Source: a virus (Duplodnaviria; Caudoviricetes). Taken from it: DNA of 64,000 nucleotides. Shown piece after piece: positions 1 to 64,000 of the stretch; position 1 is the first letter of the stretch, and each line of letters begins with the position of its first letter. Made by a program: the position numbers and the translations under genes. The notes under the pieces are model-generated. The model searched no databases. It saw only the letters and a program-made list of their open reading frames with translations, and had not been told where the DNA came from. The stretch is taken from positions 1 to 64,000 of the IMG/VR virus record IMGVR_UViG_3300014204_000013; one strand, written 5' to 3'.

Positions 1-20
1 ATGATATATACTATATGGTA

Positions 21-520
21 CCAAAATAATTGATGCATATAAGTCAATGACCACATATAGCCATTAATCCGCCCAAATAAGCATTAAGTCCCATATCGGA
101 GCATTTGGGCCGATAAGAATCAATCTATAACCAAATAGAACCGTTAATGGACTAATATATGATTAATAGAGTTAAGATAGACATTAATGGACAAATTAGG
201 ACATTGATAGACGAATAGATACATTGATGTTAAGCCTAATTTCGATATGGGCGAGGCGAGATTAAGATAATGCGATATGGGCCGGTATATCTGTTTAGAC
301 TGATATGAGTTTCACATGACCCTTATATCAGCACAATTGGACAGAATAAGGCAGTAATGGACAAATATGGACATCGGAACCTGGGATTTGACAGAATTGC
401 CGGTATAAGGGCATCAATGGCCAAATATGGGCATCGGTAGTGCAAAACTCCCCCTAAACCCCACATATGATCAGCAATGATCAATACTATGCAATAATGT
501 ATAGATATAGACAATAAAAT
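21..520. repeat. Degenerate tandem repeat with an exact 10-bp period (unit about VCAWWWATGG) and a 60-bp higher-order repeat
   Basis: In-phase 10-nt blocks acattaatgg(181), acaaattagg(191), acattgatag(201), gcagtaatgg(351), acaaatatgg(361), gcatcaatgg(411), ccaaatatgg(421). 355-377 taatggacaaatatggacatcgg recurs at 415-437 as caatggccaaatatgggcatcgg. Confidence 0.7.
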
Positions 521-644
521 AAAAAAGCAGGCCGAATAAGGCGCTTTAGCGCCGTAAAACCATAGCACTCCAAACACAATGCCATGGGACCCCAGGGAAG
601 GAAACCCAACCTTCCCAGGTCGAACGAAACCTCAACCATCCCAG

Positions 645-755
645 TCACCATCAACCACCATCCAACCATCTAAACCATATCTAACCACCTACCCACTACA
701 ATTTAACCACCAACACTAAAACCATATATATCTACATCATCTCAACTCTATAATA
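645..755. other. 111-nt tract with no G on the + strand, rich in AACCA
   Basis: No G between g644 and g756; repeated aacca(t/c) motifs. Confidence 0.8.
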
Positions 756-952
756 GAAAATCGAATTAATTTAATCAAATTCAAAACATTTTAAAATATA
801 TTTTTTAACATTAAAAAATCTCCATACGTTTCAACCAACATCGAAAAGAAGACATCAAAACCCATTCATATACCATAAATCAATATCAACAAACACAATT
901 CATCTAACTAATCAAACTACATACAATCACCCATCCAAAAAAAGATAAAATA

Positions 953-1447
953 TTAGTTACCCGTTGCACTCCCACTATAATTAACCCCAACAGGTACAAG
1001 TTTACTGGGATTGCATTTATATTCAGACATTTCCTTTATCCTCGCAATATTTTGATTAATCTGTTCTATATCTGACTTATACTTAGCTTCCTTAATAGTT
1101 TTCTGCGTCTCCTGATTCTTAATACTTTCAGCATACTTCTTACACTCATTTTCTGAAATACCCTCACACACAGTACTGGAATTTCCCGTAACCGGATCAT
1201 ACGTAATCTTGCATGTAGAAATCGGAGGAAGCCCAGGAGACACAAAAACTTCTTCAATAACACCCTCAACACACTTTCCCGTCTTCGCTCTAATCATACC
1301 GCTCGGGCAATTCAAATTATAATCAGGAGCGCACGCATTCACCTGATAAGATTCCCCCGGAGGACACGTTACCGGATTACTTACCGGCGAAACCTTACCA
1401 GAAAGCGATGTAGGCCTCTGAACTCTTCTACCAGACAATGATGCCAT
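953..1447 (-). CDS. Cysteine-rich (CPxG-repeat) protein, paralog of 50483..50911
   Basis: Probable start MASLSGRRV (ATG 1447; track starts at 1504). TCPPGESYQ..CAPDYNLNCP is shared with the 50.5 kb ORF. Confidence 0.75.
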   Translation of the reverse strand: MASLSGRRVQRPTSLSGKVSPVSNPVTCPPGESYQVNACAPDYNLNCPSGMIRAKTGKCVEGVIEEVFVSPGLPPISTCKITYDPVTGNSSTVCEGISENECKKYAESIKNQETQKTIKEAKYKSDIEQINQNIARIKEMSEYKCNPSKLVPVGVNYSGSATGN

Positions 1448-1487
1448 ATCAATTACATAATCCCTATACAAATAAATAGTTATCTCA

Positions 1488-1688
1488 CTATTTCCAAAAA
1501 TCACCCATCCCCTCTACCTTTTCAACCTCCTCTTCCACCTTTTTCCCTCCAATCACTTCCACAACAATCGGAAAAGATTTAGCTGCCACAAAACAAGCCC
1601 TCTCATAATTCTCAGCCAACACCGTACCCCTCATCACCTGGCCACCCATACATGTCCTATATAACACCTTAAAATGCAATCTCTTCAT
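1488..1688 (-). CDS. Small hypothetical protein (MKRLHFKVLY...)
   Basis: Track ORF 1488..1703. ATG at 1688 overlaps the upstream stop as ATGA. Confidence 0.6.
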   Translation of the reverse strand: MKRLHFKVLYRTCMGGQVMRGTVLAENYERACFVAAKSFPIVVEVIGGKKVEEEVEKVEGMGDFWK

Positions 1689-1855
1689 TTTAGATCCAGG
1701 CATGGCTTCACACCCATCCTTTCCACAAAATAGACATGCACATGCTTCTCACTGGCCTTCCTCATAGCATCATCGCAACTATTCGCCACAACCCGATCCT
1801 CTAACATCTTAGTCCTATCAGCAGACTCGAAATAAACCACTTTCCATTCCGACAT
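1685..1855 (-). CDS. Small hypothetical protein, 56 aa (MSEWKVVYFESADRTKMLEDRVVANSCDDAMRKA...)
   Basis: Translated by hand. GAGGT RBS upstream, ATGA coupling downstream, weak similarity to the neighbouring ORF. Confidence 0.6.
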   Translation of the reverse strand: MSEWKVVYFESADRTKMLEDRVVANSCDDAMRKASEKHVHVYFVERMGVKPCLDLK

Positions 1856-1862
1856 CAAAACC

Positions 1863-2024
1863 TCAAACCTTTTTTGTCCAATTTATCTTGCCCAATCCAA
1901 CCTTTTTACTAATTTGTCTTCCTCTTGGATTCAAAGGTGCTCCCGTTAAACATTTAAATTTCTCAGTCAGTGCACCTGCTAACATAAACGTCTTATCCCC
2001 TATCTTATATCGTTTATTTGTCAT
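1863..2024 (-). CDS. Small basic protein, 53 aa (MTNKRYKIGDKTF...)
   Basis: Translated by hand. GGAGG RBS upstream; same strand as the operon. Confidence 0.6.
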   Translation of the reverse strand: MTNKRYKIGDKTFMLAGALTEKFKCLTGAPLNPRGRQISKKVGLGKINWTKKV

Positions 2025-2149
2025 TCAAAACCTCCAAATCACTTTCGATATATCAACGTCAACACCTTACAAATCCTAGCCAACTGCAGCCCAATATTAA
2101 TCAAGCACACTGCCACTATTATCGTAGCAAAATATAAATCCCAGTTCAT

Positions 2150-2596
2150 TCACTCCACCCATGCCCCAATATACCTCAAATATCTCTGCAATTCCGTCAC
2201 CGATAACCCACTCATCTTAACCAAAGCCACCCACAACGCCTGATCATCCATCTCGGAGATCTGCGGATCTCCTAACTCGCAATAATTCCATTCACCTACC
2301 AGAAACGGCACAAGCCTACAGACCAACGGCCTATCATGATAAATACTGCACCTACCCTTGTAAAATTTACACGGTTGTACATTATTCAACATAAACCGCC
2401 GTCCACCCATCGGATGCTCAGCGCAGTTATCAAATGTCGCTTTTGTAGCATTGCAGTGAAAATGATGCATCAGTCGATTAATATCCTCCGGATAGATGTC
2501 AATTATTTTCGATTTACTGCAACAATCTCCACATCTACTGCACTTAAAAAGGACCTGTTTAATGGCCCTTTCCTTCCAGCCAGGTTACCAGGTCAT
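2150..2596 (-). pseudogene. YkgJ-family (Fe-S/Zn cysteine cluster) protein with an in-frame TAA at codon 4
   Basis: Frame reads M-T-W-*-PGWKERAIKQVLFKCSRCGDCC...PCKFY..RCSIYHDRPLVCRLVPF. The track ORF 2150..2470 lacks the CxxCGxCC motif. Confidence 0.65.
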
Positions 2597-2823
2597 ACCC
2601 ACCGACCCAACCAAAATCCCAGTACCGCAGCCGTTACTAACCAATAAATTATAACATCACAGTGTAAACGAATAACAACCAACGCCATATCATTAAAACT
2701 AGGACGATATATTACCCCATCTTTCATATATACACAATTAATTTTGCGTGTATCAATATTAACCGATTCAACCACCATCTCAAGTCCACCCGACTTGAGC
2801 TTAACCACATCTCCAGCTAACAT
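2593..2823 (-). CDS. DUF2158/YodC-like small protein
   Basis: GDVVKLKSGGLEMVV motif. Confidence 0.7.
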   Translation of the reverse strand: MLAGDVVKLKSGGLEMVVESVNIDTRKINCVYMKDGVIYRPSFNDMALVVIRLHCDVIIYWLVTAAVLGFWLGRWV

Positions 2824-2990
2824 TTAGTATCCTCGAACATACCTATATTGTCCAAATGTGATACAACCAGTACCCCAAGCAGCAAAAATCCAACCAGTGC
2901 ATAATACCCAAACTGAAACCCAATCAACCCCATTGCTACTAAAAATCCAAACTTTCCCCACGCAAAAACCCTACCATCCATCATGCTCAT
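2817..2990 (-). CDS. Small membrane protein with two hydrophobic segments, 57 aa
   Basis: Translated by hand: MSMMDGRVFAWGKFGFLVAMGLIGFQFGYYALVGFLLLGVLVVSHL...; ATGA coupling. Confidence 0.55.
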   Translation of the reverse strand: MSMMDGRVFAWGKFGFLVAMGLIGFQFGYYALVGFLLLGVLVVSHLDNIGMFEDTKC

Positions 2991-3421
2991 AGCTTCAAAA
3001 CCTCCTCTTCATCCTCAACCACCTTAGCCGGACTAAAATATCGTTCCACAAATCCCGAAAACTGCTTCTTAACAAATGTCTTTCCTCCTCGAACCGTAAC
3101 CTTCTGCTGAGCACTAATAACCGGGTACAACACCCACTGGCCACTGGATCTCACTCTCCTTTCCTGCTCATCTATGATCCCATTTCCACATTTGATTCTT
3201 ACTGTGTGTGTTTTTACCGATGGACAAACTTGTACATCGCCCACCAGATGCTTCATGTGCTCGGGCATTACACCCAGCTCTGCATAATCTCCAGCTCCCT
3301 GAGCCTGATCATTCTGCAGATTCACCATAACCATACTCAGTAGAGGAAAATCGTACACCTCCAGTTTTCCGGACATTTCGCCGGGTCTTGCCAGATGTTC
3401 CATCGCTGCAGGTATCTTCAT
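2987..3421 (-). CDS. Hypothetical protein
   Basis: 144-aa ORF, coupled to both neighbours. Confidence 0.65.
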   Translation of the reverse strand: MKIPAAMEHLARPGEMSGKLEVYDFPLLSMVMVNLQNDQAQGAGDYAELGVMPEHMKHLVGDVQVCPSVKTHTVRIKCGNGIIDEQERRVRSSGQWVLYPVISAQQKVTVRGGKTFVKKQFSGFVERYFSPAKVVEDEEEVLKL

Positions 3422-3873
3422 ATTTCCACCTTTTTTTCTGGAGTTGTAGATCTTTCACTCGTTTTCTGGTCATCTGAATCATCCTGTAGAATTTCTATCG
3501 CAGATTTAATCAATTCTATTTGTTTATGAGCTTTATTTGCAGAACTCACATAATTACTTAATGAAAAACTACTATCTCTTCGCTCATAAGAAGGCCATCC
3601 TGTAGACAATTTAAGCATCTGTTCTTCATAATATTCCATATCCTTTAACGACAATTTAAGTAGCTCAATTGGAGTTAATAAATTGGCATAACGTTTAACT
3701 GCCATGACACCTGCAGCTCCACCCATGACATCAATTATTTCATTTTGGATCATTTGGTTATCTTCGTCATGGTACTTACATAATTGCTTAATATACTGAA
3801 CCACATTTTCCTGTGATATTAACTCTTTCACAACAATGGATTCTTTAAATAAATTCCTTAATGGTTTAAACAT
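3418..3873 (-). CDS. Hypothetical helical protein
   Basis: 151-aa ORF in operon. Confidence 0.65.
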   Translation of the reverse strand: MFKPLRNLFKESIVVKELISQENVVQYIKQLCKYHDEDNQMIQNEIIDVMGGAAGVMAVKRYANLLTPIELLKLSLKDMEYYEEQMLKLSTGWPSYERRDSSFSLSNYVSSANKAHKQIELIKSAIEILQDDSDDQKTSERSTTPEKKVEI

Positions 3874-3890
3874 AGTAGGCCTACCACAAT

Positions 3891-4073
3891 TTACACTGTT
3901 TTCATTTTCACAATTTCTGAAATACGATATGCTGCTACCCCTTCATACGTATCCACTATAAAGAAATCTGGATTATCACTAGATGTAAGATTTTTAATCA
4001 CCCTAAACATATCTGATTCCGTGTAACCATTAATTTTAACTATTTCATTGTTACGCATAGTAATTTCAATCAT
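3891..4073 (-). CDS. Small beta-rich (Sm/SH3-like) hypothetical protein
   Basis: MIEITMRNNEIVKI...YRISEIVKMKTV; GAGGGGT RBS before ATG 4073. Confidence 0.55.
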   Translation of the reverse strand: MIEITMRNNEIVKINGYTESDMFRVIKNLTSSDNPDFFIVDTYEGVAAYRISEIVKMKTV

Positions 4074-4887
4074 AAATACCCCTCTTTTCTTCATCTTCTA
4101 TTTTAATATGTTTTCCAGACATAAGCAACCTTCCGGTTTCGATAGTCATAGACGAGTATCCTAAATACTCATACAGCTTAAACCCAAATTCCATCAACTG
4201 CTCCTGACTAACCACCCCGTCACCCATTCCACGACCAATTGAAATCCTCACCGGAAAACCCCTCAAGGCACCCAGGCTCTCGACATCAAAATTGGAATCT
4301 GGAAAGAGCACGATTCTGATCTCATCTCGCACAGGATCCATTCTGGCCAGGTTAGACATGAGACTATCAAATGACCCAGGAAAGCCGGTGTACGAGTCAT
4401 ATACGCCCCTTTCTAGGGAAGTTTTGATGTCCAAGAATACTGCATCAAATCCGGGAACTAAAGGGAAACATCCAGACGTTTCAACTGCCACTTTCCTGGA
4501 TAATTCGTGACAATATTGAATAATATCTCTACATGTATCAGGTTGAGCTAATGGTTCTCCTCCAGAAATCACTACATGATTCACTAGTGATCCACAATAC
4601 CGAATATCACTTACTACATCGTTTAATTCAACCAGGTTCTGAGAATTACGAATTTGAGCATTGTGGCATCTTGGGCACTTCATCGGACAGCCGTTCAAAA
4701 AGATAACGTAGGCTGCATGGCCGAACCAGTCTATGGTGCTCAGTTCTACTCTGCCGGCGTAGTTGATCATCATCGATAAAACCAACCTGGTATTCTTGGC
4801 CATGGCTGACCACAATGTACTATTGTCCATACTCGTAATTTCAATTTCAACATTCTTACATGTCCCTGAAATCTCAAATATGAACAA
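4066..4887 (-). CDS. nrdG: Anaerobic ribonucleotide reductase activating radical SAM enzyme (NrdG-like)
   Basis: STIDW.G....VIFLNGCPMKCPRCHN (CxxxCxxC), VISGGEPL, VETSG. The real start is probably ATG 4773 (MMINYAGRVEL). Confidence 0.8.
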   Translation of the reverse strand: MFIFEISGTCKNVEIEITSMDNSTLWSAMAKNTRLVLSMMINYAGRVELSTIDWFGHAAYVIFLNGCPMKCPRCHNAQIRNSQNLVELNDVVSDIRYCGSLVNHVVISGGEPLAQPDTCRDIIQYCHELSRKVAVETSGCFPLVPGFDAVFLDIKTSLERGVYDSYTGFPGSFDSLMSNLARMDPVRDEIRIVLFPDSNFDVESLGALRGFPVRISIGRGMGDGVVSQEQLMEFGFKLYEYLGYSSMTIETGRLLMSGKHIKIEDEEKRGIYD

Positions 4888-4912
4888 ACAAGACTTATAA
4901 CCATCTTTTCTT

Positions 4913-5056
4913 TCATTTCAACATCTCCAGAAGCTCTTTCACTACATCCATGCCTTTGTGATCTTTCAGGCCTCGAACTGTGGCAATGGCCAGGACGGAT
5001 TCAATTAGGCCGTAGAGAAAGCCATGCTGGGTATCGGTTAGGGTAATCGTTTTCAT
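4913..5056 (-). CDS. 47-aa protein MKTITLTDTQHGFL...ELLEMLK, paralog of 5229..5369
   Basis: Translated by hand. The DNA agaaagccatgctgggtatcggtta(g/a)ggtaatcgttttcat is duplicated. Confidence 0.7.
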   Translation of the reverse strand: MKTITLTDTQHGFLYGLIESVLAIATVRGLKDHKGMDVVKELLEMLK

Positions 5057-5232
5057 AATATCTCATCAGTTCTGACTTCTCGAACACTTCGAACTGGGAT
5101 ATGGACATATCTAAATCGATGATCGGGACCTTTATCTAACCACAACCAGTCGGGGCCTATTCTGGGATTTTCTACAGGGTTTACTGGGTATCTTTTCTTA
5201 TACCCGTCATGCCAACGTATTTCAACATTCAT
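5053..5232 (-). CDS. 59-aa protein MNVEIRWHDGY...IPVRSVR, paralog of 15339..15506
   Basis: Translated by hand; ATGA overlaps on both sides. Confidence 0.7.
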   Translation of the reverse strand: MNVEIRWHDGYKKRYPVNPVENPRIGPDWLWLDKGPDHRFRYVHIPVRSVREVRTDEIL

Positions 5233-5369
5233 TTCAACATCTCCAGTAACTCATCTAGTTTTATAGTAGATTCGTTGCTTATGCCGTTTACTGTGGATGC
5301 TCGTTTTACACTTTTTAGTAACTCAGCTAGAAAGCCATGCTGGGTATCGGTTAAGGTAATCGTTTTCAT
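5229..5369 (-). CDS. 46-aa protein MKTITLTDTQHGFL...ELLEMLK
   Basis: C-terminal part of track ORF 5229..5426; paralog of 4913..5056. Confidence 0.7.
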   Translation of the reverse strand: MKTITLTDTQHGFLAELLKSVKRASTVNGISNESTIKLDELLEMLK

Positions 5370-5536
5370 TTGGACATCATTTCCAAAACTTGCGGGCATC
5401 CCAAAGCTTTTAAAACCAAGGCGCATAACGCATATTCACCGAAATATGGATGTTTGCATATCATCATATTTTGATGAATATCCAATCTAGCAAATGGACA
5501 AACAATTTCGCCTTTATGATTCTCGACCAATTTCAA
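5366..5536 (-). CDS. Small Cys-containing protein, 56 aa, TTG start
   Basis: GGAGGAG RBS; MKLVENHKGEIVCPFARL...CKHPYFGEYALC..GCP; ATGA coupling. Confidence 0.45.
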   Translation of the reverse strand: MKLVENHKGEIVCPFARLDIHQNMMICKHPYFGEYALCALVLKALGCPQVLEMMSK

Positions 5537-5666
5537 TCTCCTCCCTGGATACCATGCCCATAATATCGCCGCGACGGGTCAGCCAGCCTACGACCTCGGG
5601 CGGTAGGATCTCTCCGACGATGAGTTCAATAGAAACGGGCTTGATTACTTTAGCAGATAATCCCAT
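5514..5666 (-). CDS. 50-aa hypothetical protein, first gene of the leftward small-gene operon
   Basis: MGLSAKVIKPVSIELIVGEILPPEVVGWL...; AAACTTTAAATAAG promoter about 23 nt upstream (leaderless). Confidence 0.55.
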   Translation of the reverse strand: MGLSAKVIKPVSIELIVGEILPPEVVGWLTRRGDIMGMVSREEIEIGRES

Positions 5667-5767
5667 GGCAGTAACGTGGGCTTATACTTATTTAAAGTTT
5701 GTGATACGATACTAAATTGAATACAGACGATATTTATAAATACATTTAATAATGATTTATCATTTCA

Positions 5768-6304
5768 ATGACTCAAGAAGATGAACTGGCCACCTTTGAT
5801 AATAAGGCAGTGTTGAAAATGTTCGAAACGTTGGATAGAAAACTAACATCACTCGACAGCAAAGTAGATAGTTTATCGACAAATATGGTTGGATGGGAAC
5901 GATGCCAAGATGGAAGGGCTAAATGTATAGCAGAAAATGGAAATAATTTTAAAGAGATATTCAAAAGACTAATTCCAATTGAAGCAACATGTAGTACATT
6001 TTCTGCTTTACAACCTGTAATTCCAAGTGAAGCCGATGTAATGAAATGTAGTGCAGATGCATTAAAAACAGCACGCGACGAAGATAAGAATCTTCAAGCA
6101 GGTATTGATAGTATAAATAAAAAATTAGCGTTCCTTGATAGTGCTTATTGGTCAGGATGTAAAATAAAGTCGTTGTTTAAAAATAATAAAGAATTTAGAA
6201 TTGTATGCTATGGAATAATTTTGCTGTATATGGAAAATAGCTTTTCACTTGTCGGTATTGTGTTGGGACGAATAAAAGATTTTTATTTATGTAATTTACA
6301 GTAA
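5768..6304 (+). CDS. Coiled-coil protein with a hydrophobic C-terminus
   Basis: Heptad pattern LDRKLTSLDSKVDSL; C-terminal IVCYGIILL...LVGIVLG. Confidence 0.6.
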   Translation: MTQEDELATFDNKAVLKMFETLDRKLTSLDSKVDSLSTNMVGWERCQDGRAKCIAENGNNFKEIFKRLIPIEATCSTFSALQPVIPSEADVMKCSADALKTARDEDKNLQAGIDSINKKLAFLDSAYWSGCKIKSLFKNNKEFRIVCYGIILLYMENSFSLVGIVLGRIKDFYLCNLQ

Positions 6305-6337
6305 GGTTTTTATAGGTTAACGTCTTTCATATTTTTT

Positions 6338-7033
6338 ATGTCAGAACCCGTTGTTATTGATATAGAGACTATACCTGCAGAGAAATCGCAGATAGATCTT
6401 TATAAGTCAATTAAATGTAAGCGGTGCGAGCATAACCCCGAGCTACACCCCAAACAGAAAAAGGATTATTGTGGTGAGTGTGATGAAGATGCAGCCCTTA
6501 GATGGCCAACCGCACAGACTATTTGCATTACAGCAAAGGTTGTGGATGGAGAGACTTTCTGTTTCTGTGATAAAAATGAATTCGAAGTTCTCAGCCAGGC
6601 CTATGATGTTTTGGCAGAATTGAACCCTAGACCCTGGATTGGATTTAATGTGAAGGAGTTCGATATTGTGCATCTGGTCATGCGCGGGCTGATCAACCAG
6701 GTGCCAATGATTAATATCCTACCCACCGCAAAGTATGATAAGAACGTAGTGGACCTATATGACCGTCTGGTGGGTGGTAAGTGGAACAAGCAACAAAGTG
6801 CCACGCTGGAGATGTTCTGTGCCATGTTGGGCTTTAAAGAGCTGTTGTACGGCAATGGTGGACAGGTTGGTACTTGGTATTTGAATAATCAGTTGGATGA
6901 GATTAAGAGGCATAATATCGGAGATGTGTTGGCCACGGAACAGCTTTATTTGCATGTGGAAAATGTTGGAAATAAATACAGAAATATGAAAATGGCAGAA
7001 AAAGAAGATGAGGAAGAGTTAATTCAGATTTAA
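6338..7033 (+). CDS. DnaQ/PolB-type 3'-5' exonuclease (DEDD)
   Basis: ExoI VIDIET, ExoII WIGFNVKEFDI, ExoIII HNIGDV. Confidence 0.8.
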   Translation: MSEPVVIDIETIPAEKSQIDLYKSIKCKRCEHNPELHPKQKKDYCGECDEDAALRWPTAQTICITAKVVDGETFCFCDKNEFEVLSQAYDVLAELNPRPWIGFNVKEFDIVHLVMRGLINQVPMINILPTAKYDKNVVDLYDRLVGGKWNKQQSATLEMFCAMLGFKELLYGNGGQVGTWYLNNQLDEIKRHNIGDVLATEQLYLHVENVGNKYRNMKMAEKEDEEELIQI

Positions 7034-7036
7034 CTT

Positions 7037-7660
7037 TTATTTTTTGTTAAACCCCCATGGGGGAGTCCATTTGGCAGGTGCTTCTTTAACACCCTTAGAC
7101 TGTGTTACTACGGCATTAATTGGTCCTGAATTTTTTAAAGCTGAAATGGTAGGTACTGACTTAGTAGTTAATTTTATGTCAGAACCAACTTGCCATTTAT
7201 TTGTATTAGATAATCCTTTTTTTAATTTTTCATCTGAGTTTAGTGGAGTACCACCGAGCTTCGGCACAGGCCCTTTCCAGTTTCCAGACGAAGACGATCC
7301 TCCAGATCCACTTGAACTACTTGATTTTTTAGAGGATACTACTGGGAATTTTGCAGGGGTGATTGTTAATGGTTTTATGTCCCATACACCGGGTTTTTTG
7401 CTAACTGGTTTTGGATCCACGGTTTTAAATTTAAGAATTTTCGTAGGCATCGGTGAGGCTTTTGTAGCAGGTTTCTGGGATGAAAAAGAACTACTCCCAA
7501 CCCCAATGATAAGGGAAGATCCTTTGTACGTGCCTTTTTTAAGACTGGACTTTGGAGGAGTTGCTGTCATTATACTAGGTCCCGTTTTACCTGATACGGA
7601 AAAAGATGATTTTCCTGTAGAAAGTTGACGGGTATTAATGGAACTTAGTTTAATTACCAT
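7037..7660 (-). CDS. Basic Ser/Lys/Pro/Thr-rich low-complexity protein (MVIKL start)
   Basis: Composition; N-terminus resembles MVIQL of 19412..21073 and 31054..39642. Confidence 0.65.
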   Translation of the reverse strand: MVIKLSSINTRQLSTGKSSFSVSGKTGPSIMTATPPKSSLKKGTYKGSSLIIGVGSSSFSSQKPATKASPMPTKILKFKTVDPKPVSKKPGVWDIKPLTITPAKFPVVSSKKSSSSSGSGGSSSSGNWKGPVPKLGGTPLNSDEKLKKGLSNTNKWQVGSDIKLTTKSVPTISALKNSGPINAVVTQSKGVKEAPAKWTPPWGFNKK

Positions 7661-7710
7661 AGACCGAATGTGAGGTATGAGATAATAAAACTTTGGGTTA
7701 TAAAAATAGA

Positions 7711-8067
7711 TTAGACTGGTGTAACCTTATATTGGGTTACATCCAGTTCAACGGTTATTGGATAATCTATAACACGTACTGGAATGTGCATTTCAGACGC
7801 ACGCTTAATTTGTAGTCGTACTGATACGCACTCACCGGGTTCAACTACCGTAGTTGGATACCCATCAACTACAATTTCAATATTAGATAACATACCCAGT
7901 TTATCACCCAGTACTTTAAACTTATTTACAACCAATAGCTCATTTTTATCACAGGTATATGGTCTGGGGATGCCATTAAGCGTAAATGCTTCATCATCAC
8001 CAGATTGTACTTGTGCTCCGTTGGTGCTGGGTGTTTTATCAAAATCGAATTGAGCAATCAGTTTCAT
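7711..8067 (-). CDS. Small all-beta protein (possible single jelly-roll)
   Basis: Alternating hydrophobic strands; no family motif. Confidence 0.5.
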   Translation of the reverse strand: MKLIAQFDFDKTPSTNGAQVQSGDDEAFTLNGIPRPYTCDKNELLVVNKFKVLGDKLGMLSNIEIVVDGYPTTVVEPGECVSVRLQIKRASEMHIPVRVIDYPITVELDVTQYKVTPV

Positions 8068-8336
8068 TTAGAAACCCCGATCTCAACCACATCTCCATTT
8101 TTATCTCGTCTGATACCCTGAACATTGGCTACTTGAATCTTAATTTTCATCTGCTCTGCTAATGTATAAAATGACTTAGATAGAGTCTTGTTAGCAGACT
8201 GATTGACTTGAATTGTTTTGATTCCGGCAGCCGAAATCTTCAGAATATCACTCATGCTGGGCCTAAACCCTAAGATTACTGCCTTGGTTTTAACAGTTGG
8301 CAGCTCCGCAATTGAACTTATGATCGTAGCTTTCAT
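8064..8336 (-). CDS. Hypothetical protein
   Basis: 90-aa ORF with TTTATATA promoter about 25 nt upstream. Confidence 0.6.
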   Translation of the reverse strand: MKATIISSIAELPTVKTKAVILGFRPSMSDILKISAAGIKTIQVNQSANKTLSKSFYTLAEQMKIKIQVANVQGIRRDKNGDVVEIGVSK

Positions 8337-8397
8337 CTTAACTAAGTTAGAAACTTAACTTATATAAAGATTTCCGTAAAATGTTATATATTGAATA

Positions 8398-8740
8398 TGG
8401 GAACGGATGGGAACGGTAGTGGGAACTATGATACAGTAGATACTATGGATATATATATATGGTTTATTGATAACGATCTCTCTCTCTCTCTCTCTCTATA
8501 CGTTGCTATCGATTTTGTCTTGGTGTACCCACTGTACCCACTGTTCCCATGCAATATATGCAAAACATTTTAGAATTGAACTTTTAAAGTTTAATTGTCT
8601 TACCATGCTACAACTAAAATGCTTTAAAATTTCAAAAGGAGGGTTTTAAATGATTTGCATACTCAAATTTAGGGTACACGCCAAAAATGGGTACAACAAG
8701 GGAACTAGATATTGGTTTTAGGCGTTCCCCGGCTGTACCA
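8398..8740. repeat. Origin-like array of GGG(A/T)AC iterons in inverted clusters around (AT)n and (TC)10 tracts
   Basis: TGGGAAC at 8398, 8408, 8420. Inverted GT(A/T)CCCA at 8525, 8534, 8543. Forward copies at 8671, 8688, 8699, inverted at 8724 and a degenerate copy at 8735. (TC)10 at 8477-8496. Confidence 0.7.
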
Positions 8741-8772
8741 ACCATTTTTTAGGTTGTCTACGCATTGCGATT

Positions 8773-11562
8773 TTAGTGGGTCACAATAGCCGTCTTTTCA
8801 CTTTCTTGGGGACTGGCAGGTATATTCGTATTCAGTGGCTCTTTTAAACCTTGTAATGCGTCAGTTTTGATAAGCCAACCACGTATAGCATTGCCGTTTA
8901 CTCTTCGTTTAATCATCAAATGCTTACCATCGTTATCGATAATCAAAGCTTTTCTTTCATGAAGTGACCGGGACATACTGCTTACATCTGGCATTTGTTC
9001 AAAAGCACCTTGTCTTGAAACTAAATTCAATGCAAGTTCCGGAAGTAAGAATAAACCTTCCTCGACCCATTTTCCAATCGGTGGTTTTAAATTTCCCATC
9101 ATGGGTGCCTTAATGGACACCCTTGATTGAACAAGTGAGGGTTCTACTGTTACCATATATGAAATAGTTCTGATAAATTTGGCTACTTCTGTTTCCCTAC
9201 AAACCTGTTCACCCTGATCGAGTATTGCTTCATCTAAAGTTTTGATAAATTGATCTCTATATTCGATAAATACATCACCCAATGGCGAAACTTCAAGCAA
9301 TGCCCATTCACTTTTTAACATAGCGTAAATGCTGGACAATCTACCAGCATTTATATATCCTGCATTTGAAAATTTTACAGAAATAGCATCGCGATATCTT
9401 AAAAATTCAGGACCAAGAACCTCTTCGGTTTCATGTAAGAATTTAATCCAATGATATCCAACGGTTGGTAGTGATAATTGTATTTTTTGTAGTTCACTGG
9501 CTGCTTTGGATGCCTCATTTTTCTCCTCTGGTGATAAGCTCCAGTTTAATCCCATGATCCTGGCTGATGTCGAAGCTTCCTGTGGTTTTACCTCTCCGGT
9601 GATGATGGGTGTGCTCTGAAATTTAACTGTTTCTCGAAGACCTCCCTCTTTCTTGCTTCTGATTTTTTCATACCCTTCCATGATTTTGTGGATAAGTGAC
9701 ACGTATGAAGTTACATCTTTCTTTTTATCGATGATCTTTACATCATCATAGATGCAAGGCATGAAACCTGCTGCCTTAAACACATCCATGGCACCATTTA
9801 CGGTACTTGAACCTGCTCCAGCCATTAGCTGTGGAGTCCCGAGATACCCTACTCCCCATATCCCCATGGCATAGGTGGCAGTCCTGGTCTTGAAGTTACC
9901 AGAGGTTCCCCACAGGCCTACTCCAAATCTGTATTCTGGGTGCCACCGGACTACTGCCGGCGCACCTAAAATTGTGGTTACTAAAATACAAGAATATTTA
10001 TGTATTTTAAACAATAATCTAAGTGCTTCTTTTGCGGTTTCTAGATCCCCGTCGTAAACATTAACGGGTATCTGTGATGCTATATTGAAAATTACATTTT
10101 TATCTACTTCATAACCTGGAATGATGGGTGTATCTCCATCCCATCTAGGAGTATCGATTTTTCGAAGCCTTTTTGTGTGCTTGGTCATATTTTGCACATC
10201 TTCAAATTCAAGATCTCCTATTCGATTAACTGAGCCAAACCCATTTAGTAAAGCACCTTTAAATCTTCTAGGTTCAGATAAAGCGGAAGCGGGTAATGTA
10301 AATGTTACATCTCTTTGGTCGCGTGCTCCCTTGCCTTTGAAAATAAATTCAGTATCATCGTCACAATTTGTTTCTGTGTCAATCCACGTAACACAATCTG
10401 AAACCCATACAGCGACCTTTTTATCTACATTGGTTTTGCTTGATTCTATCCTGACAACGGTTCCGTTAGGTTCGTACATACCGATTGACCAGAATTTACT
10501 ATTGAGATCAACCTTTCTTACGGCTGATCCAATGTCGATTTCTGCTTCCTTTTCACTTATTAAACCTTTTGAAACTGCATATTGCAGTGTTTTTTCCAGC
10601 ACTGATCGATCTCTAAGCACTCCTGATTTTGCATTTTCCCATGGCACAGCTCCGCACTCACATGCCAGCCACACCCAGGCATCTCCACCTTTATTCAGAC
10701 CGTCGTGCATGTAGCAATATACATTAAGATCTGGATTTACAATGAGGTTTCCACCAGTGGTACTTCCTAGTGTGGGATGGGGGCCTTTGAGTTGATTTCC
10801 GATTTGGGTAAATCCTGCGGTATTTATAACATCCATTATATGGATTGTAGGGAGGCTTGATTCCGCATTCGGATTTTTTTCTGCAGTTGAATCCGGAATT
10901 TCTTTTTCTAAAAATGGGGCTATTGCTTTTAGTAATGGGAATGTTCGATCTTCCATCGGGAAACAATAATCTTCCAATTTCATACCAGTTAATGATAAAT
11001 GTCGGCCTGATTCGTATAGTTCTAGCGTATTAAAAACAGCCAATCCTTTACAATATTTTGAATATGACGCAGGTTTGGCTGCAAAAATTCGATCCATTGT
11101 TTCCTGTGTCATGTCGTGCTGATCGCCATCTCCTGTCAGCTTATTACGATCCATGTTTCCAAGAATAAAAAACCGAATACCACATTTTGAAGGTGATAGT
11201 TCTGTATAAAATGGTAATATTTTAAGTAAAAAACAGTCTGCCCATTTACTTAATTCTCCCGTTTCCGGGTCTACGCAACAATCTATGTCGCCTCCGATAA
11301 GGACTGGTGGAGCTTGCTCATCTTTTCGGTACATTAGAAAGCCTAATGCTTCTACTTCATGTGGTTTATCCTCGAATATTACAACTTCTTTTCTTTCTAA
11401 TGCTGCAATAGCCTCTTCGAAAGTAAGCCAATTTTCGCGATGTTTCGGCCATGATCTTGACACAAATCCTTTTTTCCCTTTAATAAAAGGTTGCTTGGAA
11501 ACCCGTAAACAAAACTGTTTTAAAGACCGCATGTACTCTGGGATTGCTTCGTAGTTTATCAT
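8773..11562 (-). CDS. Primase-helicase fusion (AEP prim-pol, Zn-finger-like linker, DUF927/Cch-like helicase)
   Basis: DID..., YTELSPSKCG, LELYESGRHLSLTG (prim-pol); YCYMH; Walker A GTSGNFKT; Walker B CIYDD; IITGE; SAR. Confidence 0.8.
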   Translation of the reverse strand: MINYEAIPEYMRSLKQFCLRVSKQPFIKGKKGFVSRSWPKHRENWLTFEEAIAALERKEVVIFEDKPHEVEALGFLMYRKDEQAPPVLIGGDIDCCVDPETGELSKWADCFLLKILPFYTELSPSKCGIRFFILGNMDRNKLTGDGDQHDMTQETMDRIFAAKPASYSKYCKGLAVFNTLELYESGRHLSLTGMKLEDYCFPMEDRTFPLLKAIAPFLEKEIPDSTAEKNPNAESSLPTIHIMDVINTAGFTQIGNQLKGPHPTLGSTTGGNLIVNPDLNVYCYMHDGLNKGGDAWVWLACECGAVPWENAKSGVLRDRSVLEKTLQYAVSKGLISEKEAEIDIGSAVRKVDLNSKFWSIGMYEPNGTVVRIESSKTNVDKKVAVWVSDCVTWIDTETNCDDDTEFIFKGKGARDQRDVTFTLPASALSEPRRFKGALLNGFGSVNRIGDLEFEDVQNMTKHTKRLRKIDTPRWDGDTPIIPGYEVDKNVIFNIASQIPVNVYDGDLETAKEALRLLFKIHKYSCILVTTILGAPAVVRWHPEYRFGVGLWGTSGNFKTRTATYAMGIWGVGYLGTPQLMAGAGSSTVNGAMDVFKAAGFMPCIYDDVKIIDKKKDVTSYVSLIHKIMEGYEKIRSKKEGGLRETVKFQSTPIITGEVKPQEASTSARIMGLNWSLSPEEKNEASKAASELQKIQLSLPTVGYHWIKFLHETEEVLGPEFLRYRDAISVKFSNAGYINAGRLSSIYAMLKSEWALLEVSPLGDVFIEYRDQFIKTLDEAILDQGEQVCRETEVAKFIRTISYMVTVEPSLVQSRVSIKAPMMGNLKPPIGKWVEEGLFLLPELALNLVSRQGAFEQMPDVSSMSRSLHERKALIIDNDGKHLMIKRRVNGNAIRGWLIKTDALQGLKEPLNTNIPASPQESEKTAIVTH

Positions 11563-11568
11563 AGTACC

Positions 11569-11751
11569 TCACTGATTGTTTATTTTAGATATTACTGCAT
11601 CTCGAATGAAAACAGATTTTGGTATATCTGATTTTTTGCATATTTTATTAATTTCAGAAATTTCCTTGTTAGCCAGTCTTATTGTGACTGTACTGCTTGT
11701 TTCTCTGCCCATTCCTATTTTTGATGATCTCATATTCCATAGTGTGTACAC
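11569..11751 (-). CDS. Ribbon-helix-helix (CopG-like) regulator
   Basis: TVTIRL..KEISEINKICKKSDIPKSVFIRDAV; directly upstream of the primase-helicase. Confidence 0.75.
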   Translation of the reverse strand: MYTLWNMRSSKIGMGRETSSTVTIRLANKEISEINKICKKSDIPKSVFIRDAVISKINNQ

Positions 11752-11818
11752 TATTCTATATAATCATTTCTACCAACCAATGGGAAAATATTTATAGGTA
11801 TGAGAATATTAGACTTTA

Positions 11819-12061
11819 TTGATGCCTAATTTTACATTATCTAAGGTAAAAGGTCCTAAAGTGAACTTCATGGAGAAGCAGACCCGTAGTGCAGTACTTC
11901 TTCATTTAATGGAACATGGAAATCAAACGGCATACTGGTTTCCAAAATCTCAGCTCGAACTTAGACCGATTGAAGTTCGCGGTGAGAAAATGTTTGAAGT
12001 TTATATCTCACAATGGGCCTGGTCTAGGAGAGAGCCTGCAAAAGGAATGGGGTGTTTATAA
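11819..12061 (+). CDS. Small hypothetical protein (WFPKSQ motif)
   Basis: 80-aa ORF after an AAAATATTTATA promoter. Confidence 0.55.
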   Translation: MMPNFTLSKVKGPKVNFMEKQTRSAVLLHLMEHGNQTAYWFPKSQLELRPIEVRGEKMFEVYISQWAWSRREPAKGMGCL

Positions 12062-12313
12062 ATGGCAACTACTGAAGAGTTTAGTAAAACTATGGAAATT
12101 CCAATTGATAGATTTAATGAGTTGCAAGCTAAATTTGTAGAATTGGTAAAGTTAGATTTGGATTATCCGGATTTGATTAAGCAATTATTGAGCATATGCA
12201 CATTAGATAGAGAATTTATTTTGGCTGGTATTTGTTTGGGTAGGTTGATGCAGATGGGGATGTGTAATCAATGTGAAGAAAACGAGATGCCTATCGATCC
12301 TAAATTAAACTAA
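12062..12313 (+). CDS. Hypothetical protein
   Basis: 83-aa ORF in operon. Confidence 0.55.
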   Translation: MATTEEFSKTMEIPIDRFNELQAKFVELVKLDLDYPDLIKQLLSICTLDREFILAGICLGRLMQMGMCNQCEENEMPIDPKLN

Positions 12314-12351
12314 TCAAAAACCTTTTATCCTAATAGCACATTATTACACGT

Positions 12352-12855
12352 ATGCTTAAATTCATAATTGTACTATTTGCCCTTATATGTAATGTTGCCG
12401 CCGTACCTTTTGGGTATTATGATATCGATTATACCTTTACTGATCATAGTAGACAAGGATTATATGAGGTACTGGGCAATGGCATAGTAGAGCCTGCAGT
12501 TCCAGGTGTGTTTGATTGCAGTGATCGATCAGCTTATGTGGAATGGATATTAAGGAATCATGGGTTCTCTACACGATTATGTATGGATTGGAGAGGCCCC
12601 TGGTTGAAGGATCCTCATTCCTGGGTATGTGTGAATCTTGATGATGATGAGACAATTTACATAGAGGCAAATTCACCATCTGGAGAGTTTATATTTATAG
12701 ATTGTTTTAGTCCGGATTGGGATAAATATAACATACCTGTAGATACTGTAGATCCGTTTGGCATGCATAAATTTCTAACCATATATGATGCAATAGCAGA
12801 TGGGGTTGAAGAGAGTGAGCTTGATTGGTGGAACGTATTGAAAATTCGTTCTTAG
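12352..12855 (+). CDS. Secreted transglutaminase-like/papain-fold cysteine hydrolase
   Basis: Signal peptide MLKFIIVLFALICNVAA; DCSDRSAY..W.L...G; HSWVCV; YIEAN. Confidence 0.7.
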   Translation: MLKFIIVLFALICNVAAVPFGYYDIDYTFTDHSRQGLYEVLGNGIVEPAVPGVFDCSDRSAYVEWILRNHGFSTRLCMDWRGPWLKDPHSWVCVNLDDDETIYIEANSPSGEFIFIDCFSPDWDKYNIPVDTVDPFGMHKFLTIYDAIADGVEESELDWWNVLKIRS

Positions 12856-12892
12856 CAAAAACTTTTTATCCTATTAGGTATTATGTACTTTT

Positions 12893-13285
12893 ATGTTAAA
12901 CACACGAATTGATGTTTCGAACCTTGCGCGTGCGGCATTGGCTTATGAAGCAATTGAGATGGAAATAAGTCTGTCGGAGGCAGCCAGTAATGCCATTTTG
13001 AAGGGGGTTACGAAGGAGGCTCTTAGGTTGGCTAAGTTGAAGATGGGTGAAAAAACTGAAATATTGGATACTCATGTAGTGCAAGACTCTGCTATGGAAA
13101 AACTGGTCGAATTAACTAAGCGTCCTATCGTAAAGATTACTAAAAAATGCCCTATCGATGATGATAAGGAAGCCATGGATTTCATTGAGGCTAATCAAGG
13201 TAAGATGTCTGGTGCGGAGATTGCAAAGACGTTGGGGAGATCGAAGTCTTCGGTGAATAAGTGGATTGCGGAGAAGGTAGTTTAG
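12893..13285 (+). CDS. Protein with a C-terminal helix-turn-helix
   Basis: MSGAEIAKTLGRSKSSVNKWI. Confidence 0.7.
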   Translation: MLNTRIDVSNLARAALAYEAIEMEISLSEAASNAILKGVTKEALRLAKLKMGEKTEILDTHVVQDSAMEKLVELTKRPIVKITKKCPIDDDKEAMDFIEANQGKMSGAEIAKTLGRSKSSVNKWIAEKVV

Positions 13286-13813
13286 ATGGAGATTGAACTT
13301 ACACAAGGAAAAGTTGCAATAGTAGATGAAAAATATGCTTATCTGAATGAGGTTAAGTGGAGTGCTACAAAAGATGGTAGACCTTCAAATCAAGTTTTTT
13401 ATGCTTGTCGCGTTATAGGAACAAGAAAAGTACATAAAATGATTCTTATGCATCGTGTTATTCTTGAGAGTATGATTGGGCGATCCATGATAGCAGGAGA
13501 ACAATGTGATCATATAAATCATAACGGTTTAGACAACAAGTGTTTGAATTTAAGATTAACTACAGTACGTGAAAATCATTGTAATCAACGAATCCAAGGA
13601 ATAGATAAATCTAGTAAATATAAGGGTGTTCATTGGGATAAAAGTCGTTCTAAGTGGCAAGTTTCAATTAAAAATTACGGAAAGCAGATATTTTTAGGAC
13701 GATTTATAGATGAAGATGATGCTGCTTTTGCATATGACAGAGCGGCAATTAAATATCATGGAAACTTTGCGTATTTGAATTTTCCAGATATTGAAGAGAT
13801 AGTTAAGTTTTAA
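13286..13813 (+). CDS. HNH endonuclease with a C-terminal AP2 domain
   Basis: MHRVI..CDHINHNGLDNKCLNLR; SSKYKGVHW..SKWQVSI..IFLGRF..EDDAAFAYDRAA. Confidence 0.85.
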   Translation: MEIELTQGKVAIVDEKYAYLNEVKWSATKDGRPSNQVFYACRVIGTRKVHKMILMHRVILESMIGRSMIAGEQCDHINHNGLDNKCLNLRLTTVRENHCNQRIQGIDKSSKYKGVHWDKSRSKWQVSIKNYGKQIFLGRFIDEDDAAFAYDRAAIKYHGNFAYLNFPDIEEIVKF

Positions 13814-13887
13814 TTTACGTATATTTCTTTTTTACAAATTTGTTTATATACAACATTGTATATAGTACATTTTGGAGTGATACAAGA

Positions 13888-14127
13888 ATGGCCTTTATAC
13901 CAATCAAGGATATGGGGTCTGCTGGTCTCGTTTTGTCGGGATATGGCCGCCCATATCTTAAGAAAGCATCGTATGAAAAGGGTTTCAATCCTGCTCACCT
14001 GCAGCCTTATCAGGCTTCTTTCAGCCAGGCTTCCAAGGAGTGCTCTGCTGCAACTCGTGGAATGTCCGGTATGGAGAGAGCTAAGGCCAAGAGTGGCTGC
14101 ATGTCCAGTGCTTTGGGTGGAAGGTAG
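13888..14127 (+). CDS. Small basic protein, possibly a virion core protein
   Basis: GGAGTGA RBS, then MAFIPIKDMGSAGLVLSGYGRPYLKK... (track ORF 13840..14127). Confidence 0.6.
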   Translation: MAFIPIKDMGSAGLVLSGYGRPYLKKASYEKGFNPAHLQPYQASFSQASKECSAATRGMSGMERAKAKSGCMSSALGGR

Positions 14128-14128
14128 G

Positions 14129-14380
14129 CTAAGGCCTACCTAATATCTCTTTCAGCTTTTCTTCGTTTAATCTTTCTCCTGTGAACAAATAATCCACTGT
14201 GAAAAATTCTTCATCTACTTGTAATACGGGTGCAGATATCGCGAATATGCCATGGGTTCGTAATTCTGTTAGAGCTTCAGGTGTTGACATGTCTACTGCT
14301 TCAAAATTAGAGATGGCTGCCGCAAGTATCGCACACTTAGGGCAGTTAGGTGTCTTATAAATCTTAATTTGCATTTTCAA
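14129..14380 (-). CDS. Glutaredoxin/NrdH-like redoxin
   Basis: IYKTPNCPKC; DMSTPEALTELR..G...APVLQV resembles methanogen NrdH-like proteins as recalled. Confidence 0.75.
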   Translation of the reverse strand: MKMQIKIYKTPNCPKCAILAAAISNFEAVDMSTPEALTELRTHGIFAISAPVLQVDEEFFTVDYLFTGERLNEEKLKEILGRP

Positions 14381-14500
14381 ACCTTTGGAGATGTGTCTGC
14401 CCAGGTGTCGCGCATGCTATCCTAGATCTATTGTAAATTGGCATGATTACCTCTAAATCTCGCTTATTACGTTCCTCGTTTATGTTACGTTCTTTTTTCA

Positions 14501-14983
14501 TCAGTAATGCCTCCTAATTTTTTCTGGATCTTTACCTAAAGCTGCCCATCGATTGTCGCTACCTGATTCTCGGTCATATTGATATCTGCAGCCCCAATAC
14601 TCTCCGCACATGTGACATCTGTAAACCTGATAGCCCTGGCTGCCATTTTCGCGGTCTTTGCAGTTTATCGGGTGATTAATTGCATTTAGTGCATCTGTCG
14701 AGTTGTTTCTACAATGATAACATAGTGGCTGATGAATTATGTGGTTTGCTGGAAAATCTGGAATAAAAAACATACTAAATTTGCATGGAACCTTTCCCGA
14801 TTTTAATTGATATGCTGCTACTAACTCATTGTTATCAATTCCCAAAGGTACGGCTTTACCTTCAATTTCTGCTACTACGTTATCTACATACATACCACCT
14901 GATTTTTTACAGGAGCAATAGCGCATTTCACCTATGACCATCTTTACGATATCGTGGCATTCTGGACAAAAGAATAGTTTCAT
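14501..14983 (-). CDS. Multi-zinc-finger protein
   Basis: CPECHD, CSCKKSGG, CYHC, CHMCGEYW. Confidence 0.65.
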   Translation of the reverse strand: MKLFFCPECHDIVKMVIGEMRYCSCKKSGGMYVDNVVAEIEGKAVPLGIDNNELVAAYQLKSGKVPCKFSMFFIPDFPANHIIHQPLCYHCRNNSTDALNAINHPINCKDRENGSQGYQVYRCHMCGEYWGCRYQYDRESGSDNRWAALGKDPEKIRRHY

Positions 14984-15342
14984 TTTGGTGCTCCGTATGT
15001 GACTACTTTATAGGGTTTTCCTTCAAGTTTCATACATTTGATCATGTTTTTGGTTCCGGGGGATGTACCATCCCAAAATGCTAATAATGCATCTGCATAT
15101 TCACTCATGGCCGCATTTCTAATAGGCCCTGCAGCTTTACCATGTGTAGTCCAGTCAGCCAACATAAATTTAACTGGAATAGATTTTTCTTCTGCCCATC
15201 GTTTTCCTAGTGAATCTGCTCCATTTGCACCGCCACAGACCACTTCATCTACAGAATCATAAAACTCAGTTAATCTACTCATTGTCGCGCATAAAAGGGA
15301 ATAATCTTCAAAATCCCGGCTACCTGCAATTATTAGTTTCAT
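14980..15342 (-). CDS. SLOG superfamily protein (YspA/DUF2493-like)
   Basis: IIAGSRDF, VVCGGANGADSLG..WA, GKAAGPIRN..M, AFWDGTSPGT..MI. Confidence 0.85.
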   Translation of the reverse strand: MKLIIAGSRDFEDYSLLCATMSRLTEFYDSVDEVVCGGANGADSLGKRWAEEKSIPVKFMLADWTTHGKAAGPIRNAAMSEYADALLAFWDGTSPGTKNMIKCMKLEGKPYKVVTYGAPK

Positions 15343-15506
15343 GGATTCTCCTTTTCAAACTTGAATCTTCTAACTGATATCAATGGTATCCATTCTGGCA
15401 CCCCGTCTGCATGTTTGATCCACAATGTTGAGCCTCCAGCTCTCCAATTTATGATGTCATCAAATCTTTCTAAATATCCGTCAAGCCATCGTACTTCCAA
15501 TTTCAT
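15339..15506 (-). CDS. 55-aa protein MKLEVRWLDGY...WIPLISVRR, paralog of 5053..5232
   Basis: Translated by hand; ATGA overlaps with the helicase stop and the SLOG start. Confidence 0.7.
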   Translation of the reverse strand: MKLEVRWLDGYLERFDDIINWRAGGSTLWIKHADGVPEWIPLISVRRFKFEKENP

Positions 15507-18097
15507 ACCTTACACCTACTTTTGACAGGTTTCTTATCATTTTTTATCCACACTAAAGCATCTTTGAACCATTGCTCAAAGAATTGCTTATTTTGATTGA
15601 AGAAATAACCAAAATTGGCATCTAGAATATAAGTCTCTGAGTAGTCCTGGGGGCCTCTGGTGCATCGTCCGGATGCCTGTTGAATATCAACAGCCGTTGT
15701 CATTCGATACCACATATCCATTCCGATTTTTGCGATATCCGATTCATTTCTTTTTACTACCCATTCACCCAAGCCTGGGTAGGGAACCTTTGCGATGATA
15801 TTGCGTTGGAATTGATCTTTATCCAAGTTCAGTCCCTGGGCATATGCCACGCTAAACCAGATGCATTCCTTAGATGACAGGAATTTGTTGAGTGCTTCTT
15901 CGCGCAGGCCAGACTCCTGAATGAGCACTGATTGGTGTTTCATGTAAGGCCTAAACTTCTCAGCTAACCCGAAGCTATGGGCATGCACCAAGGTATTTTT
16001 TGGGCATGCTCGATGAATTTCCATGATTCTTTCAGCCATCAATGGGATGGTCTTGTCTTGGTTGTCTCGACTCATTTTTCCGACAGGCGTGTAATAGATT
16101 TTTCTCCGGCTAACTGGAATTGGGTGAGGAGCTTCAATTCTGGTAAAATTTTTAGTAAGCAGTGATGTAGTTGGGGTTCCGGAAGACATGATAACGAATT
16201 TGACCTTACTGGCCATCTGATTAAATGGGTATGCTCCATGAAGCAACTTAAAATTTCTCTCCTTATCTATGAAGTAGTCATTAGGATCCTTGGCCATCTT
16301 TAGTATCCGGCCACACTTTGATACCAACCTGGTGGTTTTGTTGAGTTTGCGGGTTATATTCTGGATGTCACGTTGAAGTGAAGCCCTGGTTGATTCGAAG
16401 TTCATTCCCTCCAAGGATTCTTCCAGGGCCATTTCTTCGTCCTGTAGACTTATCATCCAGTCATGGATGGAGTTTACCAGGTTGTCGAGTTGAATATGGC
16501 CGGGTAGTGATATCGCGAAGTGTTCAAGCAGCTTATCCTCAAGTCCGGACGACTCATCTACAATAAGCACATCAGTTTCAATCCTGTTATACATGTAGAA
16601 ATCGAGGGTGCAAACTCCAAATTTTGATCCTTTGAAGGTATTTTTGGCCTGCATGTACTCGCATCGGCGGCATTTTACGGGTCTTCGTTTCATGAGGATG
16701 GCTGATCTGTAAGGGCAATCTGAGGCATCCAGGCCTTCAAATACGGCACATGGATAATTGCTTCGCCCCATGACTACGGGCAGTTTTAGTTTTAGATCAT
16801 CGCGAATTTGTTGAACTAGATTACGCAATGGAGTAGTGTAGGTTACTTTGGTTATTTCTGGATAAGCATCTAGCATAGCATTTCCAGTTACGGTGAGCAT
16901 TAAAGAATTGTGTGTTACTGTAAAATCATTTAGCATAAATAAATGATCTCCAGATACTTCAAACCCATAATATTCATCGATTTTATCAAATTCTACTGAA
17001 AATCCAGTTACGTTTGTATTTTTTATTTGGGTTCTTAGTATTGCTTTTTTTCTATTAACTTTGCATGGAACCGTGATTAGCAGATTTCCAGACAGGTATA
17101 GTTGATTATATATACCTGTAAAGTTTATTTTTTTTATGGTTCCTGTTTTAATGGATGTAGTTACGGATATTCCCAAGGACCTTGCTAAAAATGCAATATC
17201 TTTTGATAGTTTGTTATCTTTTACTATCAATTCATATCCTTTTTCATGATAATATCCATCCGAATCTAATAATCCTGCAAGGAGTTCTAATCGATTTTCT
17301 ATACTTGATGTAAGATATTCTATTGGTATTCTTTTTGTACTGTATTGTGTTTTTAAATCCTTAATAAAATTACTAAATACGCTACCCTTTCCTTTTTGTT
17401 GGTCGTTACTTATGTAAAATGTAGGACATTGTGTTTTTTCAATGTTCTGATGTTCTATTCTAACATGTAAATTATTGGTTTTGGCATATTTAAATATATA
17501 TTCCTTAATTTCGTTTTCTGGGTTTGTTATCTCTGGAAGTCCATTGGTTCCATCTCCGATCCATATACCTAATAAATATGGTGGAATTGGTAAATTTTTT
17601 ATATTGGGTTCGAATTTAATAGCATTGGTATGCCATAGCTTGTAAATATGCTTAAATGTTTTACTTTTTGTTATATATTCATTTATTGAAATATTTACAG
17701 TTTTACCTGCTTGATTGGTTCCATCGTTGGTTCGTATGAGATTTAATATGTGATTTCCATTGCAGGTGAATGCTTCCCCTCCACGTATTGGGGTTATTTT
17801 ATACAATGGTCCAACCCCATATGATAAATTTAAAACTTGTCTTGGTAAAGAATCTGGGCCAATTAGCGTATCTCCAGTTTTAATGTCTTGCACTTTTTTA
17901 ATAGATCCATCATACATTACAACTTCTGTATTTTTTTCAAAACATTTACCACTCCCTGTCGGGGATGCCAACTCAGCTACTTTAGATATAATTTCTTTGT
18001 TTCTAATTTTTTCATAAGTATCCAAAATACCTTGAATGGCTTCACGTTGGCCAATTCTATAAGATGGATACACATTATATTCATTAAGATCTTTCAT
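15503..18097 (-). CDS. SF2 helicase (XPD/Rad3/DinG-like) containing an intein
   Basis: Q-motif YRIGQREAI; Walker A SPTGSGK|S; VDES; SGT; KVPYP; QASGRCTRGPQD...ILDANF. Confidence 0.85.
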   Translation of the reverse strand: MKDLNEYNVYPSYRIGQREAIQGILDTYEKIRNKEIISKVAELASPTGSGKCFEKNTEVVMYDGSIKKVQDIKTGDTLIGPDSLPRQVLNLSYGVGPLYKITPIRGGEAFTCNGNHILNLIRTNDGTNQAGKTVNISINEYITKSKTFKHIYKLWHTNAIKFEPNIKNLPIPPYLLGIWIGDGTNGLPEITNPENEIKEYIFKYAKTNNLHVRIEHQNIEKTQCPTFYISNDQQKGKGSVFSNFIKDLKTQYSTKRIPIEYLTSSIENRLELLAGLLDSDGYYHEKGYELIVKDNKLSKDIAFLARSLGISVTTSIKTGTIKKINFTGIYNQLYLSGNLLITVPCKVNRKKAILRTQIKNTNVTGFSVEFDKIDEYYGFEVSGDHLFMLNDFTVTHNSLMLTVTGNAMLDAYPEITKVTYTTPLRNLVQQIRDDLKLKLPVVMGRSNYPCAVFEGLDASDCPYRSAILMKRRPVKCRRCEYMQAKNTFKGSKFGVCTLDFYMYNRIETDVLIVDESSGLEDKLLEHFAISLPGHIQLDNLVNSIHDWMISLQDEEMALEESLEGMNFESTRASLQRDIQNITRKLNKTTRLVSKCGRILKMAKDPNDYFIDKERNFKLLHGAYPFNQMASKVKFVIMSSGTPTTSLLTKNFTRIEAPHPIPVSRRKIYYTPVGKMSRDNQDKTIPLMAERIMEIHRACPKNTLVHAHSFGLAEKFRPYMKHQSVLIQESGLREEALNKFLSSKECIWFSVAYAQGLNLDKDQFQRNIIAKVPYPGLGEWVVKRNESDIAKIGMDMWYRMTTAVDIQQASGRCTRGPQDYSETYILDANFGYFFNQNKQFFEQWFKDALVWIKNDKKPVKSRCKV
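16907..17944 (-). mobile_element. Intein (346 aa) with LAGLIDADG endonuclease, inserted in the helicase Walker A motif
   Basis: Begins CFEKNTEV after GSGK and ends FTVTHN before Ser; LLGIWIGDG and LLAGLLDSDG motifs. Confidence 0.9.
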
Positions 18098-18378
18098 AGG
18101 TCCTCGATGATGGTGTAAAGTTTTAATAGAGTTGTTACGATTTTATTTTCCTTATTAAGAACGTAAAATCTACTCTTTCCATCGGAGCTTATTGTCTTCA
18201 GAATATCTAACTCCTCAAGAACATCCCAAGCTTTGTACATGGTCCCTCTACCCATGCCAATCGATTCTGATATCTGTGATTTATTGTAATTTTGTGGTGA
18301 ATTGGTTACAAAAAATTCAAAGATTTTCATTGCTTGTTTATTTCCTATGAGGTCTATAAATCGTGTTATGCGTACCAC
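18094..18378 (-). CDS. Winged-helix transcription regulator
   Basis: YNKSQISESIGMGRGTMYKAWDVLEELDIL...RFYVLN. Confidence 0.8.
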   Translation of the reverse strand: MVRITRFIDLIGNKQAMKIFEFFVTNSPQNYNKSQISESIGMGRGTMYKAWDVLEELDILKTISSDGKSRFYVLNKENKIVTTLLKLYTIIEDL

Positions 18379-18429
18379 CTGCAGTACACATGTGTATCCA
18401 ATAAGTTATATAGCTTTTGGGTGAACTTA

Positions 18430-18555
18430 GAAAAAAGAGATGATAGGAAAACCCCCTATCGAGGCTGCAGGATAAGCCACCTGCGGGGCAAGTTGATTGC
18501 CGCTCCGTTTCAGGCCCAGCCTGGTGCCACAGCGATTATAGCGCGGGCAGCTATA
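18430..18555 (-). ncRNA. Candidate small structured RNA ending in a hairpin plus U-tract
   Basis: Stems TATAGC/GCTATA, CAGGC/GCCTG, GGCAA/TTGCC, GCAGG/CCTGC, GATAGG/CCTATC followed by TTTTTT on the minus strand. Confidence 0.4.
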
Positions 18556-18574
18556 TTCATGATAGTGTACATTT

Positions 18575-18853
18575 TTACTTACCACCGATAGTTACAATTT
18601 TCAATTTTCTCATTCGCTCCCAAGCAGGAGCGGGGTCGTATCCAAATCTGGCTTTCCATTGTTTAGCAGTCCAGCGTTGAGATGCTCCGTCCACATACAT
18701 TGGTTCGGATCCAACCTCAGTAATACACCCAGTCACTATACGCTTTATAGCTTCCGGTGTTTTGCAGAAACTTGCGAAGTCTGCATCACTCAAACCGGCA
18801 CCAAAATTGGTGCATTCACATTCTTCATTTGTGGGAACCTTTTTAAATTCCAT
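18575..18853 (-). CDS. Hypothetical protein
   Basis: 92-aa ORF, GAGGT RBS. Confidence 0.6.
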   Translation of the reverse strand: MEFKKVPTNEECECTNFGAGLSDADFASFCKTPEAIKRIVTGCITEVGSEPMYVDGASQRWTAKQWKARFGYDPAPAWERMRKLKIVTIGGK

Positions 18854-18855
18854 GT

Positions 18856-19380
18856 TTACACCTCAGAGGTTTTGTTTATGTTGATTACGGTTTCATTTCC
18901 GTGTGGAGTTCCATCGGTGACATTGGTATCCATAGGATTGGGTGTATTTTGTGCGCGAGTGCTGCTTGCATTTATTACCCAGGATCCTATACCTTCGAGT
19001 TCGCCACTTGGGAATCCGGTTACTAGAACACCCATGCTTGAATTTTCGTAGGATTTGGTTTTGATAGATCCAATGCCGTTTCCTATTACTGTAGTGCTGG
19101 TTGCATCGGACTCTGTAATGATCGATCCTGTAAAGTCATTTAATCTAACTGCATAATCTTTTGCTCTAAATGAGTATCGTGCGGTTCCATCTGATATATT
19201 TAAACCAGAAGATAGTCCTCCGGCATATCTTTCTGCTCCGTAGTCCATAGTACCCTGGCCGATAGCTCTCATGGAAATCGGGCCATCTTGCCAGGCGTTG
19301 ATAGTTCCAGTTATTTGAAAACTTTCTGATAGACCGTTTGCAAGTCCTATCAATATGAATAGGATTATCCAATATTTCAT
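18856..19380 (-). CDS. Secreted beta-rich protein
   Basis: Signal peptide MKYWIILFILIGLANG; T/N/G-rich body. Confidence 0.7.
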   Translation of the reverse strand: MKYWIILFILIGLANGLSESFQITGTINAWQDGPISMRAIGQGTMDYGAERYAGGLSSGLNISDGTARYSFRAKDYAVRLNDFTGSIITESDATSTTVIGNGIGSIKTKSYENSSMGVLVTGFPSGELEGIGSWVINASSTRAQNTPNPMDTNVTDGTPHGNETVININKTSEV

Positions 19381-19411
19381 ATGTATTTGGATGATCTCAT
19401 TGGATATTAAG

Positions 19412-21073
19412 TTATTTGGCTAATTGTTCAGCAGTTGTACGATCATACCCTTCTAGCATGAATTGTTTAATTGTGTTTTCTTTATCAGATTTTGTAGTAT
19501 CTTTTGCTATTTTTACATCTATAGTTGCGTTTTCTGATAATTTTCCAGGAATTGAGGTATAAGCTATAAGTTGCGGTTGACTTCCAGTTTCTGGTTTTTT
19601 CAAAATTGCCTGTCCATATACACCAGATACATCTTTAAATGATTCTGGTGATATTAATATAATATCTTCTACTGGCAATCCTAAAATAGATTTAATAGGA
19701 TCCCCACTACCCAGCATTCCAATCAATACGGGTGCTTTCCTTTTTCCTGTTGCCTGTGGTTCTATTAAAGCATACATTGAAAACAAATTACCAGAGATAT
19801 CCTTTTTTTCTCCTGTCTTTATTGCAAGTATGGCATGACCTGTTGCTTTTTTATTTTTGGATAGATCTGAATCGGTAATTGCAATATATACGTTTTGTAT
19901 TCCTGCTTTTTTTAATGCTTTTGCAGATTCTATAGAAAATTGTTCACATTGGAATGAAGTTCCGAGTCCGGATAATTCTTCGGATTCAGCATATTTATAT
20001 TTATTATTAACTATTACTTTATTTTGATTTGAATTTAACCACCTAAGAGCCGCATTTACTTCGGTTAATCCAGTCTGATCCCCTTCAATAGTTATTGCTG
20101 TGTTTTCATCATATCCTTCACGTAAATAAGTAGCTGTGTTACCCGATTGTAATGGATCTATTGGTCTATTTATATATGAATCTGGTGGGTATGATATTTG
20201 TATTTTTTTAAATGGTCTATCAATTAGTGTACCCTGGTTATAATTATTAGATTTTATTTCCCAACCCCATTTATCTATATTGAATTCCATAGGGCTTACG
20301 CTCATTATCTTCATCGTCTTCGTCTTAGGTTTAACCGTGTACGTATTCAATTTCAGTGGGTTTTCCTGGAACTGCGTAATGCTTTCTTTGGCCTTTTGGA
20401 CGGAGATTTTCATGTCTAAGGAAGGTTCGATTTTAGGAGAGGTTATTTTAAATGTGGACTGTGGAACGGGTTTCGTTAGCTGGGATTTGAGAGATGGGTT
20501 GATTTGGTATTTGGTGTTGGAGACTTTGAAAGTGGGGGAGGGATTAGATATAAAGGCAGATTTGGAGGATGTTGCTTTAAAATTTATAGTTTTAGTTGGG
20601 GTATTGGCTGGAAGTATCCCGGTTTCTTTTTTCATGAGATTGGAAATACTACTGAATTTTTTAGTGTTAGATATTGTTTGGTCCATTATTCCAATTGCTG
20701 ATTTTAAAGGTATTGTGTCTGATTTGCCTTTTATGGATTGAAGAGTGTTGAAATATTGTTGCTGAGTATAATTTAGACCATGTTTGGCGGCTGTTGCTGC
20801 CTGGGCTACACGAAAGATACTGACGTTGCCGGAGGGGATGACAGGGTTTAGGCCTGTTTTTGGAGTGATGGTTGTGCGGGCATTTTGTTTGGCGACTGCA
20901 GAAACTATGGTTGGATTTGGTGTAACTGTTATGGGTTTTGATTGGAATGAGAGAGATACGCCGGCTACGTTGAGAGTGGGCGTTGTCTTTGCAATTGGTT
21001 TTAATCCAGGATTACGAGCGATAAGCTGGGAGACTGAAGTTGGAGATGATTTGTTATTTAATTGAATAACCAT
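19412..21073 (-). CDS. Low-complexity N-terminal region (RNPGLKP motif) fused to a transglutaminase-like cysteine hydrolase
   Basis: MVIQL..ARNPGLKP..KQNARTTITPK; C-terminal FQCEQFS...LKKAGI...GHAILAI...IEPQ. Confidence 0.65.
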   Translation of the reverse strand: MVIQLNNKSSPTSVSQLIARNPGLKPIAKTTPTLNVAGVSLSFQSKPITVTPNPTIVSAVAKQNARTTITPKTGLNPVIPSGNVSIFRVAQAATAAKHGLNYTQQQYFNTLQSIKGKSDTIPLKSAIGIMDQTISNTKKFSSISNLMKKETGILPANTPTKTINFKATSSKSAFISNPSPTFKVSNTKYQINPSLKSQLTKPVPQSTFKITSPKIEPSLDMKISVQKAKESITQFQENPLKLNTYTVKPKTKTMKIMSVSPMEFNIDKWGWEIKSNNYNQGTLIDRPFKKIQISYPPDSYINRPIDPLQSGNTATYLREGYDENTAITIEGDQTGLTEVNAALRWLNSNQNKVIVNNKYKYAESEELSGLGTSFQCEQFSIESAKALKKAGIQNVYIAITDSDLSKNKKATGHAILAIKTGEKKDISGNLFSMYALIEPQATGKRKAPVLIGMLGSGDPIKSILGLPVEDIILISPESFKDVSGVYGQAILKKPETGSQPQLIAYTSIPGKLSENATIDVKIAKDTTKSDKENTIKQFMLEGYDRTTAEQLAK

Positions 21074-21105
21074 AATAAATGGTTAATTTACAAGAATAAA
21101 AAGAT

Positions 21106-24100
21106 TTAGGTAAATAAAGTCTGTTGCCTAGATTTCAACTGTAGATCCATCTCACTGATTCCAAAACATGAAAATATCCTGGTTAGTGGAGGAATAAGTT
21201 GTTTTTGGAGGTAATATTCGGTATCTATGGGTAGGTTGTGCTCCAATACATATTCTGGATCTTCGGCGCGGCTGGTCATAAGTTGCTTTCGCTTTCCGCT
21301 TTTCGGGCCGCTTTTGATGATGATGAAGGGTATTCTGTCACCTAGCACATACTTATGAATACCGCGAGCATCTAGTTTTTTCATCAGTTCTGCATGGGGT
21401 TGTACCTGGTTATAGTTTTCTGGGTTACGGGTTAGTGTTCTGGAAAGTATTAAATCTTTTAGGATTGTGTGATTGGATGATTTTACATTTTGTAGAGCTG
21501 TCCTGGCATGATTCAATGCCAGGTCTACGTTACCTTCTATGAGAATTAGTTCCAGGCATTTAGTTAAAGTCATAGCGGTTAGGTTGCACCAATCGCGACG
21601 TACTGTTTCAATTCCTTTTGCCTTTATGATTCCTTTATCGGCGGTTTCAAATCGATACATCGCATAATGCTTTTTCGCTACGATGAGAAGTCTTTTTGCA
21701 AACGCTTCGAAGACGAGTTCCATGGGGGCTGGGAGGCCTGCAGTTGCAATTGTAGCAATTTCTTTACCAATGCTTTTGGCGATGTTAAAATCAACTCCAC
21801 CTTTAATGGATATAAAAATAGAATCGGTATTGTGTAATAATATTTGACCCATACTATCTACAAATGTATGTGCATCTTCCACTGATAAATCATATACATA
21901 ACAATTTGACGAGCATTCTGTTATATTGGTATGTGTTGCCATTTTGGATTTTCCACTCCATTCTCTGATTGTATATTCATGCTTATCTTCTCTAAATTTT
22001 GTCCTGTATTTTACATTTAATATTGATAATAGTGTAGATATTCCACTAGCTAATCTGGTTGATGTGGTTGAATATTCAAAATGTCCACTGATATTAATAT
22101 ATCCATCGCCTCTTACTAATTCATTGAACAATATCAGTTGATCTTTTGACTCCATATTAAATATAAAATCTGGTAGTTTTTTATTTTTAGATTCATGCCC
22201 ACATAATGCATTAAAAAAATGAGCACTTGCCATATTCATCATTTGCAACTTACGAGTTTCATCTTTATATGGATTTCCACCATTGATAGATCTAATTTTC
22301 TTTTGAGATTCGATTACACACGTTTTTACATTATTTATAAACATGTGGTAGATATTTTCCATTTCAAGTAACCAATTTACATCAGTGTCGCATATGGCAG
22401 ATCCTATTTTAGATCCAAAAGATGCACTACCTTCTGTAATATATCCACATAACAGAATTCCCAGTTTAAGCAATTCATCCTGATTATAAAATCGTTGAAT
22501 TGATATTTTGGTATTTTGTCCACCACCCAGTTTTATAGTGTTTTCATGCTTTACGAAATATCGATTCATGAATTTGTAATCTTTAACATATTCCCATAAA
22601 TCTATTTGTGTAATATGTTTATCGGATTTTGGTATATTGCATCTGTACATTTTAGTAAATTGCATTTCAGTTGGTTTGGTTTTGTTTAAATCGATATCCA
22701 TAAATGAATGATCTTCTGTTGTTACAGATTCACCGAATTTTTGATTTACCCGATATATTTTTTTAGTTGTAAAATGTCGCATAATAAAATTAATTGGCTT
22801 CCATCCCAAATGCGTTAAAGCGTTCATTTCTGAAACTATAGCATATTCTTTACCGTTATGTATTTCGATATCATCTGCGTTATTAAATAATTCTTCTACA
22901 GGGATTACTTTTATAATCTCATTTTCTTGAATTGTAATACACCTATCACCCACAATGCTATCTCCAGATACTACTTCTAGTTCGTACTTCTTTTCTTCTA
23001 ATTCGAAGTTTGAATGTTCTTTCACGATACTTTTAGTTCTAAGTAGATTTTCTCTGCCATATGCTGTAACTGAGTTTGTGATGATGGGTGAGAATAGTCT
23101 GGCTCGGGTGTAGCCCGAGTAACCGTAAATTGAATTTAGTAGGATCTTCATGGCATATTGTTTGGCATCCAGGGCATCTTTCTCCTCGGGGGTAGCTGCA
23201 GTTTTCATTGCAGTCTTGGCTGCCAGGCGTTCGGCTAGCAGGGTTTTGAGAATGCGAGGGACTATGCCTATGTAAGTGGATTGGCTGACAAATTTTCCAC
23301 CGCATGGGGTAGTTATGATGTCTCCGGGGGGTTGCTCATCTCGGATTTCGGTGCTGTAGCAGAGATTGTAGGCCATCATGATGGTTGGGTATAGCGATTT
23401 GTAGTCAAGAATAACTACGTCCTCTGTAAGTCCTATTTTTGGATCAAGAACGATGGCACCTTTAATGGTTTCGGCTTCCGAAATGTCGTCATCTTCTAAG
23501 GCTTGTTTGGTTCCCATGACACGGTGTTCTTCTTTAAATGCTCTGGATATTCGGGCTTCAATCATATGAGATTGGCCGCCGTTGACAACCACTTGAAGAA
23601 ATGCACCACTAGCCTTGGAAAGTGCGAAGTATTTATTCATGAATCCTAATTGTTTAACTAGCATCATGACTAACGTTGAATCTCGTCGGGAATATGAGAT
23701 GAATTTATTGATACCCGAACCTTCCCAGAGAGCACGCATCTCTCCGGGTTTTACATCAAGTTTTTCACTATGCAGGATTTCTTTTGCTACATTTTTTAGG
23801 CTGTAGGATTTTAGGCGATATTTGTCCATGGCTTTGATGGCCGGCAGGGTATCCAAGACAATTCTACCTCGAATGGATACTTTGTATTTGCCCATGAAAC
23901 TGGTACACCAGGCTGGTTTGCCATCCCGAGACATTCTTAGCTTAACTTCTAAGATTTTGGCTCTATCGGTTATATATGGTATATCGAATCCAACTATGTT
24001 ATGGCCTGCAACTATGTCAGGATCAAACTCATTTATGATGAAATCTAATTTTTTTAACATATCCTTTTCATTGTCGGAGCAGATCACATCAGGTCGTGGG

Positions 24101-24732
24101 CAATCGATATCTTTTGCAACCATTACAACGTTGTTTTGACCTCGCCATTGAGGGTCAAATTCCAAGCTGATTAAGACTATGGAGTTTACGTCTGCAGTTG
24201 GGAATGAACCATCGTCTTTTGGGAGAGTTTCTATATCGATGGCCATTGTTTTTAACGGGGCATTCTTTTTTTCATCTACGGAAATTATGTCTTCGTGTGA
24301 GATGGTTGGAGAGTCGGGAGTTATCACCCAGCCTGCCCCGCTTATCCCGTGATCTATGGCGAATCGATCTGCGAAAAGTACGTCACTTTCGTAAGTTGTG
24401 TAACCATCGGAGGTGCAAAAGTCGTTTAAGAGCTTTGTATCCTTTGGATTTTTGACCGTTACTTTGAGCATATTCCTGGGTTTCGACTGGAAACCAAGGG
24501 GTCTAAATCTTTTGACATCTTGGAAACGCATCTCGATTCCAATTGAATCTCCTAATGCAGATAAATATTTCTCAGCCTGGGTTGGTGATGGGTGGTCTAT
24601 GTAGAAATAAGGTAAAAAGCCAGTAACTCGTTTTGTGATAGATGTGCCGTTTTCTGTTATGCCAAAAAGTACAATTACGGGAAATCCGTTAAAATCGTAA
24701 TTGTAAGTGGCATCGAGGATCTGGAATTTCAT
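21106..24732 (-). CDS. polB: Family B DNA polymerase (RNA-primed archaeal type) containing an intein
   Basis: DIET, GHNIVGFDIPY, DYKSLYPTIM, KILLNSIYGY, GD|TDS, KKHYA, KGIETVRRD; MKFQILDA start typical of Methanosarcinales PolB. Confidence 0.95.
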   Translation of the reverse strand: MKFQILDATYNYDFNGFPVIVLFGITENGTSITKRVTGFLPYFYIDHPSPTQAEKYLSALGDSIGIEMRFQDVKRFRPLGFQSKPRNMLKVTVKNPKDTKLLNDFCTSDGYTTYESDVLFADRFAIDHGISGAGWVITPDSPTISHEDIISVDEKKNAPLKTMAIDIETLPKDDGSFPTADVNSIVLISLEFDPQWRGQNNVVMVAKDIDCPRPDVICSDNEKDMLKKLDFIINEFDPDIVAGHNIVGFDIPYITDRAKILEVKLRMSRDGKPAWCTSFMGKYKVSIRGRIVLDTLPAIKAMDKYRLKSYSLKNVAKEILHSEKLDVKPGEMRALWEGSGINKFISYSRRDSTLVMMLVKQLGFMNKYFALSKASGAFLQVVVNGGQSHMIEARISRAFKEEHRVMGTKQALEDDDISEAETIKGAIVLDPKIGLTEDVVILDYKSLYPTIMMAYNLCYSTEIRDEQPPGDIITTPCGGKFVSQSTYIGIVPRILKTLLAERLAAKTAMKTAATPEEKDALDAKQYAMKILLNSIYGYSGYTRARLFSPIITNSVTAYGRENLLRTKSIVKEHSNFELEEKKYELEVVSGDSIVGDRCITIQENEIIKVIPVEELFNNADDIEIHNGKEYAIVSEMNALTHLGWKPINFIMRHFTTKKIYRVNQKFGESVTTEDHSFMDIDLNKTKPTEMQFTKMYRCNIPKSDKHITQIDLWEYVKDYKFMNRYFVKHENTIKLGGGQNTKISIQRFYNQDELLKLGILLCGYITEGSASFGSKIGSAICDTDVNWLLEMENIYHMFINNVKTCVIESQKKIRSINGGNPYKDETRKLQMMNMASAHFFNALCGHESKNKKLPDFIFNMESKDQLILFNELVRGDGYINISGHFEYSTTSTRLASGISTLLSILNVKYRTKFREDKHEYTIREWSGKSKMATHTNITECSSNCYVYDLSVEDAHTFVDSMGQILLHNTDSIFISIKGGVDFNIAKSIGKEIATIATAGLPAPMELVFEAFAKRLLIVAKKHYAMYRFETADKGIIKAKGIETVRRDWCNLTAMTLTKCLELILIEGNVDLALNHARTALQNVKSSNHTILKDLILSRTLTRNPENYNQVQPHAELMKKLDARGIHKYVLGDRIPFIIIKSGPKSGKRKQLMTSRAEDPEYVLEHNLPIDTEYYLQKQLIPPLTRIFSCFGISEMDLQLKSRQQTLFT
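21829..22959 (-). mobile_element. Intein (377 aa) at PolB motif C (Pol-c site) with LAGLIDADG-type endonuclease
   Basis: SIVGDRC...ILLHN between GD and TDS; LCGYITEG and ELVRGDG blocks. Confidence 0.9.
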
Positions 24733-25163
24733 AATTTGGCAAGCCTCTCAAATGCTTCTTTATTTCGGCTCATACTTTCTAAAACGTGTTTTTGCATGGG
24801 GGATGGGAGTGAACTTAAAGGATCACCCATTAAGATTTTAAAGACAATAAATTCACCATATTTGGAATTGTATTTATCAATTTCATTCCAAGTTTTAGTG
24901 TCAGATAATGGTACTGGGATCATTTCTTTCATAACTTCTTTCGGAACATCATAAACATGACGGGTTAAGATTACATCGGTAATGATACCCCACAATGCCC
25001 CTTTAACAGCGTACCCTCTTCTCAATTCTACCTTTCTTCCAACCCATATGGTTTTAGTGTTGAACCCTGGGCGTACTCCTCGAATCTCCCATTTCTTAGC
25101 TCCTGATAAAAAAAGGTCATACCATTGCTTGTTTAATGGTACAAAAAGTCGATCTTTACTCAT
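24729..25163 (-). CDS. ASCH/PUA-domain protein with an antitoxin-like C-terminal helix
   Basis: LNKQWYDLFLSGAKKWEIR...VGRKVELRRGY; ends MSRNKEAFERLAKL. Confidence 0.7.
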   Translation of the reverse strand: MSKDRLFVPLNKQWYDLFLSGAKKWEIRGVRPGFNTKTIWVGRKVELRRGYAVKGALWGIITDVILTRHVYDVPKEVMKEMIPVPLSDTKTWNEIDKYNSKYGEFIVFKILMGDPLSSLPSPMQKHVLESMSRNKEAFERLAKL

Positions 25164-25551
25164 ATTCCTCCGAAAATACTATTCTGGTTATCTTGGCGTT
25201 TTTTAGCAGTTTTTGACACATCACACATGGGCTGTGAGTACAGTAAAGGGTTGCTCCCTCGATAGATACGCCATGTAAAGCCGCTTGGATTATCGCATTT
25301 GCTTCAGCATGGACTGCCCGACATCGCTCAAATCCGGTCGCGTGTTCTGGTTTAGAGCAACCAACATCAATGCAGTGTTCCTCACCTGTAGGAGCACCAT
25401 TATATCCTGCAGATATGACATGACCATTTTTTACAAACATGGCACCTACATGCCGGTGGGTGCAAGTTGACCTGGCTGCTACTACTTTTACCATTTCTAA
25501 GTAGTAGGTGTCTATGTCGGGTCTGGTGTCGATTAAGGTTTGGGTTTTCAT
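25156..25551 (-). CDS. dCMP deaminase
   Basis: RSTC..RHVGA, GYNGAP, VHAEANAI, LYCTHSPCVMC. Confidence 0.92.
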   Translation of the reverse strand: MKTQTLIDTRPDIDTYYLEMVKVVAARSTCTHRHVGAMFVKNGHVISAGYNGAPTGEEHCIDVGCSKPEHATGFERCRAVHAEANAIIQAALHGVSIEGATLYCTHSPCVMCQKLLKNAKITRIVFSEEYE

Positions 25552-25553
25552 GG

Positions 25554-26078
25554 TTACATCTCCGGAAAGTTTAGATGGGCGTATTTTCCATGGTATATTT
25601 TCTTAGCCGCATCTACGATGTGGGCAGCGTCATCTTCATTAGCAAATAGACCTAAGTAAATTGGTTTTCCGTTTTTTCGTATTTGGGCGAACCATTTAGA
25701 TCGATCTTTGTTCCAAGTTACTCCTTGATATTGACTCGACGTATGTGTGCCTTGTTTTCGACTATTCATGATATTTTGAGAATGTGTTGTAATTCTCAAA
25801 TTATCAAGTGTGTTTTTTAGGCCATCGTGGTTGATGTGATCTATTTCCTCAGTTCTCAGCAGTGGCCTACCCAGTTTGGTTTCCATAATAACGCGATGCA
25901 TACGAATGATCATACGTGTATTTTTTATAGATATCATACGTGCTGCATAATATCGATAATTTGATGCACGCCCTTCTTTTTTAGCATACCATTTATACTG
26001 ATTTAGATATTCAAACTCGTCGTCTATTTGAGTTACCAGTCCAGAGGTTAATGAAAGTTCAATCATCTTTTTCCCCAA
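25554..26078 (-). CDS. HNH endonuclease with AP2 domain, paralog of 13286..13813
   Basis: MHRVIM..IDHINHDGLKNTLDNLR; SSQYQGVTW..KWFAQI..YLGLF. Confidence 0.85.
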   Translation of the reverse strand: MGKKMIELSLTSGLVTQIDDEFEYLNQYKWYAKKEGRASNYRYYAARMISIKNTRMIIRMHRVIMETKLGRPLLRTEEIDHINHDGLKNTLDNLRITTHSQNIMNSRKQGTHTSSQYQGVTWNKDRSKWFAQIRKNGKPIYLGLFANEDDAAHIVDAAKKIYHGKYAHLNFPEM

Positions 26079-26374
26079 CCACGAGCTTCAAAATCTTGGA
26101 AGCGTTCAAATGTATGTTGAATACCTAGTCGTAAGATATCTGCTGGCAGTACACCCAGATCGTAGCATAGTAACTCAATTTGTACAAGCGCATCTCCCAG
26201 CTCCAAAATTGCATTTGCTTTCAAAGCCGAAGTTTCTGCAGTGAAGATGCGAGCCTGCAGCAGCCCGTAAGCTACCAGGGCAAGTTCCTTGTTTAAAATG
26301 ATGATTCGATCCTGTGGTGTTTTTTGATCTTTCTCCAAAAGATGAAGGGTCCTGGTTGTGCGTTCGAACATCAC
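26063..26374 (-). CDS. MazG-like nucleotide pyrophosphohydrolase (degenerate)
   Basis: KEL..V...ELGDALVQIELLCYDLG. Confidence 0.55.
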   Translation of the reverse strand: MMFERTTRTLHLLEKDQKTPQDRIIILNKELALVAYGLLQARIFTAETSALKANAILELGDALVQIELLCYDLGVLPADILRLGIQHTFERFQDFEARGWGKR

Positions 26375-27089
26375 ACGCCCAAAAGAATGATTTTTTTATC
26401 AATGCTCTCACTGCATCGTAATCACGTTTATAGACATGTAGTGAATCATTTTTATCCACAATTCTGACGATTATGCAGTCGTTGGGGTCTATTACTTCGC
26501 GATAAAGCATGTCAATCAGTGCTATCAAATTGGATTGCCAGGCACCCCAGGCATCGCGAGATCTCCAATCAAAATGAACAGAAACCTTTCCATCACCTTC
26601 ATGACGAATCCTTATACGCTGCAGACAGGGACTTGCGACGTTGCCCATATCTGCTTCTGGCTCCCAGGTGATAGCCTGACTACGGTTTGATGAAATTCCG
26701 GTGCCTATTTGAACGGCTAGATCGTCTCTCATTGCTTGGAGCTGGTTGATGAATCCGTTGTACCTGGCAAGCCTATCGAAGTACATGTATGCGAATTTGG
26801 CATCTTCGGGTTTTAGATCATATTCTTTTAGATATGACCAGGTAAATTCGTTGCAGTACTGTTTTACCAGTTTGAATGGATTATCGGGATGAATGCTCTT
26901 TTTTTCGATTTGTTGGATAGCATCTCCTTCTAGTATGATAGTTTGAACGGTATCTTTTGCTGGTTTTGGGTTGAATTTGTCTCCGAATACAATTTCTTTA
27001 CCGAGACTGCAATTACGTAGTAGTTGAAGCCAGGCCTGGTTGAAGTTTAAAGATCGAACTTCATGGATGGGTGGTAATATCGTTTCCAT
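26175..27089 (-). CDS. thyA: Thymidylate synthase, archaeal ThyA type
   Basis: F.Y.Y..RL, INQL, SNRSQAITW, SPCLQRI, WRSRDAWGAWQSN, SLHVY. The last ~70 codons overlap the MazG ORF. Confidence 0.88.
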   Translation of the reverse strand: METILPPIHEVRSLNFNQAWLQLLRNCSLGKEIVFGDKFNPKPAKDTVQTIILEGDAIQQIEKKSIHPDNPFKLVKQYCNEFTWSYLKEYDLKPEDAKFAYMYFDRLARYNGFINQLQAMRDDLAVQIGTGISSNRSQAITWEPEADMGNVASPCLQRIRIRHEGDGKVSVHFDWRSRDAWGAWQSNLIALIDMLYREVIDPNDCIIVRIVDKNDSLHVYKRDYDAVRALIKKSFFWACDVRTHNQDPSSFGERSKNTTGSNHHFKQGTCPGSLRAAAGSHLHCRNFGFESKCNFGAGRCACTN

Positions 27090-27107
27090 GAAGAAGATAT
27101 TAGAGAG

Positions 27108-27135
27108 GGAACCTATTTAAAGGTTTTGATGGGTT
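27108..27135 (-). promoter_or_regulatory. Archaeal BRE/TATA promoter, identical 28-bp copy 1
   Basis: Minus strand AACCCATCAAAACCTTTAAATAGGTTCC; TATA box about 25 nt before the thyA ATG. Confidence 0.8.
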
Positions 27136-27188
27136 TGGCTTTATATGTAAAATTGGTTTTTCAAATACTAGTGTTGAATGTTATAAAC

Positions 27189-27345
27189 TCAATCAACTAC
27201 GCTTTCTAAGTCTGCAAAGAGTTCATCTATACTGGAAAACGTCTTGCATTGCCCGGTTTCCAATTCGTCTATAGCTGTAATTATCGTGTCTTTGGCCATA
27301 TTCAATAATTGATGATTTGATGTTTTTTTTTAAATTCATGGACAT
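27189..27345 (-). pseudogene. RelB/DinJ-like antitoxin C-terminal peptide with an A9 tract breaking the frame
   Basis: Leaderless ATG 27345 lies 24 nt from TTTATAT. MAKDTIITAIDELETGQCKTFSSIDELFADL (27189..27299) joins that ATG only if A9 (27323-27331) were A8. Confidence 0.45.
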
Positions 27346-27411
27346 GAAAGATAGTTAGCTTAATAAGATATAAAGGAATCGTTTAAGTAGTAGAACATCA
27401 TGTAATATTGT

Positions 27412-27684
27412 ATGGCATCGATATTGGAAACATTGGCTGCTAAAGGCATAAATACTGCGCTGGACTTGGCTTTTAGATCTTCTCCGGTTAGCTGCAAAGA
27501 TGTTGCTGCCGGAATGGGAATGGCTGGAGCTGCGTTGACTGATCTAAGTGGAAAGCTTGCAGATGGAAAAATAACGGAAGAGGAAATTCAGGATACTTTG
27601 GCTAAGGTTGGGGCTCTTGGAAATGATGGAGTAGGCCTGGCTGTGAAGGCTGCAGTTGGGAGATTGATAGAGCAGATTCTTTAG
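27412..27684 (+). CDS. Small Ala/Gly-rich amphipathic protein, possibly a virion membrane protein
   Basis: LADGKITEEEI motif with hydrophobic helices. Confidence 0.6.
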   Translation: MASILETLAAKGINTALDLAFRSSPVSCKDVAAGMGMAGAALTDLSGKLADGKITEEEIQDTLAKVGALGNDGVGLAVKAAVGRLIEQIL

Positions 27685-27878
27685 ACCTTTTTACTTTTTT
27701 TAACAGATTCTGCACATACTCTTGCGGCTTGGGAAAATTGTTTCTGCTTTTCAAATACCGTTAGTTTTGATTGAATTTGTACATATCCATTTTGTATTTT
27801 GGATGCGTTTTTAACAATAGGATAAGATTCAATACTTTTTAGCATGTTGTAAAATTTGATTATATCACTCATGACCAA
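27681..27878 (-). CDS. Small hypothetical protein
   Basis: 65-aa ORF coupled to the ERCC4 gene. Confidence 0.5.
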   Translation of the reverse strand: MVMSDIIKFYNMLKSIESYPIVKNASKIQNGYVQIQSKLTVFEKQKQFSQAARVCAESVKKSKKV

Positions 27879-28615
27879 ATCCCTTCTGCTTCAAATATTT
27901 TCTGTGCTGATTTCCCTAACCTGCGGTTGTTTATTTTGATTTCTTCAAGCTGGGTGAGATCTCCGGAGTCATGACAGTTTTGTGCAAATGCCATGAATTC
28001 GATTACTGATCCAAATTGTTTGATTATAGATTCGGCACGCTCCCATCCAACACCTGGTAAATTTGTCAAAACGTTAATGGCATGCATGTTTTTGTAAGGG
28101 TGGCATAAAAGGTTCAGTGGTGGTGAATCTGTGATGTCGTGGAGCATGTACTGGATGAGAGTGCGGTAGGCAAAAATTGGGTCCCGAGAAAGGAATAATG
28201 GGGTTACTCCGATTTCTTTTATGTCACCCAGGATTACGAGAAGCATTTCTTCGGCTTTCATGATTTGATCTTCAGTTTTTTCAACTGGGCCATCTTCAGT
28301 CATATAGACGGTAGGGATTGCATCGCGAACATCTTCCATACTGCCAAAAATGGCTAAGTAGGCGGTGTCACAGTTTACAGCCAGGTCCATACACTGCCGA
28401 CCTAACCTCCCCCTGGGTGGCAGGGATCCAAATAGGTCTTCTACGAGTTTTACTTCGGCACCTGCTTTTTTGTCGTTTCCTGTGAGTAGTATATCAAATG
28501 GTAGATTAGCTTCAGTTGGTGGAGATATGTACTTTTTATAATATATGGATGCGTCTTTTAGGAAATCTGGGCGCAGAGACTGTTTTTCGTTGGTGTCGTA
28601 CTGTAGGGTAAACAT
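27869..28615 (-). CDS. ERCC4/XPF (Hef/Mus81-like) nuclease with helix-hairpin-helix
   Basis: PFDILL...GAEVKLVEDLFGS...RLGRQ; LTNLPGVGWERAESIIKQFGS. Confidence 0.8.
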   Translation of the reverse strand: MFTLQYDTNEKQSLRPDFLKDASIYYKKYISPPTEANLPFDILLTGNDKKAGAEVKLVEDLFGSLPPRGRLGRQCMDLAVNCDTAYLAIFGSMEDVRDAIPTVYMTEDGPVEKTEDQIMKAEEMLLVILGDIKEIGVTPLFLSRDPIFAYRTLIQYMLHDITDSPPLNLLCHPYKNMHAINVLTNLPGVGWERAESIIKQFGSVIEFMAFAQNCHDSGDLTQLEEIKINNRRLGKSAQKIFEAEGIWS

Positions 28616-28616
28616 T

Positions 28617-28856
28617 TTATTCCTTCATGGCATCACAGATACTATTACAGCAGTTACAAACGCTATCTGTTACCTGTTGAATTGGACAAACTTCATCTGT
28701 GTCGTCATTTTGGGAAATGTAACCTGTTTTTTTAAGATGTTCTAGGCATTCCTCTACTATTTCGATAGGTAGTTTTATGTTATTTGCAATTTCTTCTACG
28801 GTTTTGCAGGACGATAGGGCGTTTATTACAATGTTTAGATCTTCTAGGGTAGCCAT
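28617..28856 (-). CDS. Winged-helix protein with a Cys-rich tail (FeoC-like)
   Basis: TVEEIANNIKLPIEIVEECLEHLKKTGYI; CP...CNCCNSIC. Confidence 0.65.
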   Translation of the reverse strand: MATLEDLNIVINALSSCKTVEEIANNIKLPIEIVEECLEHLKKTGYISQNDDTDEVCPIQQVTDSVCNCCNSICDAMKE

Positions 28857-28872
28857 GAAAAAGAATAGGTTA

Positions 28873-28900
28873 GGAACCTATTTAAAGGTTTTGATGGGTT
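28873..28900 (-). promoter_or_regulatory. Archaeal BRE/TATA promoter, identical 28-bp copy 2
   Basis: Exact match to 27108..27135; about 23 nt upstream of ATG 28856. Confidence 0.8.
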
Positions 28901-28999
28901 ATTAAAAGACAGGTGTCGTTTGAAAATTTTGGATCCAGTAAAGCATTGACCATATGGGATGGCCTTAAAAAGTGATAGGTTTCAAACCTATTTAAAAAC

Positions 29000-29830
29000 T
29001 TATGTAGTTACGTGTTTGTCATAATCTTTTAGGAAACTTCGTAGTTCAATCGGAGTTTTAAAAGAAATTTCGTCATCTTTCATAGATCCACCATATTTGA
29101 ATAGTAAGTTATTGAATGTTTTGGTTTTGACAGATCCCGCATTGTTTTTGTCGTATCCTCGCGAATAAGATCCATCGGGATATACCCATATTTTAATGGA
29201 ATTTAGACTTGAGTAATCATTGTTTTTTATATTAGAATTGATAGTGTTAATAGCATTTTTAAATCCTTGATCAGTATCCTTCATTTCTGGATATAATACA
29301 GCTACGATTGCTTCAGTTGATAGTGTTGGGTTGTCTTTAATTAATTTAACTGCAGGTATGGCAATTTTACCAAACTTAATAGATTGTTGTATATATGAGT
29401 CTGGAAATGTGAGAGTACCATTATTTATTATAAGACGATCACTGTTAACGCTCATCGTTTTTAATGGTGTATTTAATTTTGAAGGGAGCTTATATTTATT
29501 TACAATCGATTTGGGTTGAATCTGGTAGTTATCTGTAACTGTTTTGGATGGATTTTTAATTGTATTTAGATTTGATTTTGGAGTAATTGTTATACGGGCA
29601 TTTTGTTTTACTACAGTGGATACGATAATTGGGTTTGCTTTAACTCCAGGAATTGGTGCTGAGGTTTTGATAGCTAAAGGTTTTAAACTAGGATTACGAG
29701 CCATGATACTAGATTGAGATTTAGTTGGAATAATCTTGGTAAGGGAAGACTTTTTAGTTGTACTGCCAACACGTACTGTTGATTTTGACGTTTTAGCTCC
29801 TATTTTAATTGTCATAGTAATAGATATCAT
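29000..29830 (-). CDS. Basic protein carrying the RNPSLKP N-terminal motif
   Basis: MARNPSLKPL..KQNARITITPKSNL shared with 19412..21073 and 31054..39642. Confidence 0.7.
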   Translation of the reverse strand: MISITMTIKIGAKTSKSTVRVGSTTKKSSLTKIIPTKSQSSIMARNPSLKPLAIKTSAPIPGVKANPIIVSTVVKQNARITITPKSNLNTIKNPSKTVTDNYQIQPKSIVNKYKLPSKLNTPLKTMSVNSDRLIINNGTLTFPDSYIQQSIKFGKIAIPAVKLIKDNPTLSTEAIVAVLYPEMKDTDQGFKNAINTINSNIKNNDYSSLNSIKIWVYPDGSYSRGYDKNNAGSVKTKTFNNLLFKYGGSMKDDEISFKTPIELRSFLKDYDKHVTT

Positions 29831-29879
29831 ATACGGATATATAAGCGTAATGGAATATATAGATTTTAAAAAAAAATAT

Positions 29880-31067
29880 CTAAGAAGTACTATTCAGAAT
29901 AGCATCCCATGTTCGAAGATTTCCGATATTAGTAGGCACAACAAACTTAGCCCATAATGTTACCTCTGAACCATTTGCAGGCACGGATACTTGATATTGA
30001 GGCATTCCGGTGTATTCGAAATCACCGGAAGTTCCGTGAAGGATAACTCCCAACCATCCTTTCCATACAGCATTTCCACGATTTCGGACTTTGTACCCGA
30101 ACCATGTCTCTGCAGGTGGTGCCTTCACATAATTACATACAGGTGCTACCATTTCCAGTGTAGCAAGTTTGGTTGCAGGCGCGTTGTTGGATACACAACT
30201 GGATATCTGGACTCCAACCTGTTTTGCAACTATGGATTCAGCCTCGGGATTATATGTCTTAGCCTGGCCTTCCAAAATCATAGTGTTGTTGATATTTATA
30301 TCATCTGGATAATACACTTGGGCGACTTGACGGTTGTAAGAATCCATGCCTTTGATAACCAATCTAACTATAGAACCTGGGGGTATGTGCTCGCCAAGCC
30401 AGGTTTTAGCAGTTCTTCCGGATTGAAATTTTAATTCCGATGAGGATATGCCTTCCAGTCTAACCGTGAATTGAGTTGTTACGCAAAGCTGTCCAACGGG
30501 ACAAATTTGATTAGCTTCAAAGGTATCTCCATCTGTTATTGAGAGAACCCTGGCTGAAATAGTTGATCCGGTTACTGGTGTTACCATTGGTAGACTTGTT
30601 AAATATGTTCCTAAAGATTCATTTATATTTTCTGTACCCTTTGTAATTATGTACGAATTACCCATTGGTGTTAATGTTACATTTGAACCGATTGGTAAAT
30701 GCAGATTTAAGTATGATTCTGCATCTACATCATTATCTTCGGTTGTTACAATTCCATATAATGTTATACTTTTAGGAGTGTAATCACATACGTTTCCTGA
30801 TATGCAATCAAGCAGAACACTTACACTTGTTCCGCTATTTATTGCTACAATTCTAGCAGTTACTTCAATACCTGTTGTAGGGGGTATGTAGGTGCTACCC
30901 AATACTGAAAACATCCAGGATATATCATTAGAATTTACATCTGAGTCATTTTCTAAATCAGATTTGATTGCTTTAAGTAATGCAGTTGAATTTATACGCC
31001 CAGTAGCAAAAAAATTATCGGATAGCCAGGATTTGCGAGTATCGGTTATCATTTTAGACACCTCCAT
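29880..31067 (-). CDS. Protein with two thermonuclease (SNase) folds and a C-terminal Ig-like domain
   Basis: Degenerate first OB fold (VTARIVAINSGTSV); active-looking second copy ITDGDTF..VRLEGI..DSYNRQVAQV. Confidence 0.75.
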   Translation of the reverse strand: MEVSKMITDTRKSWLSDNFFATGRINSTALLKAIKSDLENDSDVNSNDISWMFSVLGSTYIPPTTGIEVTARIVAINSGTSVSVLLDCISGNVCDYTPKSITLYGIVTTEDNDVDAESYLNLHLPIGSNVTLTPMGNSYIITKGTENINESLGTYLTSLPMVTPVTGSTISARVLSITDGDTFEANQICPVGQLCVTTQFTVRLEGISSSELKFQSGRTAKTWLGEHIPPGSIVRLVIKGMDSYNRQVAQVYYPDDININNTMILEGQAKTYNPEAESIVAKQVGVQISSCVSNNAPATKLATLEMVAPVCNYVKAPPAETWFGYKVRNRGNAVWKGWLGVILHGTSGDFEYTGMPQYQVSVPANGSEVTLWAKFVVPTNIGNLRTWDAILNSTS

Positions 31068-34000
31068 ATGCAGTAATTAAGTTTAATACATCGATAGCTG
31101 TAAATGTCCAGGTTCCGGTTATAGTAGGACTGGCTGCAGCTTTTGCTGCAGTAGCTAATGCATTGTCAGATTGAGATATCGCATATGCATATACGATATG
31201 ATCTGGATTCAGCGCATTATCCCCACCAACTGCATTTATAAATTGCTCTGCTTTGGTTAAAGTGGTTCCAGAGGATGGGTAAAGGGTGACAGATTTACGA
31301 GCTATGCTTCCGGCGTAAACTTGTACAGGGATCGTATATGACTTGTAGCCAGACTTTTGGATGGTTACGGTATGAACTCCTGCTTCGACCTCAATTATTA
31401 CGTCTGTGTCGCCTATCTTTGCACCATTTTCATAGACTTCAGCACCCAGGCCTGCGGTGTCGATGAAGATTCCGGTTTGGCCGGTTGATTTGGAGTATGA
31501 GCTTCCACCGCTCTTTGAAGAATATCCGCTACCACTACCGCCACTTTTTGATCCGGTAGATGAACAGTTGTAAGTACATGCCCAATTATCTTCTTTTGAT
31601 AAGAAACCTGTTATGTCTTTTCCACCGCTATTTATGTATTCTGCATATTTTCCTGTATCTAGTGTGTATTCTGCACCTCCCTCAGATGACTTCTTTTGGT
31701 TGATATCATATTGGCCTGTTACTGGATTTAGCAGTTTTCCACTTTGAATTATGCTTGAAGTGTGTGGATATCCAGTATCATCTATCCAAGATACCGTATT
31801 ACCGGATGCAGTCAATTTAAATTTGGATGGATCATTTTGCCTAGCAGTAAATGCAGCAGCTTGGGCTGCCGGCATAAATTGCTCTATTCTGGCACCAGAG
31901 TCAACCATTCCATTGGCTTTGTACTCATTGATTTTTTTAGCTAACTGTTCGGGATCACTTATAGTAGCTAAATCCGCAGCAACCATTTTATTGATTGCTT
32001 CTGCTGGAAATAAGGCTTTCATTTGGGCTGCTGTCATGTCTGGGTATGCTGTTTTGAGTTTTGCTGCATCTAAACTCCCATCTGGCTTAATAAATGCAGA
32101 TCTCCAAACCTGAGCATCACCAGGCTGGGTGCCTCCGAAAGTTGCATATCGTGTCAATGCATCCATTGTAGTTGGAGCTACAGCTATTGTAGCCGTTTGA
32201 TCAGAATTTAAACCAGTTAATGCTGTTCCTGGGGATGCACCAGTTGGGGGTAATGTTCCATCTTTAGCAGTGAGTGCTTTAGTATAAGCTTGTAATGCCA
32301 TTTCAGATGTTGCCCCGCCCTTTACGACCTGGGCGTAAGCTGCACTAAAATCGTCCGTTAAAATCTTTTTGGCACCTTGGTTAGCGGCTGCCTGCATATG
32401 TCCCAGACCTACTTGAACTGCCAAAGCTGGGTCCGTTATGCCAAGACCCTGAGCGATCATATTGTTTGGGCCTATACTCCCGTCCGGTTGGATATCATAG
32501 ACTCTACCAGTGAAATCTGCATCCCAATATTGAACTTTATCGGGGTTGGCTGCAAAATAAGCTGGCCATTCGCTTTCTGGACGAATTTTACCCCAACATC
32601 CAGGACCTTGGGTACATCCTACGTCTGGTATCCATAGACCAGCATTGGTGATTTTTCCGAGTTTGTCTTTTATTTGTGCGTTTGCTGCATAATCCATGTA
32701 CCATTTGAAACCAATAGCTGCAGGAAACAGCATGGAAAAACCAGGGATATTTTCCAATGCCCAATCAAATGGAGCAAGCATATCATTTATTTTATTCATT
32801 GCGGGTAGACCAGTTTCATTCATCTGTTTGGCAAATTGATCTATAGGTGAATTGAATCCAACCATCTGAATCAAAGACTGGGTGCCTTCTTCTGCAGCGA
32901 AGTAAATGAAGAATGCACCGTTTACTGCTAAATAAGTTGCTACTACCCCAGTTACTGCTCTTAGTTTATGAGTGGCTACCCATTTAGCTGCTTTTCCAGC
33001 AGATCCGATTACAGTTCCTCGAATGAACCTACTGAATGTGCTTCTGGGCAATGTTGCTTGAATTTCGGCTAGTTTTTCCATATCTTCGATAGTGTAGATC
33101 CGTTTGGTGTAAAGCTGATCTACGAAATCTTTAGCGCCTTTACTTAGGTTTGCAAATTTTGGATCGGATTTTACAGATGCGATAATTGCATCTTGAGCAG
33201 CCTTTTGGAATTGAGTTGCAACGTCTGGATTGATATCGTAAACTTTATTGAAAGCTTCATCTGCAAATTTTTCATCTTTCAATGCAGTTTTGACATCGGT
33301 ATCTGATAGCAACTTTCGAAGCTCTGATGTTTTGTCTGCAATAGATGAATCTAATATGCTGTTGATCTTCATTCTTCCAAGATCGGAGCTTACTGATATC
33401 CCCTCATAGGCTTTTGCATTATCAAATATACGTTCCATTTGCTGGTAATCCGTTTGACTGAGTGCTCTGGTCTTTGCTTTGCTTATTAGTTCTTGATCAG
33501 ATCTTGTCATCTTTGTGATGGTACTATCTGTAATACGATTAGCAGCACCCTGGTAGTTAAGGCCCATGATCTTTTCTGCCTGGGAGCGATCACTGCCGAG
33601 CTTTGATGCAATTTTGGATGCTAGATCTTCTGCTTCTGATCGGGACATGTTTTGAATTGTCTCGATAAGGGCTTCATCTTTGGATATTAGGTTTTCAAAT
33701 GCCTTTTTACCTTCTGAAACTGGTAAATTGTTTAATTCGGTAAGCAATTCGTTGATTTTACCAGTACCTGTTCTGATGTTGGATGCTTTGGCCTTTGAGA
33801 TAGCCAAATCGTCCCATTGGGCTTTATTATATGCTTTAAGTTTAGATTCTGCTGCAGTCAGCCTTCCTTTGGCAGCTACTTTTTCAGCAGCCAAAGCTTT
33901 GTTTTTTGGATCTGCGGATGCCTTTGCTGAAGCTGTAGCGTAATCATCGCTAAGTTTAGCTACCTCGTCTGCTGAATTGATGATATTAGATCTGGTTGCT

Positions 34001-37000
34001 TCAAGCTTTGCTGCAGCTTCAGAATATTCAGATGCTAATGTAGTCGGGGATATTGTTTCGGAAATAGTCTGGGGTATTTCTTGTACGGCAGGTTCTGGTA
34101 TTATTTCTGTTTGTATTGATTCTTCTGGTGATGATCTGAGATTGTCGATCATGTTTGATCGGGATTCATCTAAATATTTTGTGAGATATGGTAGATCATC
34201 GCCTGATAGGTTCCGTATTTCGTTAGCATTGGATTCTATGAATGTTCTAAATTCATCTGCACCCAGGGCCTGGATATCTGTGCCGGCCAGGCCTACAACT
34301 CGGATGGCATCACGTTCAATTACGTTCACGGTTTTTCCGAGCTGGAAAGCTCCGGATTTGCTTGCTTCTCGAACTGTGCTCCAAACTAGACCGCTGGGGG
34401 TCATGAGATCGATTTTAACGAACTCTTGAGTCATGTCGCTGGTTAAACCACCAGAACTGGTTAGACCTGACCATTCTGCCTCTGAAGCAGCATATGGGTC
34501 AGCCTTAGTGATAGATATGACTTTGCTTCCATCTGCATCTGCTGGTATTTGGAATTGAGTTTGAACATTGGTTGGTTTTTCCCAGAAGTACATATCGATT
34601 GGTTTTACTGCAAAGTTGATTGCTTCGTCTGCAGTAGTTATTAGATCGCTTTTTCGGATAAATGAAATTGATCCTTCTGGTGATTTAACTATCCAACCGG
34701 GAAGTTTTTTGTATGTATATTCGACAGCTAGAGCACCATCACTTCCTGCAGTAAATACGCCACTGTTGAATGATTTGGCAAATGCAGTTTCCATAGTCGA
34801 TGATGTAGGTGATTTTGGGGTTGAAATTAGGATGTCACTATACTTGTTATTTCCAAGTACCAATTCAGCCAGTCCATAATCTGAATTTTGCGAAGTCCAC
34901 CAGGTGGGCATTTCGGATATGAGAGATTTGGCTGATTTAAGGGCTTCTACGATTTTGTCCCAGGTTTGGGTTGCTTGGAGAGTCCAGGACCCTTTCAAAG
35001 AGTTGAATTTATTTAACAGGTTTGAAATGGTACTAGGTTCTCCTGCATAATATCCTAGTTCGGCTTGGATGATATTTTTGCTTTCATCTGGGATGGTGGT
35101 GTATTCATCCATAGCAAGCAATTTTCCAATGTTCTCTTCAGCTTTGGTTTGATGAACGATTATTTCTTTTTCAGGTGGTAGACCGGATAATTTGATTTCT
35201 GAATCCGACATCTGGCTAATTGCATCTCTATTGCCAGTTACCATGTTTTCGAAATCATTCATTGGCATGAGATTGGCTGAAGTTTCTCCTCCGGTAGCTG
35301 CATCGAAGGCTGCCTGGCCCTCTGGTGACATTTGAGATCTGAGGAATTGTGCTCGGGATATCTCGGCTTCAGTTAGAGATTCACCGTTCTTGGCTTTGAC
35401 TAGAATCTGGGTGTCTGATTCGGATTTTATGATTCGGTCAAAGTCAGAAGTTTGCACAAATTGGTCCCAGGCGCTTAGGGTTTGTTCGGCACCACCAGTC
35501 CTGGTTGCCACTTGAGCAACTGAATTATCATAGGCATACTGCAGGTTTGGAACATATGATGAATAATCTGATGGGGTTTGATAGGTTGAAACTTGCGTTG
35601 GGGTGGGTGTATTTCGGGCAGCAAGGTATGCAGCATATTCATCTGGTGTTTGTCTTACATTGGTATATGGGTTTAGGATTGAGAATGTTCCATCAGAATT
35701 CTTAAAGTAGTAATATCCTTCTGGGTTCCAGATGGGTGTTTCTGCCGATCCGATTAGCTTAACATAGACATCTTTTTCCAGCCAGTTTCCAGTCTGTGGG
35801 TCCATGTATTGGACTGCCTTAGTAGCATCGTTGGTTCTGATTCTGGCATTATTCATAGAGCTGTCTACGCCATATGTGAATGTTGGGTTGTTGAGTGCGA
35901 TGGCGGCCCGTTCTGCGTCTAACTGGGCCTTTGTCACCCAACCCCCTGCAGAGTCCTGGTACATGGTTACGTCATATAATCCCGTAGTTGGATTTTTAGT
36001 TAGTTTGGTGTAAGTATTGGTGGTTGCATCATATTTGGCTCTGCGGGCTTCATTACGGGTGGTTAAGAGTGATTCGTACTCTTTGGTAGACATTATTGCA
36101 CTGGTTTCGGGATCTTTAACTTCCCACGTTTTTCCACCATCTAGACTGCGGATTTCAGCTCCCCAATCCGAATTCATGGTCCAGGTTGAGTAATCTGTTG
36201 CCCCAGTGGTAGTTCCTCCACTATAACCTTCACTACCGCCCATTCCTCCACTGCCTTCTCCACCCATGCCGCCGCTACCTTCCCCATACATATCTTCGGC
36301 CCTGGCTGCCCATTCTGCTTCTTCAGAGGCTAGAGTGGGTTCCGCACCATTGGATGCTATTTTAGTTTCATAGTCGGATTGAGCTGCGGCTTGCTTAATT
36401 TCGTCAGTGAGTGTTGCGGTAGGAGCTTTAACTGATACTGTTCCTTTAAGTCCAGATTCCGGATCCGCCCAGGATACATGAAATACGTTATCAGCTTCAT
36501 TTACGGACGAAGTTAATTTTACAACACTTGCATGCCCAGTTTCATCTACTTCTTGTACACTCAATATTCCTTTTACATTTGGATCATAGTCTTCAGCAAC
36601 GGAAAGGAATCTAGGGTTGGTTTTACTGCCATAGTTGATGTATTTTTGACCATCGGCACCTCTATATACACCTTGACCGAGATCTTCTGTAAGTTGTATA
36701 TCATTTGCAGTTAATGGTTTGTATTCTGTAGGACTACTTCCATATTTTGCAACATCTTTTGCAATAGACTCTTCTAATTGTTTTAGTGATGCTGCAGTGG
36801 TTTCACTTATGCTTTTGGTTGGTGTAACTGTCGATGTAGATTGTTTAACTTTAATTTTTCCATCAGGACCCATTTCCAAAGTAGCCTTGGGTGTTTCGAA
36901 TTTGGTGGATTCAGATGATATTGTCTTGGTTTTTGGGGTTCTAGAAAGATCAGATTCGATATCAAAGGTTTCTTTACCGATGGTTGCTTTAATTTTAGAA

Positions 37001-39642
37001 GTTGCAGGGTCTATTGACGCTTTGCCTACTTCTATTCCATTTTCTAATATTTTTCCTTCTCGGGTTAATTCTAATGCTTTTGCAGCCAGTTTTCCAGTAG
37101 TGGTGACTGGTTTCATTGGAATTAATCCAGCTAAAACTAGGTTTGCACCAGGACTTAGTGTTACTGCGTCATAGAATAATGAAATCGCATCAATAGAATG
37201 TGCATTTCCAAAATCTTCCATATTTTCAAAGGTATTTATGTTAAATCGAAGATCTGGATTGTTTGAATTTAAGTCTCGGTTATATTGTTCTAATTCGGTT
37301 TTACTCATGGCACTTTGGATAACTGGTTCAAATTTATCACCCAATTCCTGGGAGATTTTATTTCTCAATTGAGTATCGGTTGATGCTCCTAATAGAACTC
37401 TCGGATTGCTTTTTGCAATTTTATCTAAATCAGATGCACTTGCAGATTTGATTGCATCTGAAAATATCTCATATGAAGTTACTCCACCTACAGACGGGAT
37501 ATTTCTAAGGGATACGCCGGGTGCAGTTAATTGTTTAAGAATCATGTCCTTTGCAAGTATTCCTTCTACAGTATCCTGTAACTCATATCCATTTGGGTAT
37601 TCTGGTCTATTTACTTTTCCGAATAAATTGCCTAGATAGGATACGGTTTTTCCTATGATACTTGTATCTTGTGATTCCGCTGCTTGTTTTTGGGCAGCCG
37701 TTAGAGGAACAATTTTACCAAGTCCTGCCTGTACCATTCTTTCTTCATATGGTAGGAGCGCAGTTTTAGCTTCGGTTATAAGACTACCAGGTTCCCCGAA
37801 ATCTGCAACTGGAACACTTGCAACGGGCGCGGTGGCTATCTTTTCAAGTACTTTTGTACCCAAATCGGCGGTTTCGGCTTCGGTAAGTCCAATAAATTTG
37901 GCTTTGGCTAATGCCCATTCAGGTACTGCAGTAGGTATATTATTTGAATTTTTTACAACTGTAGGTTCTACATAAAATAGGCTTTTATCGATTACTGCAT
38001 CTGGTCTATATGATTTTAAATCTAATGTGATTTTTCCAGTTTCTTTTCCCGCATTAACACCTGCGCCGCTTCCTAATGTTTGTGGTACTATTCCCATTTT
38101 TCCACTGGCCATCGCAGTGGCCATTTGGGTATCAGACCAACCAGTGGCTTTTAATGAAGTATATACGTCTGGATCAACTTTAACAATTGTTCCAGTACTA
38201 GATTTTATCGATATTGCGTTTTTAATAGTTGATTTTGATGATATTACATCATTTCCAATTGAGCCTGTGTTATCAAAATCCAATGCTCCTGCAGCTTGGG
38301 CTTCTGCTTTAGTTCTTGCATCTTTTTGAGCTTGGGTTTCGGGTTCTGCTTTTTTAGTAGTGCTGGGTTTGGATGGTGCTTTAGTTTTATCATTGGTAAT
38401 AGATCCGGGTGGGTTAGCTGCAGGAATGGCATCTGATTTTCCAGAACTTTTCTTAATGTCTTGAATGGTTTTTTCTAACGGGGTTGGATTTACCAAATCG
38501 AATCCGGGTATATTCATTGATTCAGTTCCACCCACGCTCATGATACCCAATTTGGTTTTACCGGCTTCTATTCGGGCATTGGCTGCAGCAGTCGCACCAT
38601 TTTTGACAATGCTCGACAATTTTGATATTAGGGCTTCGTGGTCATTCTTGACCGTGGCATCCGATGCAATTTTCATGTTTATTACGTTATCATTTGCCAC
38701 TGAAGCTACGGTTTTTAGATTTCGTGCATCTGACGTAGATGCCGCCTTTTTCATTCCAGACGTAACCAAATTCGATATGGATTTTATTGCATTTATTGCG
38801 GTTATATTGTTTACCTCATTGGTAGCAACGGATTTAGTGGTAATTGTGTTAATTCTAGCCTTTGATAATGTGGATAAAGAGGATAGTTGTGGAGCAATGA
38901 GCTGATTAAAATTCTCTGAAGCGTTTTGACCACTTAATGCCTTTGCCACTATGGAATTTATTTTAGCGGTAACATCTTCATTGTCTGCTATTTTTGCACC
39001 ATTTACCCAATTAAGGTCAGTACGACCTGCAATAGTAGCTGATGCTTTGTTTGCAACGTCTACTATTTTTTTAACTGTATCGTTGATGGTGGGTGATAAT
39101 GTGGGAATTGTAACGGTTGGTGTGTTAAGTAAGCTATTGGTGGGGATGGTTGTTATTTTAGGAGCAGATGCTTTTGATTCTGCTAATATAGCTGCAAGGG
39201 TTTGAGTTACAGTCGGTGCGGGTGGTTTGACAGGTTCAACTACTCCGGGTACACTGGATAGCTGAATTGCTATTGGTTTAACTGAAACTGGTGATAAATT
39301 TTCCTGTAAAGTAAGATTGGTTCGAGCATTACTAACTTGTACTGCTGTTTGTAAGGTTTTATTTACTACTACAGATGGGATAGGAGTTGGTGTTTTTACC
39401 GTAGTAAGAGGTTTTAAACTTGGATTACGATCAATTAATGTTTGCTGCGCCGAGGATACCGACGCGGTGGGTGTAGGAACTAACCTAGTCTGTGTAACGT
39501 ATGATACACCAGAAGGAGCAGCTACTGCAGGCCTGGAAACCGCAGGTGGATTATATACCGATACAGGAGTTGAAGATTTAATTCCAGAGGACCCGCCAAT
39601 GGAAACTGTAGCTCTGGATCCTCCACTAAGTTGGATTACCAT
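31054..39642 (-). CDS. Giant 2862-aa protein with RNPSLKP N-terminus, hydrophobic segments and a C-terminal PEGA domain
   Basis: A/S/T-rich; LRAVTGVVATYLAVNGAFFIYF segment; PEGA GAEVYENGAKIGDT..GVHTVTIQKSGYKSY. Confidence 0.8.
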   Translation of the reverse strand: MVIQLSGGSRATVSIGGSSGIKSSTPVSVYNPPAVSRPAVAAPSGVSYVTQTRLVPTPTASVSSAQQTLIDRNPSLKPLTTVKTPTPIPSVVVNKTLQTAVQVSNARTNLTLQENLSPVSVKPIAIQLSSVPGVVEPVKPPAPTVTQTLAAILAESKASAPKITTIPTNSLLNTPTVTIPTLSPTINDTVKKIVDVANKASATIAGRTDLNWVNGAKIADNEDVTAKINSIVAKALSGQNASENFNQLIAPQLSSLSTLSKARINTITTKSVATNEVNNITAINAIKSISNLVTSGMKKAASTSDARNLKTVASVANDNVINMKIASDATVKNDHEALISKLSSIVKNGATAAANARIEAGKTKLGIMSVGGTESMNIPGFDLVNPTPLEKTIQDIKKSSGKSDAIPAANPPGSITNDKTKAPSKPSTTKKAEPETQAQKDARTKAEAQAAGALDFDNTGSIGNDVISSKSTIKNAISIKSSTGTIVKVDPDVYTSLKATGWSDTQMATAMASGKMGIVPQTLGSGAGVNAGKETGKITLDLKSYRPDAVIDKSLFYVEPTVVKNSNNIPTAVPEWALAKAKFIGLTEAETADLGTKVLEKIATAPVASVPVADFGEPGSLITEAKTALLPYEERMVQAGLGKIVPLTAAQKQAAESQDTSIIGKTVSYLGNLFGKVNRPEYPNGYELQDTVEGILAKDMILKQLTAPGVSLRNIPSVGGVTSYEIFSDAIKSASASDLDKIAKSNPRVLLGASTDTQLRNKISQELGDKFEPVIQSAMSKTELEQYNRDLNSNNPDLRFNINTFENMEDFGNAHSIDAISLFYDAVTLSPGANLVLAGLIPMKPVTTTGKLAAKALELTREGKILENGIEVGKASIDPATSKIKATIGKETFDIESDLSRTPKTKTISSESTKFETPKATLEMGPDGKIKVKQSTSTVTPTKSISETTAASLKQLEESIAKDVAKYGSSPTEYKPLTANDIQLTEDLGQGVYRGADGQKYINYGSKTNPRFLSVAEDYDPNVKGILSVQEVDETGHASVVKLTSSVNEADNVFHVSWADPESGLKGTVSVKAPTATLTDEIKQAAAQSDYETKIASNGAEPTLASEEAEWAARAEDMYGEGSGGMGGEGSGGMGGSEGYSGGTTTGATDYSTWTMNSDWGAEIRSLDGGKTWEVKDPETSAIMSTKEYESLLTTRNEARRAKYDATTNTYTKLTKNPTTGLYDVTMYQDSAGGWVTKAQLDAERAAIALNNPTFTYGVDSSMNNARIRTNDATKAVQYMDPQTGNWLEKDVYVKLIGSAETPIWNPEGYYYFKNSDGTFSILNPYTNVRQTPDEYAAYLAARNTPTPTQVSTYQTPSDYSSYVPNLQYAYDNSVAQVATRTGGAEQTLSAWDQFVQTSDFDRIIKSESDTQILVKAKNGESLTEAEISRAQFLRSQMSPEGQAAFDAATGGETSANLMPMNDFENMVTGNRDAISQMSDSEIKLSGLPPEKEIIVHQTKAEENIGKLLAMDEYTTIPDESKNIIQAELGYYAGEPSTISNLLNKFNSLKGSWTLQATQTWDKIVEALKSAKSLISEMPTWWTSQNSDYGLAELVLGNNKYSDILISTPKSPTSSTMETAFAKSFNSGVFTAGSDGALAVEYTYKKLPGWIVKSPEGSISFIRKSDLITTADEAINFAVKPIDMYFWEKPTNVQTQFQIPADADGSKVISITKADPYAASEAEWSGLTSSGGLTSDMTQEFVKIDLMTPSGLVWSTVREASKSGAFQLGKTVNVIERDAIRVVGLAGTDIQALGADEFRTFIESNANEIRNLSGDDLPYLTKYLDESRSNMIDNLRSSPEESIQTEIIPEPAVQEIPQTISETISPTTLASEYSEAAAKLEATRSNIINSADEVAKLSDDYATASAKASADPKNKALAAEKVAAKGRLTAAESKLKAYNKAQWDDLAISKAKASNIRTGTGKINELLTELNNLPVSEGKKAFENLISKDEALIETIQNMSRSEAEDLASKIASKLGSDRSQAEKIMGLNYQGAANRITDSTITKMTRSDQELISKAKTRALSQTDYQQMERIFDNAKAYEGISVSSDLGRMKINSILDSSIADKTSELRKLLSDTDVKTALKDEKFADEAFNKVYDINPDVATQFQKAAQDAIIASVKSDPKFANLSKGAKDFVDQLYTKRIYTIEDMEKLAEIQATLPRSTFSRFIRGTVIGSAGKAAKWVATHKLRAVTGVVATYLAVNGAFFIYFAAEEGTQSLIQMVGFNSPIDQFAKQMNETGLPAMNKINDMLAPFDWALENIPGFSMLFPAAIGFKWYMDYAANAQIKDKLGKITNAGLWIPDVGCTQGPGCWGKIRPESEWPAYFAANPDKVQYWDADFTGRVYDIQPDGSIGPNNMIAQGLGITDPALAVQVGLGHMQAAANQGAKKILTDDFSAAYAQVVKGGATSEMALQAYTKALTAKDGTLPPTGASPGTALTGLNSDQTATIAVAPTTMDALTRYATFGGTQPGDAQVWRSAFIKPDGSLDAAKLKTAYPDMTAAQMKALFPAEAINKMVAADLATISDPEQLAKKINEYKANGMVDSGARIEQFMPAAQAAAFTARQNDPSKFKLTASGNTVSWIDDTGYPHTSSIIQSGKLLNPVTGQYDINQKKSSEGGAEYTLDTGKYAEYINSGGKDITGFLSKEDNWACTYNCSSTGSKSGGSGSGYSSKSGGSSYSKSTGQTGIFIDTAGLGAEVYENGAKIGDTDVIIEVEAGVHTVTIQKSGYKSYTIPVQVYAGSIARKSVTLYPSSGTTLTKAEQFINAVGGDNALNPDHIVYAYAISQSDNALATAAKAAASPTITGTWTFTAIDVLNLITAYGGV

Positions 39643-39740
39643 TACTTTTTCTCCTTAGCGAGGCGTTTTAATGCTTCTTTGAGATCCTTATCCACTTGCT
39701 CATTGGCCTTTCTTGCAGCTTCCTTCAGGTCTTTATCCAT
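39642..39740 (-). CDS. 32-aa peptide MDKDLKEAARKANEQVDKDLKEALKRLAKEKK
   Basis: Translated by hand; internal DKDLKEA repeat; TAATG coupling to the giant ORF. Confidence 0.55.
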   Translation of the reverse strand: MDKDLKEAARKANEQVDKDLKEALKRLAKEKK

Positions 39741-39870
39741 GTCAATCACTTATCCAACCATTGTATCTAAGAACTATAAATAGAAGCAACATAGATAAGT
39801 CTTATGCAAATAAAAGTGCAATGTGGACCCATTGAAATGGTAGAGATGCCCCAACTTCGCGATTTCGGAG

Positions 39871-41097
39871 GTGAAGACGATGCCAGAAACCGATCTGACA
39901 GACCTGAGTTACCCGAGTGAGGATATTCTTGCCATCGATAGTAAGATAGATGCTTTGGCAAGACAGTGGCTGGTTAGGATTCAGACCAATTTTTGGCAGT
40001 TCGATGCTGCAGTTAGAACCAGGGTTACTTGGTTTAATGATCAGCACTACAACCCATTAAAAATTTATGAGGGGATTCAAGATCATTATCTGGCATTGCT
40101 TGCGGATTTGAATAAGTTTAAGCAATTTCTTGATGATAACGGATTTCCTAAGACGAGTTCATATTACAATTATTATAATGCGTATGCTCTTTATTATCAA
40201 GGATATGCAGATGTCGCAAAGCCTCCTGCATTGGTTCAAGAGGAATTAGATAGAGGAAAGTTAGTTGGGATCTGTGACAAAGTTGATGACGGTGATACCA
40301 TATTTGTAGATGGTAAAGAAGTTAGATTGGCCGGCATCAATTCTCAGGAAAAGGGAACCTTCCGGGGAGCTGGCCAGGCCACCCAGCGCATGAGAGAACT
40401 GGCACTTGGAAAGACGGTAACAGTATATTTTGACCCGAACACGCCGCTGGAGATGTACCGTAGGGTACTGGGTGCAGTATATCTTGGAGATGGGGATCGC
40501 GAAGATTTATTTACCAGATCAGATTGGAAAGAAATATTCCTGAACTACATCATGGTTAATGAGTGCCTGGCTGAGCCTAATGATAAGGGTAGAAACATGT
40601 ACATCGATCCAGACATGATCAAAGGGGCCTGGCAGAAATGTAAGCTTGCTGATTCTCCAGACATGGTTAGAGTTCACTTCAAATCTACACCCACTCATGC
40701 CAGGTTATATGTCGATGGTAAGGACATGATGACAGCTACTCCTGATTTTGTGGATCTATCGCCAGGTAAGCATCATTTTGTGCTGGCTGCGGAGGGCTGC
40801 AGCGCCTGGCATGAGGATATCGAAGTTGGATTTGGAGATAACAAGATTTTCCGTAAGCTTATGCCATTACCAGTAGCAAACGGAATGATTAGTGTCTTTA
40901 CTACACCGGATGACTGCGATATCATAATGAATGATATGCCGCAGGGAATTGCGCCTTTGATTGGAGTTCAGATGATCGCGAGTGCCCCGGTTGTAATTGT
41001 GGCGGTAAAAGAAGGATATGAATCTAAAACGATAAGCATTGTCCCAATGGCAGGCCGAAACATTGATGTAACCTTTGACCTACTCCAAAAGATTTAA
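39871..41097 (+). CDS. Thermonuclease (SNase) with two PEGA domains
   Basis: VDDGDTI..VRLAGINSQE..MYRRVLGAVY; STPTHARLYVDG and TTPDDCDIIMND PEGA repeats. Likely start ATG 39880 after GGAGGTG. Confidence 0.85.
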   Translation: MKTMPETDLTDLSYPSEDILAIDSKIDALARQWLVRIQTNFWQFDAAVRTRVTWFNDQHYNPLKIYEGIQDHYLALLADLNKFKQFLDDNGFPKTSSYYNYYNAYALYYQGYADVAKPPALVQEELDRGKLVGICDKVDDGDTIFVDGKEVRLAGINSQEKGTFRGAGQATQRMRELALGKTVTVYFDPNTPLEMYRRVLGAVYLGDGDREDLFTRSDWKEIFLNYIMVNECLAEPNDKGRNMYIDPDMIKGAWQKCKLADSPDMVRVHFKSTPTHARLYVDGKDMMTATPDFVDLSPGKHHFVLAAEGCSAWHEDIEVGFGDNKIFRKLMPLPVANGMISVFTTPDDCDIIMNDMPQGIAPLIGVQMIASAPVVIVAVKEGYESKTISIVPMAGRNIDVTFDLLQKI

Positions 41098-41124
41098 GTA
41101 GTTGGAAAGAATAGTAGAGTATAT

Positions 41125-41565
41125 CCTGGCACTGCCCAGTCAGGTTGCTGAAGTCTCGCCAATAGAAACACATCGTTTCCCCGGTGCCATTGTGTACCTC
41201 CTTTCCACCGGGGTTATGATTATCTATGAGAAAAATGCGGTATAGAATTGTGTATGAGAGGCAGTGGAGAGGTCTGCTTCTCTCATAGTTATGAAGAAAT
41301 TCACAAGGGGTCAACAAGGGCTGCGTAAATAGATTCGACCATGGGGTGAGAGTACATGGGTTTCTACGCAGCCCATGCGATTATCCGGCTCGGTAAGTCC
41401 CAAGGAAAGAATGAGGATCTCATGTCCAGACGAATACTTGGGGTCGAGCCAATTTACAGTTCCATGTGTCACCACAGAACCATAAGATTGTGCGATCTTA
41501 TGATTAAGGCTGGCTGTTCTTTGAAACGTGTTGGCAGGCGGGTGAACTCCCTGAAACCTGCCAGG
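41125..41565. ncRNA. Candidate large (~440 nt) multi-helix non-coding RNA, strand undetermined
   Basis: CCTGGCA(41125)/TGCCAGG(41559) end pairing; CCCGGTG/CACCGGG; TATGAGAG/CTCTCATA; GGGCTGCGTA/TACGCAGCCC; GGCTCG..CCCAAG/CTTGGG..CGAGCC; CATAAGAT/ATCTTATG; TGGCAGG/CCTGCCA; no convincing ORF. Confidence 0.65.
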
Positions 41566-41573
41566 CCTTAATA

Positions 41574-41966
41574 TTATAGTGTTAAAGGTAAAATAGCTGC
41601 TTTTCCATCAGGTTTTTGAATTTTAATGATCTTCCCTATCTCTGTTAGATCTATTCCATCTTCGCTAAAAATAAGTAGAACTCCCTTTCCTCGAATAATT
41701 CCATCTGCCAGGGAGTATACGGTGACTGGGTGATTGCTGCTTTCGGTTTTGGCTATACTGGTTTCCAGAAAACCATCATCAACCATGCTTTTGAGATGTG
41801 TTTTGAAGCGATTGATTTTTTTAAGTCGATCCCCATTATTTTCTTTACCATCAGCATCCAATTCTATGCCATAAATTTCGCGCACTAAATCCGTTACTGA
41901 TCTACCACCATTAGCATAGAGTAGTTCGATGGCTTTTAGATCTTCCTTATTCATTTGCCAGGTCAT
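41574..41966 (-). CDS. Winged-helix DNA-binding protein
   Basis: RSVTDLVREIY...FKTHLKSMVDDGFL...TVYSL. Confidence 0.65.
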   Translation of the reverse strand: MTWQMNKEDLKAIELLYANGGRSVTDLVREIYGIELDADGKENNGDRLKKINRFKTHLKSMVDDGFLETSIAKTESSNHPVTVYSLADGIIRGKGVLLIFSEDGIDLTEIGKIIKIQKPDGKAAILPLTL

Positions 41967-42802
41967 TCTTTGATTCCTGCCATTGCAGATTGTATATCTG
42001 GATATTCTTTTCGATATATTCCTGCTGCGATTTTCATTTTATATTTTTGAAGTTTACCTTCTAGTAAAGGATCAGACATGATAGACTTTGAAAATTCTAA
42101 CCAAGCGTTAGTTTTTCCTGCAGGCTTGGGTGTATTGGGTTTATCTGATATAATTTCACGTTCCAATCCAGCCGCCATGAAATTTTCATCGATAACGCTC
42201 ATAGTTTTATCTATCAGATGAGACAGCTCAGATTCACATTCTTGGTTCCCATGTTTGCATAATACCGCTACGTATGTGCCCTGGGCGCTTACGATTTCAG
42301 CATCCTCTGAGCACATTGAGCATGATTCCGAGTCTTTACGTTCTTGTTCCATCAATTTTGAAAAATCATCAAGTTTTCCCAGTTTGATTTTTTCCAACCC
42401 ATCCAGATAAACTTGGGCTTTCTGGATCGCGAGTTTCGAAACTTCTGGATCTACATCGCGAACCTTTTTGTATTCTCCTTTTGTAGGTGTGACTTTAGTA
42501 ACTACTGATTTTACAGTAGTTGCAATGGTGGGGGTATTTGGTTTCCATGCAGGCCTTTTGTAGTGTTCTAAATAGGCAGGTGATACATAAAATGCACATC
42601 CGCACATTTGATCTTCCGGGGGTTTGGCTGGATCTTTTATTCGAGAAATTGCGTCTTCACAGGGGCATGACGGGGCGTGTTTGCAGGGACATTGACCTTC
42701 ATTTTCAGCCAACACTGTCACCCATTCCTGGGGGCTAGTGCGGCTGTGAATCTCGAACCCATTCTGCTGTGCAAAGTCGATCAATTCTTGGGCTTTATCC
42801 AT
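41963..42802 (-). CDS. Protein with an N-terminal ferredoxin:thioredoxin reductase catalytic-like domain
   Basis: FAQQNGF...GQCPC...SCPC...MCGCAFYV (CPC/CPC/CxC pattern); further CSMC. Confidence 0.7.
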   Translation of the reverse strand: MDKAQELIDFAQQNGFEIHSRTSPQEWVTVLAENEGQCPCKHAPSCPCEDAISRIKDPAKPPEDQMCGCAFYVSPAYLEHYKRPAWKPNTPTIATTVKSVVTKVTPTKGEYKKVRDVDPEVSKLAIQKAQVYLDGLEKIKLGKLDDFSKLMEQERKDSESCSMCSEDAEIVSAQGTYVAVLCKHGNQECESELSHLIDKTMSVIDENFMAAGLEREIISDKPNTPKPAGKTNAWLEFSKSIMSDPLLEGKLQKYKMKIAAGIYRKEYPDIQSAMAGIKE

Positions 42803-43230
42803 TATACTCCGGCCTCCAACCTAAGAATTCGAATGATTTTCATTGTTTTTTCAGATATCGGTTTGTTTTCTGCTTCTTGCTTGGCTGCCCAGGCCAATAG
42901 AGCTGCAGAATTGGCACTATTATGCTGTTGGGCAAATTTGATAGATGCTTCAATAAAAGCTTCTGGGTCTTCAGAATTCTCGATAGCTCTAAGCATAACG
43001 GATTCTGCACTTTTTACGCTTTTGATGTCTTTAGCTTCCTCTTCTAATTGACTGCGGCATTTTGCCTTTGATTCTGGATCTGGAAGAAACTCGCACACCG
43101 CACGAGTGGTTGCCCATGCAGTCATTATGCCGGGAAGTAGGCAGGGCATGCATGTTTTTTCTTCTTCTTCAGAAGGTTGTTCAGATATTTCATCTACACG
43201 ACTATCTACGGCATTTGCATTCTCATCCAT
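42802..43230 (-). CDS. Hypothetical protein (CMPC motif)
   Basis: 142-aa ORF in operon. Confidence 0.6.
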   Translation of the reverse strand: MDENANAVDSRVDEISEQPSEEEEKTCMPCLLPGIMTAWATTRAVCEFLPDPESKAKCRSQLEEEAKDIKSVKSAESVMLRAIENSEDPEAFIEASIKFAQQHNSANSAALLAWAAKQEAENKPISEKTMKIIRILRLEAGV

Positions 43231-43242
43231 ATTGTAAACCTC

Positions 43243-43677
43243 TCATCGCTTAATATAATAAGTTTCTTTTAGATTTGGTAAATTTAATGGATCTACGATT
43301 TGTGCAGTACCATCTAAAATGGCAGAAATCAGTCGAGATAATACTGAATTTGGGAATAAAACGATAGGAACTTCTCCTCGGGTCATCAGATCAAACATCT
43401 CTGCTATTATGGATTCCTTACGTACATTATCTGGCAGCTCCTGGGTGGGTTCGCCTTCGCGAATTAAACGATCAGCCACCAGGTGATAATGAGCAGACCA
43501 TGCCGATTCAAGGCTATTAGTTGCTTCTAAAACATCTTGTACTGTCTGGTTATCATGAAATAATCTACGGTGATTGGGACCTTCTTTTGATAAAATATCC
43601 ATTATCTGGTGAACCTCTGGACATTTATGACCTATCATTATATCGTCTATATTATAATGAATTTCATGCTGGGGCAT
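43243..43677 (-). CDS. Hypothetical protein
   Basis: 144-aa ORF; H-rich motifs GPNHRRLFHD and HYHLVAD. Confidence 0.6.
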   Translation of the reverse strand: MPQHEIHYNIDDIMIGHKCPEVHQIMDILSKEGPNHRRLFHDNQTVQDVLEATNSLESAWSAHYHLVADRLIREGEPTQELPDNVRKESIIAEMFDLMTRGEVPIVLFPNSVLSRLISAILDGTAQIVDPLNLPNLKETYYIKR

Positions 43678-43912
43678 CTGGTTGACCTTCCATGGTATTC
43701 ATAGCTTTTAACAGCTCTCCAGTTGTGAATTTAATGCAGAATGTAGTGTAATTGTATTGATTGTCTTTTGTTGTTAATCCGCACCTGGCTGCGAATTCAG
43801 ATGCACTCATGATGTCTGGTAAATCAGCCACCCCTGCACTACCTTGCATTAGATATTTGTGGCCTACTTTATTTGGCGCTTTATCCCACATATATATGTG
43901 AAGAAACAGCAT
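43664..43912 (-). CDS. Hypothetical protein
   Basis: 82-aa ORF heading the leftward operon. Confidence 0.5.
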   Translation of the reverse strand: MLFLHIYMWDKAPNKVGHKYLMQGSAGVADLPDIMSASEFAARCGLTTKDNQYNYTTFCIKFTTGELLKAMNTMEGQPDAPA

Positions 43913-43945
43913 TATTTATATAGCTTTGTATTATACAATAGATTT

Positions 43946-45130
43946 ATGGGAACCAGTAAGAAGGTAGGCAGGCCAGCCTCAGATGAAGTGTCTACAGAGG
44001 CTGCCAAGCAGGTATTGGATGCAAAAAAGATTATTTCTGACGAAACTACCGATAATCTGCTAGAAAGGGCTAATGCAATGCTGGAAAATACTGCAAAAAC
44101 TACACTTTTGAATGCAGCTATCCACAATGCGAAAAAGGCTGAAGTATTTGCTAAACGGGAACTGGAGGAAGCGAAACAGGAAGACGAACCGAAAATATCC
44201 AAGTCATCGGGCTTCAAAATGCATGGCATGTCTCCAGATGACATCCGAACGATAGCCGAGAGTTTACCTGAAGATAAGCGTGAAAATTTCATAAGACAAT
44301 CATTAGGAATGCAGTCTTATAATAACAATCCATTGAATGCATTTATGCAAGCTAAAAATCCAAACCCCGTTGCAGCCAATCCTGCGGCTGGATTGTCATT
44401 TAGCGATTCGTTGCAGGCTATGATGGCTATGATGACATTAAATATGAATCAAGCTCAGATGAGAGCTGATGAATGGCGACAGCAGCAGGAGCATGAGGAA
44501 AAAGCACATCGTAGAAGGATGGATGAACTTCGTGAATTGAAGGGTGGTGCTGTCACCCAGGAATCTGGACCAAATCCACAGGTTGAGGCTATGAAAGTCC
44601 AATTGGATTTTTTTAAAGAAACCATTAAAGAAAATCGCGAGCTTATAAAAGAACTGACCACTGCTCAAAAAGCGGATACTGGTGGAGATGATTTAAGAAA
44701 AGAGATTATGGAACTTACGAAACAAAATCTAGAGATCAAGAATACAGAGCTTGCTCAGAAGTTTGCCAGTTTGGAAGCAAGATTGGGTGATGCTCAGCGG
44801 AACACCATGAATATCAAAGACCTCATAGCTCAAGCCAATTCTGCAGGTGCGAATCTGCATCAGGGAGATGCAACGGACCTACAAATTCAGAACGAACATG
44901 ATTATAAAATGGAAGAGCTAAAGATAAGAACACAGGAGGCAACTGCTGAAAGAGAAGCTAGACGAGCTGAGGCAGAGGCCAAGGCAGCAGAGGCTTACAG
45001 GCAAACTGAGTTACTTAAAACAATAGCTACTGAAGTGGGAAAAGCTGTTGTGCAGAGTAAAATAGGGCCGGTTAAGGATTTGAATTCGTCCAGTCCTGGT
45101 GTTAAGGCTATCGTAGGGGCGATGAAATGA
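43946..45130 (+). CDS. Long coiled-coil protein, possibly a scaffold or virion protein
   Basis: Probable start MGTSKKVG at 43946 (track starts 43859); extensive E/K/Q heptads. Confidence 0.7.
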   Translation: MGTSKKVGRPASDEVSTEAAKQVLDAKKIISDETTDNLLERANAMLENTAKTTLLNAAIHNAKKAEVFAKRELEEAKQEDEPKISKSSGFKMHGMSPDDIRTIAESLPEDKRENFIRQSLGMQSYNNNPLNAFMQAKNPNPVAANPAAGLSFSDSLQAMMAMMTLNMNQAQMRADEWRQQQEHEEKAHRRRMDELRELKGGAVTQESGPNPQVEAMKVQLDFFKETIKENRELIKELTTAQKADTGGDDLRKEIMELTKQNLEIKNTELAQKFASLEARLGDAQRNTMNIKDLIAQANSAGANLHQGDATDLQIQNEHDYKMEELKIRTQEATAEREARRAEAEAKAAEAYRQTELLKTIATEVGKAVVQSKIGPVKDLNSSSPGVKAIVGAMK

Positions 45131-45486
45131 GTTTATCCGGATTAGATGTTATTCTGGATACGTTTAAGTCTATGACAAACGAAATTCCAGATGAGGCAAC
45201 GGTTAAAGGTTTACTGATGCAATCAACTGTTCTTGGAGTGGATGCTTCTATTAAAGTTATTATCAAATCAAATACCTGGATAACTGCATTGCCCTATTTG
45301 CATGAAGCTGTTGGTGATATTCCGGAAGATCAAAATCATGAGATTGCGGTAAGGTTGTTAAATGTGGCAGAAGAACTTTGGCCAAGCTTTATATCAAGCG
45401 TGGAACATAGTAAAAAGAAGACTACTCACATCGCGAATATGCTAAAACTGATAATTCAGGAGATTCGAAATGGCTCTACCGATTGA
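45127..45486 (+). CDS. Hypothetical helical protein
   Basis: 119-aa ORF, ATGA-coupled. Confidence 0.6.
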   Translation: MSLSGLDVILDTFKSMTNEIPDEATVKGLLMQSTVLGVDASIKVIIKSNTWITALPYLHEAVGDIPEDQNHEIAVRLLNVAEELWPSFISSVEHSKKKTTHIANMLKLIIQEIRNGSTD

Positions 45487-46327
45487 AATTTTAAAAGACG
45501 ATAAATATGGAATTAATGGACCGTTTCGGGTCTACCATGTACCGGAAGGTCAAGGTTTGAAAGATGGAGCAATTGAAGATTTTAGGCAACCAATTGATTT
45601 CGATGGAAATCATAGACCTCTTGTCTATCTGCAGCTTACAAAAAATCCATTAACTAAAAAATTTGTGCCATATTCAATTTATTATGATGCAACTGCATAT
45701 ACGGATGAAATGATTATGGCAATTCCTACGTTAGGTGAAGTTGGGCAGAAATGTTCCTATTGTCAAGCTCGAAACGATGCAACAAAGGCTTTGGCTATTC
45801 CCGAAGAATCCTCTATTGAACCCACATCATTCGAAAGGGTGTCACAGACAATTCAAAATGCACAAAGACCTGTAGATGCACCTGTGAAATACATGGATAT
45901 GGGTAATATTGTAACCCCGTCATTTGTTTCTGCCGGGATCGATGTGTTATCTAAAGTTTTTTGTGAACCCCTGGGTGAAGCTCTTATCAAGATTGGGATG
46001 GCCGGATTGACATCGATTGCTGCTGGTTGGGCTTCGGAAGGAGGCACCCAGGCTGCTTGGCGAAAGATATCCGAGGACATAGTTCGCGACTACAAAATAT
46101 GTCCGACTGATATACCAAAAATTCAGCAAAACGTTGTCGCGATGAAAGATGCCCTCATGAAAGATCGAGGAAATATCATAGGAGCTGTATCTGCCGGCGC
46201 GTTTAAGAATTTTGGAAAGATCGCAAAAGAGCATGGATTCGAAGTTTCGGCACAAGGGCAGTTTGCCGGTAGAGCGTCTGTCGCGATTTCACCCATGCAA
46301 AGAGGACCTGGGAGGGCTATAGATTGA
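45470..46327 (+). CDS. Hypothetical protein with CxxC and an amphipathic/hydrophobic C-terminal half
   Basis: CSYCQ; LIKIGMAGLTSIAAGWA. Confidence 0.65.
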   Translation: MALPIEILKDDKYGINGPFRVYHVPEGQGLKDGAIEDFRQPIDFDGNHRPLVYLQLTKNPLTKKFVPYSIYYDATAYTDEMIMAIPTLGEVGQKCSYCQARNDATKALAIPEESSIEPTSFERVSQTIQNAQRPVDAPVKYMDMGNIVTPSFVSAGIDVLSKVFCEPLGEALIKIGMAGLTSIAAGWASEGGTQAAWRKISEDIVRDYKICPTDIPKIQQNVVAMKDALMKDRGNIIGAVSAGAFKNFGKIAKEHGFEVSAQGQFAGRASVAISPMQRGPGRAID

Positions 46328-46536
46328 GTCTTACAGATATTAAGAAGGCAATTGGATTACTTCGCAGTGGGGCGTTATATCCAGCCACTCTTCGCGAAGC
46401 ACAGCAGTTGGTGATATCAAGTGGCCAGCGAGTAAATGATATTGGAGTAGCAATATATTATGCTGAAAAAGGTGATAGGGAGAATGCGAGGAAGGCTGCA
46501 GGGAAGGCTGCAGATACATTAGCTAGGATGGTTTAA
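46324..46536 (+). CDS. Small helical protein
   Basis: 70-aa ORF, TTG start overlapping the upstream stop. Confidence 0.5.
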   Translation: MSLTDIKKAIGLLRSGALYPATLREAQQLVISSGQRVNDIGVAIYYAEKGDRENARKAAGKAADTLARMV

Positions 46537-47328
46537 TTCTGACATTTCTTTTTTAGTGTAGTAACTATGTCCATCATAGATTTCATCTATAATATGATGG
46601 AATATTGCTTCCCAACGAGGTCTATTTGAGTTTGTTCGGATATGGCATTTACGGCACAACGCTGCAAAATGTACAGGTTTTCCATCGCAGCAGGCGTTTT
46701 TGTCATAGGTTACGTGATGACAGGAAAGAAGTTCTTTGTTCTCTTCTGTTGTTTTTCCACATATGATACATCTATATTTAAAAAATGCTCTTATACGTCT
46801 TCGTAAATCCTGAGTCCATTTTGGACAATAAGGTTCGAAACTTTTACCTCCTTCCCATCGTCCATTTTTTTCTCCAAAATTCATACAATTTGCACGATTA
46901 TTTGGACGTTCCATAACCTTTCTTACAGCGATAGATGTTTTTAATCTTGCATCTGGATTCAAATATCTGGCTTTTACTATGTCTGACATCTTTTTCCGAT
47001 ATTCTGGAGTTTGGGTTGTTTTCGATATAGATGCTGATAATTTTGCTCTAGTTTCCATGGTTATGATTCTAGGTTTACGTGCTGATATATTTTTACGTAC
47101 TTCTGGATTTGTCATTGCATGTTTCGTAGCTATTGATATTCGTTGTTTATCTTCAGATGTAAATGTATAAGCTTTACGATTTTTTAATAGTTTCGCCCGT
47201 TCTACCGGATCTTCAAATCGTTTTTTTGCAGCCAATGATCGTTTTGCTTTGGTTTCAGGGGTTTGGCTTTTTAATTTATTAGCTGCAGATATCTTAGCTT
47301 TATGTTCATCTGAAAGATGTTTAGTCAT
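46519..47328 (-). CDS. NUMOD3-repeat HNH homing endonuclease
   Basis: HLSDEHKAKIS-type repeats; GEKNGRWEGGK; CIICG..LSCHH..ALCRKCH. Confidence 0.85.
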   Translation of the reverse strand: MTKHLSDEHKAKISAANKLKSQTPETKAKRSLAAKKRFEDPVERAKLLKNRKAYTFTSEDKQRISIATKHAMTNPEVRKNISARKPRIITMETRAKLSASISKTTQTPEYRKKMSDIVKARYLNPDARLKTSIAVRKVMERPNNRANCMNFGEKNGRWEGGKSFEPYCPKWTQDLRRRIRAFFKYRCIICGKTTEENKELLSCHHVTYDKNACCDGKPVHFAALCRKCHIRTNSNRPRWEAIFHHIIDEIYDGHSYYTKKEMSELNHPS

Positions 47329-47337
47329 GTTGGAATC

Positions 47338-47502
47338 TCAGTCTACTGCAAGTTTTTGCCTAGTTTTTTGCATTTCGGGATGGTTTGACATCCACTGTTT
47401 AATAAGTTCACGAACTACAGCACTGGCTGAAGTATCATTTATACGACATCTGATCATGAAGTCCTTTTGATCAAGATCATTCATCTTTACTACAAGTGGC
47501 AT
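47338..47502 (-). CDS. Ribbon-helix-helix regulator, 54 aa (absent from the ORF track)
   Basis: MPLVVKMNDLDQKDFMIRCRINDTSASAVVRELIKQWM; divergent from the capsid-candidate gene. Confidence 0.7.
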   Translation of the reverse strand: MPLVVKMNDLDQKDFMIRCRINDTSASAVVRELIKQWMSNHPEMQKTRQKLAVD

Positions 47503-47566
47503 ATGATATACTTGGTAATTATGATATATATAGTTAGCTATACTTTACTATGATATGATATATATA
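47503..47566. promoter_or_regulatory. ATGATATA direct repeats in a divergent promoter region (candidate operator)
   Basis: Copies at 47503, 47521 and 47555. Confidence 0.45.
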
Positions 47567-47630
47567 GAAGAGTATTTATATCATGTAATGTTGTATATAT
47601 GTAATTGCTATGATGCAAGGAGTGTAAAAT

Positions 47631-48812
47631 ATGGTACAAGGTTATGGACGAATGGTGGTAAATTTCAAGTTCCCATTCAGCGTTACGGCAACTACGCCGG
47701 GAGCTTCTGTGCAATGTGGGGATGATCCGGCCTACGTTTACGAATTTGGCCTCAGCCGATACGCAAAACCATGGGAAGCGGCTCCAGATATGTGCGCAGA
47801 GCTTGAGGGTATCGAAATCATCGGCCCAGTAGATGCAATGGGTGTCAGAGTACCTATTAAGAGAGTAGCACCCGTTATTGCAGGTAACGATATCGGTGAG
47901 AATATTTCCATCAATGAAAAGATGGCCCCTGCATTGCGCGATGGATCTCCTGAAATTAATTATCCGTTCCGAGAGAGGCAGACAGCAATTAACTTTGGTA
48001 AAGCCCTTCTTATGGGTGGACCTGCTGATACGACTTCTGTTAAGATCGGCCCTGGCGACACACTAAATTTCAAGGTAGAGTTCCCGACACTAGCACATGG
48101 CGGCGACGCGGCCATCAATACAGATATGGAAATTAAGGCTCACATTGCCTTCGCGAAGGGACAGGATCAGATGCTTAATGCTCTGAAGGCCTCTCCAGTA
48201 GCTGAAGTTTCTGCTGCAGCCAATTCCAACCAGATCAGACAGTATGCAGTCCTGGGCGATATGGAGATTGCAGATGTTATTGGTGCTCAAGTTATCGATA
48301 GATCTGTTCCGGCAACTCTGGATTCCTGGTCCAGCCTAAACATGGGTCAAAATGCAGATGATCCTCAGATTAAGCGCATAATGATATACAGCAAGAACAA
48401 TCAGCCCACTACACCTAACCAAGAAATGGAATTAGTACGCGACGGCCAGTATGTACAGGTGCCTTTCCAGAGTCTGCGGTGGACAGCCACAGACAAGAAG
48501 TTCTACAGATTCACCCACTGCGGTGTTGTACCCCACCCCAACAACTTCCAGATAAAGTTCGAAAAGGGCAACAGTCGCTTCCCTCAGATCTTTAACTGTG
48601 AAACCGTCGATAATCCCTTCGTCATGCCTCAGCAGAGACTGGTTGCTAACCAGCGTTTCAATGGTCCAACTGAGCTTGCCAGGCCTTACACCCTCATGAA
48701 GGAGATCGGTTCCGTGAAGATCACTGACAACGGCGTTGCAATTCCAGCCTGGGCTGCAGGTGTCAGGGGATTCGAGATTGCGCTTTGGGGCTATGAATAC
48801 ACCCTCGCATAG
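47631..48812 (+). CDS. Candidate major capsid protein, double-jelly-roll-like (393 aa)
   Basis: Two beta-rich halves, no transmembrane segment, GGAGTG RBS, heads the structural operon; no HK97 features. Confidence 0.5.
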   Translation: MVQGYGRMVVNFKFPFSVTATTPGASVQCGDDPAYVYEFGLSRYAKPWEAAPDMCAELEGIEIIGPVDAMGVRVPIKRVAPVIAGNDIGENISINEKMAPALRDGSPEINYPFRERQTAINFGKALLMGGPADTTSVKIGPGDTLNFKVEFPTLAHGGDAAINTDMEIKAHIAFAKGQDQMLNALKASPVAEVSAAANSNQIRQYAVLGDMEIADVIGAQVIDRSVPATLDSWSSLNMGQNADDPQIKRIMIYSKNNQPTTPNQEMELVRDGQYVQVPFQSLRWTATDKKFYRFTHCGVVPHPNNFQIKFEKGNSRFPQIFNCETVDNPFVMPQQRLVANQRFNGPTELARPYTLMKEIGSVKITDNGVAIPAWAAGVRGFEIALWGYEYTLA

Positions 48813-48821
48813 GGGATACTA

Positions 48822-49613
48822 ATGGCCTTTATAATTTTTCCGATAGGTGATGTCTCCCTTAATACCATCCAGGGAGTATCGGACTACTGGGTGAGACTCC
48901 CGGTAAACGCCAAGCCCATTCGCAACATTACTACTCAACTCTGGGGTAGTTTGGCACTGGCCCTGGCCGGTGGAGCAAAAGGAGTATTCCTTGAATCTTT
49001 GAAAGTTGCTGATTCTGTCGTAATCGACAACTGTGAAGATGCATGGGACAGTGCCGTAGCAGCCAACACCACAAATGCGGTAGACCTGGTTGATTTCAAG
49101 GTAGGTACTGCTTCCGTGAAGCATGTTTGTGCCGCAGCGATGGCTGCAGATGTGTTTACCACAGAAGTAGTAGCTCCCGGAGATCTCGATACCTATACCC
49201 ATATTGAGGTATGGCTAAAGAGCAGTGTAGATATGGCTGCCGACAGCCTCAGAATTCTACTGGATGATACTGCAGATTGTGCATCCGTTCTGGAAACCCT
49301 AAGTGCTCCAGCCCTGGTTGCAAACGTCTGGAAACACTGCAGAATAGCTCTCGCCAATCCCCAGCTTGACCTGGCCATCATCTCTGCCGGCCTCCAATTC
49401 CATATTGATGTAGGGGCCTGTAATGTCTGGATGGATGATCTTCGCGCAGTAACTCTTGCACGTTCTGTCGAAGTTCTAAAAGTGGATGACTTCAATCCAG
49501 ATGACATGTATTTCGCACTGTCTGCTGGAATTGAATCTGATGACTGCAAGACCAATCGTAAATTGATGGTCTATTACACCAGCCCTGATGAAGACGATCA
49601 GTGCTCTAATTAA
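48822..49613 (+). CDS. Structural/decoration protein with a galactose-binding-like insertion (paralog A)
   Basis: IDNCEDAWD...THIEVWLKS...ANVWKH...WMDDLRAV (CBM-like pattern). Confidence 0.6.
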   Translation: MAFIIFPIGDVSLNTIQGVSDYWVRLPVNAKPIRNITTQLWGSLALALAGGAKGVFLESLKVADSVVIDNCEDAWDSAVAANTTNAVDLVDFKVGTASVKHVCAAAMAADVFTTEVVAPGDLDTYTHIEVWLKSSVDMAADSLRILLDDTADCASVLETLSAPALVANVWKHCRIALANPQLDLAIISAGLQFHIDVGACNVWMDDLRAVTLARSVEVLKVDDFNPDDMYFALSAGIESDDCKTNRKLMVYYTSPDEDDQCSN

Positions 49614-49625
49614 AGGTGATTAAAA

Positions 49626-50417
49626 ATGTTTTGTATATTTCCAATAGGGGATGTCTCTCTCAATACCATTCAGGGTGTATCTGATTATTGGGTAAGACTT
49701 CCAGTGGGTGCAAAACCCATCCGTAACATTACCACCCAGCTCTGGGGTAGTCTCGCTCTAGCACTCGCAGGTGGGTGTAAAGGTGTCTTTATGGAATCTC
49801 TCAGAGTTGCAGATTCTGTAATTATTGATAATTGTGAAGATGCTTGGGATGAAGCAGTCGGTGCGGATGTCACTGCTACTTTGGATAACGTTGATTTCAA
49901 AGTAGGAGCTGGAAGCTGTCAGTTTGATTTCGTAGTGGCTACTGCTGCAGGTGCTCTTACCACTGAAGTAGTAGCTCCTGGCGATCTCGACATCTATACT
50001 CACATTGAGTACTGGATCAAGTCCACCAAGGCAACAACTGCGGGCGATCTGACATTGAATGTGGCTGCTGACGCTAAGTGTGCCACTCCGTTAGAAACTT
50101 TGAACGTGCCTGCTCTTACCGCTAACGTCTGGACTCACGTTAGAACTGCTCTCGCCAACCCCCAGCTTGACCTGGCCATCATATCTGTAGGCATTGCATA
50201 TGCAGTGGACACTGCAGATATCTACAGCATTAACATTGATGATATCAGAGCAGTGACCCTTGCACGTTCTGTTGAGGTTTTGAAGGTGGATGATTTCTCT
50301 CCAGATGACATGTACTTCGCGCTGTCTGATGGAATTGAAAATGAAGGGGGTAAGACAAATCGTGTTCTAATGGTATATTACACCTCACCGGATGAAGACG
50401 ATCAGTGCAGCAGTTAG
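49626..50417 (+). CDS. Structural/decoration protein (paralog B)
   Basis: Near-identical N- and C-termini to paralog A; variable central patches. Confidence 0.6.
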   Translation: MFCIFPIGDVSLNTIQGVSDYWVRLPVGAKPIRNITTQLWGSLALALAGGCKGVFMESLRVADSVIIDNCEDAWDEAVGADVTATLDNVDFKVGAGSCQFDFVVATAAGALTTEVVAPGDLDIYTHIEYWIKSTKATTAGDLTLNVAADAKCATPLETLNVPALTANVWTHVRTALANPQLDLAIISVGIAYAVDTADIYSINIDDIRAVTLARSVEVLKVDDFSPDDMYFALSDGIENEGGKTNRVLMVYYTSPDEDDQCSS

Positions 50418-50482
50418 AAGAATATTCTTCTAGCCACTTTTTTATAACAAATTATATTAACACATACTACAATGTATCCGAT

Positions 50483-50911
50483 ATGTCACTATCGGGTAGA
50501 AGAGTTACGGTAAGCCCCCCACCAACTCCAACATGTCCTCCAGGACAATCGTATCAAATTGATCATCAGAAATGTGCTCCTGATTACAATTTGAATTGTC
50601 CGGATACCATGATGAGAGATTCTGTTGGAGTGTGCATACCCAAACCGTTGTTATGTCCCAATGGTAATATTGTAAATGGTCAATGTGTCCCATTACCCGA
50701 ACCCCCTATACAGTCAGCTCCATGTCCATCTAGTTTTCCTATGGCATCTGATGGTAAATGTATAGGTGCTGCAATCTGTCCATCCGGATCGAGTATAGTT
50801 AATGGTATCTGTAGGACACCTGACATTGTGGTACCAAAAATATGCACACCCGGAACAATTGAAATTAGCGGAAAATGTGTTGATATTACAAAAATTACTA
50901 CTGTTTTATGA
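50483..50911 (+). CDS. Cysteine-rich CPxG-repeat protein, paralog of 953..1447
   Basis: MSLSGRRV..TCPPGQSYQ..CAPDYNLNCP; CPNG, CPSS, CPSG, CTPG repeats. Confidence 0.75.
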   Translation: MSLSGRRVTVSPPPTPTCPPGQSYQIDHQKCAPDYNLNCPDTMMRDSVGVCIPKPLLCPNGNIVNGQCVPLPEPPIQSAPCPSSFPMASDGKCIGAAICPSGSSIVNGICRTPDIVVPKICTPGTIEISGKCVDITKITTVL

Positions 50912-50917
50912 TAGGAG

Positions 50918-51274
50918 ATGTACAAAATGGAATATGGCGTAGCTGTTGGATTAAACGGGTTAAAATCTGTATCTCAAACGTCTAACGTAGGATCGGCTAT
51001 AGCAAACGGACTTAATGTGTCAGCTAATCCAGATGGATCGAAAAATGTACATATGGGATATGGTGGAATAATTACAACTCCTCCTCCAAGTTGCCCATCA
51101 ACACATGCTGGGTTGTGTATTTTAAAATCCGGGATATCTGAAAAAGCATGTCCATCTGGATCACCTGCAGATTCAGCAGGGGTTTGTAAAACCTCTGGGG
51201 CTGTCATGGAACAAATCTGCCCATCCGGTACAGTTAAAGATTCACTTGGTAGGTGTGTATGGGTTCCACCTTAA
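50918..51274 (+). CDS. Cysteine-rich CPSG-repeat protein
   Basis: CPST..C, CPSG..AGVC, CPSG..LGRC. Confidence 0.7.
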   Translation: MYKMEYGVAVGLNGLKSVSQTSNVGSAIANGLNVSANPDGSKNVHMGYGGIITTPPPSCPSTHAGLCILKSGISEKACPSGSPADSAGVCKTSGAVMEQICPSGTVKDSLGRCVWVPP

Positions 51275-51275
51275 T

Positions 51276-51503
51276 TTATTTTAGAAAATTTATTGTACTC
51301 CTAATGTCTATCATTATTTTATCTACATCCAAATCTTTATTTACATTTGGTGGAAATATAATAAGTACACCATGGCTCATTACTTGTACGGTATCATGAT
51401 GTTTTAATTTATTTTCTTTACACCAAACCTTTGGCAATGTAACCCGTAACGAAGATCCCCCGGACTGAGTTACCATTACATCAGTTAATTTTGGCATTAT
51501 CAA
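51276..51503 (-). CDS. AbrB/MazE/SpoVT-family DNA-binding protein
   Basis: VTQSGGSSLRVTLPKVW...LKHHDTVQV. Confidence 0.8.
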   Translation of the reverse strand: MIMPKLTDVMVTQSGGSSLRVTLPKVWCKENKLKHHDTVQVMSHGVLIIFPPNVNKDLDVDKIMIDIRSTINFLK

Positions 51504-51612
51504 TAGTCTATATTCAAAGTATTTAACTTATTTCCTAAAAATCATTTATTCATACATACATATTTAACTTATTCAACATATCTTTTTATAATTAGCTAAA
51601 ATATAACTATGT

Positions 51613-52686
51613 ATGACATTTTTTGCCAAACCCGGATATGCCCAGTACTGCCCAGAGGTACTTCCAGAAGTATCAGTGGACAATGTAGTGGTAGCAGGTA
51701 CAGAAATCTGTAAATATGAAAATTACGGGAAGCGCCTTCTCGAAATTCGAAATCTGGTTTCGTCCAGGCCTGCAGCCAATCCCATAGAAACCGTAATCCA
51801 TACAGATATTAGCGGTGAATCCCAAAAGCTATATTCTGCCGGCCAGGGTAACGTCCGGGTTGATATGATTGACACTTTTGCAAATAAAACCAGAGCACGC
51901 GAATTTGTTTCCATTAGACAGAGGAGTGTAGGCGGTGCAGAAGCCAATATTATTAATCGATGTCATGTTGTAGTTCGGAATTACAATCTTCTCGATCTTT
52001 ATCGATGGGGTGTTAAACCTGATGATGCCATTACAGTAATTGATCCAACAAAACAGGAAGCCGATAAACAGCGCATACTGGCTGCTGCTAACATAGTTGA
52101 GCGTGCAACCGTGGGTGAACTCCCTAATCATATCGATCTTCTCAGCCCCTCTATCGAGGAACAATTTGAAGATATCAAGGAACTAGATCGCCAAATTCCA
52201 GCTTTGGCAGCTAACGGTGGCAGCCATGTCCTGGGTGGATCCTGGATTTCAGTGCCTCCCGGCTATGTCGCCGTGATCCTGGCTGTAGGAATAGACGCGC
52301 AACAGATAGTTCTTGATCTGGCCGCAGGCACTGGGCCTTTCAGATGCTGCTACATTTACATAAGTCGCGACGATCTAGAAAATTACGTTCGAATGGATGC
52401 CGCAGGAATGCCAAATATCATGTCAGGCGCTGCAGGGCAGTCTGATTTTGACATGAGAATGTATATCCCCGTGACAAAGAGATTCCAGCTCCAGATCGTA
52501 AATAATCACGCAATAAGTCCAACTGTTGCTAATCTTAGAGTACGAATGAGATACGGTCTTCGCAAGATGACGCTCATAGATCATGAAAAGTGGGCAATTC
52601 CCTACAACACTAATGATCAGGTTGCAGCAACAGCATTGCTTGAAAAATTTGGAGTCAAGGATAAGGTCATAATTGGCGAGCAGTAG
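51613..52686 (+). CDS. Second capsid-protein candidate with an internal two-fold repeat (357 aa)
   Basis: Halves end in VVVRNYNLLDLYRWGV and YGLRKMTLIDHEKWAI; beta-rich. Confidence 0.45.
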   Translation: MTFFAKPGYAQYCPEVLPEVSVDNVVVAGTEICKYENYGKRLLEIRNLVSSRPAANPIETVIHTDISGESQKLYSAGQGNVRVDMIDTFANKTRAREFVSIRQRSVGGAEANIINRCHVVVRNYNLLDLYRWGVKPDDAITVIDPTKQEADKQRILAAANIVERATVGELPNHIDLLSPSIEEQFEDIKELDRQIPALAANGGSHVLGGSWISVPPGYVAVILAVGIDAQQIVLDLAAGTGPFRCCYIYISRDDLENYVRMDAAGMPNIMSGAAGQSDFDMRMYIPVTKRFQLQIVNNHAISPTVANLRVRMRYGLRKMTLIDHEKWAIPYNTNDQVAATALLEKFGVKDKVIIGEQ

Positions 52687-52693
52687 GGGCACC

Positions 52694-53065
52694 ATGCCAA
52701 ACTACAGCCACATTCCTTTTTCCATCTACCGCCAATCCTTTGGTGGTGTTGGAGATGCGGGTCTTAAACGTTATGACATAATGCAGGGTGACTCATCTCA
52801 ATCCGGGTTGGGTGTTCCAGCGAAATCTATTGCAATAACCAACCACGGCCCCGGAATTATTTATTATCAACTTAGTTCCAATGGAGTTGATATTTCGGTA
52901 GTAGATGGTCTTGATTCTGGTCAAGCAAAAATATTCTCTGCAGATGAAGGAGTTTATGTATCAGTGATTTCATTATATTCAGACAATGCGGCTACTGTAT
53001 TCTCATTTATCGCAACTCCCGGAATTTGGACAGATGAAGAACTGGCTGACTTATTTGGAGGCTAA
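52694..53065 (+). CDS. Small beta protein, possible single-jelly-roll penton or minor capsid protein
   Basis: KSIAITNHGPGIIYYQLS pattern; start MPNYSH (track starts 52673). Confidence 0.45.
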   Translation: MPNYSHIPFSIYRQSFGGVGDAGLKRYDIMQGDSSQSGLGVPAKSIAITNHGPGIIYYQLSSNGVDISVVDGLDSGQAKIFSADEGVYVSVISLYSDNAATVFSFIATPGIWTDEELADLFGG

Positions 53066-53067
53066 AA

Positions 53068-54111
53068 ATGCCAACCATAGTAATGTTTACCATCAAGACT
53101 GATATCGATAGTCTTTATCTTAGTCGTGATGCAGGGGGGACTTTATTCGTTGATAAAGCATATGCAGGAGCATCGGATAGCAATGATGGTCTTTCAGCTA
53201 CTTCACCCAAGCTCACCATCATGGGGGCTGTAAACGCTGCCGGTCCCGGTTGGACTATTCGAATAGCCCCCGGATCATACGCTGAAAATGTGGTAATTCC
53301 TGCAGGGTCTGATGGAATTCAATTAGTTGGTCGTGCTCGCGATGGACCAAATAAGACATCGATAGCCCCAACTACAGGTAATCCGCTTACAATTAATTGC
53401 AGTTATGCTGAAATTTCCTATTTGGAATTAGTGGATATAACTGCAATTGCAGGATCTACCTGCCTATCAGTAACTGGATATCGTCATAAAATCCATGATA
53501 TTGCAGTCATGGGTGCTAGTGATGGTTGCATTGGAATTAGTCTTTCTAATGTAGACTACGGAGAAATTCATGACTGCTATCTTAATGGAGCATATGTACT
53601 TAATGGTATTGGAATTCTCATAATTGGTGATTCCATTGGAACTAGAATATATCATAATTATATAACAAAATGGGGTAGTGGATCAAGCGATCCAGCTCAT
53701 GTGCCTGGTGATCCTCTCGCTCATAATGGATATGGCATCGGCAGAGATCATGATGCTCAACGTATTGCGATTGAAGAAAACGACATTATAGATAATTTCG
53801 TTGGGGTTTATTTCTATCCACCACCCGGAGCTACGGGCCTTGAAGGTGACTATGTAGGCCATAACAATTTTCTGGAAAATCGTAGTTATGATGTATGGGA
53901 TTCACATGCACATCCAACATCTGCTATTGCCATAGACGAGAATTTTTATGGTTATACTACAGGATCTAATAATTGGTATGATGATCCCAACGGAGACAAC
54001 ATCGCAGACCTGATAGTTATATGCGGGACCACAAACCGAGATAGACACCCGGTTCCAAGTCCTTATAGTTGGAAGAATAACAAAGGAAATTCTAGGGTAG
54101 GAGTGATTTAA
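53068..54111 (+). CDS. Right-handed beta-helix (pectin lyase/NosD-like) spike protein
   Basis: DSNDGLSATSPKLTIMGAV...IRIAPGSYAENVVI; N/G/I-rich coils. Confidence 0.75.
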   Translation: MPTIVMFTIKTDIDSLYLSRDAGGTLFVDKAYAGASDSNDGLSATSPKLTIMGAVNAAGPGWTIRIAPGSYAENVVIPAGSDGIQLVGRARDGPNKTSIAPTTGNPLTINCSYAEISYLELVDITAIAGSTCLSVTGYRHKIHDIAVMGASDGCIGISLSNVDYGEIHDCYLNGAYVLNGIGILIIGDSIGTRIYHNYITKWGSGSSDPAHVPGDPLAHNGYGIGRDHDAQRIAIEENDIIDNFVGVYFYPPPGATGLEGDYVGHNNFLENRSYDVWDSHAHPTSAIAIDENFYGYTTGSNNWYDDPNGDNIADLIVICGTTNRDRHPVPSPYSWKNNKGNSRVGVI

Positions 54112-54230
54112 ATTGGATAAACCCATCATATCTGAAAAGGGTGAATCGCCTGGAACTCTACCAGATGAAGCCCCAATACCAATTGCAATTGTCAAAAATA
54201 AAGTACCAAAAATTGATGAGGTGATGCCAA

Positions 54231-55802
54231 TTGCATGATAAATGTAATCCAACTCCCAACGATGTAGCCTACATCGATCCATTTAAAGATTCTCATCTTG
54301 ACACCACGTTTTGGGTTTCCGCAGTTACGGGTGGTGTAACTGTAACTGAGGGTATTGGTCTTTTATCTATAGACCATGAAATTGCAGCCGTAGTAGGATC
54401 TGGCAGTATTACAACTCTTAAAAAATTTGGATGGCATCAAACAATTTCTGCAGGTTTGACATTAGTAACCGGATCAATTGCTGGGGATGGAAATCATGCC
54501 GAAGCAGGAATTACCCTTTACAAAGATGCAACCCACTTCGTAAAATTTGGACCATATAGAGACACAGCAGCCGGTACAAACCGTCTATCCATGCTTCATT
54601 ATCAAAATGGTGGAGCAGATAACTATGTTGCTTTTTCAGCTACTATTTGTGATGCTCTTTCTCATCAATATACCATAGTAATGCTTGAAAATCGAGCAAT
54701 TTTATTGTTAGATGGTGCGATAGTTTATGATTTTGAGTTGGTAGGGTTTGTAGATTATACTGTAGCATTAGATGCAACGGTAACTGCAGTAGGAGATCAC
54801 GTACATGCTAATTTTGCCAATTTCATGTGCATCAAAAACACAGATTTTATATCATCGTTATTTCAAGCAAACTCTTCTGCAGCTTTAATTGCTATGCTAA
54901 CGGCTACCGATCTAGTAGTTGATGATATTCATGCGGATCTTATAACTGTAGACGGCATTGCCGATGATATTAAAGCACAAGTATTGTTAATGGATACAAA
55001 ACACATGTTCTCGGGTCATATAGACCTCCCTAACACCACAGCGGTCGAACTTACGTTTGACTCGGCTACTCATGGAGATCAGTTTGAGTTGGTCCTGGCT
55101 GCAGCTCTGGGTATGGGTATAATGGAAAAGGCAGTAGTAAGTGATAATGGATCTTACACCGATTTCACCAGTCAATGCAATAGCCTGACAACCAGAGATG
55201 TGAGAATGCTTCCTGCAGTTCCAGTAACTAACCAGGATGCTTTCATAGTAATGGCTGCAGCTAAATTTTGTTACATTGATGTCTATATGGAAGGTGGAAT
55301 AGTAAATACCAACAACGTGATCGCTATCCAATACTACAAAGATGATCACACTTGGGTAAACATTCCCGGAGTTACAGATGGTACATTTGACACCCAGTCT
55401 CTGGGTAAGAGTGGTCGTGTAAGTTTCTCACCCCCGGCAGACTGGGATACTCAGACTCTGGATGGATTTACAGGGTATGCAGTTCGATTTTACGTAACAA
55501 CCGCAGGCGCAGATGTACCATACGCAACACATATCCAGCTTAGTGATGATACGTCTGAATCATTTGATCAAGTGGCAGGAGTGTTTGATACCCTATTGGT
55601 ATATATTAAACGAAATTTCCCAACCATCGGATATCAAACGATGATTGGTGACAAAATGGAGTACGTTCAAGCAATCGGAATTAGAGATGTAGATATAAAC
55701 GGGTATAGATGCTACGGTGATACCAAAATAGGATTTCAACTGGGTGCAACTCCAGGAAAAAATGTGGCCATACCTTATTTCGGATTTACTCGGAGGCTTT
55801 AA
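54231..55802 (+). CDS. Multi-domain fibre/spike protein (lectin-like N-domain, coiled linker)
   Basis: Beta-rich domains joined by VDDIHADLITVDGIADDIKAQV. Confidence 0.6.
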   Translation: MHDKCNPTPNDVAYIDPFKDSHLDTTFWVSAVTGGVTVTEGIGLLSIDHEIAAVVGSGSITTLKKFGWHQTISAGLTLVTGSIAGDGNHAEAGITLYKDATHFVKFGPYRDTAAGTNRLSMLHYQNGGADNYVAFSATICDALSHQYTIVMLENRAILLLDGAIVYDFELVGFVDYTVALDATVTAVGDHVHANFANFMCIKNTDFISSLFQANSSAALIAMLTATDLVVDDIHADLITVDGIADDIKAQVLLMDTKHMFSGHIDLPNTTAVELTFDSATHGDQFELVLAAALGMGIMEKAVVSDNGSYTDFTSQCNSLTTRDVRMLPAVPVTNQDAFIVMAAAKFCYIDVYMEGGIVNTNNVIAIQYYKDDHTWVNIPGVTDGTFDTQSLGKSGRVSFSPPADWDTQTLDGFTGYAVRFYVTTAGADVPYATHIQLSDDTSESFDQVAGVFDTLLVYIKRNFPTIGYQTMIGDKMEYVQAIGIRDVDINGYRCYGDTKIGFQLGATPGKNVAIPYFGFTRRL

Positions 55803-57536
55803 ATGTCTAATATTGCATCAAAAATTCAAAGTAAAATACAGCCCTTGGATGCCAGAAGCATCCAGGAGGTATGTTTTTTAGGCGATACTTCAGTATCCGC
55901 TAACTTAATAACCGATATACCAAAAAGTATATTGGTTGGAAAATCTCAAGATAGTATTGTCGAAATTAAAAGTATTCAATTATCAGATTTGAATGATCAA
56001 ACTCAACCTAAATGGATAGAAGATTATAACACGGAAATAGAAAAATCAACAGCATGGTTAAAACTGGAAGGCATATTATCAACTATTAGACCAGTATCAA
56101 TAATGTCATGTGTTCCATCTGATATGTTTGCTGACGCAGGTGCATTTATTCCAGGTGCTCCTGCACAAATAAATTCAAGTGGGGAAGCATCAAAAATATT
56201 AATTACAGGAATAGGTAATAAAGAAGTTGTGCTTTTTACTGATGCAACCTATTCTAATGCTTATGCAGGATATGCTCTTTATCCATCTGTATCCAGACAG
56301 ATGTATTTATCTCCTGAAGGAAATTTATATATTTTCATAAGTTTAATTTATGGCGGATCTGCACATTCAAGATGTATCTATGGCAAATCCACGGATGGTG
56401 GAGTTAATTGGGTATGGACCGAAGTTGATCCAACAGAAGCTGAAGGACATGCACATACCGCATTAGCAGTAGACAAATATGGGGATATTCATTTTGTTTG
56501 GGCAACTACGGATCATACTAATTTGTTATATAAATTAAAACATGCAAAATTAAATGTAAAAACCGGAGTGATTGGTAGCATTTCAACCATAAATGACAAT
56601 GCCAAAATTTGGAATATATGCCCTTCAATTCAAATTGCTTCAGATGGAGAAAAACTTCATATAATGTGGTTGAGCGCAACTGATAGTACGGCATATCCAA
56701 ACATTTATTCTAGAACTGTAAATTTTAATGGTTCACTTGAAGCCATAGAGCAAATTACATCTGATGGTGGATCAAATATTTCCTATCAATATATTACAAT
56801 GGATACAGATAATAATGGATATCGACATGTGGTATCCATAGCAAAGAAAAATGCAACCACCGAATTTAATATATATTACAAATATGAAAATGGTGGTGGA
56901 TGGCAAGCAGCTCAACAGTTAAATTACGAAGCAGATGAAAATAAAGCAGCTCATTATATGTCTAATATACTTATTGATAAGAATAACAATATTTATATTG
57001 CATATGATATTGGGCCTTTCGATTCAACAACAAAGACCCCATTATACATACGAAAACTTTTTAATGGATCGACCTACCCAAGGGTTACAGTGCAAGCCGG
57101 AAATCCAGATATAGGTGGAACAATCCCTCACATGCAATTTGATAAAAATGAAAATATTACAATTGTATATATGAGCAATACCGCTCCTGATACTTATAAT
57201 GCTAGGAACATAACCAAAAATTTGGAAGTTGGAGATAGAATTATACTCCATGAAGTAGAAGCAGGACATGATCTATCCTATATTCACACACCCACTGGTA
57301 TGTTTCCTAACATTTCTGGCATCAATCCCAATGTAGCTCAACAAAATCTATTTTATGTTTATGCAGATTATGTTACGGGTGTGCCTGGTGCTATTGATAT
57401 TAAATTAGGATATGTTCGTGATTGCATAATGGGCAATCCAATTTTACCTCCTAGACTAAATGTTAATAATATAAATATTCGTGGATCTATAAGTAGATCA
57501 AAATTTAATGGTATGGCAAATCCAGCCTTACTTTAA
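55803..57536 (+). CDS. Beta-propeller (BNR/Asp-box) protein
   Basis: GKSTDGGVNW; repeated D..G..H(F/V)VW blades. Confidence 0.75.
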   Translation: MSNIASKIQSKIQPLDARSIQEVCFLGDTSVSANLITDIPKSILVGKSQDSIVEIKSIQLSDLNDQTQPKWIEDYNTEIEKSTAWLKLEGILSTIRPVSIMSCVPSDMFADAGAFIPGAPAQINSSGEASKILITGIGNKEVVLFTDATYSNAYAGYALYPSVSRQMYLSPEGNLYIFISLIYGGSAHSRCIYGKSTDGGVNWVWTEVDPTEAEGHAHTALAVDKYGDIHFVWATTDHTNLLYKLKHAKLNVKTGVIGSISTINDNAKIWNICPSIQIASDGEKLHIMWLSATDSTAYPNIYSRTVNFNGSLEAIEQITSDGGSNISYQYITMDTDNNGYRHVVSIAKKNATTEFNIYYKYENGGGWQAAQQLNYEADENKAAHYMSNILIDKNNNIYIAYDIGPFDSTTKTPLYIRKLFNGSTYPRVTVQAGNPDIGGTIPHMQFDKNENITIVYMSNTAPDTYNARNITKNLEVGDRIILHEVEAGHDLSYIHTPTGMFPNISGINPNVAQQNLFYVYADYVTGVPGAIDIKLGYVRDCIMGNPILPPRLNVNNINIRGSISRSKFNGMANPALL

Positions 57537-57979
57537 TTTTTTTCTATAGATTCCCCCGTAATAACAACATTTTTTCGTCTATCCTTCTGATATATCTCTT
57601 CAGGTGTGCTACATATTTCTCGAATATTTGCTATACTGATCACTTTTCCAATACAGGATGATGTGTTGATTACAGCCTGTTTTGTTTCTATTCCCACCCA
57701 ACCATCGGTTAATTTAACTATTGCAATGCAATGGCCGTTTGGCTGGCCATCTGGCATTGGTTTGTCTTCTATGATTGCGATGCCCATAGTATAACCTAAA
57801 TTTTGTAATAATTTATAATTTGCAATAGACATATCTACGCAATCGAATATATCTAATTCTGGTTTATATATAAAATGATATGAGTTTAATATGCCTTGGA
57901 GCTTTACTAATTCATCATTTACCGCTATACTGGGTACGACACTTATCAACATTATTGTAATCATAAGCATTTTAAGCAT
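57533..57979 (-). CDS. Secreted transglutaminase-like cysteine hydrolase
   Basis: Signal peptide; FDCVDMS...LQNLGY; GHCIAIV; GIET. Confidence 0.7.
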   Translation of the reverse strand: MLKMLMITIMLISVVPSIAVNDELVKLQGILNSYHFIYKPELDIFDCVDMSIANYKLLQNLGYTMGIAIIEDKPMPDGQPNGHCIAIVKLTDGWVGIETKQAVINTSSCIGKVISIANIREICSTPEEIYQKDRRKNVVITGESIEKN

Positions 57980-58028
57980 ATCAACCTCATTAGGTAAGCT
58001 AATATAAAAGAACCACTAACATATCTAT

Positions 58029-58970
58029 ATGACTCGTCCCACTACACGTTTCCCTCGTTGGCGCTGGCAACAAGTATTAGATGAAAATGATCATATTTTA
58101 CTAGAAGGTGATCAATCATGCTATTTTAACCGCCTCATGGATCTTGGTCAACCAATTGAAGATAATGATGCTGCAACCAAAAAATACGTAGATGATAATA
58201 GCGGAACCGGCAGTGGTGAAATCAACACAGCCAGCAACCTGGGTGCTGGGGATGGACTTTACAGCGCGAAAGTTGGAGTAGATCTGAAATTCAAATCTCT
58301 AACTGAAGGAACCGGCATAACTTTAACTCCCGGAGCTAACGAAATTGAAATAGCATCACATGCGAATACTAATGATCCTAGCGTGGATGAGAAGGCAGCC
58401 ATGGCTGGAACTTCAGGCACTGCTCCGGATGCAACCAATCCTTTTGTTGATAATGCTGACACTAGAATGTCTGATAGCAGGACACCCACTGCGCATAATC
58501 ATGATGGATCTGCTATTAATGCAGGCACTATAGATGGTGACAGGCTCCCAGCATTGGATGCTGCCAAACGGGGTGGTGTCCCAGCAACTGGAGTACCTTC
58601 GGGTAAATTTTTAAAAGATAATGGTTCTTGGGATGTACCTGTAGCAGCCGGAATAGATGGTCCGTATAGAGTTAAACATGACGACGCATCTCCTGTAACT
58701 CTTTTTTCTACGACCGAATTCTGTGAAATTAAAATAGTAGCTGCTAAATGTATTGTAGCAGATGCTGCAGCTACTTTAGAAATAGGATTTGCCGGAAACA
58801 CAGCAGCTTTAATGTCAAACGTTGAAATGCCTAAGCTATTAAACGGTAAAAAAGTAAATATATTTCCAACAGCTACTATTGAAGCAATAACCCCAGTTAT
58901 AGCCACAATTGGCGGTGGGGGAGTAACTGGAGAATGGGATGTTTGGTTCGAAGTTGTGAGGTTTACATGA
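58029..58970 (+). CDS. Fibre-like structural protein
   Basis: DAATKKYVD; NTASNLGAG; TPTAHNH; GKFLKDNGSW fibre-type motifs. Confidence 0.7.
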   Translation: MTRPTTRFPRWRWQQVLDENDHILLEGDQSCYFNRLMDLGQPIEDNDAATKKYVDDNSGTGSGEINTASNLGAGDGLYSAKVGVDLKFKSLTEGTGITLTPGANEIEIASHANTNDPSVDEKAAMAGTSGTAPDATNPFVDNADTRMSDSRTPTAHNHDGSAINAGTIDGDRLPALDAAKRGGVPATGVPSGKFLKDNGSWDVPVAAGIDGPYRVKHDDASPVTLFSTTEFCEIKIVAAKCIVADAAATLEIGFAGNTAALMSNVEMPKLLNGKKVNIFPTATIEAITPVIATIGGGGVTGEWDVWFEVVRFT

Positions 58971-60391
58971 AGCTAATTAATATGGTTATTGTGTTATCTA
59001 TTCTTCTCGCAATTGTTGGAGGAGGATTGGCGGCAAAAAACGGGCCGTGGGATGGCAGAACAGGAGCAAATATAACTCTGGACAATGCTTACGTCAAGGG
59101 TGCTCTGGCAGGCATAGCCACAAACGATGTATCTAACATGGGACAGCTATGGATGAAGGTAAACAAGTCCGGCGACACCATGACGGGGGCGCTGAATGTC
59201 GTCAACGGCACCGGTCAGGCTGCGGTATCCTATGCTCAACTTTGGGATAATCGCGATTTTACAGTATCTTATGACGGCATCATCAAGCAAAAAAGCTCCA
59301 CGTTCTACGGCATAAATGGGGCAGGAACCGTAATCAGCAGCGGCATGGATTTCGGCACGGTTTTCAACACGCTTGTAGACTCTCTGAGGACTGGCCAGAG
59401 CTGCCCGGCCACAATCGCCATAGATTGCCCAAGCGTAACCAATACATCAACATGCTATTTATATTCTGAAATGAATGTTGTGGGCATCGGCAGGCCACAT
59501 ATCAGCACGGCCATTGATCGCCCGATCTTCAAATCTAACGCCTCCAATTACCACAGCGGATTTGCTCTTAGGGGACTCTATTTGCGTTTCACCGGGGCGG
59601 GACATTACACTAGCAGGCACATTGAGATATATAATGCGTCATATAATTACATAGATGAAATATATACAATGATGCCAAATACGCATTACGACGACACCAA
59701 CCACGGCGGCATTCTGTTCGACGGCACAAGTGGCACGACCTGGCTAAATTATATTACAAATAGCCACATATCGCAAGTCACCATTAGAAATTCTACCGAT
59801 AACTGGATAGACAAATGCTCGATAGTCAATTGGGAGATGACCAACCATGCCATACTATTAATAGGCACCTGCAACAATGCCAAAATAACTGAAAATCACA
59901 TAATCTGTCCATCCGGTGCTGTATCACCTGCTGGCATTTATACCGATTCAGCACAGTTCGGTATTCAGGTTCTAGGGAATTGGTTTGAGCCACAGGATGC
60001 TTGGTCATCTGGCGAGTTCCAGGGAGGGATATTCAGCAACGGTCTGTGGACCTTCTGCGATGTGTCCAATAACCACTTCAATTCGTTAGGCGGGGCAGGA
60101 CTAAATTTCAACGGCGGGTTTTCCTATGGCACCATAAATAGGAACAATTTTTACAATGTGAATCTCGCTAATAATGTTGGCTTCCGGTGCATTTCATTTG
60201 GGTCTGGGGCTTATAACTCAATCAGCAATAATGTGGCCTATGCAAACGGCCAAACCACAAAAGCATCATTCTGTTGGGGATCGGATTATTCGTCATATTC
60301 TGCGAATGTCATTAATGGAGATTTCTCAGACGACATAAATCCGATAGGTACCGGATCAAAAGAAAACGGGACCATTTCGGTACTCCATTAA
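58967..60391 (+). CDS. Signal-peptide-bearing fibre/beta-helix protein
   Basis: MKLINMVIVLSILLAIVGGGLA; VNKSGDTMTGAL fibre motif; NosD-like repeats (track starts 58934). Confidence 0.7.
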   Translation: MKLINMVIVLSILLAIVGGGLAAKNGPWDGRTGANITLDNAYVKGALAGIATNDVSNMGQLWMKVNKSGDTMTGALNVVNGTGQAAVSYAQLWDNRDFTVSYDGIIKQKSSTFYGINGAGTVISSGMDFGTVFNTLVDSLRTGQSCPATIAIDCPSVTNTSTCYLYSEMNVVGIGRPHISTAIDRPIFKSNASNYHSGFALRGLYLRFTGAGHYTSRHIEIYNASYNYIDEIYTMMPNTHYDDTNHGGILFDGTSGTTWLNYITNSHISQVTIRNSTDNWIDKCSIVNWEMTNHAILLIGTCNNAKITENHIICPSGAVSPAGIYTDSAQFGIQVLGNWFEPQDAWSSGEFQGGIFSNGLWTFCDVSNNHFNSLGGAGLNFNGGFSYGTINRNNFYNVNLANNVGFRCISFGSGAYNSISNNVAYANGQTTKASFCWGSDYSSYSANVINGDFSDDINPIGTGSKENGTISVLH

Positions 60392-60402
60392 AACAATAGC
60401 AC

Positions 60403-60456
60403 CCCGGCCCACGCAAACCTCTTCGTGTGGCCGGGTTACTATTTTTTACTTTTTTA
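60403..60456 (+). terminator. Hairpin plus T-tract terminator closing the structural operon
   Basis: CCCGGCCCACG/CGTG(T)GGCCGGG followed by T-rich runs. Confidence 0.65.
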
Positions 60457-60494
60457 CCGAACTTTTAAATACTTTGATCGCATTTATCATTATT

Positions 60495-60620
60495 ATGAAG
60501 GTAACTTACGTCGATAATGGAAAGCAAATCGAAAAAGCATTTGCAACGGAAGAAGAAGGAAAACAACTAAAAGCAGCTCTTAAAACAAAAGGCATTAAAA
60601 ATGCAAAATGGGAATGGTAA
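60495..60620 (+). CDS. 41-aa basic peptide
   Basis: Translated by hand: MKVTYVDNGKQIEKAFATEEEGKQLKAALKTKGIKNAKWEW; ACTTTTAAATA promoter upstream. Confidence 0.55.
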   Translation: MKVTYVDNGKQIEKAFATEEEGKQLKAALKTKGIKNAKWEW

Positions 60621-60627
60621 AAAAAAA

Positions 60628-60891
60628 TTACTCGGGAAATTCTGGCGTAAATTCTGCCAGAACTGTTTCCCCGAGTTTGACATTTCCCAGTATTTCCTCG
60701 ACACCCACCTTATCAGGTCCCTCGATTTTAAGAGTTACCTTATACACCCCATCATCCACAACAATGGACTCAGTAGCGGTTACAGTGTAACCCGTTTTTT
60801 TTGTACCCTTGGATGTAAGCTTGGGAGGTTTTGGTCCACTGGTGGTTATCAACAAATTAACTGTCATTCCTAACCACCCACTCAATACCAA
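60628..60891 (-). CDS. Small hypothetical protein
   Basis: 87-aa ORF downstream of MC1. Confidence 0.5.
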   Translation of the reverse strand: MVLSGWLGMTVNLLITTSGPKPPKLTSKGTKKTGYTVTATESIVVDDGVYKVTLKIEGPDKVGVEEILGNVKLGETVLAEFTPEFPE

Positions 60892-61291
60892 CCTTTTTCA
60901 CATGTGGAATATTTATCATTGGACCCAACCATGCCGGATCCTTATCTGTCTTTGCTCGTTGAATTTTGGATCCCGCAAACACATGCACCTTAACTTCTGT
61001 GATCTTCCCTTCCTGAGTATTTCGAGATCGGCGTACCCCAGTTTCCCGTAGTCTAATATCTGTTATGCCCTGATTTGCTATTTTCAAAGCAGCCTGTCTA
61101 GGGGCCTTTCCTGCATATCTGCCAATATCGTTATTATTGATATCCAACAGACAGAAATTCCGCACAACTCTTTTTACGGAACTTGCTTTTACGGGCGTAG
61201 TCTTAGTCTTATCCGTCTTCATCGAAGACTTGGTTGCCTTATTGGCAACCGTCTTTTTATCCTTCTTAATAGCCATTTTATTCCTCTTCAT
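60857..61291 (-). CDS. mc1: MC1-family non-histone chromosomal protein with a Lys-rich N-terminal tail
   Basis: RNFCL.D..N..G.Y.GKAPRQAALKIAN.G...IRLRETG...VHVF.G...P.W...I..P.VKK..IE matches MC1. Likely start 61276 (MAIKK) after GAGG. Confidence 0.9.
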   Translation of the reverse strand: MKRNKMAIKKDKKTVANKATKSSMKTDKTKTTPVKASSVKRVVRNFCLLDINNNDIGRYAGKAPRQAALKIANQGITDIRLRETGVRRSRNTQEGKITEVKVHVFAGSKIQRAKTDKDPAWLGPMINIPHVKKVGIEWVVRNDS

Positions 61292-61353
61292 TACTTATTT
61301 TGGTGTAAAAAGTACATCAACAATTGACCAAATTAGGTCTTTCCTAATAGTCA

Positions 61354-62826
61354 TTACTTTTCAATCTCCAGCCATGCTTTCAATTTTTCACCCATCTCTA
61401 CATCCGGTACAAAATGCTGCTGATCAAACAAATTGGTTCTATCTTTTACAACCTCGGCAACATGATCTTGAGACAAGTCAAGCTGCATGGTCATGTCGTA
61501 AATGAACCCTTGTCGCTGAATCGATTCTGTGCCGATTTTTCGAACTTGGGTTCTACCACTAGACGAATCCATAACATATTCAACTTTTGATCTTAATGTT
61601 ACTATGATATGAATTTTAGATCCAATGATAGTATCCATTAAACGATTTTGTTTTGCCGTAACCGGTGCCCATGCTGTGAAACTATTTCCACCGCGTTTTG
61701 TTGCTTCAGAATGAGCTTCTAACGCACCCCCTTCCCCTTGCCAATAGGGGCTAGCACTGTCTATCACCAAAACCTGGTATCCAGCAACTTCTGCCATTTT
61801 TATGGCAGTTATTAACCGTTCTACTTGGAATGGTGGTTCCATTTCCATTACATCATATTGTCCAATAGTAACCGTTCCAACTGTTGCGCCTTCATATAAT
61901 TGAGCCGATTTACCTTCACTATCAACAACTGCAATCTTGCTCCAATCCTTAGTTATCCCGTATGCAATAAGCAATGCGGAAACCGTTTTACCACTACCCG
62001 AAAAACCAGACAGTGATAACCTAAGCTTGGCATTTTGACGCTTGGCTTTCTTAAACATACCAGGAGATAAAGTTTGAGTTGGAGTCGGAACTGCATCTTG
62101 TTTAGCTGATGGCTGAATTACCGGGGCCTTTGGTTGTGCCGGCACCGTCTTTGGAGCGGCTGGTTGACTTGCCACCTGCTTTGGATCAACCTTTCCATTC
62201 ATGATATCATCAAGTGAAGGCGCTGGTGCTTTTGGGGCATCTATTACAGATTCAGCTTTCGATTTTTCAGTCACTTTTCCTCCTATCGTGGCACTGGCTG
62301 CAGCAGCCATAGCCTTCGGAGAATTACCCAATGCATTGGCCCTCTGCACATCTCCGTGTGCCTTGGTTCCGGGTATGACTGAATCAGGTGCCGATAAATC
62401 TTCCTTAGTCTTTTTCTTTCCTTTTTCAGGCTTAGTAAAGTGAGCCGGAGGCTTATTAGAAGGTTCTGGACAGGTTCTACCTAAATTATCTACTTCCCCA
62501 CCTGGTTCCCCTGGAGTTCCAGGCTCACCCGTAGGTTCGGAATCTCCCCCAGGATTTACAGTTTCAGCTTTCTCCTGATTTTCTGCAATTGCAGTCTGCA
62601 ACGCCTTGGTAAAGTGCTTTTTAATCTTTACCAAAGACGATGCCTGATCAAGATTGTCTCCATCCTTTGGTCTAACTTTCAAAATTTTAAGCTCATCATC
62701 GGTCCCCTGATCAAATCCAATATCACCATACTGTGTACGAATTATGCCTTCAGTTCCCTCGACTATTGCCTCATAATCGAATTTTTCAGCATACTCCGTT
62801 AAAAATGTTTTCAAGAATTCTTTCAT
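61354..62826 (-). CDS. AAA_24/Sak4-like P-loop ATPase with a long Pro/Ala/Lys-rich N-terminal extension
   Basis: LSGFSGSGKT, VVDSE, LVIDS.S..W.GEGG, HIIVTLRSK, QRQGFIYD, KDRT. Confidence 0.8.
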   Translation of the reverse strand: MKEFLKTFLTEYAEKFDYEAIVEGTEGIIRTQYGDIGFDQGTDDELKILKVRPKDGDNLDQASSLVKIKKHFTKALQTAIAENQEKAETVNPGGDSEPTGEPGTPGEPGGEVDNLGRTCPEPSNKPPAHFTKPEKGKKKTKEDLSAPDSVIPGTKAHGDVQRANALGNSPKAMAAAASATIGGKVTEKSKAESVIDAPKAPAPSLDDIMNGKVDPKQVASQPAAPKTVPAQPKAPVIQPSAKQDAVPTPTQTLSPGMFKKAKRQNAKLRLSLSGFSGSGKTVSALLIAYGITKDWSKIAVVDSEGKSAQLYEGATVGTVTIGQYDVMEMEPPFQVERLITAIKMAEVAGYQVLVIDSASPYWQGEGGALEAHSEATKRGGNSFTAWAPVTAKQNRLMDTIIGSKIHIIVTLRSKVEYVMDSSSGRTQVRKIGTESIQRQGFIYDMTMQLDLSQDHVAEVVKDRTNLFDQQHFVPDVEMGEKLKAWLEIEK

Positions 62827-62827
62827 A

Positions 62828-63058
62828 CTACCTCTTAATATATGGATCCATGTCTTCTGCTATCTCTCTTCCAATCGATGACAATTTCATCATTAAATGA
62901 CTGGCTGCCCAGTGCTTGCCAGCTCTAACACCCAATGCAAAAGCTCTCAACTCAAGCTCTCCCATATCCTCAACTAGGATACTTTTAACGTCGCTTTGAG
63001 AATTTGAACTATTTGCAAATCTCTCCATCCTATCATTAATATATTCAGCATCGTCCAT
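62828..63058 (-). CDS. Hypothetical protein
   Basis: 76-aa ORF. Confidence 0.55.
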   Translation of the reverse strand: MDDAEYINDRMERFANSSNSQSDVKSILVEDMGELELRAFALGVRAGKHWAASHLMMKLSSIGREIAEDMDPYIKR

Positions 63059-63065
63059 ATTGCAC

Positions 63066-63650
63066 CTATTTATTGAATTGTTGCTGAACCAACTTAACAG
63101 TTTCAGTTTGATGTTTTATCGCAGACTGCATTCTAACCTGCATATGATTCAAAACCTCACCCATGATAGTTCTTTGGAATAAAACCCCTCTAATAATTCC
63201 CTTTTTAGTATCTATATCCAAAGTTTCCCATTTCTCAAGAATATCATCAATCGATGTCGCTTCTTTTACAATCGTAGAATACTCATTTACAATCTCATCG
63301 AAATCCTGTCTTGATACTCCAAGCGTCCTTATGATTATAGCATCCTGATCAGTGTACTTTTTTACCTCCGCATTGAATTCGTTAAATTTAGGTCCAGCTA
63401 TAAGCATAACCGGAGCATCTTTTTCTCCCTTCTTTACAGCCAGAACCTCGGCTGCTAGTAGCCTTTCAATATACAAAATTGAATTATCCACCATCTTAGC
63501 AGATTCTTCAGGAGTAGTTGGATTCTTATTAAACAATGCTACCTGCAACGCATCCTTGGACATCGTAAAATCAGGTTTCAATTCTCCAAGCTTCTGCATA
63601 GGTACTTTTTCGTCATACATTACCTCAATTATTTCCTTAATTTTATCCAT
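63066..63650 (-). CDS. Hypothetical helical protein
   Basis: 194-aa ORF, GGAGGT RBS. Confidence 0.65.
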   Translation of the reverse strand: MDKIKEIIEVMYDEKVPMQKLGELKPDFTMSKDALQVALFNKNPTTPEESAKMVDNSILYIERLLAAEVLAVKKGEKDAPVMLIAGPKFNEFNAEVKKYTDQDAIIIRTLGVSRQDFDEIVNEYSTIVKEATSIDDILEKWETLDIDTKKGIIRGVLFQRTIMGEVLNHMQVRMQSAIKHQTETVKLVQQQFNK

Positions 63651-63732
63651 GTTTTACCTCCAATTTTCAAGACGTTACCACAACTAACGATTAAACGTAT
63701 AAATAGATTTTGGTTAGATCGAAAAAAGAACA

Positions 63733-63918
63733 TCAACTCAACTTCAGAACTATCTCATCATCTTCATCATCAATTTTCTCAAAATTCATTCTAAATGTTC
63801 CTTCCTCCCACCTCCGACTCTTGGCCTTTAACTTCGCCTCCACAAAAGCATCATCGACGTTTTCAAAGTCACCCACCACCAACATTTTAAACCCTTGAGA
63901 GATCGTAGTGTGAATCAT
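63733..63918 (-). CDS. Small acidic hypothetical protein
   Basis: 61-aa ORF. Confidence 0.5.
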   Translation of the reverse strand: MIHTTISQGFKMLVVGDFENVDDAFVEAKLKAKSRRWEEGTFRMNFEKIDDEDDEIVLKLS

Positions 63919-64000
63919 AGTCTTCCCGAAACCCTAATCATAGCTTCAATAATCTCGACCCATGAAAATTTAGTCTCCTCATTTTCCCTTGCACTTATCG

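Follow-up and report, generated by a model that had tools for sequence, protein, structure and literature searches.

The viral DNA considered here raises the question of what kind of particle is built by a large genome in which a first-pass annotation, made from the sequence alone, had seen two different capsid-like proteins, possibly both jelly-roll, and no recognisable gene of a tailed virus. The window (the whole stretch of DNA that was analysed, 64 kb) belongs to a virus genome that is complete at 77,180 bp with 123-bp direct terminal repeats, so that the large genome proposed in the annotation is borne out, and the ORFs it named are present where it placed them. The comparison includes three complete relatives of 69-76 kb and a further related genome that is ~88% complete, and 28 core proteins are common to the four complete genomes. 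We regard it as probable that this region encodes the virion of a complete 77-kb archaeal virus, one that belongs to the double jelly-roll (DJR) type.

The replication and nucleotide genes that had been ascribed to this virus were also recovered. They comprise a PolB of the DNA_pol_B family that carries an intein, a primase-helicase, dCMP deaminase and a ThyA-like protein, together with a chromatin protein whose gene adjoins the structural block:

60857..61291, minus strand: MC1-type chromatin protein (PF05854, 61.8 bits, over cut-off)

MC1 is 42-47% identical in the relatives and, among 14 control genomes, was found only in Haloferax and Methanosarcina. The host is probably a methanogen or another MC1-bearing archaeon, the viral MC1 gene being the sole clue to it.

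The central gene of the module encodes a protein of 393 residues:

47631..48812, plus strand: 393-aa DJR protein, candidate major capsid protein (AF2 model and structural matches)

Its AF2 model (47-sequence alignment; pLDDT 92.4, pTM 0.91) contains the two beta lobes that had been read from the sequence: eight strands are followed by helices and at least eight more strands, and the chain ends in a beta strand. In full-length comparisons with VIA-align, the best Z scores were obtained with P3 of PR772 (10.6; 252 residues aligned, rmsd 4.6), P3 of PRD1 (10.4) and cellular DUF2961/GH172 (10.4), next to the STIV capsid protein (10.2; 244 of 323 residues aligned, rmsd 4.3), PHM (8.4), PBCV-1 (8.1), PM2 (7.9) and FLiP (6.8). 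All four DJR families, as defined previously (PMC8812541), are matched. The re-aligned Foldseek list has 50 rows, of which 48 match known DJR families over the full length, and the other two (SPV1 and HHIV-2) are single jelly-roll capsid proteins that match one lobe; a wide structural search with the model was likewise dominated by DJR matches. At a Z of about 10 with an rmsd of 4.3-5 Å, the predicted fold is solid and the kinship distant. The modelled protein has the vertical double jelly-roll fold expected of a major capsid protein in Bamfordvirae, and it would be the capsid protein of this virus.

The 393-aa protein belongs to no Pfam, PHROG or NCBIfam family, none of the 47 members of its own family matches a capsid family or other relevant Pfam family, and a sequence-profile search of the PDB gave nothing. 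No similarity of the protein was detected within the phage and virus collection, and a language-model atlas yielded nothing beyond weak leads, which went to PRD1 P3 clusters (0.82). Among the 28 core proteins, the 393-aa protein ranks first in conservation, with 77-78% identity among the four complete genomes.

Downstream lies the gene for the second protein that had been proposed as a capsid subunit:

51613..52686, plus strand: 357-aa protein with two tandem jelly-roll-like domains and helices after each (AF2 model)

The model (pLDDT 87.4, pTM 0.87) places beta-sandwich units at residues 11-124 and 185-318, separated by a helical linker, and each unit ends in a strand and helices that bear the two motifs from which an internal duplication had been deduced. 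That duplication holds, both in the model and in a profile-profile alignment of the two halves (residues 106-169 against 301-356; 55 columns, E 1.1e-4, probability 57%). Known structures match the protein in single domains only, with Foldseek TM scores of at most 0.3. For domain 1 the matches are Ena1B (Z 9.3), HHIV-2 (7.1) and chain O of PR772 (6.8), and for domain 2 the SPV1 capsid protein (8.3; 144 of 178 residues aligned), PRD1 P5 (7.1) and STIV A223 (6.8). A role as a second DJR capsid protein was rejected, as the domains do not superpose on DJR capsid proteins. Thus, of the two possible jelly-roll capsid proteins in the first-pass annotation, the DJR fold stands for the 393-aa protein and falls for the 357-aa one, which is more likely, judging from its model, a vertex, turret or minor capsid protein. 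In Helvetiavirae, two separate vertical single jelly-roll capsid proteins form heteromeric capsomers; against the capsid proteins of HHIV-2, HCIV-1 and P23-77, the domains of both proteins reach only Z 5.2-7.4, and the 393-aa model is that of a genuine DJR protein.

Between and after these two genes are several smaller candidates for vertex positions:

48822..49613, plus strand: 263-aa protein, first of two tandem copies (71% identity between them)
49626..50417, plus strand: 263-aa protein, copy 2 (differences from copy 1 cluster in a central inserted domain)
52694..53065, plus strand: 123-aa small beta-rich protein (ORF present, conserved after the 357-aa gene)

The 263-aa protein, which is single-copy in close relatives, has a conserved N- and C-terminal frame with a variable beta domain inserted between. 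In the distant relatives L016, L010 and L020, shorter versions (124-141 aa, without the central domain) stand directly after the DJR gene, whose constant follower there is this family and not the 123-aa ORF. From its sequence, the 263-aa protein is a candidate vertex, penton or decoration protein. The 123-aa ORF, which the first-pass annotation had called penton-like, comes directly after the 357-aa gene in most of the relatives with that gene (L003-L009, L013 and L018); searches of Pfam, PHROGs, NCBIfam and PDB sequences gave no match to it, and its profile resembles none of the other jelly-roll families in the module. A single jelly-roll penton near the capsid gene could be the base domain of the 263-aa protein, the 123-aa ORF or a domain of the 357-aa protein, and sequence profiles link neither of the first two to a penton protein.

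The remainder of the module comprises putative spikes and fibres, a possible scaffold and several conserved small proteins:

53068..54111, plus strand: 347-aa right-handed beta-helix protein, spike or fibre candidate (DUF1565, 1.9e-6, over cut-off)
54231..57536, plus strand: two large beta-rich proteins, 523 and 577 aa (syntenic, 31-37% identical in relatives)
58029..58970, plus strand: 313-aa fibre-like protein (phrog_21962 'tail protein', 2.4e-8)
58934..60391, plus strand: 485-aa genome-specific protein with an N-terminal hydrophobic segment (no homologue in relatives, no family)
43859..45130, plus strand: 423-aa Ala/Glu/Lys-rich protein (helical by composition)
45127..46327, plus strand: conserved 119-aa and 285-aa proteins of the morphogenetic module (no Pfam or PHROG family)
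43243..43677, minus strand: 144-aa core protein, second most conserved in the module (65-66% identity in close relatives)
51276..51503, minus strand: 75-aa conserved small protein (45-49% identity in relatives)

The spikes or fibres that had been suggested here find family matches in the 347-aa protein and in the 313-aa protein, the latter with PHROG tail or fibre families, and the other candidates belong to no family. The 347-aa protein is 55% identical in relatives, and its homologue in L013 carries a Pel9A-like_beta_helix. In the 313-aa protein, the N-terminal anchor is conserved (only ~60 residues in relatives) and the distal part is variable. The 523-aa and 577-aa proteins, which have only sub-threshold family matches, are presumed to be outer virion or adhesion proteins. 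The 423-aa protein, without a family in Pfam, PHROGs or NCBIfam, is 45-46% identical in close relatives, and proteins of 389-430 aa occupy the equivalent position in distant ones; it may be a scaffold or tape-measure protein. The 285-aa family occurs in all relatives, including the distant L013, L016, L018 and L020, and these four also contain the 144-aa protein. The 75-aa protein is probably a DNA binder of the AbrB/MazE type: its equivalent in L040 has a weak MazE_antitoxin match, and one small ORF of the present genome, not specified further in the result, matches MazE_antitoxin at 6.7e-4. The plus-strand block that holds the DJR gene together with the beta-helix and fibre genes is syntenic in close relatives of 65-77 kb, and its conservation extends to distant relatives, whose contigs reach 84 kb.

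Profile searches (Pfam, PHROGs and six-frame HMM) of the four complete genomes of 69-77 kb and the ~88% complete one found no terminase, portal, HK97 capsid or tail family over threshold, in called ORFs or in six frames, and Terminase_6N and Phage_capsid had no match at E<=1 in the five. The lack of such genes noted in the window thus extends to the whole 77,180-bp genome and its three complete relatives. The annotation had named two outcomes that would speak against it, folds other than jelly-rolls and a terminase, portal or HK97 module outside the window, and neither occurred. The FtsK/HerA ATPase is a hallmark partner of DJR capsid proteins, and an A32-like enzyme of this kind, which had been proposed as a search target, is absent. 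FtsK_SpoIIIE gave nothing in six frames of this genome and one relative (G001), and the Pox_A32 match in a six-frame search of equal scope (11.4 bits) was discarded, as it covers only the P-loop of a Sak4-like protein. The latter, a Sak4/RecA-like recombination ATPase that is 38-46% identical to tailed-phage recombination proteins, is the sole clean P-loop protein. When all ORFs of this genome were scanned with Pfam and PHROGs, and its six frames for Walker-A motifs, no other plausible P-loop ATPase emerged: the remaining Walker-A motifs lie only in the intein segment of the helicase, a giant ORF, an HNH endonuclease and a 71-aa ORF. The three complete relatives, scanned for Walker-A motifs, likewise gave no conserved candidate. 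In addition, the genome contains no cluster of small membrane proteins of the PRD1-like kind.

These results bear on several readings of the locus. Essentially as in the first-pass annotation, the 393-aa and 357-aa proteins might both be major shell components, forming different capsomer types or an inner and an outer layer. Both are capsid-sized and their genes co-occur across the family, out to a far relative (L026); the 357-aa protein is an internally duplicated jelly-roll unit whose domains resemble the capsid proteins of HHIV-2 and SPV1. However, these domains are not in a DJR arrangement, no DJR protein aligns across both, and single-domain Z scores of 7-9 are common for any beta sandwich. 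The 357-aa protein is also less conserved (58-61% identity) than the 393-aa one, and we consider a shell of two major proteins unlikely. Doubtful, too, is the view that the 393-aa protein is not a shell protein at all, and is instead a DUF2961-like carbohydrate-active or adhesion protein or a D13-like transient scaffold in a virion of other architecture. The cellular DUF2961/GH172 structure scores Z 10.4, level with the viral capsid proteins, so that the predicted fold alone is unable to tell a capsid protein from an enzyme, and the D13 and Orf virus scaffold proteins reach Z 7.0-7.4 (D13 itself 7.2). Many neighbouring genes look glycan-binding, and neither a packaging ATPase nor obvious internal-membrane proteins were found. 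Against this, none of the 47 family members matches PF11175 (DUF2961/GH172) at E<=0.01, the model lacks the C-terminal helix of DUF2961 (PMC8812541), the conservation of the protein would be unusual for an adhesin, and family searches recognised no alternative capsid candidate anywhere in the genome.

A member of Caudoviricetes so divergent that profile searches miss its HK97 capsid protein, portal and terminase would explain a 77-kb genome with direct terminal repeats, which are typical of tailed viruses, as well as the PHROG 'tail' matches of fibre-like proteins. A Phage_portal segment was seen inside the giant ORF, but it is sub-threshold (15.8 bits against a cut-off of 39.1) and absent from four relatives. 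The PHROG 'terminase' matches were dismissed, as they fall on the helicase intein (residues 32-399), and the one clean P-loop ATPase is the Sak4/RecA-like protein. With no terminase, HK97 or portal match over threshold in five related genomes, this explanation is very improbable.

The interpretation as a DJR virion module draws on the fold and conservation of the 393-aa protein, its syntenic block with beta-helix and fibre genes, the lack of tailed-virus families, the resemblance of the 357-aa domains to capsid and vertex jelly-rolls, and the existence of DJR groups without a packaging ATPase (Odin and FLiP; PMC5894146). The DUF2961/GH172 tie, the missing FtsK/HerA ATPase and the lack of a membrane-protein cluster count against it. 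What the analysis shows is the fold of two proteins, the gene content and the synteny, from which the capsid and vertex roles, a tailless icosahedral shape and the packaging route are inferred. Under this interpretation, the 393-aa protein would assemble into trimeric, pseudo-hexagonal capsomers, and these would tile a tailless icosahedral shell with the duplicated 263-aa, the 357-aa and the 123-aa proteins at its five-fold vertices and in minor capsid positions. Host recognition would fall to spikes made of the beta-helix and fibre proteins (53068-60391), and the upstream 423-aa helical protein might be a scaffold or size-determining protein. As the genome encodes neither of the known types of packaging motor, its DNA is probably enclosed during assembly in a condensed state, perhaps brought about by the viral MC1; alternatively, packaging may depend on an unrecognised factor or on one from the host. 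Assembly around DNA has been argued for ATPase-less DJR viruses with genomes of 7-11 kb, not 77 kb (PMC5894146).

The closest known systems include PRD1/PR772 (Tectiviridae) and STIV (Turriviridae), which are placed as prokaryotic DJR-capsid viruses in Bamfordvirae, class Tectiliviricetes. The predicted fold superposes on theirs over both jelly-rolls (Z 10.2-10.6, 244-256 residues aligned), and in both cases jelly-roll accessory and spike genes adjoin the capsid gene and tail genes are absent. In contrast to them, the 77-kb genome encodes no FtsK/HerA ATPase, and the sequence of the 393-aa protein resembles none of the known capsid protein families. The stacked jelly-rolls of the 357-aa protein recall the STIV A223 turret and the vertex proteins PRD1 P5 and PR772 chain O, the last of which we take to be possibly the P31 penton; each domain reaches Z 6.8-7.1 with these, whereas the matches are single-domain and middling, and the helical linker and C-terminal helices have no counterpart. 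Cellular DUF2961/GH172 is equal in structural score (234-239 residues aligned) and differs in its Pfam identity, its C-terminal helix and the position of the present gene in a virus structural module.

In the Odin and FLiP groups, no packaging ATPase is detectable although a DJR capsid protein is present (Yutin et al. 2018, PMC5894146); they also share with the present virus extra beta-sandwich proteins beside the capsid gene and an AbrB-type gene (a probable one here). This likeness is one of gene content, and their genomes are of 7-11 kb (Odin) or ssDNA of up to ~17 kb (FLiP group), compared with 77 kb of presumably dsDNA here. In the ANME-1 viruses Chaacviridae and Ixchelviridae (order Coyopavirales), DJR capsid proteins are recognisable only by structure prediction (PMC9894754), as is the case here, and these are likewise archaeal viruses of methane-cycling hosts, the host here being suggested by MC1 alone. 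However, inverted terminal repeats and a protein-primed PolB mark the chaacviruses, whose genomes measure 10-11 kb (PMC9894754), whereas the present genome has 77 kb, direct repeats and a PolB with an intein. Prokaryotic DJR virus genomes are generally of roughly 7-18 kb (PMC5894146), and the small gene sets described in the literature consulted lack the polymerase, helicase and primase-helicase set, the nucleotide-metabolism genes and the MC1 of the 77-kb genome. If the DJR capsid reading is true, the genome of this virus would be several times the size of any yet described for a bacterial or archaeal virus with that type of capsid.

The proposed virion module of this genome contains the following genes:

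47631-48812, plus strand: 393-aa candidate capsid protein with a predicted double jelly-roll (DJR) fold
48822-49613 and 49626-50417, plus strand: tandem pair of 263-aa proteins
50405-51274, plus strand: two small Cys/Pro-rich proteins (168 and 118 aa)
51613-52686, plus strand: 357-aa tandem jelly-roll protein
52694-53065, plus strand: 123-aa protein
53068-54111, plus strand: DUF1565/Pel9A-type beta helix (family match)
58029-58970, plus strand: fibre-type protein (PHROG match), with only ~60 N-terminal residues conserved

For the 393-aa protein, a word-based search retrieved 12 close homologues. A profile of these 12, run exhaustively with HMMER, extended the family to 57 cluster representatives, down to ~20% identity. 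The AlphaFold2 model, built on a 47-sequence alignment, is confident (pLDDT 92.4, pTM 0.91) and comprises two beta lobes, each with at least eight strands, and helices joining them. The model was compared by VIA-align with 48,161 PDB representatives and then with the top 1000 chains from Foldseek. In the Foldseek-derived list, 48 of the 50 matches listed are full-length DJR matches and two are single jelly-roll capsid proteins placed on one lobe; the wide PDB search was also dominated by DJR matches. The matched groups coincide with the four DJR families defined by Krupovic et al. 2022 (PMC8812541).

Table. Structural matches of the 393-aa model (VIA-align)
PR772 P3: Z 10.6 (252 aligned, rmsd 4.6 A)
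PRD1 P3: Z 10.4
STIV capsid protein: Z 10.2 (244/323 aligned, rmsd 4.3 A)
PBCV-1: Z 8.1
PM2: Z 7.9
Faustovirus: Z 7.3-7.7
phiCjT23: Z 7.3
Poxvirus D13: Z 7.2
FLiP: Z 6.8
DUF2961/GH172 (cellular): Z 10.4
PHM (cellular): Z 8.4
PNGase F (cellular): Z 6.3

Because the model is confident and the DJR-dominated matches cover all four DJR families, the predicted DJR fold is well supported, in agreement with the two-lobed beta protein that the first-pass annotation had recognized. A weak profile similarity between the two lobes (E 3.8e-4 over 105 columns) hints at an ancestral duplication. The fold alone does not separate a capsid protein from an enzyme resembling DUF2961, a cellular family that is among the matches. 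Such an enzyme is, however, the less favoured reading: Pfam DUF2961 has no match among the 47 family members, DUF2961 has a C-terminal helix that is missing from the model, and the 393-aa protein is the most conserved (77-78% identity) of 28 genes common to four complete genomes. Moreover, DUF2961 homologues are not found in viruses (PMC8812541). A capsid protein thus remains the preferred assignment for the 393-aa product.

The first-pass annotation had also considered the 357-aa protein as a possible second jelly-roll capsid protein. This family comprises 22 homologue clusters at identities of at least 58%, and more distant homologues occur in four loci of relatives (L013, L018, L020, and L026). 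Its AlphaFold2 model (25 sequences; pLDDT 87.4, pTM 0.87) consists of a beta sandwich (residues 11-124), helices (126-184), a second sandwich (185-318), and C-terminal helices. The two motif copies noticed earlier occupy equivalent places, one in each unit, at the final strand and the helix that opens the helical part. As the halves also align with each other (E 1.1e-4), the internal duplication is real. Domain 1 matches Ena (Z 9.3), HHIV-2 (Z 7.1), and PR772 chain O (Z 6.8), and domain 2 matches the SPV1 capsid protein (Z 8.3), PRD1 P5 (Z 7.1), and STIV A223 (Z 6.8). All matches are to single domains, with no DJR protein aligning over both, and Foldseek gave TM values of no more than 0.3 in PDB and BFVD, the BFVD matches being only non-specific beta sandwiches (TM at most 0.29). 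The 357-aa product is therefore a tandem jelly-roll protein rather than a second DJR capsid protein. We read it as a putative vertex, turret, or minor capsid protein; a role as a second shell protein is possible.

No family or sequence match to the 393-, 357-, 263-, or 123-aa proteins was found in Pfam, PHROGs, NCBIfam, or PDB sequences, and when the module's jelly-roll families were compared profile against profile, similarity appeared only within the two internal duplications. The 263-aa proteins are tandem paralogues (71% identical) that correspond to a single copy in close relatives; in the distant loci L016, L010, and L020, the gene immediately after the DJR gene encodes a 124-141-aa version that lacks the central domain. 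Given this position of the short version, we rank the family no lower as a penton candidate than the 123-aa ORF, which had earlier been called penton-like and which directly follows the 357-aa gene in most relatives carrying that gene (L003-L009, L013, and L018). An upstream trio (a 423-aa helical-looking protein and proteins of 119 and 285 aa) keeps its position in all relatives and its sequence in part, as does a 144-aa minus-strand protein. The virion shape and protein roles proposed here are those suggested by predicted folds and gene order.

Two features of this region are absent from all relatives. The Cys/Pro-rich proteins, which carry repeated CPxG-like units and are encoded after the 263-aa pair and before the 357-aa gene, have no counterparts there, and a NUMOD-repeat/HNH homing endonuclease gene (46519-47328, minus strand) is inserted among the structural genes just upstream of the DJR gene.

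The window covers bases 1-64000 of an IMG/VR virus record of 77,180 bp. The record is listed as having direct terminal repeats, of which a 123-bp exact repeat was confirmed, and its CheckV completeness is given as 100%. Family scans covered all 122 ORFs of at least 50 aa, including the 13 kb beyond the window. The replication genes identified by these scans are as follows:

8773-11562, minus strand: primase-helicase (PHROG)
15503-18097, minus strand: XPD/DinG-type helicase with a Hint/LAGLIDADG intein (Pfam)
21106-24732, minus strand: family B DNA polymerase (PolB) with an intein (Pfam)

Pfam also identified a dCMP deaminase, a ThyA-like protein, a radical-SAM protein, and MC1, besides two staphylococcal-nuclease/PEGA proteins and a giant protein of 2862 aa that contains a PEGA domain. 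The PolB intein spans approximately residues 606-968 and contains LAGLIDADG, and that of the helicase (Hint plus homing endonuclease) spans approximately residues 32-399. The staphylococcal-nuclease-like genes (29880-31067 and 39871-41097), one of which encodes PEGA domains, flank the giant ORF, and this trio is kept in close relatives at 46-65% identity; in the distant locus L013, an SNase/PEGA gene adjoins a 3590-aa giant ORF. The 553-, 276-, and 2862-aa proteins (19412-21073, 29000-29830, and 31054-39642; all minus strand), otherwise unrelated, have similar Ser/Thr/Pro/Lys-rich N-terminal leaders with common boxes (e.g., RNPxLKP and QNARxTITPK) that end in K(I/T)MSV or GIMSV immediately ahead of the globular portion. 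These leaders look like a shared targeting signal or cleaved propeptide, and the proteins are possibly packed inside the particle. An insert of ~475 bp (41098-41573) separates two convergent genes that abut in relatives. Neither this insert nor any other part of the window matched an Rfam family at gathering thresholds, and no tRNA was found in the window.

With regard to a head-tail module, no ORF of the 77-kb genome matched terminase, portal, HK97 capsid, sheath, or tube families in Pfam or PHROGs. Six-frame HMM searches with Terminase_6N and Phage_capsid returned nothing at E<=1 in any of five genomes: the present one, three relatives with complete genomes (75.9, 70.3, and 69.3 kb), and a further relative at 88% completeness. 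Phage_portal (PF04860) gave one sub-threshold segment, inside the 2862-aa ORF (36322-36558, minus strand; profile positions 111-165; 15.8 bits against a cut-off of 39.1), which is absent from four relatives and probably due to chance, and PHROG "terminase large subunit" matches on the 864-aa helicase were rejected because they cover residues 32-399, i.e., its intein. The lack of a terminase, portal, HK97 capsid, and tail tube reported for the window thus extends to the rest of the genome and to relatives. The earlier picture of a large, apparently tailless jelly-roll virus largely stands, the nature assigned to its second protein being the part that does not.

A packaging ATPase was likewise not detected. 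In a six-frame scan, Walker-A motifs occurred in only five proteins: the helicase, the giant ORF (twice), the HNH endonuclease, a 71-aa ORF, and a 490-aa protein.

61354-62826: 490-aa Sak4/RecA-like protein (matches AAA_24 and phrog_1366)

The 490-aa protein shares 38-46% identity with the Sak4/RecA-like recombination proteins encoded by Mx8, phi105, and Acinetobacter phages. These phages all rely on terminases, and the protein was rejected as a packaging motor on the basis of this relationship. The HNH endonuclease, a homing enzyme that relatives lack, was also rejected; its Walker-A-like motif is a chance occurrence. The FtsK/HerA (A32-like) ATPase that the first-pass annotation had raised for the rest of the genome did not emerge: FtsK_SpoIIIE had no match in this genome or in one related genome (G001), and a Pox_A32 search of these two genomes touched only the P-loop of the 490-aa protein (11.4 bits). 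The three complete relatives contain no conserved canonical P-loop protein. Because a conserved viral MC1 gene (60857-61291, minus strand) adjoins the structural block, protein-mediated condensation of the DNA is suggested, in which MC1 may be the condensing protein.

The 357-aa gene was found at 57-61% identity in seven IMG/VR loci, six of which (contigs of 44-76 kb) have the whole syntenic block from 39871 to ~57536 and a DJR gene that is 77-78% identical. Distant relatives (contigs of 27-84 kb) have DJR proteins at 25-32% identity. We presume from sample ids that the relatives come from anaerobic digester or sludge metagenomes. GenBank phages gave no tblastn match to the 393-aa protein, and IMG/VR scans with two distant capsid proteins (P0037 and P0056) returned no match either. 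Public copies (NCBI and JGI) are all labelled "hypothetical protein", and the atlas clusters nearest the 393- and 357-aa families carry the label Uroviricota wherever the phylum is known. As public databases hold no annotation for either of these capsid-module families, marker-based classification currently cannot see viruses of this kind.

Of 14 control genomes, those of Haloferax and Methanosarcina alone contain the MC1 family; as MC1 is the sole host clue, a methanogen is only the presumed host. When the genome collection was scanned for the capsid gene, the sole hits were two contigs of 13 kb, L021 (JBBACV010000019.1) and L022 (CAYUUY010000017.1). These contigs carry the structural block of this group, with a 78% identical capsid gene; their assignment to metagenome-assembled genomes of Acholeplasmataceae and Saccharibacteria most likely reflects mis-binning.

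Full-text searches turned up no account of a large DJR virus from methanogens or from archaea in general; the 2023 methanogen-virus compendium was covered only via citation, and a prior description is possible. Taken as a whole, a previously undescribed archaeal DJR lineage (four complete genomes of 69-77 kb and contigs of distant relatives up to 84 kb), with a large icosahedral shell, no packaging ATPase, and MC1-condensed DNA, is a tentative proposal that we consider rather doubtful. If true, it would represent a prokaryotic "large DJR virus" that pairs complex replication machinery with encapsidation by a route that needs no motor. To our knowledge, the large DJR viruses described so far all come from eukaryotes. 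A 65-85-kb archaeal family with its own PolB, helicases, nucleotide-metabolism genes, and chromatin protein would fill the size gap, and would show that DJR capsids are able to support large genomes in prokaryotes as well. The missing ATPase raises the interest, as its absence at 77 kb challenges the published view that only very small DJR viruses manage without one and provides a testable case for assembly around protein-condensed DNA.

Prokaryotic DJR viruses span ~7-18 kb (Yutin et al. 2018, PMC5894146), and the genomes of ANME-1 chaacviruses are 10-11 kb (PMC9894754); the present genome is ~4-10 times the reported size range. Among the prokaryotic DJR viruses of that study, the ATPase is missing only in the Odin and FLiP groups, which was attributed to very small genomes assembling around their DNA (PMC5894146). 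The ATPase is missing here too, but in a genome of 77 kb, which places this virus outside that picture.
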